DNA from: Haliotis rubra
Taxonomy: Eukaryota
Length of the DNA: 64,000 nucleotides
Reading direction: 5' to 3'
Assembly (NCBI RefSeq): GCF_003918875.1
Contig: NW_025766002.1
Location: forward strand, 7,936,001-8,000,000
Both the position numbers and the translations under genes were made by a program. The notes beneath the pieces are model-generated. The model worked only from the letters and a program-made list of their open reading frames with translations. It was not told the DNA's origin and did no database searches. This document shows positions 1 through 64,000 of this stretch, one piece after another (position 1 is the stretch's first letter; every line of letters begins with the position of its first letter).

Positions 1-278
1 GCATTCTCTTCATCATAACCTAAGCACGCGATATGTGATATGAATGGGTATAGCGGTATTAGCGTCCTACGCATAAGTCTTCGGCAAGGAGTTGTTCATT
101 TTGTAGTTGCCATTATTAATGTAACTGTATTCGTGTTCGAACAGGAAGGGTCACCGTCAATGAAATACTGAAATACTTTGACGTAAGTGTTAGGATCTTT
201 GAGAATATATTTTGTATATTCATCGATTCATCGTCAATTTGTTTCCAGCAAAGAAAACTGCAATAGTCTCATTATTTA

Positions 279-1558
279 CAGTACAACCAGAAATTATTGA
301 GAATATAAAGATTGTAATTTTTTAAAGAATTTTCACTTCTTACTCACATATTAAATGTGAATATTAGCAGAACATTCAAAGACAGGTCAACAGTTAGTAT
401 TTTGTCAAGTCACCATAGGCAGCAATGCAGGCTTCAATGCGGCGGGGCATACTACTGATCAAAGAAATTAGAAAGTCGTGGTCCATGCTGTCCCAATATC
501 GGAACACCTCTTCTTTCATTTCAGCAATATTTGTCAGATTTTTCTTATTGACACTTTCCTTCATAAGTCCCCAAACATTTTCTATTGGATTTAGGTCAGG
601 GCTATAGCTTGGACAATCTAATAATGTCATATTTCGGGTCCGAAACCAGGCCTGTGAATGCTTTGAACGATGTTTTGGGTCGTTGTCTTGCTGGAAAATC
701 CAAAACTTTCCATAGAACACGTGAGCAGATGGAAGTAAATGTCCCTCGAGAATATCTGTGTACCGCTCACTGTTCATATTCCCTTCAAATACACAGAGGG
801 GCGTTGCCCCTAACACAGATATGCCACCCCACATGTTAAATTTCGGACTGTAGTTTGGGCGCTGATACAAAGGTTTTTCAGTTTGTTTGGTCCAGAATTT
901 CAGTGTATTAGGAAACAGCCACACAGAACTTTCATCTGAGAAAATCACATTGTCCCAGTTAAAATTTCTATGCTGTAAGCAACAGTTCAACCTTCGCTCC
1001 TTTTGTTCAGGTTTCATGATCGGTGATGGAATTCCTCGACTTTTCTGCCAACCCATTGCATGCAGCTCAGTTCTAATTGTCTCCTTACAGACAGCCACAG
1101 TTCCTCTATCAATCATATCCAGCCTTAAGTTTTCTAAACTCCTTCGTTTGTCTTTAGAAACAAGAATACCAAGCCGCCTCCTGTCAATTTTCTGGGCCTA
1201 CCTGCGCCTCCCTGGTGCTCAATGCCATATCCATTTTCAATATTTTTCAAACACGATAAACAGTGGACAAAGGGATGCCAGTTCTACTTGAAATCACTTT
1301 AGCTGATTTGATGCCCTTGTTATAATACTCTAAAATCAACTTACCCTTCTCTAAATCATCCATACTGAGGATCACTGAAAATGTCGTCTGCTAGCAAGTA
1401 AACAAAGCGGGAGAACGCTTCACAAACTAATGAAAAAAGTATTAACGGAGTTGTCTCTCTTGAATGAAACCAAGCACTTGATAGCTGGTCAAAGTTGTTT
1501 ATACTAGAAATCCAATTAAACATATTCCTAAAATTCTCAATAATTTCTGGTCATACTA
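279..1558 (-). mobile_element. Tc1/mariner DNA transposon, full length (1280 bp), defective
   Basis: 26-bp TIRs (cagtacaaccagaaattattgagaat 279-304; reverse complement 1533-1558, 3 mismatches) flanked by TA on both sides; internal transposase. Confidence 0.93.
394..1363 (-). pseudogene. Tc1-family DD34E transposase with frameshifts in the N-terminal HTH region
   Basis: ATG at 1363 (MDDLEKGKLILEYYNKG..LSTVYRV, then GRPRK) needs two frame changes to join ORF 394-1116, which has FSDES, QQDNDPKH and SPDLNPIENVW with 34 residues between the second D and the E. Confidence 0.92.
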
Positions 1559-2699
1559 TACATACTGATAATGAGACGTCCGGAAACACAGCCAAGTTTC
1601 TCCAAGAAACGTCGCCAAACATATGTTGGAATACCATCAATTCATTAGCAAGTGGGGAAACGTTATTTGGTCTTTTATACTTCTTGATTTTAGTGTCAGT
1701 CTATAACCTAGCAGTGACTGTCGAGACGCCAAAGGTCAATCAAATCGTACCCAATAATAGCAGCGTGAACTTAACTTCGTCTTCTATTTGGACGGATAGT
1801 GAGACATTGACATTCACCGGGTAAACCAATTTGTCCAAGGTTCTTACTCTCTGTCGCCCGAGAACGCCAAACGGTTCGTCAAATAACTGTTGGTTTACAA
1901 CAGATTACAATCGTCTCTGATTTCTTCTTACGCGAAAGCGTCCGTGATCAGCATGTATACTGGAATCAGACCTAGTTCTGAAGGAAGTAGATCATCAGGC
2001 CGGAATGTTAAGTCATGTGTCTAAGCTGGGAAGTCTGGGAAGCCTCTCTGTTCGTTCTGTAGAAAACTGTAGGAGGGGATATAATATATTATAGTCTGAC
2101 GAAAGGTATTTGAGCACATAATACACTTGTAAGCTGGTTACTCTTAGGGATTGTATAGTCTGCTTTAACAGGCTTAGGGTGTGCAATTGACGTACTTACT
2201 GACATGTGACAGTTGGAATCGTACAATCGATTCCTGGTTTAGAAGAAGTTTCTTGAATGTGGAAACTTTATTGCCAACGTATTAGTGTAGTTCCTGCTAC
2301 AATGCTGTGGTAGTTTTCTCCAAAAGTACCTTTTTTAAATAATGGATACTATTTCGAAAGTAAACGGATAACCAACCCGACTCACACTTTTTTTAGTGTA
2401 TGTCATTTGAGCTATTCTTGGGCTGTGCGCACGCTACATAAACCAGCACTAACTTCTTTGAGTGGCATTTTAGAAGTTGGGAGGTACAATACAGAACAAA
2501 CTTTATAGATAACAACTTTTATTCGTGAGAGCGACGTTTTGATACAGAATCTTGTACCGCTGTCAAGCAGGGATGACAACTGCTTGACAAGAAGTTGTTG
2601 TCCATAAAGTTTGATCTGTATTTAACCAGCATTAGTTCATGCGAATCTTATCCTAATTGCATGCTAAGTTGGTGTGATTCAAGCTTTGTGAGAAACTGG

Positions 2700-2815
2700 C
2701 TAGCTATTCTCGAAACGTTCGTAGCCCAGCGAACTTGTTAAGCCCATTCTGAACACACTGGCTACGATAAAAGTTAAGAAGTCTTGGGGCTACGAACGTT
2801 TTGAGAAAAAGGGCA
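2700..2815. mobile_element. Short MITE-like inverted-repeat element
   Basis: ttctcgaaacgttcgtagccc (about 2707) pairs with gggctacgaacgttttgagaa (about 2787-2808). Confidence 0.5.
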
Positions 2816-2919
2816 CTTGTGCCTGTCCTAATCCCTATATTTTACAATTTGTTGCAAGATGAATACTACCTGGCAGCGCTGTATCTTTCATTGTACTGAT
2901 ACATATCATGTCATTACAG

Positions 2920-3015
2920 TTGCCGTGTGCTGTATCCCAATGACGGTGGCAGACATTGTGTACCAAGTGTGGATATTTGGAGAGACGCTGTGCAAGCTTA
3001 CTGGCTACTTGCAAG
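2920..3015 (+). CDS. Class A neuropeptide GPCR, internal exon (TM2-ECL1-TM3 start)
   Basis: acag|...CAAG|gtaat, phase 1 to 1; translates AVCCIPMTVADIVYQVWIFGETLCKLTGYLQG (WxFG and the TM3 Cys); joins the next exon in frame. Confidence 0.9.
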
Positions 3016-3225
3016 GTAATAGCTGATTTGATCCCAGACATCGATTTGATTCTGTTATGTTTTGTCAGTTTCTTTTCTTGTGACATTTGTCTGCTGGAGC
3101 TACTGAGATAAGTAACATAAATATGCTTTAGACTCAACGTTGTATTCTTCCAACACTTTGGACAATGGGATAGTCTGGCAGTTAAAGCGTTCGATTGTTG
3201 ACGAAACTTTGCTATTGTCTTGCAG

Positions 3226-3899
3226 GGATCTACATCGGAGCCAGCGTGTTGACAATTGTATGTATGGGGATTGACCGGTACTTTGCCATCAGACATCCTA
3301 TGATACACCGACGAATCTTCACTGTTGGGAAGGTGAAAATCCTTGTCGGACTTACATGGCTGCTAGCGGCGGGTGTGATGGTCCCTTTGGCCATCGTACG
3401 TCAACTACGCGTACATACCATTGAAGCGTTCAGTCTAAAATTTTGCACGGAACAGTGGCCGAGACAACAGGACCGACAGATATACGACATCTTCTTATTG
3501 TTTTTTATCTACATCATTCCTGGGAGCATGATAGTGCTGTTGTACGCTCTAATGGGATGTAAACTGTGGCGGCGTGACGCCAGCCTTAAACGTCAGAATT
3601 CCTGTATGAATAACGAGGCCAAGGTCATGTTAAGCCGACGTCGCCTGGCGCTGATGATGATAATCATTTCTGTGTTGTTTGCGGTGTGTTGGTTGCCGTA
3701 CTATATCTTCAGCATATGTATGGACTTTGATCAGTCCATGCAGTATAATCTAATAACACTATATCCTTTCACCCTGTTGCTGGGCCATACGAACAGTGCA
3801 CAGAACCCTATACTGTACTGCTTCATGCATAGAGGATTTAAGACGTGTATTTTGAGGATTATCAAGTGCCAGTGCAGCAGGATTCGATCCGAAAAACAG
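3226..3899 (+). CDS. Class A neuropeptide GPCR, main exon (TM3-TM7, helix 8); QRFP/NPFF/orexin-like subgroup
   Basis: tgcag| acceptor and CAG|gtacgt donor; DRY, TM4 Trp, ECL2 CTEQWP, CWLPYY, NSAQNPILY. The TM1 exon(s) lie upstream of the window. Confidence 0.95.
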
Positions 3900-3919
3900 G
3901 TACGTTGTTTAGATATTAT

Positions 3920-4148
3920 TATTTGTTGTTTAACGCCGCACTCAGCAATAGTCCAGCTGTGTGGCGGCGATCTAGATAATCATGTCTGGACCGAACAATC
4001 CAGTGACTGAGCATAAGCATCGATCAACAGCATGCACATCAATCTATGTAATTGGGATACAATGACATGTGCCCATCCGATCCCGTTAGTCGCCTCATAC
4101 AACAAGCATGGGTTACTGAAGACCAATTCTAACTTTCAACTTCACGGA
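3920..4148 (-). mobile_element. SINE-like family B copy
   Basis: Matches the approx. 250-bp family B consensus (cccatgcttgtcgtaagaggcgactaacgggatcgggtggtcagg...). Confidence 0.85.
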
Positions 4149-4529
4149 TATGGCTAAATGACGGAGAACACATATATGTGACGGTTTGAATCAGATGAAG
4201 TATATGCGCATGTAGACCTGGGTCCCAATCCACAAAGCGTTTGTAACATTACGACCTATCGTAACACTATACTTTATCACAGGCTTACGAATGGTATAGT
4301 GCTATGATGGTTTTCGGGCGTGATTAAATGAAATTAATAAAGTGGACATTTTAATGGTATTTTCTATCTCATATAACCAGGTATCATCACTATGGGATTC
4401 ACAGCACATGCTATTGATATTGCCGGAGCCATGCAGTGGGGTCTGTTGTCACCAGATATTACTAACTGTACAGGAAAAGCTTCAGACCATTGTGGTTACA
4501 CCGATGCGACATCATTTCATATCGTATAC

Positions 4530-4697
4530 GGGGCGGTGGGGTAGCCTAGTGGTTAAAGCGTTCGCTCGTCACGCCGAAGACCCGGGTTCGCTTCCCCACA
4601 TGGGTACATTGTGTGAAGCCCATTTCTGGTGTCCCCCGCCGTGATATTGCTGGAATATTGCTAAAAGCGGCGTAAAACCAAACTCACTCACTCACTC
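4530..4697 (+). mobile_element. tRNA-derived SINE family A (about 170 bp), representative copy
   Basis: A-box tagcctagtgg, B-box ggttcg(a/c)ttcc, tRNA-Asp(GTC)-like loop, (ctca)n tail, TSD tcatatcgtatac. Other copies at about 4712-4860(+), 5213-5370(+), 6387-6717(-), 6900-7056(-), 7675-7852(+), 15432-15571(-), 19885-20056(+), 22878-22995(-), 23045-23218(+), 26415-26545(+), 31499-31666(+), 39952-40107(-), 40289-40510 (inverted pair), 44420-44583(+), 46072-46213(+), 63135-63280(-). Confidence 0.93.
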
Positions 4698-6386
4698 ATA
4701 TCGTATACATTAGCGGTGAGTATCCAAGAGGTTCAAGGGTGCGCTCGTTACTGGTTCGATTCCCACATGGGTAGAATGTTTGAATCTGATTTCCGGTGTT
4801 CTCTGTCGTAATATCTTTCACATATTTCTAAAAGCGGAGGAAAAGAAAAATGACTCACTCGTGCATGTTACCGGTCAGAGGTGCAGTTCATGTGTCACTC
4901 ATTTTTGTTGAATGTCGCACAGAGTTGATGAGGGCTCAGTTGTTTGAATCGCAACTGTTCGTTGTGCAGAATTCTGATTTGCTCTCAATATGTTTCTAAG
5001 TTTGCCAACACCATACTCTACCTCGCTGGGTTCAACAAAGTGGACCTGCATCGGGCTTTCCACCACCAGTGAGGTGACACGCCGTTGTACAACTGGAATA
5101 CATTTCATAGTGGCGTCAAACGCAACTTACTCCCTCAAAACATGTACAAGGAGATATAAATAGATGCGTCTCATTCGGAGCTCCCTTGGTCCAGCCGCGC
5201 ACCTCTATCACAGTGGGCTAGCCTAATGGTTAAAGCGTCGTAACGCTAAAGTCCCGGGTTCGATTCCCCACATGGGTACAATGTGTGAAGCCCATTTCCC
5301 GTGTCCCACGCCGTGATATTGCTATATTTATTGCTAAACGCGGGGTAAAACCATACTCACTCACTCACTCTATTACAAAACAGAGACATATGGCGCTTCG
5401 TCACATCTTACACTGACTGAAGGAGAAATCCCATCTGTTTCATACATGTGGGAAATCATAGATCAAGCATTACATAAACATAATAATAATAATATTATGA
5501 TAGTTATCACCATTATACCCTCCCCACACGCAGACGGTTGCAGTTACATGATCTCGCATCATTCTATCGAAATTAATCTAGGACACAACCAGACGCATTC
5601 CGAGATGTTTATACACCATCCCCTTCAGTTATGTAAATGTAAGGCACGTTTCATCGTAATATAACGCTATCATGTTGCCAAAAACGTCACCGTCATGCTA
5701 TGAAACGCTCGGCTTTCTTTCCACGTACATATTTCGTCAATAATGGAGTCGTTTGTATGCTAACGACACTGTCAATTTCGGCTGTTGTGTCGTGTGTGAG
5801 GGAGCAGTTATCTGTGTGGGAGCTGACTGTGAGAACACCAGATATCTGTAGGTCTCACTACAACCGCTGGGACATCTCGGGGGATTCTACCGCCACAGTT
5901 TAACATAATATGCAAGATTGATGTACACACTCAAGGAAGCAATTGGTGGTAGTTGTATTCTTTGTATTGGCAACAAATCACCCAAAAAGTTGCAGCCCGA
6001 TTAATGTCACCACAGCTCAGGAGTAAAATAAACTATGATTTGATATTAAAATTTAAAATAGTTCATATTTCACACCCGATGACATCATATCTTTGGACAC
6101 CAATACATTTGGTTTTTACACAAACATTTACATTTTCAAGCATGGTTCGGGTTATGTGACTGCAAATGTGTCCAATGAAACAAAATATTTTTATACCAAA
6201 TTATCAAGCCATCGATTACGTTTTACAAAAAGTTTCACGAATGAGTAATGGTTAAAAAGAACTCATCCAATTTAACAACAGTTCTTTACATTTGCAATTA
6301 AATAGAAAACAAACTCTGTATATTTTCTCTGGCCTTCAGTTTACGATGCCGCCAGTTTATATTACAAAGAGGCTCAAAGTCTTAAA

Positions 6387-6717
6387 ATGAGTGGTTTTAC
6401 GCCCCTTTTAGCTACATTCCAGCGGGTGACACCAGAGTGAGTGAGTGAGCTTAGTTTTACGAAGCACTCAGCAATATTCCAGCTATATGGCGGCAGTCTG
6501 TAGATAATCGAGTCTGGACCAGAGAAGCCAGTGATCAACAGCATGAGCATCGATCTGCGCAATTGGTATACGATGACATGTATCAACCAAGTCAGTTAGC
6601 CTGACCACCCGATCCCGTTAGAAATAGGCTTCACACATTGGACCCATGTGGGAAATCGAACCCGGGTCTTCGGCTTGACGAGCCAACACCTTAACCGCTA
6701 GGCTACCCCACCGCCCC
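6387..6717 (-). mobile_element. SINE A with a nested truncated SINE B (about 6435-6620)
   Basis: Outer element bounded by the 14-bp TSD ctcaaagtcttaaa; family B sequence splits its body. Confidence 0.85.
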
Positions 6718-8078
6718 TCAAGTCTTAAAGGTGTAAAGACCTCAAGTACACATGTAACTATGTAACCTAAAGATTTGTATTTCACATTGGAATTCCATGT
6801 CTGAACATGCCCGCAGTACAACATCTAGATTAAAGTTATTTTAAAAACAAAACAAATTTAAATGGAATGAACACCAGATACCGTGTGTTTGGTGAAGTAA
6901 GTCAGTGAGTTTAGTTTTACGCCGCTTTTAGCAATATTCCAGCAATATCACGGCGAGGACACCAGGAATGGGCTTCACACATTGTACCCATGTGGGGAAT
7001 CGAACCCGGGTAGCGTGACGAGCGAACGCTTTAAGCACTAGGCTACCCCTCCGCCCGTGTTTGGTCAAGAATCGGTTGTTGACAGGCCGCTCAGCGGCGT
7101 AAACGCAACAAACATTGACTTTTTTATAAAACATTTTGGGATGTTATAGGAAGACCGGGAAATACGTATCTCTTCACAATCACCCGGTGTCATCACAGAT
7201 TTAAGTATTCAGACAATTTTAAACTGTTGTTTGCCATTTACGCAAAGAAATCCGCTTTAGTAGATACTTGTTACATAAAACCTACATCCATATATGGCTG
7301 GCAAAACGATGGCAATCTTTGGTATTGAATATGCTTCAAAGAAATGCGACCCCCGCTTCCATCTAACTAGATTCGTGCATGTTAAGCACAATTATAGGTC
7401 ATCTGGGACTTCACGATTGAAATGTAATAGGATAGGGATGATAGCTGAAGATATAATGATTGTTGTAATGCTCACATCAAGGGAAATACATTGGCCGCCA
7501 TGGAAAAGATTACTTTCACAAGCAGATTCTAGAGATCTGGCTTGCCCACACCTGGAGAAACATGATCGTGGAACCTAAGCGTAGGCAAAACGTTGTCAAA
7601 GTGGTATGAAAAGCATGATAGATGTATTCTATTTCATATGCACTGTTTGCACTCGCGTATTCTTCAAGACATATGGGGGCGGTGGGGTAGCCTAATGGTT
7701 AAAGCGTTGGCTCGTCACGCCGAAGACCGGGGTTCGAATCCCCCACATGGGTACAATGTGTGAAGCCCATTTCTGGTGTCCCCCGCCGTGATGTTGCTGG
7801 AATATTGCTAAAAGCGGCGTAAAACCAAACTCAGTCAGTCAGTCAGTCAGTCAAGACATATGAGACAATAAAAAACCCTCTACCCTTTCTACTTCTTTCG
7901 CACATATGCATTTCAACTAAGATATTAAAACGTCATACATTACAACTTGTTTCGCGAAAACCAAAGGTAACCGTAAAGCTTAAACTGCTGAGTTTCTGAA
8001 CTAAACATGGTATTGACAAATGCTGGGGTGATAGTGCAGTGGCCAATGTATGTTTCAATCCATCCTTATCCATTTCAG

Positions 8079-8192
8079 ATAAGCATCTCACGTGGGTTCA
8101 GTACCAGTGACAGAAATCGAGAAAGGAATTCAGTGTTATCCCCGATGCTGAGAAGAGAAATGCTGCGATCAGCTGATCAAGGTGGAGTCTAA
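8079..8192 (+). CDS. Probable terminal exon of the GPCR (Ser/Arg-rich C-tail)
   Basis: Pyrimidine-rich acceptor catccttatccatttcag|, phase 0 matching the 3899 donor; ISISRGFSTSDRNRERNSVLSPMLRREMLRSADQGGV-stop. Confidence 0.55.
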   Translation: MSISRGFSTSDRNRERNSVLSPMLRREMLRSADQGGV

Positions 8193-9151
8193 GAAGGAAG
8201 ATGGACAGTTTTCGGAGAGTACTGACCATCACAGGGCCTCGGATCAAGATCGGGATGTCGACATGCAGGTCACACAGAGTGGACTGTCCCTAATGTCATG
8301 TAATGTCAACATAGACTTGCAGGAATGTCGCTATGGAGATAGGGCTATTATTATTATCGTGGTATATTAAATTTGTTATGTTTTATGGACATTGGATAAG
8401 TATTCTTGTTGATGTCAGTAATTGGCAAGAGTGTTGCAGAAAATAACTTTTCAGGTTTTCTTTGTTAATATTTTATTATATATTTCAATTGTAAAGTGTC
8501 CACTGTCATTTAGTCGACTGTTTTGTCACACACATGAAATAGTATGTTTTGTTTCATTCATCTTTTTAGTTGCTAACAATAACTACAATCTTTTATAAGA
8601 ACATTAAAAATCTCTTATAAAATGCGTCATAGCAGATTCAAACGGTATTATATTCCCTTTGATTGAACACAAACCTCATAAGAAATCAACTGAATCAGAA
8701 CACAACGGCATTCCGAGTAGTTTGGAACTGGCTGTTGTGTCTTTCTATAGTAATTGACATTTATTTTCAGAAAGGAATCGGTGTGTTATGGAGGTGGGAA
8801 GGTGGGTGTTTCGAAGTCTGGTTCTCACTATGGCTGTATGCTTTCGGGCAAGACCATTCCTTACAGCTTTAGAGATAACGGGAAGGTCGTGCGTACCCTT
8901 TGCGGGAACACCTGATGTCATCACTGATTTATAGTGATCGACTCATATAATTGTCACAGATATTGCTCCTTTTACTACAAACGGAATTGGTTTCTGATGT
9001 TAGTCAAGACTGGGTGTTTGTTTCCACTGACGTCCTACATTATAATTCTTGTTTTATATATAACAGGTGGCAGGTGTCGCTAACTTGCTTATGTCTTCGT
9101 TCCCGATTGCAAATGAAAGTATTGCCAGGTTTCATAACACACGGGCATCTG

Positions 9152-9677
9152 CAATCTCTTCCCACAGAGGTTACTTGTCATATCTTCCTACGAACCTCTG
9201 TTCTAATACGGCCATATTTCCCGGTTCTCGTAAAATCCCCTAGCGGCAAAAAAACGCAACACGAAATACCTCCCTTCTTTCTATCCAATCAGAACACGGG
9301 TTACATCGATGCAATTAAAAATGGGGCCACAAATATCCCTCTTCTCAGCCGGGGACTTGTTTTGATGTGACACACAAGACATTTAATGGCAAGTTTGTCC
9401 GTTGTCAACGAGGGCGATGGTGACGCCATTACATGACTGAGTTCTGTCTAGAAGAAACGTTTGCGTATCGAGCAGGGGAAGAGGCTCCAGTTTTCTCAGA
9501 GCATACGGAAATTACCGAGTCCTTGCGAAAGATCACTTTTGAAACAACGTCGCTGATTGCACAACTAAATCTGATTGCAACCAATCACGAATCCTGAACA
9601 CTCGCACCATGAAAGGGCCGTATTAGAACATAGGTTCGCAGGAAGATATGACAAGTAACCCCTGTGGGAAGAGAATG
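9152..9677. mobile_element. Non-autonomous DNA transposon (MITE) with 9-bp TSD, MULE-like
   Basis: About 62-bp TIRs (caatctcttcccacagaggttacttgtcatatcttcc...) and TSD gggcatctg at 9143-9151 and 9678-9686. Confidence 0.85.
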
Positions 9678-10289
9678 GGGCATCTGAAGCCCATGGAAGA
9701 ATTGACTGAAATCTCTGTCGACTATAGTGGACATAGAAGCACTTCATCAGCGTTTTTAAAACTTGTTATACATGATTTTATACATGAAATATTAAAGCAT
9801 TTTCCGTTGTTTTAGTTTTTGGTTTATCTTCTGTTTTCGATCTTGTTATTTTTTTGTATTTTATTTGTAAATACTACATGTTTCTTAATAACAGTTTTTA
9901 TGTATTGAAATAAAACACGAGATCAAATGCATCACGACCCATTTCTCATATATGCAAATATTGTACGCTGAATAACACAGTCGTTGCTCCCGGTACATGT
10001 ACAATAACATTTAAATGTCCTTAGTTCAATGTATTACGTATGTGTGTGTAGGTGCGTGCGTGTGCGGAACGAGTGCATGGATAGCCACACATTTCAGTTT
10101 TGTGTCATTGTTGATTGGAAACCCAGATTGGCTCTGATGGTCTGGGTCTGTCATCGCCATTAGAACCAATGTTGTAACGTTTCACCAGAGAGATTACCAT
10201 GTACGACTGCATTACTCCGGGCTTTCCTCCCCATAATCTAACATGCCGTATTAAGACTAAAACACCTATAATTCACTAACACTCATACA

Positions 10290-10684
10290 ATTGAGTCCTT
10301 ACTCCGAATGTTTCAATCTAATCTTGCCTATCCAACACTCATAAACTGGTTAGATTCAGTTATCCCTCTTGGCTACCAGGATCCGCTGACAAGGAGACAT
10401 GGTATAACACAGTACACGAGTTACTTGGCAGTGGTATAAGTATACAAACTATATATATTTTGTAACATATGTTATATTTGGGATTACACTTTCTTAGTAA
10501 AGTACAGATTCTAGTACTTTTGTTTGGTTGAGTCCCATTCGGGATTCGAACCCACACCCTCAGAGTTAGGCACCTAATCGCCAGCACACAAAGTCAGACG
10601 CCTAGACCGGGACTTAACTCAACAAAAGTACTAGAATCTGTACTTTACTAAGAAAGTGTAATCCCAAATATAACATACGTTACA
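10290..10684 (-). mobile_element. tRNA(Leu/Ser)-like-headed element with a 76-bp inverted duplication
   Basis: Minus strand ggtctaggcg...gtgggttcgaatccc (B-box) at 10537-10608, enclosed by inverted arms 10461-10536 and 10609-10684. The left boundary is uncertain. Confidence 0.6.
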
Positions 10685-11755
10685 TTTGACCACTTTCTAA
10701 ATGGCATTGTGTATTTCATATATATATTTTGTCTTCAGTCAACATAGAAATAAAAATGCACACATTAGAACAAACTTTAAAACATCCTGTCAACCCAAGA
10801 AGCAACTGGAATTAAGTTCATTGACCGTATCATACATCTGACTTGCAAGATGTAATATCTGTCAAATTGTTTTACAGTCCTTTCATATAAAATAATGTCA
10901 AACAAATATGGTTACTTTTCATTATTCAGTTCACGTTGTTACAGTGAATTGATTTGTCCAAAATAAAATACATCTTCAGTTCACAGACCTGATTTTCTAC
11001 GCATTGCCTTCAATACAGATCCACAGTCGTTTTCCAGGAGATCCCTGTTTCACCCAAGTTTGTCATACTCAACGAGACACATTGCTTGGACAGAAATTGG
11101 AGACACACATTGTAAGAGAAATCCAATTAGGTACACCGACGCGTGGTGCATCACGTTAACCCACACAAGTGATTAGAGGATTGGCAATCTGCAAGGGAAA
11201 AGGGAAGAATACATTCATGTTTGATTAAAGCTAAAAGTGAAACATTCGTTGGTGATGTGTTGGATGTGGGTATTGCTGTTATGTTATGGACGGTATGTGT
11301 AACGAGTGTTTAAAGCCTATAACCTTTTGAAAAGTTAGAATTATTTTGTGTGTTTGAAATCCATACTTTGTGCCCAGAAATGTTTATCGGCGACAGAGTT
11401 TGTGACGATGCTGTGAACGATATTACCGTCACATGCTGCTGAATTTGGAAGGTACGCATTGAGTATTATGAATATGTTCATCTATGTCAAAGATCACAAA
11501 CATAGATATGATTACAATATCTGCAGATTAATATTTCCATCGACATTGCTTCTCTTTTGCGGATAATCACCTTCGATCTCTCTCCTTTTTCAATATTATT
11601 GCTACCATGGCTGTTCAGATCTGATAATCATTCAGTAATATTAAATTCCAACGTGGCTCCCAAGCGTTTATCCTACCACTTAAGGGTCAACCAAAATATC
11701 TCAAAGAACATGTTTCTTTTAGCTGTTACAAGGTCGAGATTCCTCCACATAAAAT

Positions 11756-12000
11756 ACCCGTGAAGGTCCGGGTTAGAACTGATCTTCAGTAACCCATGCT
11801 TGTCGTAAGAGGCGACTATCGGAATCGGGTGGTAAGGCTCGCTGACTTGGTTGACACGTGTCATCGGTTCCCATTTGCGCAGATCGATGCTCATGCTGTT
11901 AATCACTGGATTGTCTGGTTCAGACCCGAATTATTTACAGACCAACGCCATATAGCTGGAATATTGCTGAGTGAGGCGTAAAACTTAACTCACTCACTCA
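11756..12000 (+). mobile_element. SINE-like family B (about 250 bp, no tRNA head), representative full-length copy
   Basis: Starts acccgtgaag, ends gctggaatattgctgagtg.ggcgtaaaac..(ctca)n, TSD ctccacataaa. Other copies at about 15852-16095(+), 20563-20812(-), 21975-22090(-), 22257-22628(-), 24357-24575(-), 27640-27845(-), 28445-28680(-), 31152-31387(+), 35268-35478(-), 37468-37594(-), 39022-39268(+), 42990-43220(+), 47918-48162(-), 52384-52617(-), 53080-53717(-, interrupted), 62240-62978 (three pieces). Confidence 0.92.
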
Positions 12001-12965
12001 CTCCACATAAACGTGTGAACCGTTGGAGCGTCACAGTTGTGATAGTTGCATTGCTCATATTTTTGTCCATACTCCTTCGAGAAATATCGTCTTGTGGCAT
12101 CTCTTCATGGCTGACATTCGTCAAGTAACGCATACAAGATCAGCGTTCTATTTTTCTATCAGTCTTCAACTGATATCGATTTCAAACAAAACTATTTGGT
12201 TTAATGTAAACATGTTTTGTGTTGTTAATAGTTTCTTTATATAACAGGTAAACCGTTTTAGGTGTTGTTACTGTATGTGCAAGCTTTTGATGTTAGTTTA
12301 TTTATGTAATTGATTAAGTGGGTTCACGCTGTTTTCTTCATGTAGAATATATTTTGTTTTTTCCCTCGTTTGTGTAATCTGTTTTAGAGATTTTCCATTG
12401 TCATTATTGTGAAATTACGAAATGAAATTGTGAATATATTCAAATGATATACTATACCTAACAGTGCTAATATATCATATTTTGCCATGTACACGTATGC
12501 TTCTTTTGTACGTTTTTATATGCATGTACCTGTATGTTTTAAAGACTGAGACACATTTCTGGTGCCGAATTTCGTGTTAAAAACTCAATGATGTATAGTA
12601 TTGATTCAGTAATGTTTGTACTCATTCAGAGGGTCTGTGTCCTTGTTGTGGATAAACATAAAGAAACAAATGAAATATTATACTATTAAAGAACTGTTAC
12701 GTTGATTTTGTGTTAATTTGTTTATCGAGTTGGGTTTAAATGTATTGTGTGAAATCCTAGTCGCTTTCAAACCACATGTACCGCCATCAAGCATAAGTGT
12801 ACTATATAAGGTTCTGAATGGCTGGTCTGAATTGAATTGAATACTTGTTTGTCAATGACATTCGCAGTCGCATCCATGCAAGGTCATCCATGTAAGACAA
12901 TATAACTAAATATACACTGTTTTATTTAAATGGTAAACAAACACCAGCAATGTAAGACATTGCAT

Positions 12966-13411
12966 TGGGCTGACAAGACTTTATGGATGATCAACTTCCT
13001 TATTTGACAATGGCGACGTTTCGGTATAGGTTCTTATACCGTTTTCAAGCATATGGGGGAATGAAGGGGTACACCAGTATATATACAAGATCAGATAAAG
13101 AGATAACAAAAACAAGGGTGGCAAAACAAAGCACCAAAGAAAGTTAATGATGAGTGACAATAGCATGATGATGAGCTAAGATGACATAAATGAGATGAGT
13201 GGGATTACCATGACAATTAGTGACTGTAAGTTAATTAGACAGAAGCCAAGGTGGTGGGGGTACAGTCTCTAATTGCCATGTCATCTTAGCTGATCATCAT
13301 GCTATTTGAGAATATATACGGAAACGTCGCCGTTGTCAAATAAAGAAGTTGATCATCCAAAAAGTCTTGTCATCCCTACTCCACCAACTCCTTTAATGCC
13401 ACTCAAACAAA
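12966..13411. mobile_element. Non-coding Penelope-like pseudo-LTR insertion with inverted arms
   Basis: 13-bp TSD taagacattgcat (12953-12965, 13412-13424); arms about 12966-13028 and 13315-13378 are reverse complements; contains a hammerhead-like motif and AATAAA. Confidence 0.8.
13013..13050 (-). ncRNA. Putative minimal hammerhead ribozyme (U3-A8 core variant)
   Basis: GC-UUGAAAA-C-GGUAUA-agaacc-UAUACC-GAAA-CG-UC-GC: 6-bp stem II, GAAA, palindromic ACGU in place of stem III, UC cleavage triplet end. Confidence 0.6.
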
Positions 13412-16400
13412 TAAGACATTGCATGTTGGTATGATATGTTTACACGACATGAGAACCTACACGTTCTTTTATCATCCGGCATTGCCTTTGAGACTTGAAG
13501 CGTGAAAGCAGTTGGAAGTGAAACAATATTCTGTCTTAATTTCAATTATTGAGGTACATGATAAAAAATATGTGCTGACTGAAGAACTTCACACGTGGTC
13601 GTTAGAAGCGTACGTCTTGAAAAACAAAACGGGAAGAAGATTCCAGTTCATCTTATGGGTAGCGCTTTCAGACATCAGTGAATATTAACAGATCTGTGAC
13701 ATAATCATCACCGAAGCTACAACCTAGCTAGGCATCCTTACCAGGTCTTTTGGTGACATAAACTTCTTAAATATGTAATAGAATTTGTTCTTTATTAAGA
13801 AAGTGTTATTCCAAATAGCACAATTTCTTACATTTGACGACTTTCGAAAAGGCAATAAGGGCATGAGCATATAGAGCTTTCATCTTCTGTTCATGAAGTG
13901 TTAGCCTACGTTTATGATGAACCATACCTATGAAAACAGGTTAAGTCTACGAACCTGTACAGGAACAAAATGCCTCCAGGGAATACTCATGAGTGACTGA
14001 ATGAGTTATATACTTAAACATCCCATCAGCGATGTTTCTGCCATATCGTTAGTGAATAATGACGTATGTTATTTTTTTTAATTTTCCGTTCAGCTCCCCT
14101 GAAAATCATGTAGGCCGTCAAACACGCTGTTCACTAGTCTTATACAACTCCGATTAATTTCCATCTCTGGGGGTATCCTGACATACTTGCTCCTGTCAAG
14201 ATGCTTCAGGGGCTGGAACAGATCGCGAGAAACACGCTGGCCTAGACGATCCATGGTGCCATGATGGCGCGGGACGTTGTTCATGATATCAGTCACGAGT
14301 TTATCAGGTTCCGAATCGGTTATTTCCAGGCCATAGGCAAATTGGTAGAATATTGTCAAATTTTGCGTTATTCTTTTTCACCAAACAAATAACCTGTTTG
14401 TATCATGAGCAGATCAGATCTTCCTACCTTGACGCTGAATACCGCCAATGTGACATTAATCTTCAATTACTACGGATGGGCTCGGCAAGGACATACATCT
14501 ACATTTGAATCACCCTTTCCTTTTTACTTGTCTCTGTTGGCCTCTATTAATAAAACCAAAGGGATTTTATTAACACGTTTCTCTGGTCTTTTTACCAAAA
14601 GCTGTTTTTTCTGATATATTTCATTGGCATTAATATTCTGAGACGTATTATATTTAACACGGAGCTATAAGCCTCTGTCATTAATTGTACTTGCTCGACG
14701 AGATGGCTTCGTGCGGATGTTACCATCCTCTTGATAAAACGCAGACACCTTGTTACATGTTTGTATTGATTTTGTGTAAAGACATTTTACATCTCTCTTC
14801 TCCATGCATGTTGTCAGATAATTCATTTGCAATTCAATTAATTAGGTGGGCCTACTCTGGAAAATTGGATGTTCTAAATTTCTTGCAAACCATCTGCTGA
14901 TTTAAACGTTTGTGGGACTGACTGAATCTAACAGTTGCAACACGTGGTTTAAACAGAATACATAAATGCATCCACCAGTTTGGCTCCGTTTCGGCGCAAA
15001 ACGTCGTATTTTGACGTTGAGATAAAGCGAGCTGCCATTGCAAATCAAAATATTGCCTCCATGTTTATCATCCAGCATAACCAGTTTTCGATGTGACATT
15101 TAAGCCGTTCTGGCGTTGCAACATAAGCGGAATGTTAACTATCAAACATTTTCAGTTTGGGGTCGCAAAGTGAAAATCGAAGACGTCTGACGTCAAGCGT
15201 TGATTGGGAGTGATGGAGCGTCTTAACTGACACAGATGTAGTTAAATGTCTTTGATATCGCGTCAAAAGTTTAATGTGAACAGGAATCAACGCAGATTGT
15301 TAATCAGATAGTCAAGATGATACAACGTAATGACAGGAATTATTACAACCGCTCTCTCTGAAGTGAGCAGTTGCCACTCCTTGGTGTTACAATATTGATT
15401 CTTTGGATGTAGAGTTAACTGAAACAAGTTAGTGAGTGAGTTTAGTTTTACGCCACTTTTAGCAATAAACAAGCAATATCACGGCGGACAGCAGAAATGG
15501 GCTTCACCATGTGGGGAATCGAACCCGGCTGACGGTCGAACGCTTTAACCACTAGGCTACCCCACCGCCCCTGAAACAAATTAAGTTGTTTACACTTTCT
15601 AACACCTATTTAATATAACTTAGGTCGTTATGTTGATAACTATGTCATCATTGTTTACAGTAATGTCATACACCATCGTCATTTCCATCTACTTGAATAA
15701 ATGTTCATCGTTCAGTAATAATATGTACAAAACATTAGGCAGTCAGAACAGAAGATCAAAGTTGGTACAAGTGAGAATATTCTACATGTACACATCTGTT
15801 CGGGATAGTTAACACTGGCATGATGTTGCAAATATCACCTATAATCAGCTTCACACGGGTTAGGATTCGTCTTCAGCAACACTTGCTTGTCGTAAAAGGC
15901 GTCTAAGGGGCCCCCGTGGTCAGACTCTCTGACATGGTTGACACATGGTTGACACATGTCATCTTATCCCAACTGCGCACACCGACGCTCGTGATCTCAA
16001 TAATTGAATTGTCTGGCCCAAACTCGATTATTGATAGACCGCCGCCATATAGCTTGGATACTTCTGAGTGTGGCGTTAAATAATAAACAAAACGAATAAA
16101 TAAATATAATAAATTTTAATGTCTATGCGGGTTTCATGTACTCAGATCTCCAAATATTGCATACTTTGAAATAAACTGATAAACTGATAGACGTGTTTCC
16201 AACAGCAGATAAATGCGCCCTCATTCTTAAATTAGCAATTACGAGCAAATGCACAATATCCACACACACATCGATCAGCGAACGTCGCTTGAGGTTTGCC
16301 TAAATGTGAGATTCCTGGAGTAATCCTTTACCACAGCCAACGCCCGGAACATGGTGAGGGTGAAGGCCGGACTGGACATCGGTCAAGGCTTGGACACAAG

Positions 16401-16750
16401 TTCAGACTCTGACCTGCATCGACTGTCACCTTTGGTCATCGTTCTCTGATTGCCCGTCGTAAATCTCTCCAGTTTCATGACATTTGACCACGTTTGGACG
16501 TCTGACCAATCAACGGTAATTAGGGACGTAAACAGTCCAGTTGCCAAAGACTGGCTGTGAGTGCCAGCATTTGTGTTAGCCTAACCGTAATACTGCTATA
16601 ATTACACGAATCAATGTTTCATGCATATCGATTATATAAGGAATGAACACCTTTTCATTTGTTCAGATATGAAAGGTGAGGCGTAATATGGTAATGACAT
16701 TAAAGTTACAGAGCGGATATTTTCAAGAAAACACATGAGTACGGACTCTC

Positions 16751-17750
16751 AATACACTGACAGTGTCTATTTTCAACCAAATCCATCAGAATTAACTGGT
16801 CTCAATACAGTGTATATTTTCAACCAAATCCATCAGAATTAACTGGTCTCAATACCATGTATATTTTGAAACGAATCCATCAGAAATAACTCGTCTCAAT
16901 ACCGTGTATATTTTCAACCAAATCTATCAGAATTAACTGGTCTCAATACAGTGTATATTTTCAACCAAATCCATCAGAATTAACTGGTCTCAATACCGTG
17001 TATATTTTCAAACGAATCCATCAGAAATAACTGGTCTCAATACAGTGTATATTTTCAACCGAATCCATCAGAATTAACTGGTCTCAATACCGTGTATATT
17101 TTCAACCGAATCTATCAGAATTAACTGGTCTCAATACAGTGTACATTTTCAACCGAATCCATCAGAATTAACTGGTCTCAATACAGTGTATATTTTCAAC
17201 CAAATCCATCAGAATTAACTGGTCTCAATACAGTGTATATTTTCAACCAAATCCACCAGAATAAAATAGTGGTAAATATAAGCTGGATAGTTTCAACCAA
17301 ATCCATCAGAATTTAACTGGTCTCAATACACTGTATATGTTCGACCAGATCCATCCGAATTAATCGGTGCTGAATGTAAGGTGGGTGTTTTCAACCAAAT
17401 CCATCAGTATTAACTGGTCTCAATACACTGCATATGTTCGACCAAATCCATCAGAATTAACTAGTGCTCAATATAAGTTGGATAATTTCAACCAAACCTA
17501 TCAGTATTAACTGGCCTCCAAACAGTATGTATTTCCTCAGTACCAACTATTCTCAATACCCTGTATACTTTCAAACTCATCCATAAGTATTAACCGCACT
17601 CAATACGCAGTGTATATCCATCCAAATCCTCAGTCCTAACTTTTATCGATACACCGCGTATTTTCAGCCAAATCCATCAGAACATTGTTGCCTCAGTACG
17701 CTGCGTAGTTTCAATCAAATCTATTCGTGCCAACTGGTTTTAACACGCTG
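16751..17750. repeat. 47-bp minisatellite, about 21 copies, decaying rightwards
   Basis: Unit aatacagtgtatattttcaaccaaatccatcagaattaactggtctc (starts at 16804, 16851, ...). Confidence 0.95.
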
Positions 17751-20700
17751 TTTACGCGCTATCCATCTGTTTGTCCATTAGCAAGAAAGATCTGAGTGAA
17801 TCATCGAAAGACGTCTCAATTGCAAAAAAGGTATATGCTTGTCTGAAACAAAATCAAATTATATTCAAATTACAAATAAAAGATACCATTAGATTTGTTT
17901 TCTTTGATCTCTTCTTACAAATGTCGCTTCAATCCAACGAACCAAAACCCAGAGGATGTTTTGACTTGTAACACACTATTTGCAGTTCTGTGAAGGCAGC
18001 TGTATTATGGTTCTTCGATTTGTCCAGAAGGAAAATATTCCTTTTTCTAATGACATTTTCGTGTTTTCTCTTTTAAAGGAAAAGTGTCTTCGAAAAAATC
18101 ACGTTTTTTCTCTCGTTTGAAAATTTCAGAATTAGTTCATATCAATGTAAATATACATTCATTCTTTTCACATTGAAAGTCGAACGTTCAATATACGCGT
18201 TAAAACATTGTACCATTATCAGGCCTTTGTTTTACCACGGAATTGTCTGAACTGTTAATGTGGCAGTTTGGTATCGATTCCGTAGACCCAATATGGTTGT
18301 CCTGTTCACACGTGGACAACTGGTCCATTGCAATCCATTAGTGTAGTTCTGTTATAGGTAACGGCTCCAAAGAGATGATATTATGTTTCGATGAACATTT
18401 AGACATCTAGCAACTTCGGTTTGATTCATTCTTCTTTATGGCATGCCCAAGGCGCGTTGACATTGCCTTAAGCGTAATCTACGGTCACGTACAAGTCGGC
18501 ATTGAATAAATCAAAAGCTAAAATACCTAAATTGTGCACCTAAAATTAACATGCAAATTGCAAATCAAGTCGTCATGAATATGTATTGAAAGATGCTTTT
18601 AAATTATTACATTTCAGAATAACTGTACTTTTACTGAAAGTATTGTGAAGGTCCGTTACCTGTAATCCTGTGGTACATGGAAAATCTGATCATTGTTTCT
18701 GTTATGGATAACCGAGTTGTCCACTGCATCATACCCGTGAAGATCTGGATTAGAATTGCTGTGATCGTTTGTTTGCATACCCGCGCTCGTTGCATACCCG
18801 AACTCGTTGATGTAGCTTAAGTCGTAAAGTTCTGAGGCCTTCTTCACTTCGAAGTTTCTTTACTCCACCGCCACTGAGTTATTTAAAACGCACATGTTAA
18901 TCGTCAAACGTTATTGTTGATTCAATGTACGATGGTGATTATTATGATCATGATGGTAACACTATATCTGATCAAAAAGAATAGTATGCAATATATACTT
19001 GTTACTGTAGGCAACATAATTTTAAAAAAAATGTCAATTATATTTGTTTTACAATTTTCTCTAACATTTGTATCAGGTTAAGAATCAGAAACCGCCCAAA
19101 GTATTCGTACCCTCTCGATGGCTTCCGCTTTCGTGTCTTGCTCACACTGGTCCTACAGACTAACACTTAGTCCCTGAATATATATAATTTTGACGGTAAC
19201 AAATAAACCCATTTAAATGGGAAAGAGCCCCAGTGAGTTGAATTGGGAGATTCCTGGAACCTGGGAAAATCTTGACTTGAAAAACTAGAGCTTTAGCATT
19301 GCAGGGAGGGCTAGGCATTAGGAAAATAATGTGGTTCGGGGACTGTGAGATAGACTAGCTGGTCCTACTGAGAAAGCTTCATTGTCTCTGATACTTTCTT
19401 TACGGAGTGCACTTTGACCTCCTTGCATTAGTCACCGCTGAAGTGAACAAATCGTTTTCTTAAGATCCTCTCTTATTGGAATCCATTATTTATTAGTTCA
19501 ACCTAATCACAAATCAGTCGTGTCGATTGAATTATAGATAATTTTAAAATATGTGTGTTATCGTACTTTGTGATTGGCTGGACGTGGACCTAATGTTATA
19601 TTTCGATCACTTCAGAAAATCGGAGAAGGGCAGGAGTTTCCCGGTGACCTTTACCTTGGCAAGAGTGCGTTTATAAATAGAATGTAAAAATACATACATT
19701 TACTCCTTGCCCGTATCCTCAGGATTTGCCACATATCATGCACAGTCTTATTTTTGGCCCTTTTCTAATACATTTCACTGACATATGCATATGACACAAA
19801 ATTACTGTGCCAACTCATTTTTGTTTGAAGTTGTATTTCCCATTTCTTACCTAGCTGAATCTTGGCAAGCTTCAAACTTGGACAGGGTCGGTCTGGCAGT
19901 CCAGTGTTAAAAGCGTTCGTTCGTCACGCTGAAGACCAGGGTTCGATTCCCCACATGGGTACAATTTGTGAAACCCATTTCTGGTATCTCCCGCCGTGAT
20001 ATTGCTGGACTATGGCTAAAAGTGGCCTAAAACAATACTCACTCACTCACTCACTCAAACGTGGACAACTGTTTTCTTTTAACGTTGCCCTCGAATAAAC
20101 ATGCGTCACGCGCTAAGGTTAAGTGATATGCTACAAAATAGTTCCAAACGTTCCGCCAAGTAAACCTTACATGATATGTGCGTAGGTGAACTTGTTAGAT
20201 GTACACAGATTTCTGTTGTGTCTATTTTAGTTTATCAGATAAATTTCATAAATGTTTGAATTTCATTTGCAAATGAGAAAACCTTGTAAAAGTAGAAATG
20301 GGCAGAAATTTGAGAACTTATCAAAAACCAAAATGTCAGTGCCATAAAAAGAAATCTCATCTCTCGTCACTGAGTTGATGAAGTATATTTATTGGATATA
20401 ATGTCCGTTAGTGTATGTGCCAGTGGTGTACCAACAAAATTAGATTAAATTCGGCGAAGCGATACTAACACCTGATTAAGAATTATATATATCAAGATCT
20501 ACAGTAAATGAAATCAATAATATAATGCTGCTGAACGTGTTGCGTTGCCGTGATGGTGTGAATGAGTGAGTGAGTGAGTGAGTTTAGTTTTATGCCGAAC
20601 TCAGCAATATTCAAGCTATATGGAGGTGGTCTATAAATAATCGAGTCTGGACCAGATAATCCAGTAATCAAAGGCATGAACGTCGATCTACACAACTGGG

Positions 20701-23322
20701 ATACGATGACGTGTCAACCAAGTCAGAGAGTCTGACCACCCGATCCCGTTAGTCGCCTCTTACGACAAGCATGGGTTACTGAAGATCAATTCTAACCCGG
20801 ATCTTCACGGGTCGCCCTGATGATGAGTGAGTGATTTTTATTTAGGTTGTATGCTTCTTCGAACAGTGAGTCAGTTAAAAAGTCAGTATCAGCAGTATTG
20901 AACAGTATTCCTGTTATATCTCAGTGTCAGGTTGATATGGAAAGAAGCGGGTGATGTGATGCAGGCCACAGACGTTTTACTCCAATGAAATTGACGAAAA
21001 CGCGCTTTGCTCCCCACAACGGACATGTGCCAAATGTGAAATGCCGTCTTGTTATGTTCAGCCACAAAAGTATAGAACACAGCTTGTCAATTATCAGGAC
21101 AAGATCCAATCGACCAAGAAGACGATGCTAAACAGTCATAAGACTCATACCATCGGTGGAAATCTATCGCAATAACGTGTGTTAAGATAAATTGAAACCC
21201 GACAACGTGACCGATAATGTCATCTGATAATGTCATGATAATGATAGTATATTTTGAAAGTAATGTAGATACCAGAGGTATGTAGTGTTCTATCAAGATA
21301 TTTCGAATTTTCCAAACTTAACGCTTTGAAGGCGTCATCAACACCCACATTATGTACTATTTTATATTCGTACAGCATTTTTTTCACTTTATTGACAAAA
21401 ACGGGATATGTGAATTTCTTTTGACCGATAAAAGGAATCATAAAATCTTATGAAAGTAATAACTCCACAGAAAAAATACATGAAAGAAACTTTCAATCAT
21501 ACTATTTATTTGATTCCTTTCTCTGATGTCGTGGTTAACAAGACAACTACATTTCATAATCTCTGATGTACACTTGTGATCTCTTTGAAATTGATTCGAT
21601 GTAGATAAATAAAAGTTATATGAGTCGCATTTATAGTTGGAATATGCGTGCGCTTGCGGACTAGACACACTTCAAACTATGTTAATGTTTAATGTGAAAA
21701 TAGTCAGCTTTTACGGGGATATTTTTTGTTTTCAGCTAAACCTTTAAATCAAGGTTTTACCATCAAAGGCCTGGTTATGACATCCAGAAATAGTATTGTA
21801 GCCACTCACAGGAATACATAAAATGCTTGCTTGCTCTTAAACTGTTGCAATGGCTGTTGGGTCTCTTGTACACTTGTAAAAATTGTATGTTTTGGGCTGG
21901 TCATCAGATCAAATACATTATAATGTACAGCTCAAAGTAACTTCAAGAATACAGCAAACTATTGGCATTGATTGTTATGTGTTGCGTTGACGCCACACTC
22001 AATATTCCAGCTACATGTCGCCGGTTGGGACCAGACAATCCCGTGACTGACAAAGTGAGTAACGAATTTTTGTAGTTGGGATACGATGACAGATCTGTAA
22101 CATAAGACAACACTGCACTCATTGAATATCAGATTCTAAACATAAAAGACATGGACTTACTGAAATATTAGGAAATACTGCACACCATAAACCTACAATA
22201 ATTCAGCGTTAGATTAATGCTAGCCTTATCCTTTCATTCAGTGTTACTTAAAATGATTGGTTGGTTGGTTGTTGTTTAACACCGCGCTCAGCAGTATTCC
22301 AGCTATATTTCCGCGGTCTAAATGATCGAGACTGGACCAGACAGTCAGGCAACGTCAAGTATTGCTGAAGCTGATGCAAAGACAACTAAGGGGAGATGTG
22401 TGTAGGCAGAATTGTTTGTTTGTTTATTTGTTTATGACGACGGTCTCTGAATAATCGAATCTGTACCAGACACTCCAGTGATCAACAGCATGAGCGTCGA
22501 TCTACGCAATTGGGATACGATGACATGTGACAACCAAGTCAGCGAGCCTGACCACCCGATCCGTAAGTCGCATCTTACGACAAGCATGGGTTACTGAAGA
22601 CCAATTCTAACCCGTATCTTCGCGGGTATACTTAAAATGAACAAATGCTTCCTTATGATGTGAACGAATCTCTTAATGGGCATAACAGCCTGTGATGTTT
22701 CCTCATATAACCAATGTAAAAATTGTTTAATTGCTGTTTAAAGTCGTAGTGATCAACAAACCAGATAAATGTCAGTGAGCTGTATGTAGACGGACTCGAA
22801 TCAGGACTAGACCACCTGGAGAGTGATATTGTAAACAACTTCCCCCGCCGTTCCAGTATGATGACACGCTATCAACCAGTGAGTGAGTTTAGTTTTATGC
22901 CGCTTTAAACAATATTCCAACAATTGTACCCATGTGGGGAACCAACCCGGTTCTTGAGCGTGAGGTGCGATCGCTTTAACCATTAAGCTACCCAACTTCC
23001 TAAATCCGCCAAGTCACCTAACCGGATGTTTCTCATTTAAACATGGGGGCGGTGGGGTAGCCTAATGGTTAAAGCGTTGGCTCGTCACGCCGAAGACCCG
23101 GGTTCGAATCCCCACATGGGTACAATGTGTGAAGCCCATATCTGGTGTCCCCCGCCGTGATGTTGCTGGAATATTGCTAAAAGTGGCGTAAAACCAAACT
23201 CAGTCAGTCAGTCAGTCATTTAAACATGGTGGCCATAGTAACCATGTTATTTTATAGTTGAAATGGAGGACAACCTCATCAGCAACTATGTGAAACAGTA
23301 TGGCAGGTATCATCAATATTTG

Positions 23323-24005
23323 ATAGTGATCCATATGATACAGTCGGAATCCTTCAATGCTATATAAATAGTGATCATATGATACAACCGGAATCCTTCA
23401 ATGCTATATAAATAGTGATCATTTGATACAGCCGGAATCCTTCAATGCTACATAAATAGTGATCATATGATACAGTCGGAATCCTTCAATGCTGTATAAA
23501 TAATGATCCATATGATACAGTCGGAATCCTTCAATGCTATATAAATAGTGATCATTTGATACAGCCGGAATCCTTCAATGCTATATAAATAGTGATCATA
23601 TGATACAGTCGAAATCCTTCAATGTTATATACATAGTGATCATTTGATACAGCCAGAATCATTCAATGCTACATAAATAGTGATCATATGATACAGTCGG
23701 AATCCTTCAATGCTATATAAATAGTGATCCATATGATACAGTCGGCATCCTTCAATCCTATATAAATAGTGATCATATGATACAGTCGGAATCCTTCAAT
23801 GCTATATACATAGTGATCCATATGATACAGTCGGAATCTTTCAATGCTATACAAATAATGATCATTTGATACAGCCGGAATCCTTCAATGCTATATAAAT
23901 AGTGATCCATATGATACAGTCGGAATCCTTCAATGCTATATACATAGTGATCCATATGATACAGTCGGAATCCTTCAATGCTATATAAATAATGATCCAT
24001 ATGAA
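23323..24005. repeat. 44/45-bp minisatellite, about 15 copies
   Basis: Unit atagtgatc(c)atatgatacagtcggaatccttcaatgctatataa. Confidence 0.95.
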
Positions 24006-24627
24006 CAGACAAACCAGGAGAAATGTATGATGCTTATTGACAAGTTTTTGACGCTATCATTTACTACATACAGAATTGTACACCCTGTGACTTTTCGAAG
24101 ATGTATGTCTGACAACATGGTATCACACAAATCCAGTCTCAACTATGACGGGAATCTGAAAGAAGAAGCTCATGTCATACAAAAATACAGATAATAACGG
24201 CAACTGTCAATATTACTTTGCGGGAAGTTTCGAATATAATAACATATTGGCGTTCGAAAACATTCAATGTAATCCACCATTCCGAATACCTAAACTCATG
24301 AGCGACTATCTAGTAAAGCATACAGTGTACATGTGTACCCTTTTCACCAGCTTGTCGGTTGTTGGTTTGTTGTTTAACGCCGCACTCAGCGGTATTCCAG
24401 CTATATGGCGGCGGTCTGTAAATAGTCGAGTCTGGACCTGATAATCCAGTGATCAACAGCATGAGCATCAATCTAAGCAATCGGGATACGATGACATGTG
24501 TTAACCAAGTCAGCGAGTCTGATCACCCGATCCCGTTAGTCGCCATTTACTGAAGATCAATTTTAACCCGGATCGACACTGGTAGAATAACTTCATGTGT
24601 GGGAACTCCTCCAAAAGATACATGTAC

Positions 24628-24822
24628 ATGGAAGAATCGATATATGAAGATAAGAAATGGATGGCACTTTGATATGTGGTATATATGATAGAGGGAAACA
24701 CGTTATTTCTATATACATTTGTTATCGATGAATCGATGGAAGAATCGATATATGAAGATAAGAAATGGATGGCACTTTGATATGTGGTATATATGATAGA
24801 GGGAAACACGTTATTTCTATAT
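24628..24822. repeat. Recent tandem duplication, period 108 bp
   Basis: atggaagaatcgatatatgaagataagaaatgg...gttatttctatat present at 24628 and 24736, essentially identical. Confidence 0.9.
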
Positions 24823-25516
24823 CGTTTGTTTTACTGTATTTCCTAATATTGGCAGCAGCTTTTGCTCTCGCATGTTAGAGAACCTTTCTGTTTCGGCTTA
24901 CGCCTTTAAGAGAACAATATGTTTTTTCTTTGAAAAGTTTAGAATTTCATCATGAAAGTTTAGAATCATTATCGATTGGTTTTGACATTTACCAAAGAAA
25001 CTGTATAATCTGATCAAACGACATTTACAATGAGAGGTCTTTAGTCAAAAGATAAAATAGCAAAGAGCAAGGAAATGAGATATAAATGTTAAACTATCTA
25101 GATAGACAATTCCAATCACTTCAAAGAAATTAGAAATGTGTAAAAACCGGATGAATTATCTTGACACAAGTGCCAATGTACTAAAATCAAAATCGTATTA
25201 AACTCCTGATTGTGGTAAAGTAAAGTGTGTTCAAACTACAACTTATCTTGGCAATGCAAGCCACGTTGGAGTTAAATACATCGATAAACCAAACTAAAAT
25301 GCTAATTCCTAAAAGTTTCCTTTGCAAAGTATGTTAACACCTTAATATAATGTTTGCTTACTGCCCTACCTTGAAACGTATAACGTCAAGGATTCAGGTG
25401 TACGGAAAGTGGAACTTTTCTTGATCTGTCGAGTTAGATTAGAAACAATTATGCTTATTTTATAGTGCACTGCAATTCTGCAACGCCATATATAGTATTG
25501 TTGGGGGACTATGGAA

Positions 25517-26240
25517 GTAATGAAAGTGCAGGTTAGTAGTTCATAGATTGTAATGAAAGTGCAAGTTAGTGGTTCATAGATTGTAATGAGAGTGCAAGTT
25601 AGTGGTTTATAGATAGTAATGAGAGTGCTAGTTAGTGGGTTATAGATAGTAATGAGAGTGCAAGCTAGTAGTTTATAGATAGTAATGAAAGTGCAAGTTA
25701 GTGGTTTATAGATAGTAATGAGAGTGCAAGTTAGTGGTTTATAGATAGTAATGAGAGTGCAAGTTAGTGGTTTATAGATTGTAATGAGAGTGCAAATTAG
25801 TGGTTTATAGATAGTAATGAGAGTGCAAGTTAGTGGTTTATAGATAGTAATGAAAGTGCAAGTTAGTGGTTTATAGATAGTAATGAGAGTGCAAGTGAGT
25901 GGTTTATAGATTGTAATGAAAGTGCAAGTAAGTGGTTTATAGATAGTAATGAGAATGCAAGTTAGTGGTTTATAGATAGTAATGAGAGTGCAAGTTAGTG
26001 GTTTATAGATAGTAATACAAGTGCAAGTAAGTGGTTTATAGATAGTAATGAAAGTGCAAATTAGTGGTTTATAGATAGTAATGAAAGTGCAAATTAGTGG
26101 TTTATAGATAGTAATGAGAGTGCAAGTTAGTGGTTTATAAATAGTAATGAGAGTGCAAGTTAGTGGTTTATAGATTGTAATGAAAGTGCAAGTTAGTGGT
26201 TTATAGATAGTAATGAAAGTGCAAGTTAGTGGTTTATAGA
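25517..26240. repeat. 33-bp minisatellite, about 22 copies
   Basis: Unit atagatagtaatgagagtgcaagttagtggttt. Confidence 0.95.
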
Positions 26241-29200
26241 TGTAGACTGACCTAATGATAAACAGTAGGAGTCACCTATTAGCTATACTGACGGTGCATA
26301 ATGCAATGATTTAGTCTGTACTGGCATACTTCTCATGAACAAGTTACAGAGTTTGAAATAATAATGCTATAGTTTTTGTGCCAAGCCTTTTAGTTGGGTG
26401 TTCTTTATCTTCTTAGCCTAGTGGTTAAAGCGTTCGCTCGTCACGCGGATCGCGAACCGATTTCGATTCCCCATTGGGTACCATGCGTGCAGCCCCATTC
26501 TGAAGTCCCCCATCGGGATACTGCTGGAATATGGCTGAAAACTCACTACTTTAGTTGTATACTAGTACACACTTGGAGAGAATTGCAATAAAACATCGCC
26601 TTTCGTAAATGCCAGCAAATGTGTGTTTTGGTTTTTTTATGATTGATTACTGCTAGATGATAATGTTCCTTTTCATAATTGTCACCATAATTGCTTTCAG
26701 AGTTGCCATTTTATATTACTGTGATGCAACGCCATGTTTCGTAACTGTTTCTCTGTATTGTATACAACGGAGTTAAAAATTAACTTGACGGTTTCACTTT
26801 CAACAAAATCAGAAAAACACGCTGTCGCTGAAGTGTCTGGTAAGTCACTGAACTTAACGGTACAGAAAGGCCGCCATCATCGTACAGCAGGAGTATTGCT
26901 GAATGGCGTTAGACAGCGATAACTACACAGTGACAAATAGTATTGATATGAAACGAGTAACAGTGCTAAGTTGCTGTGAAATTTCTTGTGCGTGGCCATT
27001 AATGTCAAAGGGCACGACGATCATTTGGAGGATTTCAAAGAAGATGCACAAAGTTTTCAGACGGTTGACGATTAAGGAAAAATTACCGAAATAAACTGAC
27101 TTGGGAGATGATTCATCTTATGTGTAATGTCACCACGTGGACGTCATTCGAGCATGGTTCAGACTACATACAGTTGCATTCGCACTTTGAAGCTCACTTA
27201 GAAGAAAGGAGCCTCAGGGTTTAACGTTTTGTTGCCAGTTCATACAAAATCCAACGGTACTGCGTAAAGATTTGTGACACTGCCTTCATCACTTTGAGGT
27301 GCTTGTCGGTTTTTCAGGCATAAGTGCACGACATTACGACTTAAAACTTAGACAATATGAATCAGTACATGTTGTTAAAATATTTTTGTTACTAATCTTT
27401 AACACAGAATATATATTTGAGTCCTATCCTATGGGATATAAGTAATGGTCATGCTTAACTTAAAACAAGTGAGAAAAAGACTTGGTCATTTCTGATAAAT
27501 TGTAAATATGGCCTTTAGGTCAGAACAAAATTTGTTAAACTTTTGAGAAAAAGTGAAACTGTTGTTTGCCATAGTTAAGTTGAGACGTATAGACTATATA
27601 GTCAGGTGGAATGTGAAGGTTCATCGACCAAGTTAGTTATTGCTATGTGTTATTTAACGCTGCACTGAACAATATTCCAGTTGTATGGAGGCGGTCTGTA
27701 CATAATCGAGTCTGGACCATATAATCCAGTGATTCACATCATGGGCATCGATCTATGCAGTTAGGATACGACGATATGTGTCAACCAAGACATCAAGCCT
27801 GACCAACTGATCCCGTTAGTCACCACTTATGCACCGGATCTTCTCGAGGTTTCAAAAGCAGTCAACAAAAGAATAATATATATTTTTCAAACAGGAATGT
27901 CAACCCCTCTTCGTTGTCCTCTACATCATGGGATACATATTCGTCTCCCAGCCATGGTTTCTGAAGACTTCCAGATTGCCATCTGTAATTGCTTGATTCA
28001 CTTCTACCTTTGAAACTAGCCAGGATCAGAGTTGTATTAACTGTGCCATCTTAATGTGGGAAGGCAGTCGTGCGTGAGGATACCATTTGAACATAATCAC
28101 AAAAATCGGGATTCGGACAACGATCATTTGTTTCGCGCATTTTAAAAGGATACACAGTCCCCGTAGTGGATTGGATAGACTGTACTCAGGGCTGTATCCA
28201 GACTTGTTCACAAACAAATATCCGGGGCCAAGTCTGCAGCTAATGTCACCCACAATTCCCATTAGAATAAATATTTTCCATATTTTCCAGAAATACGAGA
28301 TCTAAAAACAAAATCACTATTCTGAACAATATCACCATTTTTTTCCAAATCCCAGATAAACCGAAAATTTCATTGCAAAAATGCGAGAAACTAGTTTGGT
28401 TTGTTTTGTGTTTGTTACTTCAAAACATATCGTGATCACCATTTGATTGTTTGTTTATTTGTTGTTTACGGCTGCACTGAGCAATATTCCAGCTATATTG
28501 CGGAGTCTGTAAACAATCGAGTCTGGGCCAGACAATCCAGTGATCAACAGCATGAGCATGGATTTACGCAATTGGGATACTATGACATGTGTCAATCAAG
28601 TCAGCGAGCCTGACCACCCGGTCCCGTTAGTCGCCTCTTAGCATGGGTTGCTGAAGACCAATTCTAACGCGCATTTCCACGCAGATCCTGATCTGATTGA
28701 ATTATTCAAACTGTGATCCGTAACAATAACTGAATCACAATAATTTGTCTCCTGAAAGTACACCATCTTTATAATGTGCAACACTTTGAAAGCTTTCCGT
28801 GATTCTTTTGGATAATCATAAATAGTTTCACTGCGAGTGAAAAAGTTAAGGTACCTTAACTAAACAAGAGTAATATTCGCAAGATTGGCAAAAAAGTCCA
28901 ATATGGTTTCCCAAACTAATCATGGAATAAAACATAATTCAATTTCGTGTAATCTCTCATTCTGCACAGTTCCTGAACATGGTTTGAAAATAACTCTCGG
29001 CAGACCAGTCTCAGACAATAAAGACGGATAACAAAATTAATCTTACTGAAAGCTGATTCATCAAATTAGAGAGAGTGGGTGTTGGCTAGAATAATGGATA
29101 ACATTGTTGTTAGCGCTCCGCTATTTTATAGGTCATCGATCTTTGGATTTAGAATACGTCGGAATGCATCCGTATAGTTCGACGGCAGCGTGCACTTTAA

Positions 29201-29546
29201 AATAATACGGAATATGTTTATGCTCACATTATTGTCAATCGCTGGATTGTCTGACCCAGACTAGGAGTAATTGCAGACCGCCGTTATATAGATGGAATAT
29301 CGTCGACATTTGGTGTAAATCGATAAACAAGCTTAACTGAATTGCAAAGAGCCTGTTTCTAATACTATTGAAAATAAGTGGAGTTTCTTCCGATTTTCGT
29401 ATATGTGAGTAGATAACGACGTACGTCCACTTGTGGTAACAATCAATTGAAACTATCAAGTAAACTACAGTTATCTGAGGACAACGTAGCGCTCTTAACT
29501 ATTCTCTTCCTTTTTGTTTTGTTTTGATTATCTTGTCTTTAATAAA

Positions 29547-29834
29547 NNNNNNNNNNNNNNNNNNNNNNNNNNNNNNNNNNNNNNNNNNNNNNNNNNNNNN
29601 NNNNNNNNNNNNNNNNNNNNNNNNNNNNNNNNNNNNNNNNNNNNNNNNNNNNNNNNNNNNNNNNNNNNNNNNNNNNNNNNNNNNNNNNNNNNNNNNNNNN
29701 NNNNNNNNNNNNNNNNNNNNNNNNNNNNNNNNNNNNNNNNNNNNNNNNNNNNNNNNNNNNNNNNNNNNNNNNNNNNNNNNNNNNNNNNNNNNNNNNNNNN
29801 NNNNNNNNNNNNNNNNNNNNNNNNNNNNNNNNNN
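29547..29834. other. Assembly gap (288 N)
   Basis: Run of n characters. Confidence 1.
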
Positions 29835-30606
29835 AATACTTATATTTAGGAACCCGCAAAATAATGACACAACTTGTTTTGTAACAGTCCCTGAGCAGAG
29901 AATTTCATGTATATGTTTGTTTGTGACTTTGAGCATATCGATCTTCGTTCTTCATACTCAAATAACCAAGTTTCCTCAAAACAGTTCGACATAAGCGTGT
30001 TCGTTACAGACATAGTTTATTGCTGTATGAAGATACTTTGTGTCAGCACTTGTCTGTGTTGGGTTTTCAGCAGGACGGTTGCTCTGAGTTATGGCGAGCT
30101 GTTTTAAATCACGCTGGCGATGAAATGTTTTATGGAATCAAAAAACGGGGTCGCATTCTGTCACACCTCGCTTGAGGCTTTATGATGTTTTTGTAGAACT
30201 TTCGACAGTTTATGTTGATTTAGTTGAACACGAAGAAATGAAGAAGAGCTGAGGAAATCTACGATGGTTAAAAATGAAGGTTATTCCTTCAGATATTGAT
30301 GGAAGCTGTAGGTTAAGAAGATATATTGGAAGCCTAAATGAGGAAATGGTAGTGAACTGAGGCACAATAATGAAGACACAAACTCATCCATCATTTTGTT
30401 CCGATTTTTTATTCCCAGGATATATTTTACGATTTATGATGAAAATCGCTGTGTTTGGTTATTATATACACACAGTCCCAGACTCGTAATAAGAATAGAA
30501 GTTGTCACAGTGATAGTTACTCTACTGAGTACAAAGTTCATTGCTTGAAGGTCTATTTTCAGATTTGTTTACCATCACAACTGTACAGCAAATGAAAACA
30601 GAAAAC

Positions 30607-30999
30607 ATGCCATGACTGACAGCAGCTCACCGCAACAACGACATCGGCCGCTGTAGACAGACGACCCGGCTGCTGCCGATGCCCGGTTTTTCCCCATATC
30701 GCAAGGGGGCGACACATGAATAACCTGGAACCATTGCACCACGTGTCACCACTGCAGCTGCCGGACAGGTTCCAACAAGTTCGTCACTTAGGTCACCTCA
30801 ACAGTTTCAGCATTACCAGGATTGCATATTAAGGTTTCAACCGAGACAGCGAGGAACCGTCTGTGGGCCGCAGGTATTCGCCAGAGACGACCAGTTCTGA
30901 CTGATCAGCGTCGTCAGCTGGGACGTCAGTGGCATCGTGGACACAGAGTATGACCACAGCGGCGATGGAGACGCGTTTGGTTTAGTGATGAGTCACGGG
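30607..30999 (+). pseudogene. Decayed Tc1-like transposase fragment (second family)
   Basis: Broken frames give MP*LTAAHRNN.IG, PRVTT, VSTETARNRLWAAGIRQRRPVLT..., WRRVWFSDESR. Confidence 0.8.
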
Positions 31000-31015
31000 G
31001 TATAACATAACATCT

Positions 31016-31018
<3 letters not shown>

Positions 31019-31068
<50 letters not shown>
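31019..31068. repeat. (GT)n microsatellite
   Basis: Direct inspection. Others: (GAT)n 38900-38953, (AT)n 48993-49048 and 58797-58851. Confidence 0.98.
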
Positions 31069-31070
<2 letters not shown>

Positions 31071-32265
31071 CCAATCCTTCTCCCAAATTGATACATGGAT
31101 CAACCGGGCCATAATTGAGATGCTCTTCAAAGCATACAATTCATACAACACGACCCGTGAAGATCCAGGTTAGAATTGGTCTTCAGTAACCCAGGCTTGT
31201 CGGCGACTAACGGGATTGGGTGGTCAGGCTCGCTGACTTGATTGACACATATCATTTACTCCCAATTGCGTAGATTCATGCTCATGCTGTTGATCACTGG
31301 ATTGTCCGGTCCAGACTCGATTGTTTACAAACCGCCGCCATATAGCTGGAATATTGCTGAGTGCTGCTTTAAACAACAAACCAACCACATCATGCAACAC
31401 CCTCTGATCATGTACTGTGTAGTGTGATAATAAGCTGGGCTTTTGGCACCAGTTAGTAGGAAACTCCAACATCCATAGATGTGATGCTTAGCACAGACAG
31501 GGGCGGTGGGGTAGCCTAGTTGTTAAAGCGTTCGCTCGTCACGCCGAAGACCCGGGTTCGATTCCCCACATGGGTACAATGTGTGAAGCCCATTTCTGGT
31601 GTCCCCGCCGTAATATTGCTGGAATATTGCTAAAAAGCGGCGTAAAACCATACTCACTCACTCACTTAGCACAAACACTTACACAAAACGTAAGATACGG
31701 TGACATATACTGGTGACGAGTTTCAGTTATGATACCATCCCTTCCTTGGACCTCAGGAGGTAGTGAACAGCTACCAGCCAAGAGGAATCTGGACCACAAT
31801 CGATGATGTGTCTCAAAAGAGTGCAGAGTAATACTGATATATACGACAGGAGGACCAAGGAAGTTAAGTGAAGGGAATTGATAAGTTGCATTCCTCTGTC
31901 AAAAATCGAATGAAGATTAAGATGGTAAATCTCCTGTAACCCACCACCCACCAGGGCTTTTCAGGAACTATTACCGCCGGTTGTCGGAAGTAATTTGGTT
32001 CTGCGTCTCCCGTGTGTAAAATAAAGATTTAAATGCCTTCTCAAGTGGATCTGTTCTGTGCAGGAAAATGTATGGATTTTATGGAAAGCGTAGCCTAATG
32101 TCCCTCGTCAGATATAAGGTGTCAGACCCATGAAATTCACATCAGTGGGCCAACATAATAGTAATAGTAATACAACGATGGTACGATTATTAACATGAAA
32201 TGTACATGTTTTACATTACCTTTACGGGAGTTTAACATTATCAATCCATAACCAAATACGTTTAA

Positions 32266-32615
32266 CCGCCTCCGTGGTGTAGTGGTTAGAGCGTCCGCCC
32301 GGAGAACGGAAGGTCGCGGGTTCGATCCCCGACCGCGTCATACCAAAAAAACGTTAAAATATGGTACTTGCTGGTCCTTGCCTGGCGCTCGGCATTAATG
32401 GGTATAACAAGGACTGGTCGGCACGGAGTCAGTATAATGTGTCTGAGTGGGGTATTCATGACTCATGATATCTCAGTGGGCTAGCACTATAAAACCAGCT
32501 TCAGTCTGGGCTAGTACAAGCAGCCGCACATACACATACACACGCATACACGTCATCATATGAGCGAAATATTCTCAAGCACGACGTAAAACCCAATTTC
32601 ATCTCACCTTACCTC
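32266..32615 (+). mobile_element. tRNA-derived SINE family C (about 350 bp; central domain resembles the MetaSINE domain from memory)
   Basis: A-box tggtgtagtgg, B-box ggttcgatccc, gtcataccaaaa...tatggtacttg domain, 15-bp TSD accaaatacgYttaa. Confidence 0.88.
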
Positions 32616-34539
32616 ACCAAATACGCTTAAAGGATTTGATTGAACAAATCAATGATATTGATATTGCCGTGATATTGCTAGAACATTGCTAAAAGCTTTG
32701 TAAAACCATACTCACCGCTCACTCTAAACGACATAAACTCACTCTGAATCACATAAACGATGTAAGACTTCAGAGCAAAACATTTCTGGCGTCTTAATCA
32801 AATATAAGCAAACGACATTGCCATAATCATAAGACATCATTTCTGACAGCAAGGTCCATTGTACTACATCATGAGTAAAGTGAAGAAAGCTGGCGTTCAC
32901 GAAATGCATAGAGGTTCCTCTTTCATCGGTCTCATCGGAAACACATGCAAGTCAAAATAGGGAAATGCTTCGAATGGTTTTTGTCACCGATACCCACGTT
33001 TGGAAACTTCCGCCTCAGTTTTACCATACAAACAATTTGGAAGCTTTAAAGTGATTACTTAACTCTACTAAACCGATCACATTTACCCTCCGATTTACAT
33101 GATATAATACATTTCGATCATACTGTATGCTGCCTTTTAATTTATTTAAGATAGTTTAACTGCGCTGAGAGAAAATTATTATGTGCGTATGTAAAGTCTT
33201 ACTATCATCTTATGAGTCTGCAGAGACCACTAAACAGGTCACTGCCAGTAGAACAATAGCAGCTCTTTTTTCACGTACTCAAGCAAATGAGCCAAATTGT
33301 AAATAATAGCACCGTTCTTACCTACGTCTGAGAGCAATTACGCATCTCAGTGGAAACCATGGACCTCGGTGACACAATCAAGATGAACAGGGGAGGAATT
33401 AACCTCGCCAGGATGATTTAAGTAATTGCGTGCACAACTTTGGGGAGTGTCTATGTCGTAATTATACAAGTACAAGCGACAAAACCCTCCCCACGTACGC
33501 AAGAAATGTCTTCCAAAATCAGAGCTGATCGCACGTCTTCGACCACGCCACGCGCATGCCCACAAAGGAAAGAATTGCTGTGATGTCGTGTGTAGGAGGA
33601 CTAGATCCTTGTAAAACATGCTTGTTGTTAAAGGGGATTTAATGGATTCAATGGTGGCGGTTGACGTGTGTTTGGGCCAGACTCTATTATTTGCAGGCCG
33701 ACGTCAGTCTAATACAAATGAGACCATTATCTTCGGTAGCATACCTCCTTTGGTGAAGATCGGACCATCCTCAGTGGTCCATGCTAGATGAACCCTGAAT
33801 GTTCGTTCAATTTGAATGGCGGACGAGTCGGATCTTGAGCCAAATTTTTCCATCTATATACAACGATTGGCTTTATTTCTGCTTCGAAATGTCGAAAGAT
33901 GACGATTCCCACGATATCGAAACTTTGGCACCGACACAAACACATATGCAAAGGCACGCCAACCGTCTGAACATCACCAAGAAACGTCAAAACGAAATTT
34001 GTTACAAGTCAAAATATGGAACTGAATTAAGCACTGATGAGTCATATTTAGAAATGTCCTATACATGTCCTCCTTCAACATTTTGAGAGATGTACTGGAG
34101 CCTTAAATGTTGTAAACAGGGTAATAAATACACATATATTCCTTTCGTTGTATTCATGGTAATGGTTAGTTCCATGACGCTCAGAAACGACAAAATCTCT
34201 AAATATCCAAATCCATTTGCTTATGAATATACAGCGTCATGGTATATACCTGTATGCATTAAGCATTTGTTTTAACAGTAGTTTATTAGTTTAACAGTAG
34301 TTTATCTTCATCATTATGTAATAATGTATGTGTCAAGTAAAGATATAGAAGATTTTCTTCAGATGGAGTGACAAAAAACGCACGTCTCCAGCATAGATGT
34401 ATGCAGCAACATTCAACTGTGTTTTACATATCTACCTTAAGAACTATTGCAATAAAGAAAATGACAATCCATAGAATTTGGTTTTCCTTTACCTCAAGAA
34501 CTGTGTCACATATAACTTTCCAGCAAATATTTGTATTAT

Positions 34540-35075
34540 AAGATGTTTAAATGTACTTTTGACGCAGTAATTTATCTTTCATGTGTAAACGTAAAAAAAG
34601 TATAGAATAGCGTTAAGTAGACTGAGGTGTTCATCACATGATATATTTATCGAAAGTGGACGATTTGAAAATGTCAAAAAAGAAAATAGAACTTGCAAAC
34701 TGTGTGATCTTAATCAAATAGAAGATGAATATCATTTTCTTTTTATTTGCCCTGCTTATAATTCCCGGAGAAAGATGTATATTAAAAAATATTATTTTGT
34801 CCATCCAAACCTTTATACATTCTCAGCATTATTAAAGAACAAAACCATACAATACTTCAAAACTGGTCCATGTGTCCTTACTATGTCATGTTGTTTAGAA
34901 CAGAATATATCGAACACAATCATAGAACAGAACACAATCTAAGCTGGTTTTCCCCTTCTCTTCTGTTAGTTTCTCTTCTTGATGTATATTACATGTGCGT
35001 GTAAATACTGTTTTGTGAGTTTATTGTAGTACAGGCCTGTGGCCTTTCAGTGCCGGAAATAAAGAGAGACAAGGA
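34540..35075 (+). mobile_element. 5'-truncated LINE fragment (C-terminal zinc-knuckle region, RTE-X/CR1-group-like)
   Basis: ALSRLRCSSHDIFIESGRF / ENRTCKLCDLNQIEDEYHFLFICPAYNSRRKMYI followed by a 3' UTR with AATAAA and a short-repeat tail. Confidence 0.8.
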
Positions 35076-37826
35076 GACAAGAGATGTCTTGTTGGATGTT
35101 TCACCTATGTTGCGATTGTGTTTATCAGTTAAACGAAGTACATATTTGTTCATGTTTCGTTTTCGCTGTGTATAACTTTGTCACACTACTGACGAAACTG
35201 TCCAGACAACGTAAACTATTGCTGAAGCCGATGTAAAGACAACTAAGAGGAGTTGTTAGTAGGCAGAATTGTTTGTTTGTTTATTTGTGACGGCGGTCTG
35301 TAAATAGTCGAGTCCAGACCGTACAATTCAGTGATCAACATCATGAACATCGATATACACATACTGATACGTTGACATGTGCCAACCAAGTCAGTGAGCC
35401 TGACCACCCGATCCCGTTAGTCGCCACTTACCACAAGCAAGGGTTGCTGAAGACCAGTTTTAACTCGGATGTTCACGGGGGTCTTACATCGGGAGATTTG
35501 TTCTCACAGAAAGCTTATACATAGTTCGGGGTTATATGTTAATTTGTAAAGTTCTAATCCTCCATCTGTTGGCACGAACGTAACTGGGATGATGGTTCAT
35601 ACCAGTAAGTTACGGTTCTTAATCCTCCATCTGTGGTGGCTGACTTGGTTGAACGTATCATGTACTGATCACTGGATGACAGAGACTGTAATATTGCTGG
35701 GTGCCGTTCACTACCATACCAGCGGGGTAGAACGGAATGAAAATTTGTTATTTCCAAATTTCGTCGACTCAGTTTCTTTGTTTGTGAAAATGTTCTATTC
35801 TCAATATAAACCTTAGATGCAATTCCCCCCAGATCTGTGTTTCAAATGTGATTATTAGCGTCTTGATATTGACTCCCTTTATATCACCCCACTCAAATAA
35901 CAGTGCCGATCTATATTTATGCTGTCTAAAATAGTATTATATCTACATGCTGTAATCGTTTACTCAATGATGACGCCTAAAGTTTTAAAATATAAATCTT
36001 GTGTTAATCAACGTCTAAGGAAATGGCAAAGGTTACACATATCTACTCCATCAAGAGCACATTGACCCAGACGGAAGTATATTACGAACATAAATCAAGC
36101 AGTGTTTCGATGCAAGAACTGACGTTAATCATAACCAAGCAATGCTGACGTCTTATGGTGGCTTCAATGTCATTTTTCATTGCCGTTTAAGGTATACCCT
36201 GTCAGATCGCATTGCGAAATTATATAGCGAAATATGAAGAAAGAAAGGAATTTTATGTATTGATACTTCAGACAATTATATCGTATTTTTGGATCACTCA
36301 CATTCATGACTTAGGTCTTTATCCACAGTTCTTTTTTACTGAGCACTTACCAAGCTTTTTGCAGGAAACGTATCACAAAATGTAATGGATATTTTCTGAC
36401 ATTCAATGTTGGGCCTAATGACAGCTTCAAGCCCGTTAAACTTAACAGGAACGGGAATATTTAAGGTTCAGAAATGAATCAGAGTCACGTTATTACATAG
36501 GACAGCAGAGGCTTCCGCAATGGTACTGTGGTTATAACTCTTTTGGCGGGAAACCCGGGGTCCTAACTACGTCCTTCCTGAATTAACCAGTATATTGACT
36601 ATTTAGCTCAGATGCACATGGTTGCTGATCAACTAGAATGTCCTGTTTTGAGCTTTATAACACATAATACAATTTCTGTGAATCAAAAGGTTGGGGGAAG
36701 GGGACAATAGTTGAAGCACCTTTGCTTGCATTGCTGTTAGAGATTGTTCTAAGGTTCCCGATTTAAAAAAAAATTCAGCTTTAGTTGGGGATGAGGGAGA
36801 TTCAATGATTCCATTTAAAAACCATTACAGTAATAATACGAGTCACTGAATGTGGGCTGGAAGCCCGAGGGAACACGGATTGTGAAACGAACGTCACTTC
36901 ACTTTGAGCACGCCTGTCGCGTTTCTCACGGTTGTCACGTTGGTGTGCATCTGATGTAATACAGACTGAACTCACACAACGTTAGCGTGGAACAGTATAG
37001 TCAGCAACACCAATAGTAACTAGTCAGTATTGAAGAACCTGTCACTTATTACGGGTTATTTGTGGAATCGGAGCGAATCAAGGGAGGGTGACCACAAATA
37101 GGACAGCTTGTAGACGCAGCGATAAAAATCAATAGAAGAAATAGACATTCTATAATGAAATATAAAGTGACGTTTATGAGACAAAAGTAGAAGAACATGG
37201 GGAGGGTCATTGAGAAACACAACAAGTATTGGGGGGAGGGGGGAGTGTTTGTGTGGGGATGGTGGTGTATTTTCTGTATGCATCTGCATCAGATATCTCT
37301 GGATCATCACCGTCAAATCCATCACCCTGTAATGAAGAACTGATTCCTATGTACAAGGTGGGTATGAAATCGTAACAGGGAGCCAGCCTGAATACTTCAA
37401 CCGAATCAGTTCAAACCACCATTTGCAAAACAGGCTGAATCTCACCTGAACAGCGACTCCGATAATTTTGTTTGTTTGTTTGTTAGATCAATATTCCAGC
37501 CACTTGACGGTCTGTAAATAATCGATCCCGTTAGTCGTCTATTACGACAAGCATGCGTTACTGAAGACAAAGTCTAACCCGGATCTTCACGGATCGTCTC
37601 CGATCTTTGGATCTCCGGATCAAACTGTGACCTGGCTTTGGAGAATCTCCTTGAGGAAATACAGTTTAAGCTGAATGAACATCAAGCTGTGACTTCAGAG
37701 TGGTTAGCATTTCTGCTGACATGAGTTGCTTATGCAGTGGTCGCCTTTAAGACATGTTCTTATGCACGTCACTGGCCCAGGCATCTATCTACTTATACCC
37801 CTGGAAGATAACAAAAAGGGACATTA

Positions 37827-38813
37827 AGGTCACATGTAACGTAAAACACAACTTTGCAGATTCTGATACCTTTCGGTATGGACTTACCGAAACAAATAAA
37901 GTTGAAAAATAACGCGATGAAAAAACCCGCGCGAAATCGTAGTTCAAACGATTTACTAACTTTCCCCCAGCGTTTGGGGGAATTGAAGTGGTTTCAACAG
38001 CTGGGCTGCGCTCTATAGCACATGCGCAGTGAAATAGGTTCGCGGAGTTTGGGAAGCGGGTTGCAGTGAATATTCGGTCTTGCGTGAGCTTTACAGACAT
38101 ATGTTATTACAGTAGATTACCTATAAGGCATTTACATATTTCACCACGTTCTTCTTACAGAGTCACTTTCTCAGTTCGAAACTTAAAAGCAATGTCATTA
38201 TTTAGCGTCGACAGAATTTCTAACTGTGATATAGATATGTCGTTGTCACAGACATAACTCAATGTCTGTTTTATTGGCAGGTGTCTGCCTGCCCGTCTTA
38301 ATGACATATTCACACAATTTCAATCACTGACCACATGCATCTATTGAACTTAACACCTATCTGGCTAAACATCATAAAAACAAAACGCATGATTTATGGC
38401 CCGAGATCGATCTCTGTCATGATTCTGTAATTACACAGATGATGCAGATGTGATATGTTGTACACATGACATGTTATGATGTCTGTTGATTGCAAAATGT
38501 TAAGACAAAAATGAGCATACATGCACAAAACCCAACCAGGCTATATATATACACACAATGAGCCGTGAGGGCTTCTGCAAACGAACCACGTTACACTTGA
38601 GTTCACACCCACCCGCTCTGACTGGGTTGGTATCCCGGCTGCTTCTGGACTTCGGAAGTTAACCGAAGACGAATATTGCACTTTTTGATTTGCGATTATA
38701 TACGCGCATAATTTTGTTTTTATGATTTTCATAACCAGCAATGTATATTATGATGTCATGAATAAGTGATAATTGTGTTTTAATTATGTTTGATTTTTTG
38801 TTGCATGTTACCT
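37827..38813. mobile_element. Kolobok-like non-autonomous DNA transposon, copy 1 (more diverged)
   Basis: Colinear with 49814-50861; termini aggtcacatgtaac...gttgcatgttacct next to TTAA. Confidence 0.85.
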
Positions 38814-38899
38814 TTTAAACATTTCACATGCAAAGTAGAGTGAGTGAGTGACACATAAAAGTAGAAAGGGTGGTCACTGAATCTGGACATCGTCACAAC

Positions 38900-38954
<55 letters not shown>

Positions 38955-40739
38955 GAACAAAAGATCACAATAGTGGTGGTGGGTGGTGATGGTGGTGATT
39001 AAACAAAAGATCACAATAGGGCTGATCCACAGCAACCCATGCTTGCCACAAAAGGCGACTATGCTTGTCGTAAGAGGCGACTAACGGGATCGGGTGGTCA
39101 GGCTCGCTGACTTGGTTGACACGTCATTGGTTCCCAATTGCGCAGATCGATGCTCATCATGCTGTTGATCACTGGATTGTCTGGTCCAGATTCGATTATT
39201 TACAGACCGCCGCCATATAGCTGGAATATTGCTGAGTGCGGCGTAAAACTAAACTCACTCACTCACTCAAATCCATGAAGAGCGGATTTTGGAAGCTTAG
39301 CCGTTCCTACGTTTTTTTATTGAAAAAGTGGAGATGCTAAATAAACTCTATTTATAATGGCTCGTTGATGATATGGGTACATATGATAAGTACAATTGCA
39401 TGTTGTTGGTACATGTATTGAAAAGGTGGACCGGGTGGTGTTTAGCGTAATCCGGTATGCCAAAGTCGGATTAATGTTTGAAACATTGGCGTTTTTGTCA
39501 TTGAAAAGATTTCAAATTTCGCCATACTTAACCATAATTATCAAGGCAGTTATTGGTTGTTTCGTTTGCCGTCTATTTCTACGATATCCTATCTGTCACG
39601 TGTTTCTCTGGACCTGATGTAAGATTCGATACGTACCAACAACAGGTATTTAGTTGTGTAGTTATGTAGAAGGTATTGCTGACTGCGGCCGACTTCAATA
39701 TTCATCTCGTGTTCACGAAGCGTCCTTTTGCTTTCAGTAAATGCTACCGGGTTTGGCACAGAATGATTGCCTCGGTCATTTATCAAACAAGCTGTTTATC
39801 ACTAATAGAAGACACCTACTGCCTGTGCTGAATATACATCTGTTAAGTTCCATTTACGTACTGCATATCTGAGGACAACCAAATCACTTTTGAGCAGATA
39901 GTCACCATGTGATAACACGAACAGTCATCTGTCTTCCTTACCACATTGATCAGTGAGCTAAAATGGCTTTACGCCGCTTTTACAAATATTCCAGCTATAT
40001 CAAAGTCGGGAATATTAGAAAGGGTTTCACTCTTTGTACCGATATGGGGAATCGAACTCGGGTCTTCAGCGTGACGGGCGAAGGTTTTAACCATTAGGCT
40101 ACCCCACTGATGTTATAACGTGAAAGCCAGTTTTATTTGGTTCGTCGTTTACACACCGAACATCTCAACATTACAAAATGATGACGGTTTGTATAACGGA
40201 CCAGTGATCAATATACAGAGCATCGTTCAATGGTCTCAAGTCTCGGGCCTATCCACAGGTATGATGTGACGATGGCCCTCGTAGTAAGAGTGAGTGAGTA
40301 TGGTTTTACGCCGCTTTTAGCAATATTCCAGCAATATCACGGCCGGGTAGCATCAGAAATGGGCTTCACACATTGTACCTATGTAGGGAATCGAGACCCG
40401 GGTTCGATTCCCACATGGGTACAATGTGAAGCCCATTTCTTCTCTCCCTGCCGTGATATTGCTGAATATTGCTAAATGCGACGTATCCAAACCATACTCA
40501 CTCACTCACTGTGATGCCCGTATCAAAGGTATCTCCATCGAGTACTGTTTCTTTGTTGTTTTTCATATTTTCATCGTTGGTGTATGTTTTCTTCTACCGG
40601 GCAGTTAAGTACAGATCGCAGCTTTGTATAATTAAGGCCAAATAGTTTCCTGGATGGGATGGGATTGACCTTTACGGAACAAAAGTAATCCAGCACAGTG
40701 CCCCAATGACTGAGTGATTTGTTTTAACGCCTCTTTGAC

Positions 40740-41200
40740 ACGTATTATTTTATCACAGTATTATTTTATCACAGTACTATTCTATCACAGTATCATTTTA
40801 TCACAGTACTATCACAGCATTATTCTATCACGGTATTATTCTATCACAGTATCATTCTATCACAGAATTATTTTGTTACAGTATTATTTCATTAGAGATT
40901 ATTATTCTACCACAGTATTATTTTATTGCAGTATTATTTCATTACATTATTATTCTACCACAGTATTATTTTATCACAGTATTATGTTATTACAGTATTA
41001 TTTCTATTACGTTATTAATCTACCACAATATTATTCTATCACAGTATTATTCTACCACAGTGCATTATTGTATTACAGTATTATTTCATTACATTATTCT
41101 ACCACAGTATTATTCTACCACAGTATTATTCTATCACAGTATTATTATACCACAGTATTATTCTGTCACAGTATTATTCTATCACAGTATTATTATAATA
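40740..41200. repeat. Degenerate 16-bp minisatellite
   Basis: Unit about cacagtattattctat. Confidence 0.9.
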
Positions 41201-44200
41201 CCTGGATAAATCCTTATAGCTTCCTGTCACTTCTAAGGGAAACAACTCAGCACATAGAATTGCTGGACCTTAAGCTAACTCGGCAACCGTATCCCTCACA
41301 GGCCTACGGAGCAACACCACACAGCCATGTACATACTGTTTCCCAATGTCAATTAGGCGTGAAATAGGCAGGTATGCGGAATATGCTATGGCATATATCA
41401 TTACCACTGGCCACATACATCCAATACCATCACACCTCTTTGAAGTTCTAATACCACAACAAAACGGTTTATTACCAAACCATGCGTCTGAAGAACCACA
41501 ATACCTTCCAACAGTAGTCACATGGCAACGAGTATTCACCAGTGAGAACGATTTCCCAATAACGTGTACGTTTATGCCTCTGTTGAAATAATAACGAGAA
41601 AATGAACACATTGTACGTTTTTATTACTGCCCTTGCCGTGAACCGGTTTCGGCGCTCATAAATATTCCCCGGCCCTTTAAAGGTATGTTTTCTTCTGCCA
41701 ACGCGTCAAGTTATTCGTTTTGTGGACGGAAGGGAGTTTATAACAGCGAAATGCTGTTAACTGCCAAAACCAGACAATATCCGACCCCTTGGACAGTGAT
41801 CGATCGCAGTTGATTTCAATATCACTCAGAGAACTATGGGCATGTATTCCATTCCATCCGAAGAGCGGCTCTGCATATGGAAATTGGAAGCAATTATAGC
41901 ACTAATGTATACAATTACCATTCAACCTGCTACGGATGATTGAAGCTCACTCGTGTGTTAAACATGGATTTTATTACCAGTTTTCTGGGCTTCCCGGGAA
42001 ATATGTCGATGGCATATTGTTAAAATAGCAGGCATGTAACTTGTGTGTGCGATATATGTGTATATGAGAGATGTGCAACCGTTTGTATTCTACAACCAGT
42101 TGCTTGATATATACATTGTCCATTGCTCTCGTTAACATGCTTGTTCAGTACGCTGCATTCCTTCCACTAGGATGAAGGTAGCTATTTCAAACGAAAACGT
42201 TTACATTCCCTTGTTAAATGACCGATAAAAATAGTTTATTACAACTATAAGGAATAGTGTATCTGTTTCCTTTCTTGATAAAAGATTTCTCTAATACACA
42301 AAATGTAATTATATATCTTTATTACTAGAAGGAATTGCAATTGTGTACATATTTCCTTTCCTGATAAAGGGTTTGTCTAAACACAAGAAATGTAAGTTTA
42401 TACCTTACGTTTAGTCTTAGTAATCAAGTAATAACAAATATCATACAATGACAATACTACAATGTCAATAAAAGCAGTAGAAAATCAGTAATGTGTGCAA
42501 TATTTCACAGGTTTGTTTCCAAACTGTTTACAAACTCCAGTATTCAATATCTGTGACAGAAAGATAACCATCGTCGTATATGGCAGATGGTAAACAGAAA
42601 ACACTATTGTGAATAAGCAATGGAACGAATTGTTACATTTCAACATTTTAGCTGAATAATATGTTCACTAAAACAGAAACAAAACAAGACAGTAGGCAGA
42701 TTTAGCACATATATAAGCAGGCATACACAGACTTGATTTGCTTGTTTGTTTGTTTTTTTGATATTTCGGGTACTCAGCTGTAAACAGTACAAAGGGAAAA
42801 CAAGCAAACAAGACACAACGATTGTTAGTTGTCCACATTTCTTATGGAGAAAGTGCAGTTGAAATCCTATCTCTCTAGGGTGTAAAGAACGAAACTATTT
42901 GTGTTGACATATTACGGATGATAGTATTAAAAGCAGTACTAGTTGTCCTTGGTAAATGCGCATGACTCGATTCCTCAAAAATCGTCAGGACCCGTGAAGA
43001 TCCGGGGTCTTCAGGAACCCATGCTTGCCATAAAAGGCGACTATGCTTGTCGTAAGAGGCTCGCTGACTTGGTTGACACATGTCATCGGTTCCCAATTGC
43101 GCAGATCAATGCTCATGCTGTTGATCACTGGATTGTCTGGTCCAGACTCGATTATTTACAGACCGCCGCCATATAGCTGGAATATTGCTGAGTGTGGCGT
43201 AAAACTAAACTCACTCACTCAAAGTCGTCAGAACTCGCTGTGCCGACAGGCAGTAATGGTCTAGGCGTTCGAGCGATTATGAGCATCACGTCGGGTTTCC
43301 GGACTCCTAAAGCTGTACTGTTAAAAGCGTCATCTTACGTAACTTAAACTACAAGGGAAACTTATGTACATTGTTCTTGGAAGTGTTTTATTAGCATAAC
43401 TGAATAACTACCCTTGGGCAATTATTTCTTTTTAAAAACAATAAAAATGTACTCAGTTTGATCATGCCTAAGACATTACACGCGTATTAAAAATGAATGC
43501 CCTCGTGGTGTAAGCCGTTTAATCACCCTCGCTACGGTAGTTATTCAAATAAACTCTGCTCGGGCTAAAACATGTGGGGACTGACGGTATCGAGTGGTCA
43601 GGCTCGCTGACGTAGATGGATGTTCGTGATGTTGATCATTGGATTGTATGGTCCAAACTCGAGTATTTATAGACCGCGGCCATAAAAACAACAACAATAA
43701 AAACAACACGTTGTCGTGCTCAACAATATCATTTAAGTACTGTGTATGTTTGACATTTTACGAGTGCTTCTTTCATTTCGCGTTTCTGTCGGATCAGTCC
43801 CTTCATTGTTGGACAGTCGTTCGTATACTGCGACAGACATACACAACGGGTCGGGCCTTTTAAGTAGGGGCAGTAAAATTAGAAGGGTCGGTCGAGCGAT
43901 GAGACACACAGAAAATGCTACAAAAATGCTGCCCTTACCCGACAAAACCTAAAATAGATGCTCATGTAAGCGTACATTGAAACAAACAACCCAGAATTGT
44001 AATGTTCAATGATGCGTACTACGTAGACGAGGGAGATTATTATTTAAAGTCACATCGGCATTATTCAGCCACCACACTGTGCCAGCGATACAATCATCTG
44101 TTATCTACTTATACGAAGGAACCTGTTGATAAAGGTCAGTAAAATAGCTACTCGCTGTCACATATTCAGTTTTTAAAGTAGAAATAAATAAGTAAAAATT

Positions 44201-45265
44201 AAAGACTACTATATAACCACGTAAAATACGAATAGGGTTATGATATTGCTCACCAGCAAGTCAAACCACCATGCTAAGGTGCTCAGGACCATTGTGATGA
44301 ACAGTGTCTCTGTTACCTGCATAGTGTATATGTTTAGAAAGCACAGCGGTAACCTTTGCACAACATAGATTAAAGGAAGTATGAAAAACTACTCTGTATA
44401 GTTCATGTTCTTAATACTAGGGCGGCGGGGTAGCCTAATGGTCAAGGCGTTCGCTCGTAACGCTGAAGACCCGTGTTTGATTCCCCACATGGGTAAAGTG
44501 TGTGAAGCCTAGTGCTGGTGTCCCCGGCGGTGATTCTGCTGAAATATTGCTAAGGCGGTGTAAAACTAAACTCACTCACTCACGTAATACTGAACACTGT
44601 GTGAATATATTTTGTTAATGTTAAACCAGCAGATCTACCGGGGTGCTCCCATTGTCAGACATACATCGTGTTGGCGTAAGTTTTATGGTTTCCCCAGCAG
44701 TAATATATCAGTGGTAATTTCTCATTTTCAACAGGTGTTTAAGTCGTTTAAAAAAGGATTAATATTTGACAAGAACCGAACAGCATGGCTATTACCGAGA
44801 TTATATGACAAAAAATACTTACGCTTGAAAGAAATCTCATTTACATGTATAAAACACGAAGTGTAGAGAATAACCAGTCGGTATCAAAGGAAACATATTT
44901 CAGTGAGCGGAAAGGCAACATATTTAGGAATACTGCATGAATACACTGAAAATCAGTGACGACACCTGGTGTTCGGGAAAAGGATAAGCAGATCCTGCTA
45001 AACCGCCTGTACTGGCCAGTCACAATTTGCAGAAATCCACCTATCGCAGTAAGTAAAGCATAGTCCACCGACTATGATCTTGTGTATTTGAGCACTATCA
45101 AACAGTGATGATACCAGGTGTTTGCTTGGTCAAGAAAAGTATAAAAATGATCTTCGGATGTACATTGAATGAAGGAGATGATTCTGGGACATGGCAGTGT
45201 CCGTGACGTCCATATGAAACAACGCCGTTGTCAGTTCGTCGTTGTGGTTGCAACGACGTGTGTCA

Positions 45266-45347
45266 TCACGTCTTCTCACTGAATTCTGCAATAACGGCCA
45301 GAAAGGAACCTGCATCACTCTGTTTGTCCTTCTCCTTAGTCTCGGGC
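45266..45347 (-). CDS. Death-fold locus, probable last coding exon
   Basis: ttttgtttcgcctaag| phase 2; (W)PETKEKDKQSDAGSFLAVIAEFSEKT-stop. An alternative acceptor at 45416 would give an immediate TGA. Confidence 0.55.
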
Positions 45348-45350
45348 CTT

Positions 45351-45595
45351 AGGCGAAACAAAATCTACATCAACATTTTGACATATTTTACTTTTAGCTT
45401 TTTGACAGTTTTACCTCTAGGTAAAACAAACTATAAATCAATATTTTGACATATTTCACTTTCAGGTAAAACAAAATATTGATCAATATTTTGGCATATG
45501 TCACTTTTAGTCAAAACAAAATATAAAACACCATTTTGACATATTTTACGTTTAGATAAACAAAACATAAATCAGCCTTTTGACATATTGGTTTT
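45351..45595. repeat. Degenerate 45-bp tandem repeat (about 5 copies) filling the last intron
   Basis: Units start at about 45351, 45419, 45464, 45509, 45554 (aggtaaaacaaaata..atcaatattttgacatatttcactttt). Confidence 0.8.
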
Positions 45596-45687
45596 TAAAA
45601 AAAAATAAGAACTGCAGCTACGTTGTTTCGACTTAAATCTGGTCGAATGTATTCAACTAACTATACAAGAACATACATATCTCGTAC

Positions 45688-45812
45688 CACTTTCTTGTAC
45701 GGGTTATAATCCAGTTCTTCGTGTCGTTTTGCTCCAGTTGTTTCAGCGCTTTTAACAAGACACGAAGACCCTCGTGCCGATGCTGTGCCTTCTGTCGTAC
45801 TTTACAGAGCAC
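45688..45812 (-). CDS. Death domain 3, C-terminal half exon (125 nt)
   Basis: tttgcag| phase 0 to TG|gtac phase 2; VLCKVRQKAQHRHEGLRVLLKALKQLEQNDTKNWIITRTRKW. Confidence 0.82.
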
Positions 45813-46283
45813 CTGCAAACACAAGCCGTATCGTGCATCAACCAGTCAAAACAATAAAAGTTTATGTACTTAATAAAATCCTTATAAGCCAAGGCCATTA
45901 TAATTACATGTAGTTGTATAAAGACTTTGTATGCAGACAATACAACTGTGCTAAATAATTATTGATATCATCTACGAAAACAAAATGCCAAACATTGACG
46001 ATATCCCTGGATATCAAACCGTTTGCGAGCCCGAAACAAATTTTAAGCTGTAACACACCTCTGTATGTCCTGGGCGGTTTGGTAGCCTAGTGGTTACAGC
46101 GTTCGCTCGTCACGCTGAAGACCCGGGTTCAATTCCCCACATGCGTACAATGTTTGAAGCCCATTTCTGGTCTCCCCCGCTGTGATACTACTGGAATATT
46201 GCTAAAAGCGGCGTAAAACTAAACTCATTCACTTCTGTGTTTTCTAACACGCAGTGTTGTTTTGGCATATTACGAAAACTTAC

Positions 46284-46441
46284 TGTAAACAGTTGGAACT
46301 GTTGGCCGAAAGGATGCCGTTCCGACAATTCACAATGTTCTTGTGTCGTAAGGCCACATTCAATGCCGAGTGACTTGATATCAACGGCAAAATATTGGAG
46401 TATGTCGACCAGAAACACGTCTGACATTGGTCTCGATGCCT
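46284..46441 (-). CDS. Death domain 3, N-terminal half exon (158 nt)
   Basis: gtacag| phase 1 to ACA|gtaagt phase 0; ASRPMSDVFLVDILQYFAVDIKSLGIECGLTTQEHCELSERHPFGQQFQLFT. Confidence 0.85.
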
Positions 46442-46519
46442 CTGTACATATATATGCAAACATTGTGAGAATGGGTTCAAATTGGTTTCACACAGCATTA
46501 CAATATACCGGAACGGTCA

Positions 46520-47570
46520 AAGTAATTCCATCAATTTCATTATTTTCATGGAGTGATGTTTCGGTGTAGATTCTATCACCATGATCAAGCTAAAAGTGAC
46601 TACAACCAGGTGATAAGAAGAATTAAGGTTGTTCCAACAGCCACATGACCTCTATCATGAGCTTCATCACCTACACCATGCCTTCACCAACCTCAGCCAG
46701 TATCCCACTGAGAGGACCATCTCGGCCACACACCAGCCCAAACCCAAAGTGACCTAGTCTGAATCCACCACCATCAGAAACCAGAAGTGAAACTTCCCGT
46801 CCCGTAGATACCCGCATTGTTGAGCGTGACATCTCAACACCCAAGGAAGACAGCAAATCACACCTCTCAGATCACAAAGAAAAGTTCCCCAGCAAATATT
46901 TGAAAGCCATCGAAATCCGCCACCACAAACCTTTGATCAACAGAGACCAAGGCTATTAAATACCATCGGCCTACGAAGAGCTGATCAAGCTATAGACTTT
47001 ATCTATTAGCATCCTATCAGCTTGTCAAAAACGTGTTCTGGCTCCGTTGACCGCCTCCGTGGTGTAGTGGTTAGAGCGTCCGCCCGGAGAGCGGAAGGTC
47101 GCGGGTTCAATCCCAGACAGCGTTATACCAAAAGACGTTAAAATATGGTACTTGTTGGTCCCTGCCTGGCGCTCGGCATTAATGGGTACAACAAGGACTG
47201 GTCGGCTCGGGGTCAGTATAATGTGTCTGAGTGGGGTATTCATGCTTCACTGCGGCGTGTTATCCCAGCGAGCTAGCACTATAAAACCAACTTAAATCTG
47301 GGCTAGTACAAGCAGCCGCACATACACATACAGACGCATGCACGTCGTCATATGAGCGAAATATTCTCAAGCACGACATTAAACCAAATTTCACCTCACC
47401 TTACCTCCGTTGCTTGCACCTATATTTTTAAATGTGATGTTTGTCACAACATACTATGTACTTGTACATCTACTTACCTGGTTGTGGTCATTTTAACTTG
47501 ATAACGGTGTAAGAATCTACAATGGAACGTCGCTTTATGAAATAGACAAGAACATGTTATCCATAGTTCG
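46520..47570 (+). mobile_element. Penelope-like element relic (GIY-YIG endonuclease remnant with inverted 5' pseudo-LTR), intronic
   Basis: Remnant peptides ELHHLHHAFTNLSQYP, ETSRPVDTRIVE..KEDSKSHLSDH, AIEIRHHKPLINRDQGY; 46565-46610 is the reverse complement of about 47475-47520; hammerhead-like motifs at both ends. Confidence 0.78.
47051..47404 (+). mobile_element. SINE family C copy 2, nested in the Penelope relic
   Basis: Colinear with 32266-32615; TSD ctccgttg. Confidence 0.88.
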
Positions 47571-48391
47571 TCGTATGCTTCATTATAAAATTCATCAATA
47601 TTCTTTGCATCTGCGTCTGTACACAAGTCACCATTTGCACGTATCTACATGAATCTTAAGCATTACACATCTTTCTGGTTGATAAAAAAGTACAAGGAAC
47701 CTTTGGTTACTGATATTGGTCAACCAACTGAACAAACAAACAGCAGATTTACCACATTACTATTTTTGGTAAATAGCAAATAACCTTTATATATGTTGTT
47801 CTTCAACTAATTTTCAAATATATTTGAAAATAATTAGCTATCTGGTTTGTTGTTTGGTCATGCCGAAACGGAATGGCAAAAATGCTCTCTTAAATGTTCT
47901 TTGACACTTGATCTGTTTGAGTGAGTGAGTTTAATTTTACGCTGCACTCAGCAATATTCCAGCCATATGGCGGCGGTCTGGAAATAATCGAGTCTGGACC
48001 AGACAATCCAATGATCAACAGCATGAGCATCGGTCTGCGCAATTGGGAACCGATGTCATGTGTCAACCAAGCCAGCGAGCCTGACCACCCAATCCCGTTA
48101 GTCGCCTGTTACGACAAGCATGGGTTGCTGAAGGTACATTCTAACGCGGATCTTCACGGGTCGATCTATTTGTGTAAGTACGGCTAAGGCTAAACATGGC
48201 ATTACAGTGACCATTTGTAACGTGTTTTTCAGGATAACTGATTTTCATTAGCAATCCAATATCCATACAAGATTTTAAAGTAAGACTGAGTGTGTATGGT
48301 GAGAGCGTACATTGCTTGTCAATGCAGTCAGCAATGTTCAACAAAATAACTCAAACTAGAAGTGTATTGGAATATATTTTCGGTACATTAC

Positions 48392-48486
48392 CATTTTCAG
48401 TAATTTCTAACTTGAAATTCTGTGTCTTCAACCATTTACCGAAAGTCGTATTTGACCAGTTCTTTTCAAATGCCTCGGAGTTCAAG
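48392..48486 (-). CDS. Linker exon between death domains 2 and 3
   Basis: ctgtcacag| phase 2 to G|gtaatg phase 1; LNSEAFEKNWSNTTFGKWLKTQNFKLEITEN; phases fit both neighbours. Confidence 0.72.
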
Positions 48487-48792
48487 CTGTGACAGAAATG
48501 TGTTCAGTTGGTTTCTGGTTTCCTCGAAAACACGACCCCGTTACTTCCGGAATGCTGTAAATAGCTTACGAGGGATGAAATGAGAAATGAAATGGGATGA
48601 TAATGATGCTTGGGAAGACCTTGCATGTCTGCTTAATGCCAGGAAGAACTCAATACTCAATCTGTATAATCTGTAACAATCGGATCGGATGATTTGGCAA
48701 GTAAAAGAAATTCATAATGTATTTATCACAGTGCTGAAATGGTAAGCATGGTAGTCTACGTTTTTGTCAAGTTGAAATGTAAAATGCGTCAC

Positions 48793-48920
48793 CATTTCTT
48801 CAGATGATTCATAACTTGCTGTGCCGCAGACCGACATTCAGCCCGCATCAGGGCTTTGATCAGATCTTGGAGTCCATAGTCGGGTTTCCCAGCGTGACCT
48901 ATGATCCATTCCTGGAACAT
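48793..48920 (-). CDS. Death domain 2, C-terminal half exon
   Basis: tcttctag| phase 0 to TG|gtgac phase 2; MFQEWIIGHAGKPDYGLQDLIKALMRAECRSAAQQVMNHLKK (M..W...L..AL....R.. DD pattern). Confidence 0.85.
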
Positions 48921-48989
48921 CTAGAAGATCCCTCATAACATGACACTGTCGGCGAGTAAGTACCAGTTACAAAATCTCAATATTTATCC

Positions 48990-49053
<64 letters not shown>

Positions 49054-49405
49054 CGATTTCATTAGGAACAATCCACCTCTGATGGATTATTTTCTAAGTT
49101 GGGTGTACTAATGTTATTCATGAATATTCATGCTCCAGTGAATTAACACAAAATGAGAACTACAACGTAACTGCCAACAAAGATACGGCTCTTCAGTTTC
49201 ACGGAGAATGTTTGCTTACATATACTGTAAAAGGACAATGAGATGGCAATGGACAAAATTGATTATTCAAATTTTTTTGTACATCAACACGGTCGTGATG
49301 ACACTGGTAAATAGTGTCTGGGCACTAGATTAATACCAGGGACTGAAACAAAATGAAATTCTTGTGCAGATTGGAAGCATACAGTACAAAAAAAGAAATG
49401 CAAAC

Positions 49406-49554
49406 CTGTTTGCTTCTTCCGAGAGAATTAAACTGTAGATTGGTGACTAAATCCATGAGCTTTTCAACCGGTACACCAGCATATAGCCACACCTTCCACC
49501 ACGACTCAAACACGTCATTCGATAAAGTGTCCATCAGCGTGTCTCTGATATAAT
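49406..49554 (-). CDS. Death domain 2, N-terminal half exon
   Basis: taacag| phase 1 to CAG|gtttgc phase 0; YIRDTLMDTLSNDVFESWWKVWLYAGVPVEKLMDLVTNLQFNSLGRSKQ. Confidence 0.82.
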
Positions 49555-49813
49555 CTGTTAATTGACAATATCATAACCAAGGCGGTTCACTTAAACCAAG
49601 GTTAGTTACATAATGCTTACAGGTTAAGCCATTCCAACTCGAATATTTTAACTTTGATTTAGAACATGAATGTCATTTTCCCTTGCAGTACGTTGGTTTA
49701 TTTCTTGTTATTGACAAACGTTATTACTGACATGATTTCAAACAATTTATTCGTTTATTGTCTGAAGTGGCCGATCAGGGGGATGTATTTTGCAATTTTT
49801 TACTCACTCTTAA

Positions 49814-50861
49814 AGGTCACATGCAACGTAAAACACAACTTTGCAGATTCTGATACCTTTCGGTATGGACTTACCGAAACAAAGCGTCAAAAATGCAAAT
49901 TCAACTTATAAAGTTGAAAAATAACGCGATGAAAAAAAACGCGCGAAATCGGAGTTCAAACGTTTCACTAATTTTCCCCAGACTTTTCGGGGGAATACGG
50001 GTTTCAACAGCTGGCTGCGCTCATAGCACGTGCGCAGTGAAATAGGTTCGCGCAACTTGGAAGCGGGCTGTCTGGTGAATACTCGGTGAAGGCTTTGGTG
50101 TGAGCTAGTTTCATAATGTTTTGTTGATATATCACAGGCGCGAGCTTTTGTATGTTATGACAGTAAATAAACTGTTTATATAATTTCATTTGTCTATTTC
50201 ACCACACGTTCTTCTTACCGAGTCACTTTCTCAGTTCGATACTTAAAAGCAATGTCATTATTTAGAGTTGACACGATTTCTAACTGTGATATAGATATGT
50301 CGCTGTCACAGACAAAACTCAATGTCTGCCTGCCTGTCTGCTAATGACAATATTCAATACACAACTGCGATCACTGACCACATGCAATTTGAACTTAACA
50401 CCAATCAGGCTATACACCATAAACAAAACGCATTGATTTATGGCCCGAGTTCGGTCTCTGTCACATTATGTAATTACACAGACAGGCAGGTGTGATACTT
50501 GAACACATGACATGTTATGATGTCTGTTGATTGCAAAATGTTATACACAAAAAATGAGCATGTATTTACAAAACCCAACTTTCTATATATACACACACAA
50601 TGAGCCGTGAGGCGGCATCTGCTAATGAACCAGCCGTTACACTTGAGTGCACACCCACCCGCTCTGACTGGGTTCGGTATCCCGGCTGCTTCGTTTCGAG
50701 GGAGGTAAACCCAAGTACAAAATATTGCACTTTTGATTTGCGATTATACGCTTATAATTTTGTTTATTTGTTTTTTCATAATCAGCAATGCACATTATAT
50801 GTCATGAAGAAGTGATAATTGTGTTTTAATTATGTTTGATTTTTTTGGTTGCATGTGACCT
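49814..50861. mobile_element. Kolobok-like non-autonomous DNA transposon, copy 2 (1048 bp), intronic
   Basis: Perfect 14-bp TIR aggtcacatgcaac, TTAA TSD both sides, RR...YY termini (distinguishes it from piggyBac CCC...GGG). Confidence 0.9.
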
Positions 50862-50967
50862 TTAAGCTACTGGCATATGACTCAGATTAAAGTGATGCAC
50901 AACATTTTAATTGACTTTATTCATGAGTTAGAATCAACAACCACCAACAATGCTCCAGTTTACTTGC

Positions 50968-51512
50968 CTTCGATGTTCTCATGGCCATGTCCTTTGGCAG
51001 CACTTTCATCAAAATCAGCTTTCTGTACCACCGCCATGCTCTCCTTAGAGGTGACCTTCTGATCCAGTTCAAAAGGAAGATACGTTATTACATTTTTCTT
51101 TTTATCCATGATCGCTATAGCTGCGAGGGGGGTGTACTTTTCGTTCATGATTCCAAGATGCAGTGATTGAAAACCAGTCATCCCACGCTTGTAGATGAGC
51201 TTTAGTGTTGAAATGTCATACAATGACACTGCATTGCCACGGACACCGATACAATATATACTCGTAGCTTTGCCTTGGAATTCGCCACTGTTTCTGAGAC
51301 AGGAGTAACCTTTCTTCTGCCAGGTCTGTGATCTTTTCTTGAATTTTTTTCTGTGGCAGCATTCAACAACTACATCATGAACTGACGAATTAAGAAACTT
51401 GCCCCATGCAGCAAATATGACTTGATCCTTAACGCCCCTTTTGCGATGTACTTTAGTTTGCTTCTTAACCCTTGATCTTCGTGCGTTCTTTGTGTATTCA
51501 CCAACTACAACT
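50968..51512 (-). CDS. UPA-like domain exon (module 2)
   Basis: tttgtag| phase 2, open frame VVVGEY...QVIFAAWGKFLNSSVHDVVVECC...SGEFQGKATSIYCIGVRGN...ITYLPFEL...ENIE, ending G|gcaagt (GC donor, phase 1). Confidence 0.82.
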
Positions 51513-51725
51513 CTACAAACAAAGACAAAGAATCGTTCATGTAATATAATAACATAATTATTGTTCTGTATCCTTCTTAAGGTACTTCTCCGTTTATCTA
51601 GAAAAAATCCTTAAAATGAATTGAATAGGTCAAAGATAAGAAATAAGGCAACATATTCACTTGCAAAATTGAATCAACATATGATGTTTTAACAGAAACG
51701 AACGAATAACAAGTGTTGTCATTAC

Positions 51726-52042
51726 TCTGAAAAATGGTTTGTGGAAAAAGTTGCAACATTGCCGTTGACTGATATCACAGTATCAAGGATTGTCCAATAT
51801 GTTTCATTTTCATCCTCCTCATTTTCTCCTTTACTTTCCTCCTCTCTTTGCTCTTCACTTCCCTTTGGTACAGTTCTGGACAGAACGAGTAACTCCCCTT
51901 CCCCAGTATACTTGTCCGGAAGAGGTAGAGTCACGCTGAGGTTGTTCTGTGGTTGATGTCCTGATGTGTGGCTTATGGTATAAAACATGGACAGCGATAT
52001 TATGCTCTCAAGGTCGTTTCCGTCATATTCCATTTCCACGGC
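51726..52042 (-). CDS. Second ZU5 domain C-terminal exon ending in an HFS motif
   Basis: ctgaag| phase 0 to GA|gtaat phase 2; ...SLSMFYTISH...LSVTLPLP...ELLVLSR...WTILDTVISVNGNVATFSTNHFSE. Confidence 0.85.
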
Positions 52043-53139
52043 CTTCAGTAAAAGACATGTATTAGTCAGTATGATAGAAAGCGAAAAACATTTCTATAAA
52101 CCAAGCGAAACTATAACACGACACAACTATGCGATTCTTATCTTATGTATTTATGCATCAATGTCAAATAGCCATGAGGCCGTGTGAGGTAAGACTTTTC
52201 TGCCCCATCAGTGGCACTCCTGATCAGCACGTCACGCAAAGTGAAATACGTTGTTTATCTGGGCTGGTTATAACAGGCTATATTTCACAGACATCTCCAC
52301 ATGTCCCCCACAAAACTTTTGGAAGGCTTCAATGATGCCTTCCTTGAATGTTGAAACCCCGGTAAAAAGTTCTTTTGAAGATAAGTGAGTGAGTTTAGTT
52401 TTGCGCTGAAATCAGCAATATTCCTGCTATATGGCCGTAGTCTGTAAATAATCGAGTCTGGACCAGACAACCCAGTGATCAACAGCATGAGCATCAATCG
52501 TGAACCGATGACATGTGTCAACCAAGTCAGCGAGCCTGACCACCCGATCCCGTTAGTCGCCTCGTATGACAAGCATGGGTTACTGAAGACCAATTCTAAC
52601 CCGGATCTTTCCGGGTCACTATGACACTCCATGATATCTTAGCAGAAAGAGCTTTATATTTTACCTACATCTAGACAACGAGACTGGACTTCTTGCCTTG
52701 TCATATATAGTGTTGGGGAGAGGTTTTTCACTCTAAATATGACACATATGAGGCTGTTTCATTGGTCTCTTTATATTTCTAGTTCAAGGAAGGAGGAAGG
52801 AAATATATGGCTATGTGACGATTATTGTTTGTGTGTTTGTTTGTTGCAATACGCAGTACTCTACATATATGATAGACTAACAACTAGTCTCTGAAACGAA
52901 CATATTTTACTGAAGAAAAAGTTCATAGTAAAAATAAATAAAACATAATGAAAAGGAGCCCTGAGACTTTCTACATTTTCAGAAGCTGTGGAAATCTAGA
53001 CTTGCCACATTTGCTAGACTTTGCGTGGGCTTTCTTGGATATATTTGCTTCAGGGTCTGTACGAGAGATTACATATATGACTGCGGTATGTATATATTCC
53101 ATCGAGTCTTGGCCAGACAACGCATGTGATCGAGACCAG

Positions 53140-53576
53140 GGCCCCGTTTCACAAAGCGATCGTAGCGCTAAGGTGATCGTAACTCCCATACTTTAACATA
53201 GACTTACGACAGTCGTAGCTTGACTGTGTGGACTTTACATCTGCAAGGGACTCGCATTATCACGCAACCAATCTGAAAGATCTGTTCTCCAGCGTGAGCG
53301 CTCATCTGATACTGAACTACCTGAGGGAAGTTGATCTATATCATAAATTGTAACTGTGTAATGTCACTGTGTAATTTACCTGCTTTTCAATTTAGTGCTA
53401 TGACATTCTCTCTTCCAAAATGACAATGTAATGAATGTGTGTCTTTGAAACGAAACCACTTTATATTAATGCAGACTTGTTCTCGTCACTATATGGCTGG
53501 AATAATGCCGATGTGACGTAAAGCCCAACTCAACTCAACTCAACGTAGCGCTACGATCGCTTTGTGAAACGGGCCC
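53140..53576. mobile_element. PIF/Harbinger-like MITE inserted in a SINE B copy
   Basis: About 31-bp TIR gg.cccgtttcacaaagcgatcgtagcgcta, 3-bp TSD cag; a diverged relative lies at about 4220-4320. Confidence 0.8.
53221..53544 (+). mobile_element. 5'-truncated I/Nimb-group LINE 3' end nested in the MITE
   Basis: 53222-53353 reads DCVDFTSARDSHYHATNLKDLFSSVSAHLILNYLREVDLYHKL-stop (typical I-group ORF2 C-terminus); 3' UTR ends gctggaataatgccgatgtgacgtaaagcc(caact)n; short TSD cgtagc. Confidence 0.75.
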
Positions 53577-53998
53577 CAGGAGATAGAGTAACTGGCATCA
53601 TCAGCATCCATGCAAATGGTATACGATGACCTGCATCAACCAGGTCAGCGAGCCCGACCATCAGATCCCGTTAGTCATCTCTCACAGCAAGGTTGGGCTG
53701 CTGATCTTCACAGGTCTGACCATTGTTGCATTATATTTGATAATACTTGAACATAGGTATTGAGATTCGTCTTGGACGAATGTTGACCAGCACTTTCGAT
53801 TCACATAAAGAAACAGATCTGCAAGGTGGGCACAGCTCATGCCTATAAAATTTACCTATTGGGGCTTTAGGTCTGCCTTTTCAAATAACTTTTATAATAT
53901 TATAATGATGATATAATAGTATAATATTTAAGTAGTAAATTCATACGTATACTACACATGTCCGTGTGAATCATATACGATTTGACTTAATACATTAC

Positions 53999-54187
53999 CT
54001 TAAGAATCATGCTTCCTGGGCATTCGAATGCGTTCTTTGGAATGTGTATTTGTACCCTTTCATCCAGTTCGTAAACAACCGTACATCCATCAACTGGTAC
54101 TTCCGTCAGAGTTTCCTTCGGCCTCGTGCACAACACAAACCATCCCCGAGGACCGACAGTGATCTGAGTTGTTGCTTCCCAGCGTTG
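53999..54187 (-). CDS. ZU5-1/ZU5-2 junction exon
   Basis: gattcag| phase 0 to AAG|gtaatg phase 0; QRWEATTQITVGPRGWFVLCTRPKETLTEVPVDGCTVVYELDERVQIHIPKNAFECPGSMILK, resembling the PIDD1/DTHD1 inter-ZU5 segment. Confidence 0.85.
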
Positions 54188-54674
54188 CTGAATCAACAGA
54201 AATGTTTACAACTGAAGAAGAATTTGCTGGTAGAACAGCCAGGTGTGCGTGTTGCACGTGTGAAAATTGAAATCTCACAACATACGCTTGTTGATTACCT
54301 GGCTGTTCTACCAGCATGTGGTCCCTCGTCGGAAAAAATCGCGAAAAGTGACAACAAAGTAATGACCGTTTGTTAAACAACTTTTTTTTATTCGGGTGTC
54401 CAAAATTTATTCGGGTGTCTGAGACAAGTCATCAGAGTTGGTCTGTCGATTTCATGTGACTGTGCCAAATTTGCTTTTGAAGCGTTGATTAGATTTTGTG
54501 TTAGTGAGCAATTCATCGGTCTCAAACAGACTGTTGTCAAAAATGAAAAAAAGACAATGGAAATATTAAGAGGAATAATATTTATACGAAAGAAATATGT
54601 CATAACCTCATTTTAAGAGTTTTAATGTTCCATGGACCAGGGGAAGTGTTGACTCTGTAAAATGTTATCCTTAC

Positions 54675-55155
54675 CCGTTCTTGTATGAATACTGTGTCAA
54701 CCGGAGCTTCTTCCTGTTTATGTCCAATTGTTGCATATCTTAAAATTAGCTCAGAATACCGACCAGGTCCTTCCTCTAAATGGAACACTATTGCAAAATC
54801 AATACTGGGAGTGGATATGCACCATTCAATGAGATCTCCAAAAAATGCTTCATCCATCTTTGCAACAAGTCCGTATGGGTTATCTTCTGGCTCAGAGTAC
54901 GTTAGTCGTAAGAAGGTCTTCTCAGCACCAACTCGTTTTTGCACACCAAACCTGATGTCCACATTCCTCAGAGATGCCTCTTTGAAATTTGTTGTCTCAA
55001 TGTACGTTGTGTTCCTGCAATAGACATCTTGTTTGATATTATCACTCGCCGTGAAGGAATACCAATTGGTATCGGCCTTCTCCTTCTTATGAGTGGCTGG
55101 TGCTACCAGCAAAACAGGACACGCTGACCCTTTTAGTGAACACCTGGTGTCATCA
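54675..55155 (-). CDS. First ZU5-containing exon of module 2 (5' boundary uncertain)
   Basis: Long open frame ...DEAFFGDLIEW...YSELILRY...IQER|gtaagg (phase 0). Candidate acceptors at 55155 or 55143 (phase 2), or 55238 (which includes an in-frame TGA at 55169-55167). Confidence 0.7.
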
Positions 55156-56022
55156 CTGAATGTCAGTCATCCAAATGATATACAGTCGTAGCTGAATATT
55201 TTCTGATCTGTCAACTTGACATCCATACTTATTGAGATCTAAAGGTACAAATGGTAAGAGAGGAGATATATAGTTCGGGAGGTCATTGCTCGATGACACT
55301 GTAAATGTACATTGTGTGACGTTGCACATATGAACCAGATGCCAATCTGATTGACGTCCAAAGTGAATGAACGTGTAATGTGAAGAGTGAACGATTTGCT
55401 TTCTGTGCATATCCCAGCGTGTCAGGTTAATGCTGGTAGAAAATCAGAAATGATGCAGGTTTTAGATGTCCACCTGTATGGTGCTGACATATCTATAAGT
55501 ATACTATATATTAAAAAACCAAGATCACAGGTTTCGGGCGCACCCAGGGGACACAACTCTCTCTACATCGTAAACTACTGGGCCATCCCACTGGTTAGTG
55601 AATTCGAAGAAGATCAAAGACAATTACCAGTTTGCTGAAGCCAATGAGCTTAGGTATATCGTTCAAATGTCATTAACTGGGTGTGGTGATTCAACCTACA
55701 ATTAAGCATGTGTAAGAATGTCACCACTGAATCAGTTTCCTTGAGGAAGATCAGAAATTATTTAACTGTGTTAAAATACGTGTGTGTGTGTTTGAAAGGT
55801 AGTGTTTATAATATATAGTGGCGCTGAGCAGTAGAGCACACATAAAACGCTGCATTTTTCACACGAGGCAAATGATAAGAAACAAAATCATGTGTCGATG
55901 AAGTTAGACCAGAGCTTGTCCTCAATGTGATGGGACACATGGCATCCTTGAACCTTTTATGAACCTTTGCTATTTCTACACGCCTATCTTTCAATATTGT
56001 CGGATGTCTGCAGTTAACATAC

Positions 56023-56133
56023 CTGTAATCACCTGGTGGGGTGATCAGTCCTTGTCCTTTGAAATCGTTTACAAAAGAAGAGAGCTCTTTTGCAAATGTT
56101 TCATCATCTTCATCAGGTGTAGAAACAGCTAAC
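56023..56133 (-). CDS. Post-death-domain-1 exon (may instead run on to the stop at 55806)
   Basis: cctttcag| phase 2 completes a Trp codon; LAVSTPDEDDETFAKELSSFVNDFKGQGLITPPGDY; strong donor AG|gtatgt. Confidence 0.72.
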
Positions 56134-56852
56134 CTGAAAGGTATATAACGCTGCAAATGTGTTCACTGGTGATCATAATATGAAGTTATAAAACAGAGAA
56201 ATATCTATGATAATGTTTTGTGATGTAAAGTAAAATGTTCATCATTTCTTGTAAGGGGTGTGATGAACTTATATTATTATATAAGAGTATATTATTCTCC
56301 TGGTTTAGAGTTGAACTCGAAAACCTGAAGACATGTTACTTCCTTACTATACTGAATACTTATACCAAAGCTGCATATGAAGAAGAGAGGTTTTATGGGT
56401 GTCAACTTCTTTATTATTCTTTCTAAATGCCATTCAAAGACCTGCATATGAAATGTTGGACTTCCTAACATGATGACATCTATGTGAAATTTGGGTATAG
56501 GACATTTGGGTTGCAGGTTGGTCATTTTCAATCGTACCATATGTTCCGATGATTTTCAGGTAAATAATTGATTTTCCTTCGCATGTGTTTGTGACTAATG
56601 CCACATGTGAGGCAGGATAAGCTTACCTCTCCGCGAAAGCCGGGTATGATCTCTATTTGATAATAGTCGTGCTTACATATTGTGCAACTGTAAAATTTAC
56701 TGATTATGGAAATGGCTTTGTTTTTATGTACTTCAGCTGATATGAAGTGTTATACACTGGTCTGAAAGCCCCAAGAACAGACACGTTATGGTATAGCTGA
56801 AATATTATTCGGAATGGGATTATAATTTTACATTTCAGTCATTCATACTTAC

Positions 56853-56977
56853 CAGTGCCTGATGTTCTCAACCAGCAAGAGTTTGACGTTATTCTGTTGG
56901 ACTTTACCGAGAGCTACGACAAGTGTCTTCAAGAAGGTCGCGTTGTCCCTTTCCTTTTCACGACATTTGTCCAACAT
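56853..56977 (-). CDS. Death domain 1, C-terminal half exon (125 nt)
   Basis: atttcag| phase 0 to TG|gtaagt phase 2; MLDKCREKERDNATFLKTLVVALGKVQQNNVKLLLVENIRHW. Confidence 0.85.
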
Positions 56978-57649
56978 CTGAAATATCGTTTATCCACTTA
57001 ACCATTCAAACTGCATGGTAAAGCTTGAAGGTGTCAATGCAGCTGTCTGGGCCTCGCGGACGAAGAGGAAGACTTAGATCCGGATTAACAAATATACAGT
57101 ATTGCTGAACTATACGTAATGAAGTCAAGGAATATTATAGTAACACAGTCATGTGTGGACAATGCGTGAAGTTATTAACAAGAATACCCCTACCTGTAGT
57201 TCCAGCCCTTCAATACGTACATTGATGTAAAACGAACTTAATGGTGTTCCTGCAGATGTATCACAACTTTAGATATGTGTTGGCCATAACCAAACATATA
57301 CTGGCATAAGACATTTAACATGTGTGGGATGTAATAATGCATATCTATACTGCGCTCGTTTCCACGCTTGCCGCATGATCAAGGCGCAATGTAAACAATT
57401 ATGTATGTCAAGTAATAGTTTCAGCTGAAGTTACCATTTTGTGAGAAGAACAGGCTAAATGGGTGACCATTGAAGTTGCACTTTGTTCATGATCTGCTTA
57501 CGTAACATACAGTGTTATGTTACAGTGGTCAACAAGTTATTCAGCGAACAAGACTCATATCTTAGATGAACATATGTTGAGAATCTGAAATATACCCAGC
57601 ATAAATAGTAAAACATCTTTGCCAAAGGAAATACAAGTTGATCATTGGC

Positions 57650-58140
57650 CAGTTGTGGAAAGTTCTCACCATAAACCTACTGTATTCTGTATCTGTACAG
57701 TTGTGGAAAGTTCTCACCATAAACCTACTGTATTCTGTATCTGTACACGATGTGGAAAGTACTCCCCATAAACCTACTGTATTCTGTATCTGTACAGTTG
57801 TGGAAAGTACTCACCATAAACCTTCTGTATTCTGTATCTGTACAATTGTGGAAAGTACTCACCATAAACCTACTATATTCTGTATCTGTACAGTTGTGGA
57901 AAGTACTGACCATAAACCTACTGTATTCTGTATCTGTACACGATGTGGAAAGTACTCCCCATAAAACTACTGTATTCTTTATCTGTACAGTTGTGGAAAG
58001 TACTCACCATAAACCTACTGTATTCTGTATCTGTACAAGATGTGGAAAGTACTCACCATAAACCTACTGTATTCTGTATCTGTACAGTTGTGGAAAGTAC
58101 TCACCATAAAACCACTGTATTCTGTATCTGTACAAGATGT
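57650..58140. repeat. 48/49-bp tandem repeat (10 copies) spanning an exon-intron junction
   Basis: Unit cagttgtggaaagtactcaccataaacctactgtattctgtatctgta; the minus strand contains ATG|GTGAGT. Confidence 0.95.
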
Positions 58141-58262
58141 GTAGTCACAGATGCGTTTTATTTCATCATCACTTAAACCAAGTTCTTTAAATAACGTAAT
58201 GTCAGGTGTCATATCCTTAACAACACTGACAAAGAAGCTGTTTAGAACATGCCTTCTGTTTT
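58105..58262 (-). CDS. Death domain 1, N-terminal half exon (158 nt)
   Basis: tatttgcag| phase 1 to ATG|gtgagt phase 0; NRRHVLNSFFVSVVKDMTPDITLFKELGLSDDEIKRICDYTSCTDTEYSGFM. Confidence 0.85.
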
Positions 58263-58795
58263 CTGCAAATACAAAAATGTATATCGGCAGAGGTATAACC
58301 TTATAGTTACTTGTGCATAGTGCACCACACATTGTAAAATACATTCTGGACATATTTGAATTTTATATTATTTTAACTTCTATATAGTATTAGCTGCGCA
58401 GAAGAACCCGGAGAACCCAAACACAGATATTATGTAGAATTCTTCTGGAAAGGAAATAGTCAACTCTCTGCCAGGAATATTTCCGCAGAGTTTAAGACGA
58501 ATGCATTTCAAACACATGTGTACTTTTACTTAAAGGGTCGTCGTTTTCATTGCATAGCACCGGTGTTATATTGGCTCGTATCTGTATTATTGTTGAATGT
58601 AACGACCAACACCAAGAAACAAACATTACACAGACAAAATTAGTATCACAGCAGTGGAACACAAGTTTACATACTGTCAGTACTTTGATAGTACATAATA
58701 TAGCGTAGCAATGGTTTTGATATATAATATCCAGATGCATATTTGAAATTGTAATTAGTACGCAGCCTTGTTTCTTAGTTTGCCACAATAAATGC

Positions 58796-58854
<59 letters not shown>

Positions 58855-59424
58855 TATATATATAAATTTATATAACACTTCTTCGATACAAAGTTCTATG
58901 TGATTCAGCCAGTCATGTTGCTAACGATATTGAGTATTTCCACAGTGAAAGTTTGGATATTCACTTCTCAATATTAGTTTATTAGTTTTGAATTGCAAAG
59001 CAGTAAAACATATCCCTTGTATTGGTTTATAATTTTTGAAATGTCAAACATATTGTATGGGGCTATATCTAACAACAGTACATAATAGTTTCTGAACATA
59101 AAAGACTAGAACATAAATTCCAGTCCAAAATTCTACTTCCATTAATGCCAAAGTGAGGCCTAAAGGTAAGTTAACCGCGATGTCTATTACATCTATATAA
59201 TTACACGAATTTCCACCTACACGCTTCAACGTCATCATTAGGGAGAGATTACAGTTACAGATCTTGTGTATAAAGATACGAAGTGTAGCCGTGTACACAC
59301 ACACTCCTACTCGTTTCAACTTCATCTTCTGAGTGAGGAACACCAGGGAGAGACTGTAGTTACATAACTGTGTTGTGTTCGTATTGTGTCATTATTTGTG
59401 TCATGGATCTATTACATATCTTAC

Positions 59425-59869
59425 TGTTCATAGGCCAAGGAGCTTCAACTCTGGGAGACGCCTCAATCTCAGCTATCAGCGGAAGAGGCAGCTGCGTGAC
59501 GAGGCGAGACTTGTGATCCCCAGCTGTATAAATGTTAATGCATCCACAAAGAGATGCATCCTTGCATTGTGATACTTCAACAAGGAGGCTGCGGTAGTTC
59601 GCTTCTCTTGGCGTCCGTTCTAGATGGTCATTATATTCTCCAAGAAACTCATACTTGCCTTCTACTTGAAAACGATAGCTTTGCCTCTCTAATGAAGCAA
59701 ACTTCCCGCTCACAGCTAGAGTTACGAATGATTTTTGTTTCCAATCGTCGAGACAAAGATAGATTTCATTTGGTTCCAGGCATCCAACGATAACTTCGTA
59801 CCGATTAACTCCAATAACCTTCCCAACAACAAAGAAGGTCACAAAACAGTCAGTCATACTTGTTGTCAT
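59425..59869 (-). CDS. UPA-like domain exon (module 1), possible start codon at 59869
   Basis: FVTFFVVGKVIGVNRYEVIVGCL...WKQKSF...SGKF...YRFQVEG...VTQLPL aligns by eye with the module 2 UPA; donor A|gtaaga phase 1; acceptor ctttcag| at 59907; gccATGa context. Confidence 0.78.
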
Positions 59870-59914
59870 GGCACCGCCGCCCTTTGGTCGCCTTTACTTG
59901 TGTATGGCTGAAAG

Positions 59915-60758
59915 ATCATATAAGGATGTATCATGTAAGGATGTATCATGTAAGGATGTATCATGTAAGGATGTATCATGTAAGGATGTATCATGTAAGG
60001 ATGTATCATATAAGGATGTATCATGTAAGGATTATCATATAAGGATGTATCATATAAGGATGTATCATGTAAGGATGTATCATATAAGGATGTATCATGT
60101 AAGGATGTATCATGTAAGGATGTATCATATAAGGATATATCATATAAGGATGTATCATGTAAGGATGTATCATGTAAGGATGTATCATGTAAGGATGTAT
60201 CATGTAAGGATGTATCATATAAGGATGTATCATGTAAGGATGTATCATGTAAGGATGTATCATATAAGGATGTATCATGTAAGGATGTATCATGTAAGGA
60301 TGTATCATGTAAGGATGTATCATGTAAGGATGTATCATGTAAGGATGTATCATATAAGGATGTATCATGTAAGGATGTATCATGTAAGGATGTATCATGT
60401 AAGGATGTATCATGTAAGGATGTATCATTTAAGGATGTATCACGTAAGGATGTATCACGTAAGGATGTATCAGGTAAGGATGTATCATGTAAGGATGTAT
60501 CATGTAAGGATGTATCATGTAAGGATGTATCATGTAAGGATGTATCATCTAAGGATGTATCATGTAAGGACAGATCATATAAGGATGTATCATGTAAGGA
60601 TGTATCATGTAAGGATGTATCATATAAGGATGTATCATGTAAGGATGTATCATGTAAGGATGTATCATGTAAGGATGTATCATGTAAGGATGTATCATAT
60701 AAGGATGTATCATATAAGGATGTATCATGTAAGGATGTATCATGTAAGGATGTATCAT
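59915..60758. repeat. 15-bp minisatellite, about 56 copies
   Basis: Unit tcat(g/a)taaggatgta. Confidence 0.98.
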
Positions 60759-60961
60759 TCCTTTGTCCCTGAGTTCATGTTGACATTAATACAAACACAC
60801 AATTCGAATTACACACATATCGAATTTCGTTTCATTTTCAATACAAATGACAATAGTGGACCTAAATAAGATTGAGATTCGTCAATCGAGATTTAAGATT
60901 CATTGGTCCAGTGTGTTCTAAGAGGATCTGTTCAGTTAGTTCTCCAGACGCCACACATATA

Positions 60962-61386
60962 TACTCCCCATCAAAAGTTTACACTCGCTAGTGTAAATGT
61001 AGCCACTTACTTCAGGCAACTGTTATGAACTAGATTTTGTAAAATAATCCTTTCAGTTTAAAGGTAGTTTACACATGAACTGATGTATTGTAAAACAAAT
61101 TTGTGACGATGAAAAGTTTATTGTCATGTGTTCAATAAATGATGAAACTGTTGGAAATGGCGATTTTTTTAATCCAAACTTTACACCAAAACGCAGCTGT
61201 TCACATGCACGATATTTGCACATGCTTTTCAGCAATTTGATGCATGATCCTCGTGCAATTAATCTGCATAAGGTTTGCAGATGTTTCCCCCAAGTTAGTG
61301 GAGAAATTCATCTTCGTTGTAACCATATGTATATACATAACTTATAGTGATTGATTTAAGCGAGTCTAAACTTTTGATGGGTGGTA
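60962..61386. mobile_element. Tc1/mariner-type MITE (425 bp)
   Basis: 28-bp TIRs tac..cccatcaaaagttta.actcgct with TA on both sides. Confidence 0.85.
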
Positions 61387-61496
61387 TACTACATGACGTT
61401 AACTCATTTGAGATACAGATCCATTCTTTTTACTTGTAACTAAATTTTGCAAAATATAACACACCAACTCACGACGAAAGAGAAGACATCAGACAT

Positions 61497-61935
61497 TAAG
61501 CATTGGCTCAGGAACCATCGTACACTTTTGATAAGAACTGCATACAAGTAAGCTGCTCAGTTTCTGCAAAACCTACCTGGTAGAATGACTGCCAAACACT
61601 GTGGTACAAAATGATCGGCAATGTGACGTAAACAGACAATGAGACGACGCTCCTCTTATCAAATGCAGTATCAGAATTTGTCATACGTTTTAATCAGGCA
61701 TTTACCATTGGCACTAGCTCAGGATCCATGGTACTACATCGTACACCTTTGAAAAGAACTGCATAATGCAAAGCTACAAGTAAGCTGCTCAATTTCTGAA
61801 AATCCTACCTGTAGAATGGCTGCTAATTCACTGTGGTACACCATGTATTCGACAATGTCGCGTAAACAAACAATGAGACGACACTCCTCTGATCGAATAC
61901 AGGATCACATTTTGTAATATGGGTTAATGCATCAA
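61497..61935. repeat. Diverged two-copy tandem duplication (about 205-230 bp)
   Basis: cattggc..gctcagga..catcgtacac..aagaactgcata..caagtaagctgctca..cctacctg..cactgtggtaca..caatgagacgac occurs twice. Confidence 0.85.
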
Positions 61936-64000
61936 GGTGTCATACTTCACAACTATATAATTTAGGTTGTTGAAGTAATATATATCTCAGCATGGGGTAT
62001 ACGCGTTATGTGAGAGGGTAGAAGGTTATCTCTGCAGACAAGGAAGTTTTACATAAAGACTATTTGACCGAAGCATTGTCAGCCAACTTCTTTTAACATC
62101 AGATCATAAGCTGTGTTTGGTAGTGCGTAAGCCAGTGGAGACAGACAGTTAACTTACTAACAGCATCAAAGTGGATTCTGGCTAGAACTGCCTCCCATTT
62201 ACTTATGTGTTTTATTGATGAGTTGACTAAATGGATCGATCGATGCTCATGCTGTTGATCACTGGATTGTCTGGTCCAGACTCTATTATTTACAGATAGA
62301 TGAAATATTTCTAACTGCGGCTTTAGACAGCAACCAACCAACCAACTAAATGAGTGAGTGGGTGAGTTTAGTTTTACGCCGCACTCAGCATTATTCCACC
62401 TATTTGACGGCAGTCTGGACCAGACAATCAAGTCATGAACAGCATGAGCATCGAGCTACACAGTTGGGATACGATGACATGTGACAACCAAGTCAGCGAG
62501 CCAATTATCCATTTCTGGAACCTCTTCGATCTGAAAATATGATTTGGGAGCAGTGTCATTTTTGCTAAATTTGACGATAATTTGTGGCGATGAATAGAAA
62601 TTACATACAGGATACAGGAGTCTAGATGAATGACAACAGGTGGCTTTGTCCATTAGTCGTAAGGTTACTGCTTCGTCTGTCTTGCGGGAGTACAGATTAG
62701 ATACCATAAGTTCATCCTACATCAAGTGAGTGAGTGAGTGAGTGAGTTAAGTTTTATGCTGTGATCAGCAATATTCCAGCTATTTGGCGGCGGTCTGTAA
62801 ATAATCGAGTCTGGACCAGACAATCCAGGGATCAACAGCATGAGCATCAATCTACGCAACTGGGATGCGATGTCATGTGTCAACCAAGTCAGCGAGCCTG
62901 ACCACCCGATCCCGTTAGTCGCCTCTTACGACAAGCATGGGTTGCACGAGATCAATTCTAACCCGGATCTTCACGCGTACCAACTAAATGGATCGAGTAG
63001 ATTGACATGGTGGTTAGGTTGTTTGCGTGCCATTGAAGCCAGAATACGTAGGTGGAAACTCATAATATCAATCACTGGTATGGATAATGCAGAATCAGCT
63101 TTGTAAAGGTGGTTGATAGAACACACGTAAGTAGTGAGCGAGAGGTTTTATGCTTTTAGCAATGCTCCAGAACAGCGCGACCTCAGAAATGGGTTTCACT
63201 TATTGTACCAATGTGGGGAATCGAACCCGGGTCTTCAGTGCGACGAGATAACGCTTTAACCACATGGCTACCCCACCGCTCCACACACATAAAAACTGAC
63301 TTTGTAATCTTGAGTTTGTAGTGCATCCGTCTTACACCAGTATTATTTGTTATGTGACATCAAGTCATTTCCCAAATGAATGTATAGTTTAAATGAACTA
63401 AAAACGAGTTGAAGAAGTTTCAGTCTCTTTTAATAACTGACAAGAACCTTGAAACCCAGATCAAGTAAACAGTTTAATCATACTTCTGGTACTTCCTGTA
63501 TTTTGCGCTGCGTATTTATCAAGGGAAGTCACTTACTAAAATATCAATAGTCACACATACTATCGATGTATCAAAAGTTTTTCGTTTCTACCGTCGATTA
63601 ATTGCTATCGGAGATTCAACAATTGCAATCCATCAATAGTTCGATGAATCTTTACATCACTACACACTCACAGGCCCTCGTGTCTTTTCGAGGATTAAAG
63701 ATGTTAAGAAAAATGTAAAAATAATAGAGATGATCCCCCGTCTCGAAATGCTACACAGTACAATCCTAGTACTATATGATATGTATTGTACTGTGTAGCA
63801 TCTCTCTGTGTCTGTCTGTCTGTCTGTGTGTGTTGGGTTGAAATATTTCTACATGTCCACCATTTCATGAACAAAAATATAGTGTTGTTTTGTCTAGACA
63901 AGAATACGCTTGCTCTATTCATCATACATTACATTTCTACAATTTAATTTGTAACAAAATGAAAAATATTGTTTTGTTTCTAACATTAGAATATACTAAT

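What the first reader, a model, noticed from the sequence alone, without database searches (positions are those of the whole stretch)
45266..59907. Hidden multi-exon PIDD1/DTHD1-like locus: UPA-DD + ZU5-ZU5(HFS)-UPA-DD-DD with three death domains
Seen: 14 minus-strand exons, many invisible in the ORF track, chain together with compatible splice phases and no stops. Established: ZU5-ZU5-UPA-DD is the supramodule of PIDD1, DTHD1 and ankyrins, normally with a single DD. Inference: this is a lineage-specific death-fold signalling scaffold with no LRR or ankyrin repeats visible in the window, tandem C-terminal DDs and a repeated UPA-DD unit, plausibly an invertebrate PIDDosome-like innate-immune or apoptosis platform. 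Domain calls are by motif recognition, not HMM.
Basis: partly seen in the sequence, partly recalled or inferred. Interest (0 to 1): 0.75.

Follow-up and report, generated by a model that had tools for sequence, protein, structure and literature searches.

The report
Abalone UPA-DD/ZU5-ZU5-UPA-DD-DD chimeric gene
A real 14-exon abalone gene encodes a 988-residue protein in which an extra UPA plus death-domain unit is fused in front of an ankyrin/PIDD-type ZU5-ZU5-UPA module with two death domains; it is a fast-evolving, lineage-restricted relative of known cell-death scaffolds, and its function and expression are untested.

Summary
Observation confirmed. Fourteen minus-strand exons (45266-59869) join in frame into a 2967-nt, 988-aa ORF. 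Twelve introns are GT-AG and one is GC-AG.

The locus is syntenic in Haliotis asinina and H. rufescens. dN/dS is 0.41 against each, and no exon carries a stop. RefSeq models there use the same junctions. The H. rufescens 432-aa model is reproduced only by e1-e2-e3-e4-e5-e7, with identical exon lengths.

Single exons give no Pfam hit. An 863-aa paralogue is colinear with e5-e13. Its AlphaFold models match ankyrin-B ZU5-ZU5-UPA-DD (Foldseek E 1.6e-11; UPA Z 17.5). All three death domains are supported by Pfam or by PDB profile hits, with PIDD's DD the best match.

New points:
- Full-length relatives carry N-terminal ankyrin repeats.
- e1-e4 is a partial copy of the upstream neighbour's 3' end, fused onto a 5'-truncated paralogue.
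- Both other species have 1-nt frameshifts (in e5 and in e7), and H. rufescens has lost the HFS serine.
- No RNA data were available.

Verdict: a new variant of a known kind, of moderate interest. The scan had already noted two sub-features of this locus on this same window.

The parts
59425..59869 (-). Exon e1: first coding exon (ATG 59869-59867), complete UPA-like core (N-terminal UPA)
   Evidence: Open in three species. It is 44% identical to the UPA region (435-566) of the 914-aa ANK protein P0008 (E 1e-34). The H. rufescens RefSeq CDS starts in this exon (MHKQ...). The conserved acceptor TTTCAG ends at 59908. The ancestral ATG is lost here (ATA) and a TAA lies at 59896-59894.
58105..58262 (-). 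Exon e2: first half of death domain 1 (helices 1-3)
   Evidence: Acceptor TTTGCAG|AA is phase 1 and the donor is ATG|GTGAGT. It is 51% identical to P0008 800-848. Its length of 158 nt equals e12. The orthologue P0001 gives Pfam Death E 0.0048.
56853..56977 (-). Exon e3: second half of death domain 1
   Evidence: It is 54% identical to P0008 844-889. Its 125 nt and phase-2 donor CTG|GTAAGT are the same as e13. Read-through would give W followed by a stop.
56023..56133 (-). Exon e4: linker, probably a recruited former terminal 'tail' exon
   Evidence: It is 111 nt in both the window and H. rufescens. It is weakly similar to the family C-terminal tails (WL...F...ITPP; z 4.3-4.6). It is joined to e3 and e5 in the RefSeq models of two species.
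54675..55014 (-). Exon e5: ZU5A-like beta-sandwich
   Evidence: It is colinear with P0004 134-276 (E 6e-19). The corresponding part of the P0004 model matches ankyrin-R ZU5A (3kbt_D Z 5.8, 3f59_A Z 5.0; Foldseek prob 0.99-1.0).
53999..54187 (-). Exon e7: N-terminal half of ZU5B
   Evidence: It is 48% identical to P0004 256-324. The junction FIQER|QRWEATT is colinear with P0004 without a gap.
51726..52042 (-). Exon e8: C-terminal half of ZU5B, ending in HFS (51736-51728)
   Evidence: It is 52% identical to P0004 332-417, including KHFS. The model region matches ankyrin-R ZU5B (3ud2_B Z 6.9, 132 aa aligned, 21% identity) and the ZO-1 ZU5 domain. dN/dS is 0.29.
50968..51512 (-). Exon e9: basic linker plus UPA domain; GC-AG donor
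   Evidence: It is 40% identical to P0004 419-582. That region of the model matches ankyrin-B UPA (Z 17.5, rmsd 2.1 A over 121 residues), NLRP1 FIIND UPA (Z 14), CARD8 (Z 12-13) and UNC5b (Z 10-11). The donor AAG|GCAAGT is used in XP_067679671.1.
48793..49554 (-). Exons e10 (49554-49406) and e11 (48920-48793): death domain 2
   Evidence: Orthologue P0002 residues 302-371 give Pfam Death at 24.5 bits, above the cut-off of 22.6. All four PDB hits of profile A4 are DDs: Fas, PIDD, PIDD-CC and Tube.
48392..48486 (-). Exon e11b: linker between DD2 and DD3
   Evidence: Matches P0002 376-408. It is conserved in H. rufescens with a 4-aa deletion.
45688..46441 (-). Exons e12 (46441-46284) and e13 (45812-45688): death domain 3
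   Evidence: Paralogue P0004 757-824 gives Pfam Death E 0.002. All 11 PDB hits of profile A3 are DDs, the best being the PIDD DD 2of5_H at E 0.03 over the whole domain.
45266..45347 (-). Exon e14: C-terminal tail and TGA stop (45268-45266)
   Evidence: Matches P0002 504-528 at 72% identity.
57650..58140 (-). 48-bp tandem repeat (10 copies) that begins inside e2 and repeats its 3' end with the donor
   Evidence: Found by TRF. H. asinina has one copy. A second in-frame donor at 58057 would add 16 residues.

Best explanation
The locus is a real protein-coding gene of an abalone. Other agents' notes name the genome as Haliotis rubra; I did not verify this. Its intact 988-aa ORF reads UPA - DD1 - linker - ZU5A - ZU5B(HFS) - UPA - DD2 - linker - DD3 - tail. 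It belongs to a gastropod-restricted family whose full-length members are ANK repeats - ZU5 - ZU5 - UPA - DD (P0008 type) or - DD - DD (P0004 type). That is the ankyrin/UNC5/PIDD 'ZU5-UPA-DD supramodule', diverged beyond the reach of sequence HMMs.

Origin (inferred). A partial tandem copy of the 3' end of the upstream P0008-type neighbour (UPA, DD, tail exon) was fused by splicing onto a P0004-type copy that had lost its ANK exons. The former tail exon e4 became an internal exon.

Mechanism (inferred, not shown). The protein would act as a death-fold oligomerisation scaffold. The HFS at the ZU5B-UPA junction could allow PIDD/UNC5CL-type autoproteolysis and release a UPA-DD-DD fragment. UPA would promote clustering of that fragment, and its DDs would recruit DD adaptors. 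The N-terminal UPA-DD copies the shape of such a cleaved fragment and may act in cis as a partner or brake.
For: Gene model: 14 exons, 988 aa, no internal stop.

Conservation: the locus is syntenic, and every exon is open in H. asinina and H. rufescens. dN/dS is 0.41 overall and below 1 for every module, including e1-e4 (0.53 and 0.48; p 0.004 and 2e-4).

Junctions: RefSeq P0001 joins e2-e3-e4-e5-e7. The H. rufescens 432-aa model is reproduced only by e1-e2-e3-e4-e5-e7 with the same exon lengths, and it starts at an ATG in e1. P0002 confirms e8 to e14, including the GC donor. P0004 is colinear with e5-e13.

Folds: Foldseek's top hit is 4d8o, the ankyrin-B ZU5-ZU5-UPA-DD tandem (E 1.6e-11). UPA scores Z 17.5, ZU5B Z 6.9 and ZU5A Z 5-5.8.

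Death domains: Pfam Death hits and PDB profile hits that are DDs only.

Duplication: e1/e2/e3 are closest to P0008 (44-54% identity). e2/e3 and e12/e13 share lengths and phases. A P0008-type ANK gene lies just upstream in both other species.
Against: No RNA evidence. The only runs holding this DNA are genomic contigs.

The orthologue has a 1-nt deletion near the end of e5 in H. asinina and a 1-nt deletion in e7 in H. rufescens, where HFS is also HFY. The full-length reading frame is therefore not maintained across the genus.

In this species the ancestral start codon is lost and a TAA precedes the next ATG.

e5 differs from a roughly 96%-identical genome by 8 nonsynonymous and 4 synonymous changes.

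The ZU5 regions of the models have low pLDDT (28-60), and they are models of a paralogue, not of this protein.

No Pfam ZU5 or UPA hit was found in any family member.

Autoproteolysis and all partners are inference.
Confidence: 0.6

Rival explanations
1. There are two products rather than one. A short N-terminal protein (UPA-DD with e4 read through, or UPA-DD-ZU5A) and a separate C-terminal protein (part of ZU5B-UPA-DD-DD, started at an internal Met such as MEYDG in e8) would be the real gene products. On this view the in-frame continuity in this species is only the unbroken ancestral state.
For: RefSeq splits the locus into 253 + 528 aa in H. asinina and 432 + 317 aa in H. rufescens. The frameshifts in both species fall between the two halves, yet the downstream exons stay open with dN/dS 0.25-0.58. 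If the e3 or e4 donors were skipped, the frame would end after W, or after 71 more codons.
Against: No in-frame ATG precedes ZU5A in e4 or e5, except one in mid-domain. The Met in e8 is absent in H. rufescens (AVDIEY), and a start there would cut ZU5B in half. The RefSeq models do splice e3-e4-e5-e7. The paralogue P0004 reads straight through the same junctions.
Confidence: 0.22
2. It is a decaying, birth-and-death copy: a chimeric duplicate on its way to becoming a pseudogene, still open in this species by chance.
For: Independent frameshifts occur in two congeners, and the HFS serine is lost in H. rufescens. The ancestral start codon is lost here. A tandem repeat has expanded into e2. dN/dS is fairly high at 0.41, and e5 shows near-neutral change against the closest genome. 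No expression evidence exists.
Against: There is no stop in about 970 aligned codons in any of three species at dS 0.26-0.50. dN/dS is significantly below 1 in every module. All 13 splice-site pairs are intact. All 12 listed indels in a fourth genome fall in introns.
Confidence: 0.15
3. It is an orthologue of a canonical bilaterian gene (ankyrin, UNC5 or PIDD1) that has merely been mis-split.
For: It has the same ZU5-ZU5-UPA-DD order, and the best structural match is ankyrin-B. The best DD match is PIDD.
Against: No Pfam ZU5 or UPA hit and no PDB sequence hit for the ZZU profile. An all-database HMMER search with the UPA exon found only 8 proteins: Haliotis proteins, unnamed ENA or Logan calls, and one spurious beta-propeller protein. 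There are no ANK, LRR, Ig or TSP exons in the window. A published search found no PIDD in lophotrochozoans (PMC11463336).
Confidence: 0.03

Closest known systems
Ankyrins (ANK1-3): ANK repeats + ZU5-ZU5-UPA-DD (ZZUD; PDB 4d8o, 3ud1/3ud2, 6m3q)
   Same: Same domain order of ZU5A-ZU5B-UPA-DD. Full-length paralogues (P0004, P0008) also begin with ANK repeats. Ankyrin gives the best fold matches (Foldseek E 1.6e-11; UPA Z 17.5; ZU5B Z 6.9 at 21% identity).
   Different: The paralogues have only about 3-4 ANK repeats and this locus has none. The locus has a second C-terminal DD and an extra N-terminal UPA-DD. HFS is retained at the ZU5B-UPA junction. There is no detectable sequence-HMM similarity. 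Spectrin-binding features were not tested.
PIDD1 (LRR + ZU5-ZU5-UPA-DD, autoprocessed at two HFS sites; PIDDosome with CRADD and caspase-2)
   Same: It has the ZU5-ZU5-UPA-DD core. An HFS motif sits exactly at the ZU5B-UPA boundary, which is the position that yields PIDD-CC (UPA-DD). PIDD's DD is the best solved-structure match to the DD1/DD3 profile (E 0.03).
   Different: It has no LRR. The first HFS site is absent. It has two tandem DDs plus an N-terminal UPA-DD. Orthology is not supported. Cleavage and CRADD binding are untested.
NLRP1 / CARD8 FIIND (ZU5-UPA-CARD)
   Same: The UPA fold matches at Z 12-14 with rmsd 2.6-2.7 A. The logic is the same: a self-cleaving ZU5-UPA junction releasing a UPA plus death-fold fragment whose UPA promotes oligomerisation (PMC7794386).
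   Different: The death-fold domain is a DD, not a CARD. The motif is HFS rather than SF|S. There is no NACHT/LRR or DPP9 context.
UNC5 receptors and UNC5CL (ZU5-UPA-DD; ZU5-DD with HFS)
   Same: Shares the cytoplasmic ZU5-UPA-DD module (3g5b: Z 10-11 for UPA). UNC5CL also uses HFS autoproteolysis (from my own knowledge, not tested here).
   Different: There are no ectodomain or transmembrane exons. ZU5 is duplicated, and the DDs are in tandem.

Membership tests
ZU5-UPA-DD supramodule proteins (ankyrin/UNC5/PIDD class) | ZU5 beta-sandwich fold(s) | tested here: met
   Tested on the colinear paralogue P0004, not on the joined window protein. ZU5A region: 3kbt_D Z 5.8 and 3f59_A Z 5.0. ZU5B region: 3ud2_B Z 6.9 (132 aa, 21% identity) and the ZO-1 ZU5 domain Z 5.5. 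Foldseek 4d8o E 1.6e-11 over 448 columns. Model confidence is low there (pLDDT 28-72).
ZU5-UPA-DD supramodule proteins (ankyrin/UNC5/PIDD class) | Match to the Pfam ZU5 and UPA sequence models | tested here: not met
   No ZU5 or UPA hit at E<=0.1 in P0001-P0008, and none at E<=1 in single exons. The family profile A1 gave no PDB sequence hit at E<=10.
ZU5-UPA-DD supramodule proteins (ankyrin/UNC5/PIDD class) | UPA fold directly after the last ZU5 | tested here: met
   P0004 445-573 (colinear with e9 at 40% identity) matches ankyrin-B UPA at Z 17.5, rmsd 2.1 A over 121 residues. It also matches NLRP1, CARD8 and UNC5b UPA at Z 10-14. pLDDT is 77-90.
ZU5-UPA-DD supramodule proteins (ankyrin/UNC5/PIDD class) | Death domain C-terminal to UPA | tested here: met
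   Pfam Death scores 24.5 bits (cut-off 22.6) in orthologue P0002 302-371. P0004 757-824 gives E 0.002. Profiles A3 and A4 hit only DDs in the PDB.
PIDD1 | N-terminal leucine-rich repeats | tested here: not met
   No LRR Pfam hit in any exon or relative. The relatives carry ANK repeats instead.
PIDD1 | Two HFS autoprocessing sites (after ZU5A and after ZU5B) | tested here: not met
   Only one site is present. NHFS lies at the end of e8 (51736-51728). The ZU5A-ZU5B junction reads FIQER|QRWE with no HFS. Actual cleavage cannot be tested here.
PIDD1 | Orthology or sequence relationship to PIDD1 | tested here: not met
   The only link is DD-level similarity (E 0.03). The HMMER search of 1.84 billion representatives with the UPA exon found no PIDD. 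The literature reports no PIDD in lophotrochozoans (PMC11463336).
Canonical ankyrin | Long N-terminal ANK-repeat membrane-binding domain (24 repeats) | tested here: not met
   tblastn of the paralogue ANK regions against the window finds nothing (best E 2.9). The paralogues have ANK hits only within about residues 6-110.
NLRP1/CARD8 FIIND | ZU5-UPA followed by a CARD | tested here: not met
   The domains after UPA are DDs. No CARD hit was found.
DTHD1 | Sequence or architecture match to DTHD1 | not tested

The most novel reading that the evidence does not exclude
The family would be the lophotrochozoan functional stand-in for PIDD1. On this reading it is a self-cleaving ZU5-UPA scaffold whose released UPA-DD-DD fragment nucleates a DD assembly. 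Partners would include the CRADD-like DD-only genes that other agents of this scan report as expanded in the same genome. In this chimeric member, the built-in N-terminal UPA-DD would act as an intramolecular decoy or brake that mimics the cleaved product.
Probability: 0.1. Interest if true: 0.8.

Novelty: new variant of a known kind. Interest (0 to 1): 0.52.

Why it matters
ZU5-UPA plus death-fold modules are the core of ankyrins, netrin receptors, the PIDDosome and the NLRP1/CARD8 inflammasomes. A published survey found no PIDD in lophotrochozoans (PMC11463336).

This locus shows that abalones, and at least one other unidentified organism (ENA ERZ25071447), have a divergent ANK-ZU5-ZU5-UPA-DD(-DD) family that Pfam does not recognise as ZU5 or UPA. 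One member has been rebuilt by partial duplication and exon fusion into a protein with two UPA domains and three death domains. Tandem DEDs and tandem CARDs are well known. Tandem DDs behind a UPA, together with an extra N-terminal UPA-DD, form an unusual architecture.

If the gene is expressed and cleavable, it gives a testable entry point into mollusc cell-death and immune signalling. It would also be a natural experiment on how UPA and DD copy number affects assembly.

The value is tempered. The orthologues are frame-broken in two species, and there is no expression evidence.

Tried and rejected
- Pfam on 17 single-exon or intronic ORFs gave nothing relevant at E<=1.
- phmmer of e8 against PDB sequences gave nothing.
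- ESM Atlas feature search with e5 and e1 scored 0.77 to phage or bacterial hypotheticals and was uninformative.
- The word search with e1 gave no hit in the 97-310 aa range.
- The region search with P0004 134-600 found only its H. cracherodii orthologue.
- The family profile A1 against PDB sequences gave no hit at E<=10.
- RNA evidence: no RNA run holds the stretch. The three runs found are genomic contigs about 96% identical, covering introns, with no splice joints.
- Two attempts to rebuild the H. asinina 528-aa model failed. One timed out and one found no solution, because I had not yet found exon e11b. tblastn later resolved this.
- My first dN/dS run had e5 and part of e9 in the wrong frame. 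It was redone.
- Rejected: e6 (54093-54428) as an exon.
- Rejected: an ANK exon anywhere in the window.
- Rejected: conserved coding exons in 59.9-64 kb. That stretch holds only repeats and stop-ridden conserved DNA.
- Rejected: rescue of the H. asinina frameshift by its alternative e7 acceptors (reasoned).
- hhalign of DD3 against DD2 profiles gave only 3.6% probability, so the two DD types are not close paralogues.
- It was not sent to any search, family scan or folding tool. Exons were searched by reference, and domains were tested on orthologues and paralogues by id.

Full report
**1. What is in the sequence**

The window is eukaryotic (GC about 0.39, one 288-N gap). Stop-to-stop frames on the minus strand between 45.2 and 59.9 kb contain a series of long open segments. 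None of them alone hits a Pfam family at E<=1. A phmmer search of e8 against PDB sequences and two language-model Atlas searches were also blank.

A word search with the 188-aa e5 frame found one protein, P0001. It is a 253-aa 'uncharacterized protein' of Haliotis asinina, 75% identical. Its locus L001 is syntenic with the window: about 77-86% nucleotide identity through exons and introns, with every candidate exon conserved. The window is therefore abalone DNA. Notes of other agents of this scan name the genome Haliotis rubra; I did not verify this.

**2. The gene model**

I used splice consensus, conservation and tblastn of the RefSeq proteins P0001, P0002 and P0005. From these I defined 14 exons and checked them in a script.
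- The CDS is 2967 nt and 988 aa, with one terminal stop and all phases compatible.
- Twelve introns are GT-AG.
- The e9 intron has a textbook GC donor (AAG|GCAAGT), also used in XP_067679671.1.
- The long frame at 54093-54428 is intronic: 54% identity, and a stop in H. asinina.

**3. Is it coding, and is it one gene?**

Conservation and constraint:
- Against H. asinina (dS 0.26) and H. rufescens (dS 0.50), dN/dS is 0.41 overall (p 6e-14 and 5e-19).
- dN/dS is below 1 in every module, including e1-e4 (0.53 and 0.48).
- No exon has a stop in any species.
- In a fourth genome, about 96% identical, all 12 listed indels fall in introns.

Junction support from RefSeq models:
- P0001 joins e2-e3-e4-e5-e7.
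- P0002 (XP_067679671.1, 528 aa) joins e8 through e14.
- In H. rufescens a 432-aa model begins at an ATG (MHKQ...) directly after the e1 acceptor. An exhaustive search over nearby splice sites reproduces exactly 432 aa with the chain e1-e2-e3-e4-e5-e7. The only other solution uses weaker e1, e3 and e4 sites. The exon lengths 158/125/111/340 equal those of the window.

So NCBI's models in two species link the N-terminal UPA-DD unit to the ZU5 part. No RNA run holding this DNA was available. The three runs found are genomic contigs. The junctions therefore remain unconfirmed by reads in this species.

**4. Lesions**

- H. asinina has a 1-nt deletion 13 codons before the e5 donor. This is why RefSeq splits the locus into 253 + 528 aa.
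- H. rufescens has a 1-nt deletion in e7 that gives a stop. This is why the split there is 432 + 317 aa. Its HFS reads HFY.
- In the window species the frame is intact. However, the ancestral MHKQ start is ATA and is followed by an in-frame TAA. The next ATG (59869) is conserved with H. rufescens and keeps the whole UPA core.
- e5 shows 8 nonsynonymous and 4 synonymous differences from the closest genome.

This looks like a fast-evolving, birth-and-death type of gene.

**5. Domains**

A HMMER scan of 1.84 billion representatives with e9 found only 8 proteins. Five are Haliotis RefSeq proteins or ORF calls from an unnamed ENA assembly; one is a Logan contig; one is a spurious beta-propeller protein.

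P0004 (XP_067686927.1, 863 aa, on another chromosome) has ANK repeats. It is then colinear with e5, e7, e8, e9, e10, e11, e12 and e13, without gaps at the exon junctions. P0008 and P0010 (914 aa, ANK) are colinear with e7, e8, e1, e2 and e3.

AlphaFold models of P0004 134-600 and 252-590 have mean pLDDT of about 59. The UPA part is confident (77-90) and the ZU5 parts are poor. Matches were:
- Foldseek ranks the ankyrin-B ZU5-ZU5-UPA-DD tandem first (4d8o, E 1.6e-11). AnkB/AnkG ZZU, UNC5b, ankyrin-R ZU5A-ZU5B and NLRP1 FIIND follow.
- UPA: Z 17.5 (rmsd 2.1 A over 121 residues) to ankyrin-B, 14 to NLRP1, 12-13 to CARD8 and 10-11 to UNC5b.
- ZU5B region: Z 6.9 to ankyrin-R ZU5B (132 aa, 21% identity) and 5.5 to the ZO-1 ZU5 domain. 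GAIN domains score about 6.
- ZU5A region: Z 5-5.8 to ankyrin-R ZU5A.

Death domains:
- DD2: Pfam Death is above threshold in P0002 (24.5 bits).
- DD3 type: E 0.002 in P0004.
- DD1: E 0.0048 in P0001.
- The DD1/DD3 profile hits 11 PDB sequences, all DDs, led by the PIDD DD (E 0.03, whole domain).
- The DD2 profile hits Fas, PIDD, PIDD-CC and Tube DDs only.

The caveat is that the ZU5 calls rest on low-confidence models of a paralogue, and that Pfam's ZU5 and UPA models do not see the family.

**6. Origin**

e1 is 44% identical to the UPA of P0008. e2 and e3 are 51-54% identical to its DD. In both other species a P0008-type ANK gene lies 6-8 kb upstream of e1.

e2/e3 and e12/e13 have identical lengths (158 and 125 nt) and phases. 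e4 weakly resembles the family's terminal tail exon.

e5-e14 match the P0004 type but lack its ANK exons, and there is no ANK anywhere in the window.

The simplest reading is a partial tandem duplicate (UPA, DD, tail) spliced onto a 5'-truncated P0004-type copy. This would have happened before the three species diverged.

Both subfamilies also occur in an unidentified eukaryotic ENA assembly (ERZ25071447) at 30-47% identity, with no nucleotide similarity. The family is therefore older than the genus.

**7. Mechanism and comparison**

Shown: the domain order, and HFS at the ZU5B-UPA junction. HFS is kept in the window, H. asinina, P0004 and P0013. It is lost in H. rufescens and in the P0008 type.

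Inferred: PIDD/UNC5CL-like autoproteolysis releasing UPA-DD-DD. UPA-assisted oligomerisation, as described for NLRP1 and CARD8 (PMC7794386, cited in PMC11874512). Recruitment of DD adaptors.

The locus works like, but is not a member of, PIDD1 (no LRR, one HFS site, no orthology), canonical ankyrin (no long ANK array) or FIIND proteins (DDs, not a CARD). A survey reported no PIDD in lophotrochozoans (PMC11463336), which gives the family some interest as a possible analogue.

**8. Verdict**

It needs three corrections: the relatives carry ANK repeats, the locus has a chimeric origin, and the orthologues are frame-broken. It is a new variant of a known kind, of moderate interest.

Noticed in passing
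window 57650-58140: A 48-bp tandem repeat (10 copies, 92% matches) starts inside exon e2 and repeats its last codons together with the GTGAGT donor. H. asinina has a single copy. Because 48 nt is 16 codons, the second donor (58057) is in frame and would insert 16 residues between helices 3 and 4 of DD1. Later copies lie beyond a stop. The scan already noted this repeat as a separate finding.
   Followed up: partly
window 59915-60758: A 15-bp tandem repeat (ATCATGTAAGGATGT, 56 copies, 95% matches) lies directly upstream of the conserved e1 acceptor. It creates long spurious ORFs on both strands.
   Followed up: no
window 50968/50967 (e9 donor): A GC-AG intron with a perfect AAG|GCAAGT donor, conserved in H. 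asinina and used in its RefSeq model. A GT-only exon chainer would miss this junction.
   Followed up: yes
window 47893-48108, 52288-52638, 62725-62925 and many other places; L001 several copies: A dispersed SINE-like repeat. It translates to '...GLSGPDSIIYRPPP..WNIAECGVKLNS...' and occurs in several introns of the gene and in its flanks, in both orientations, in both species.
   Followed up: no
window 394-1116 (-) and 3195-4010 (+): A 240-aa ORF that looks like a Tc1/mariner-type transposase, and a 271-aa ORF that looks like a rhodopsin-type GPCR exon (DRY-like and NPxxY-like motifs by eye). Neither is related to the finding.
   Followed up: no
L004 and L005 (ENA ERZ25071447 ctg86416, ctg85724): An unidentified eukaryotic assembly carries both subfamilies. 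One locus is P0008-like, with ANK, ZU5A, ZU5B and UPA exons. The other is P0004-like, with ZU5B, UPA and DD2 exons. Identity is 30-47% at protein level, with no nucleotide similarity to Haliotis. The family therefore predates the genus.
   Followed up: partly
window 49746-50863: About 1.1 kb of the e9-e10 intron has no counterpart in H. asinina, where the equivalent stretch is about 108 bp. It is probably an insertion in this lineage.
   Followed up: no
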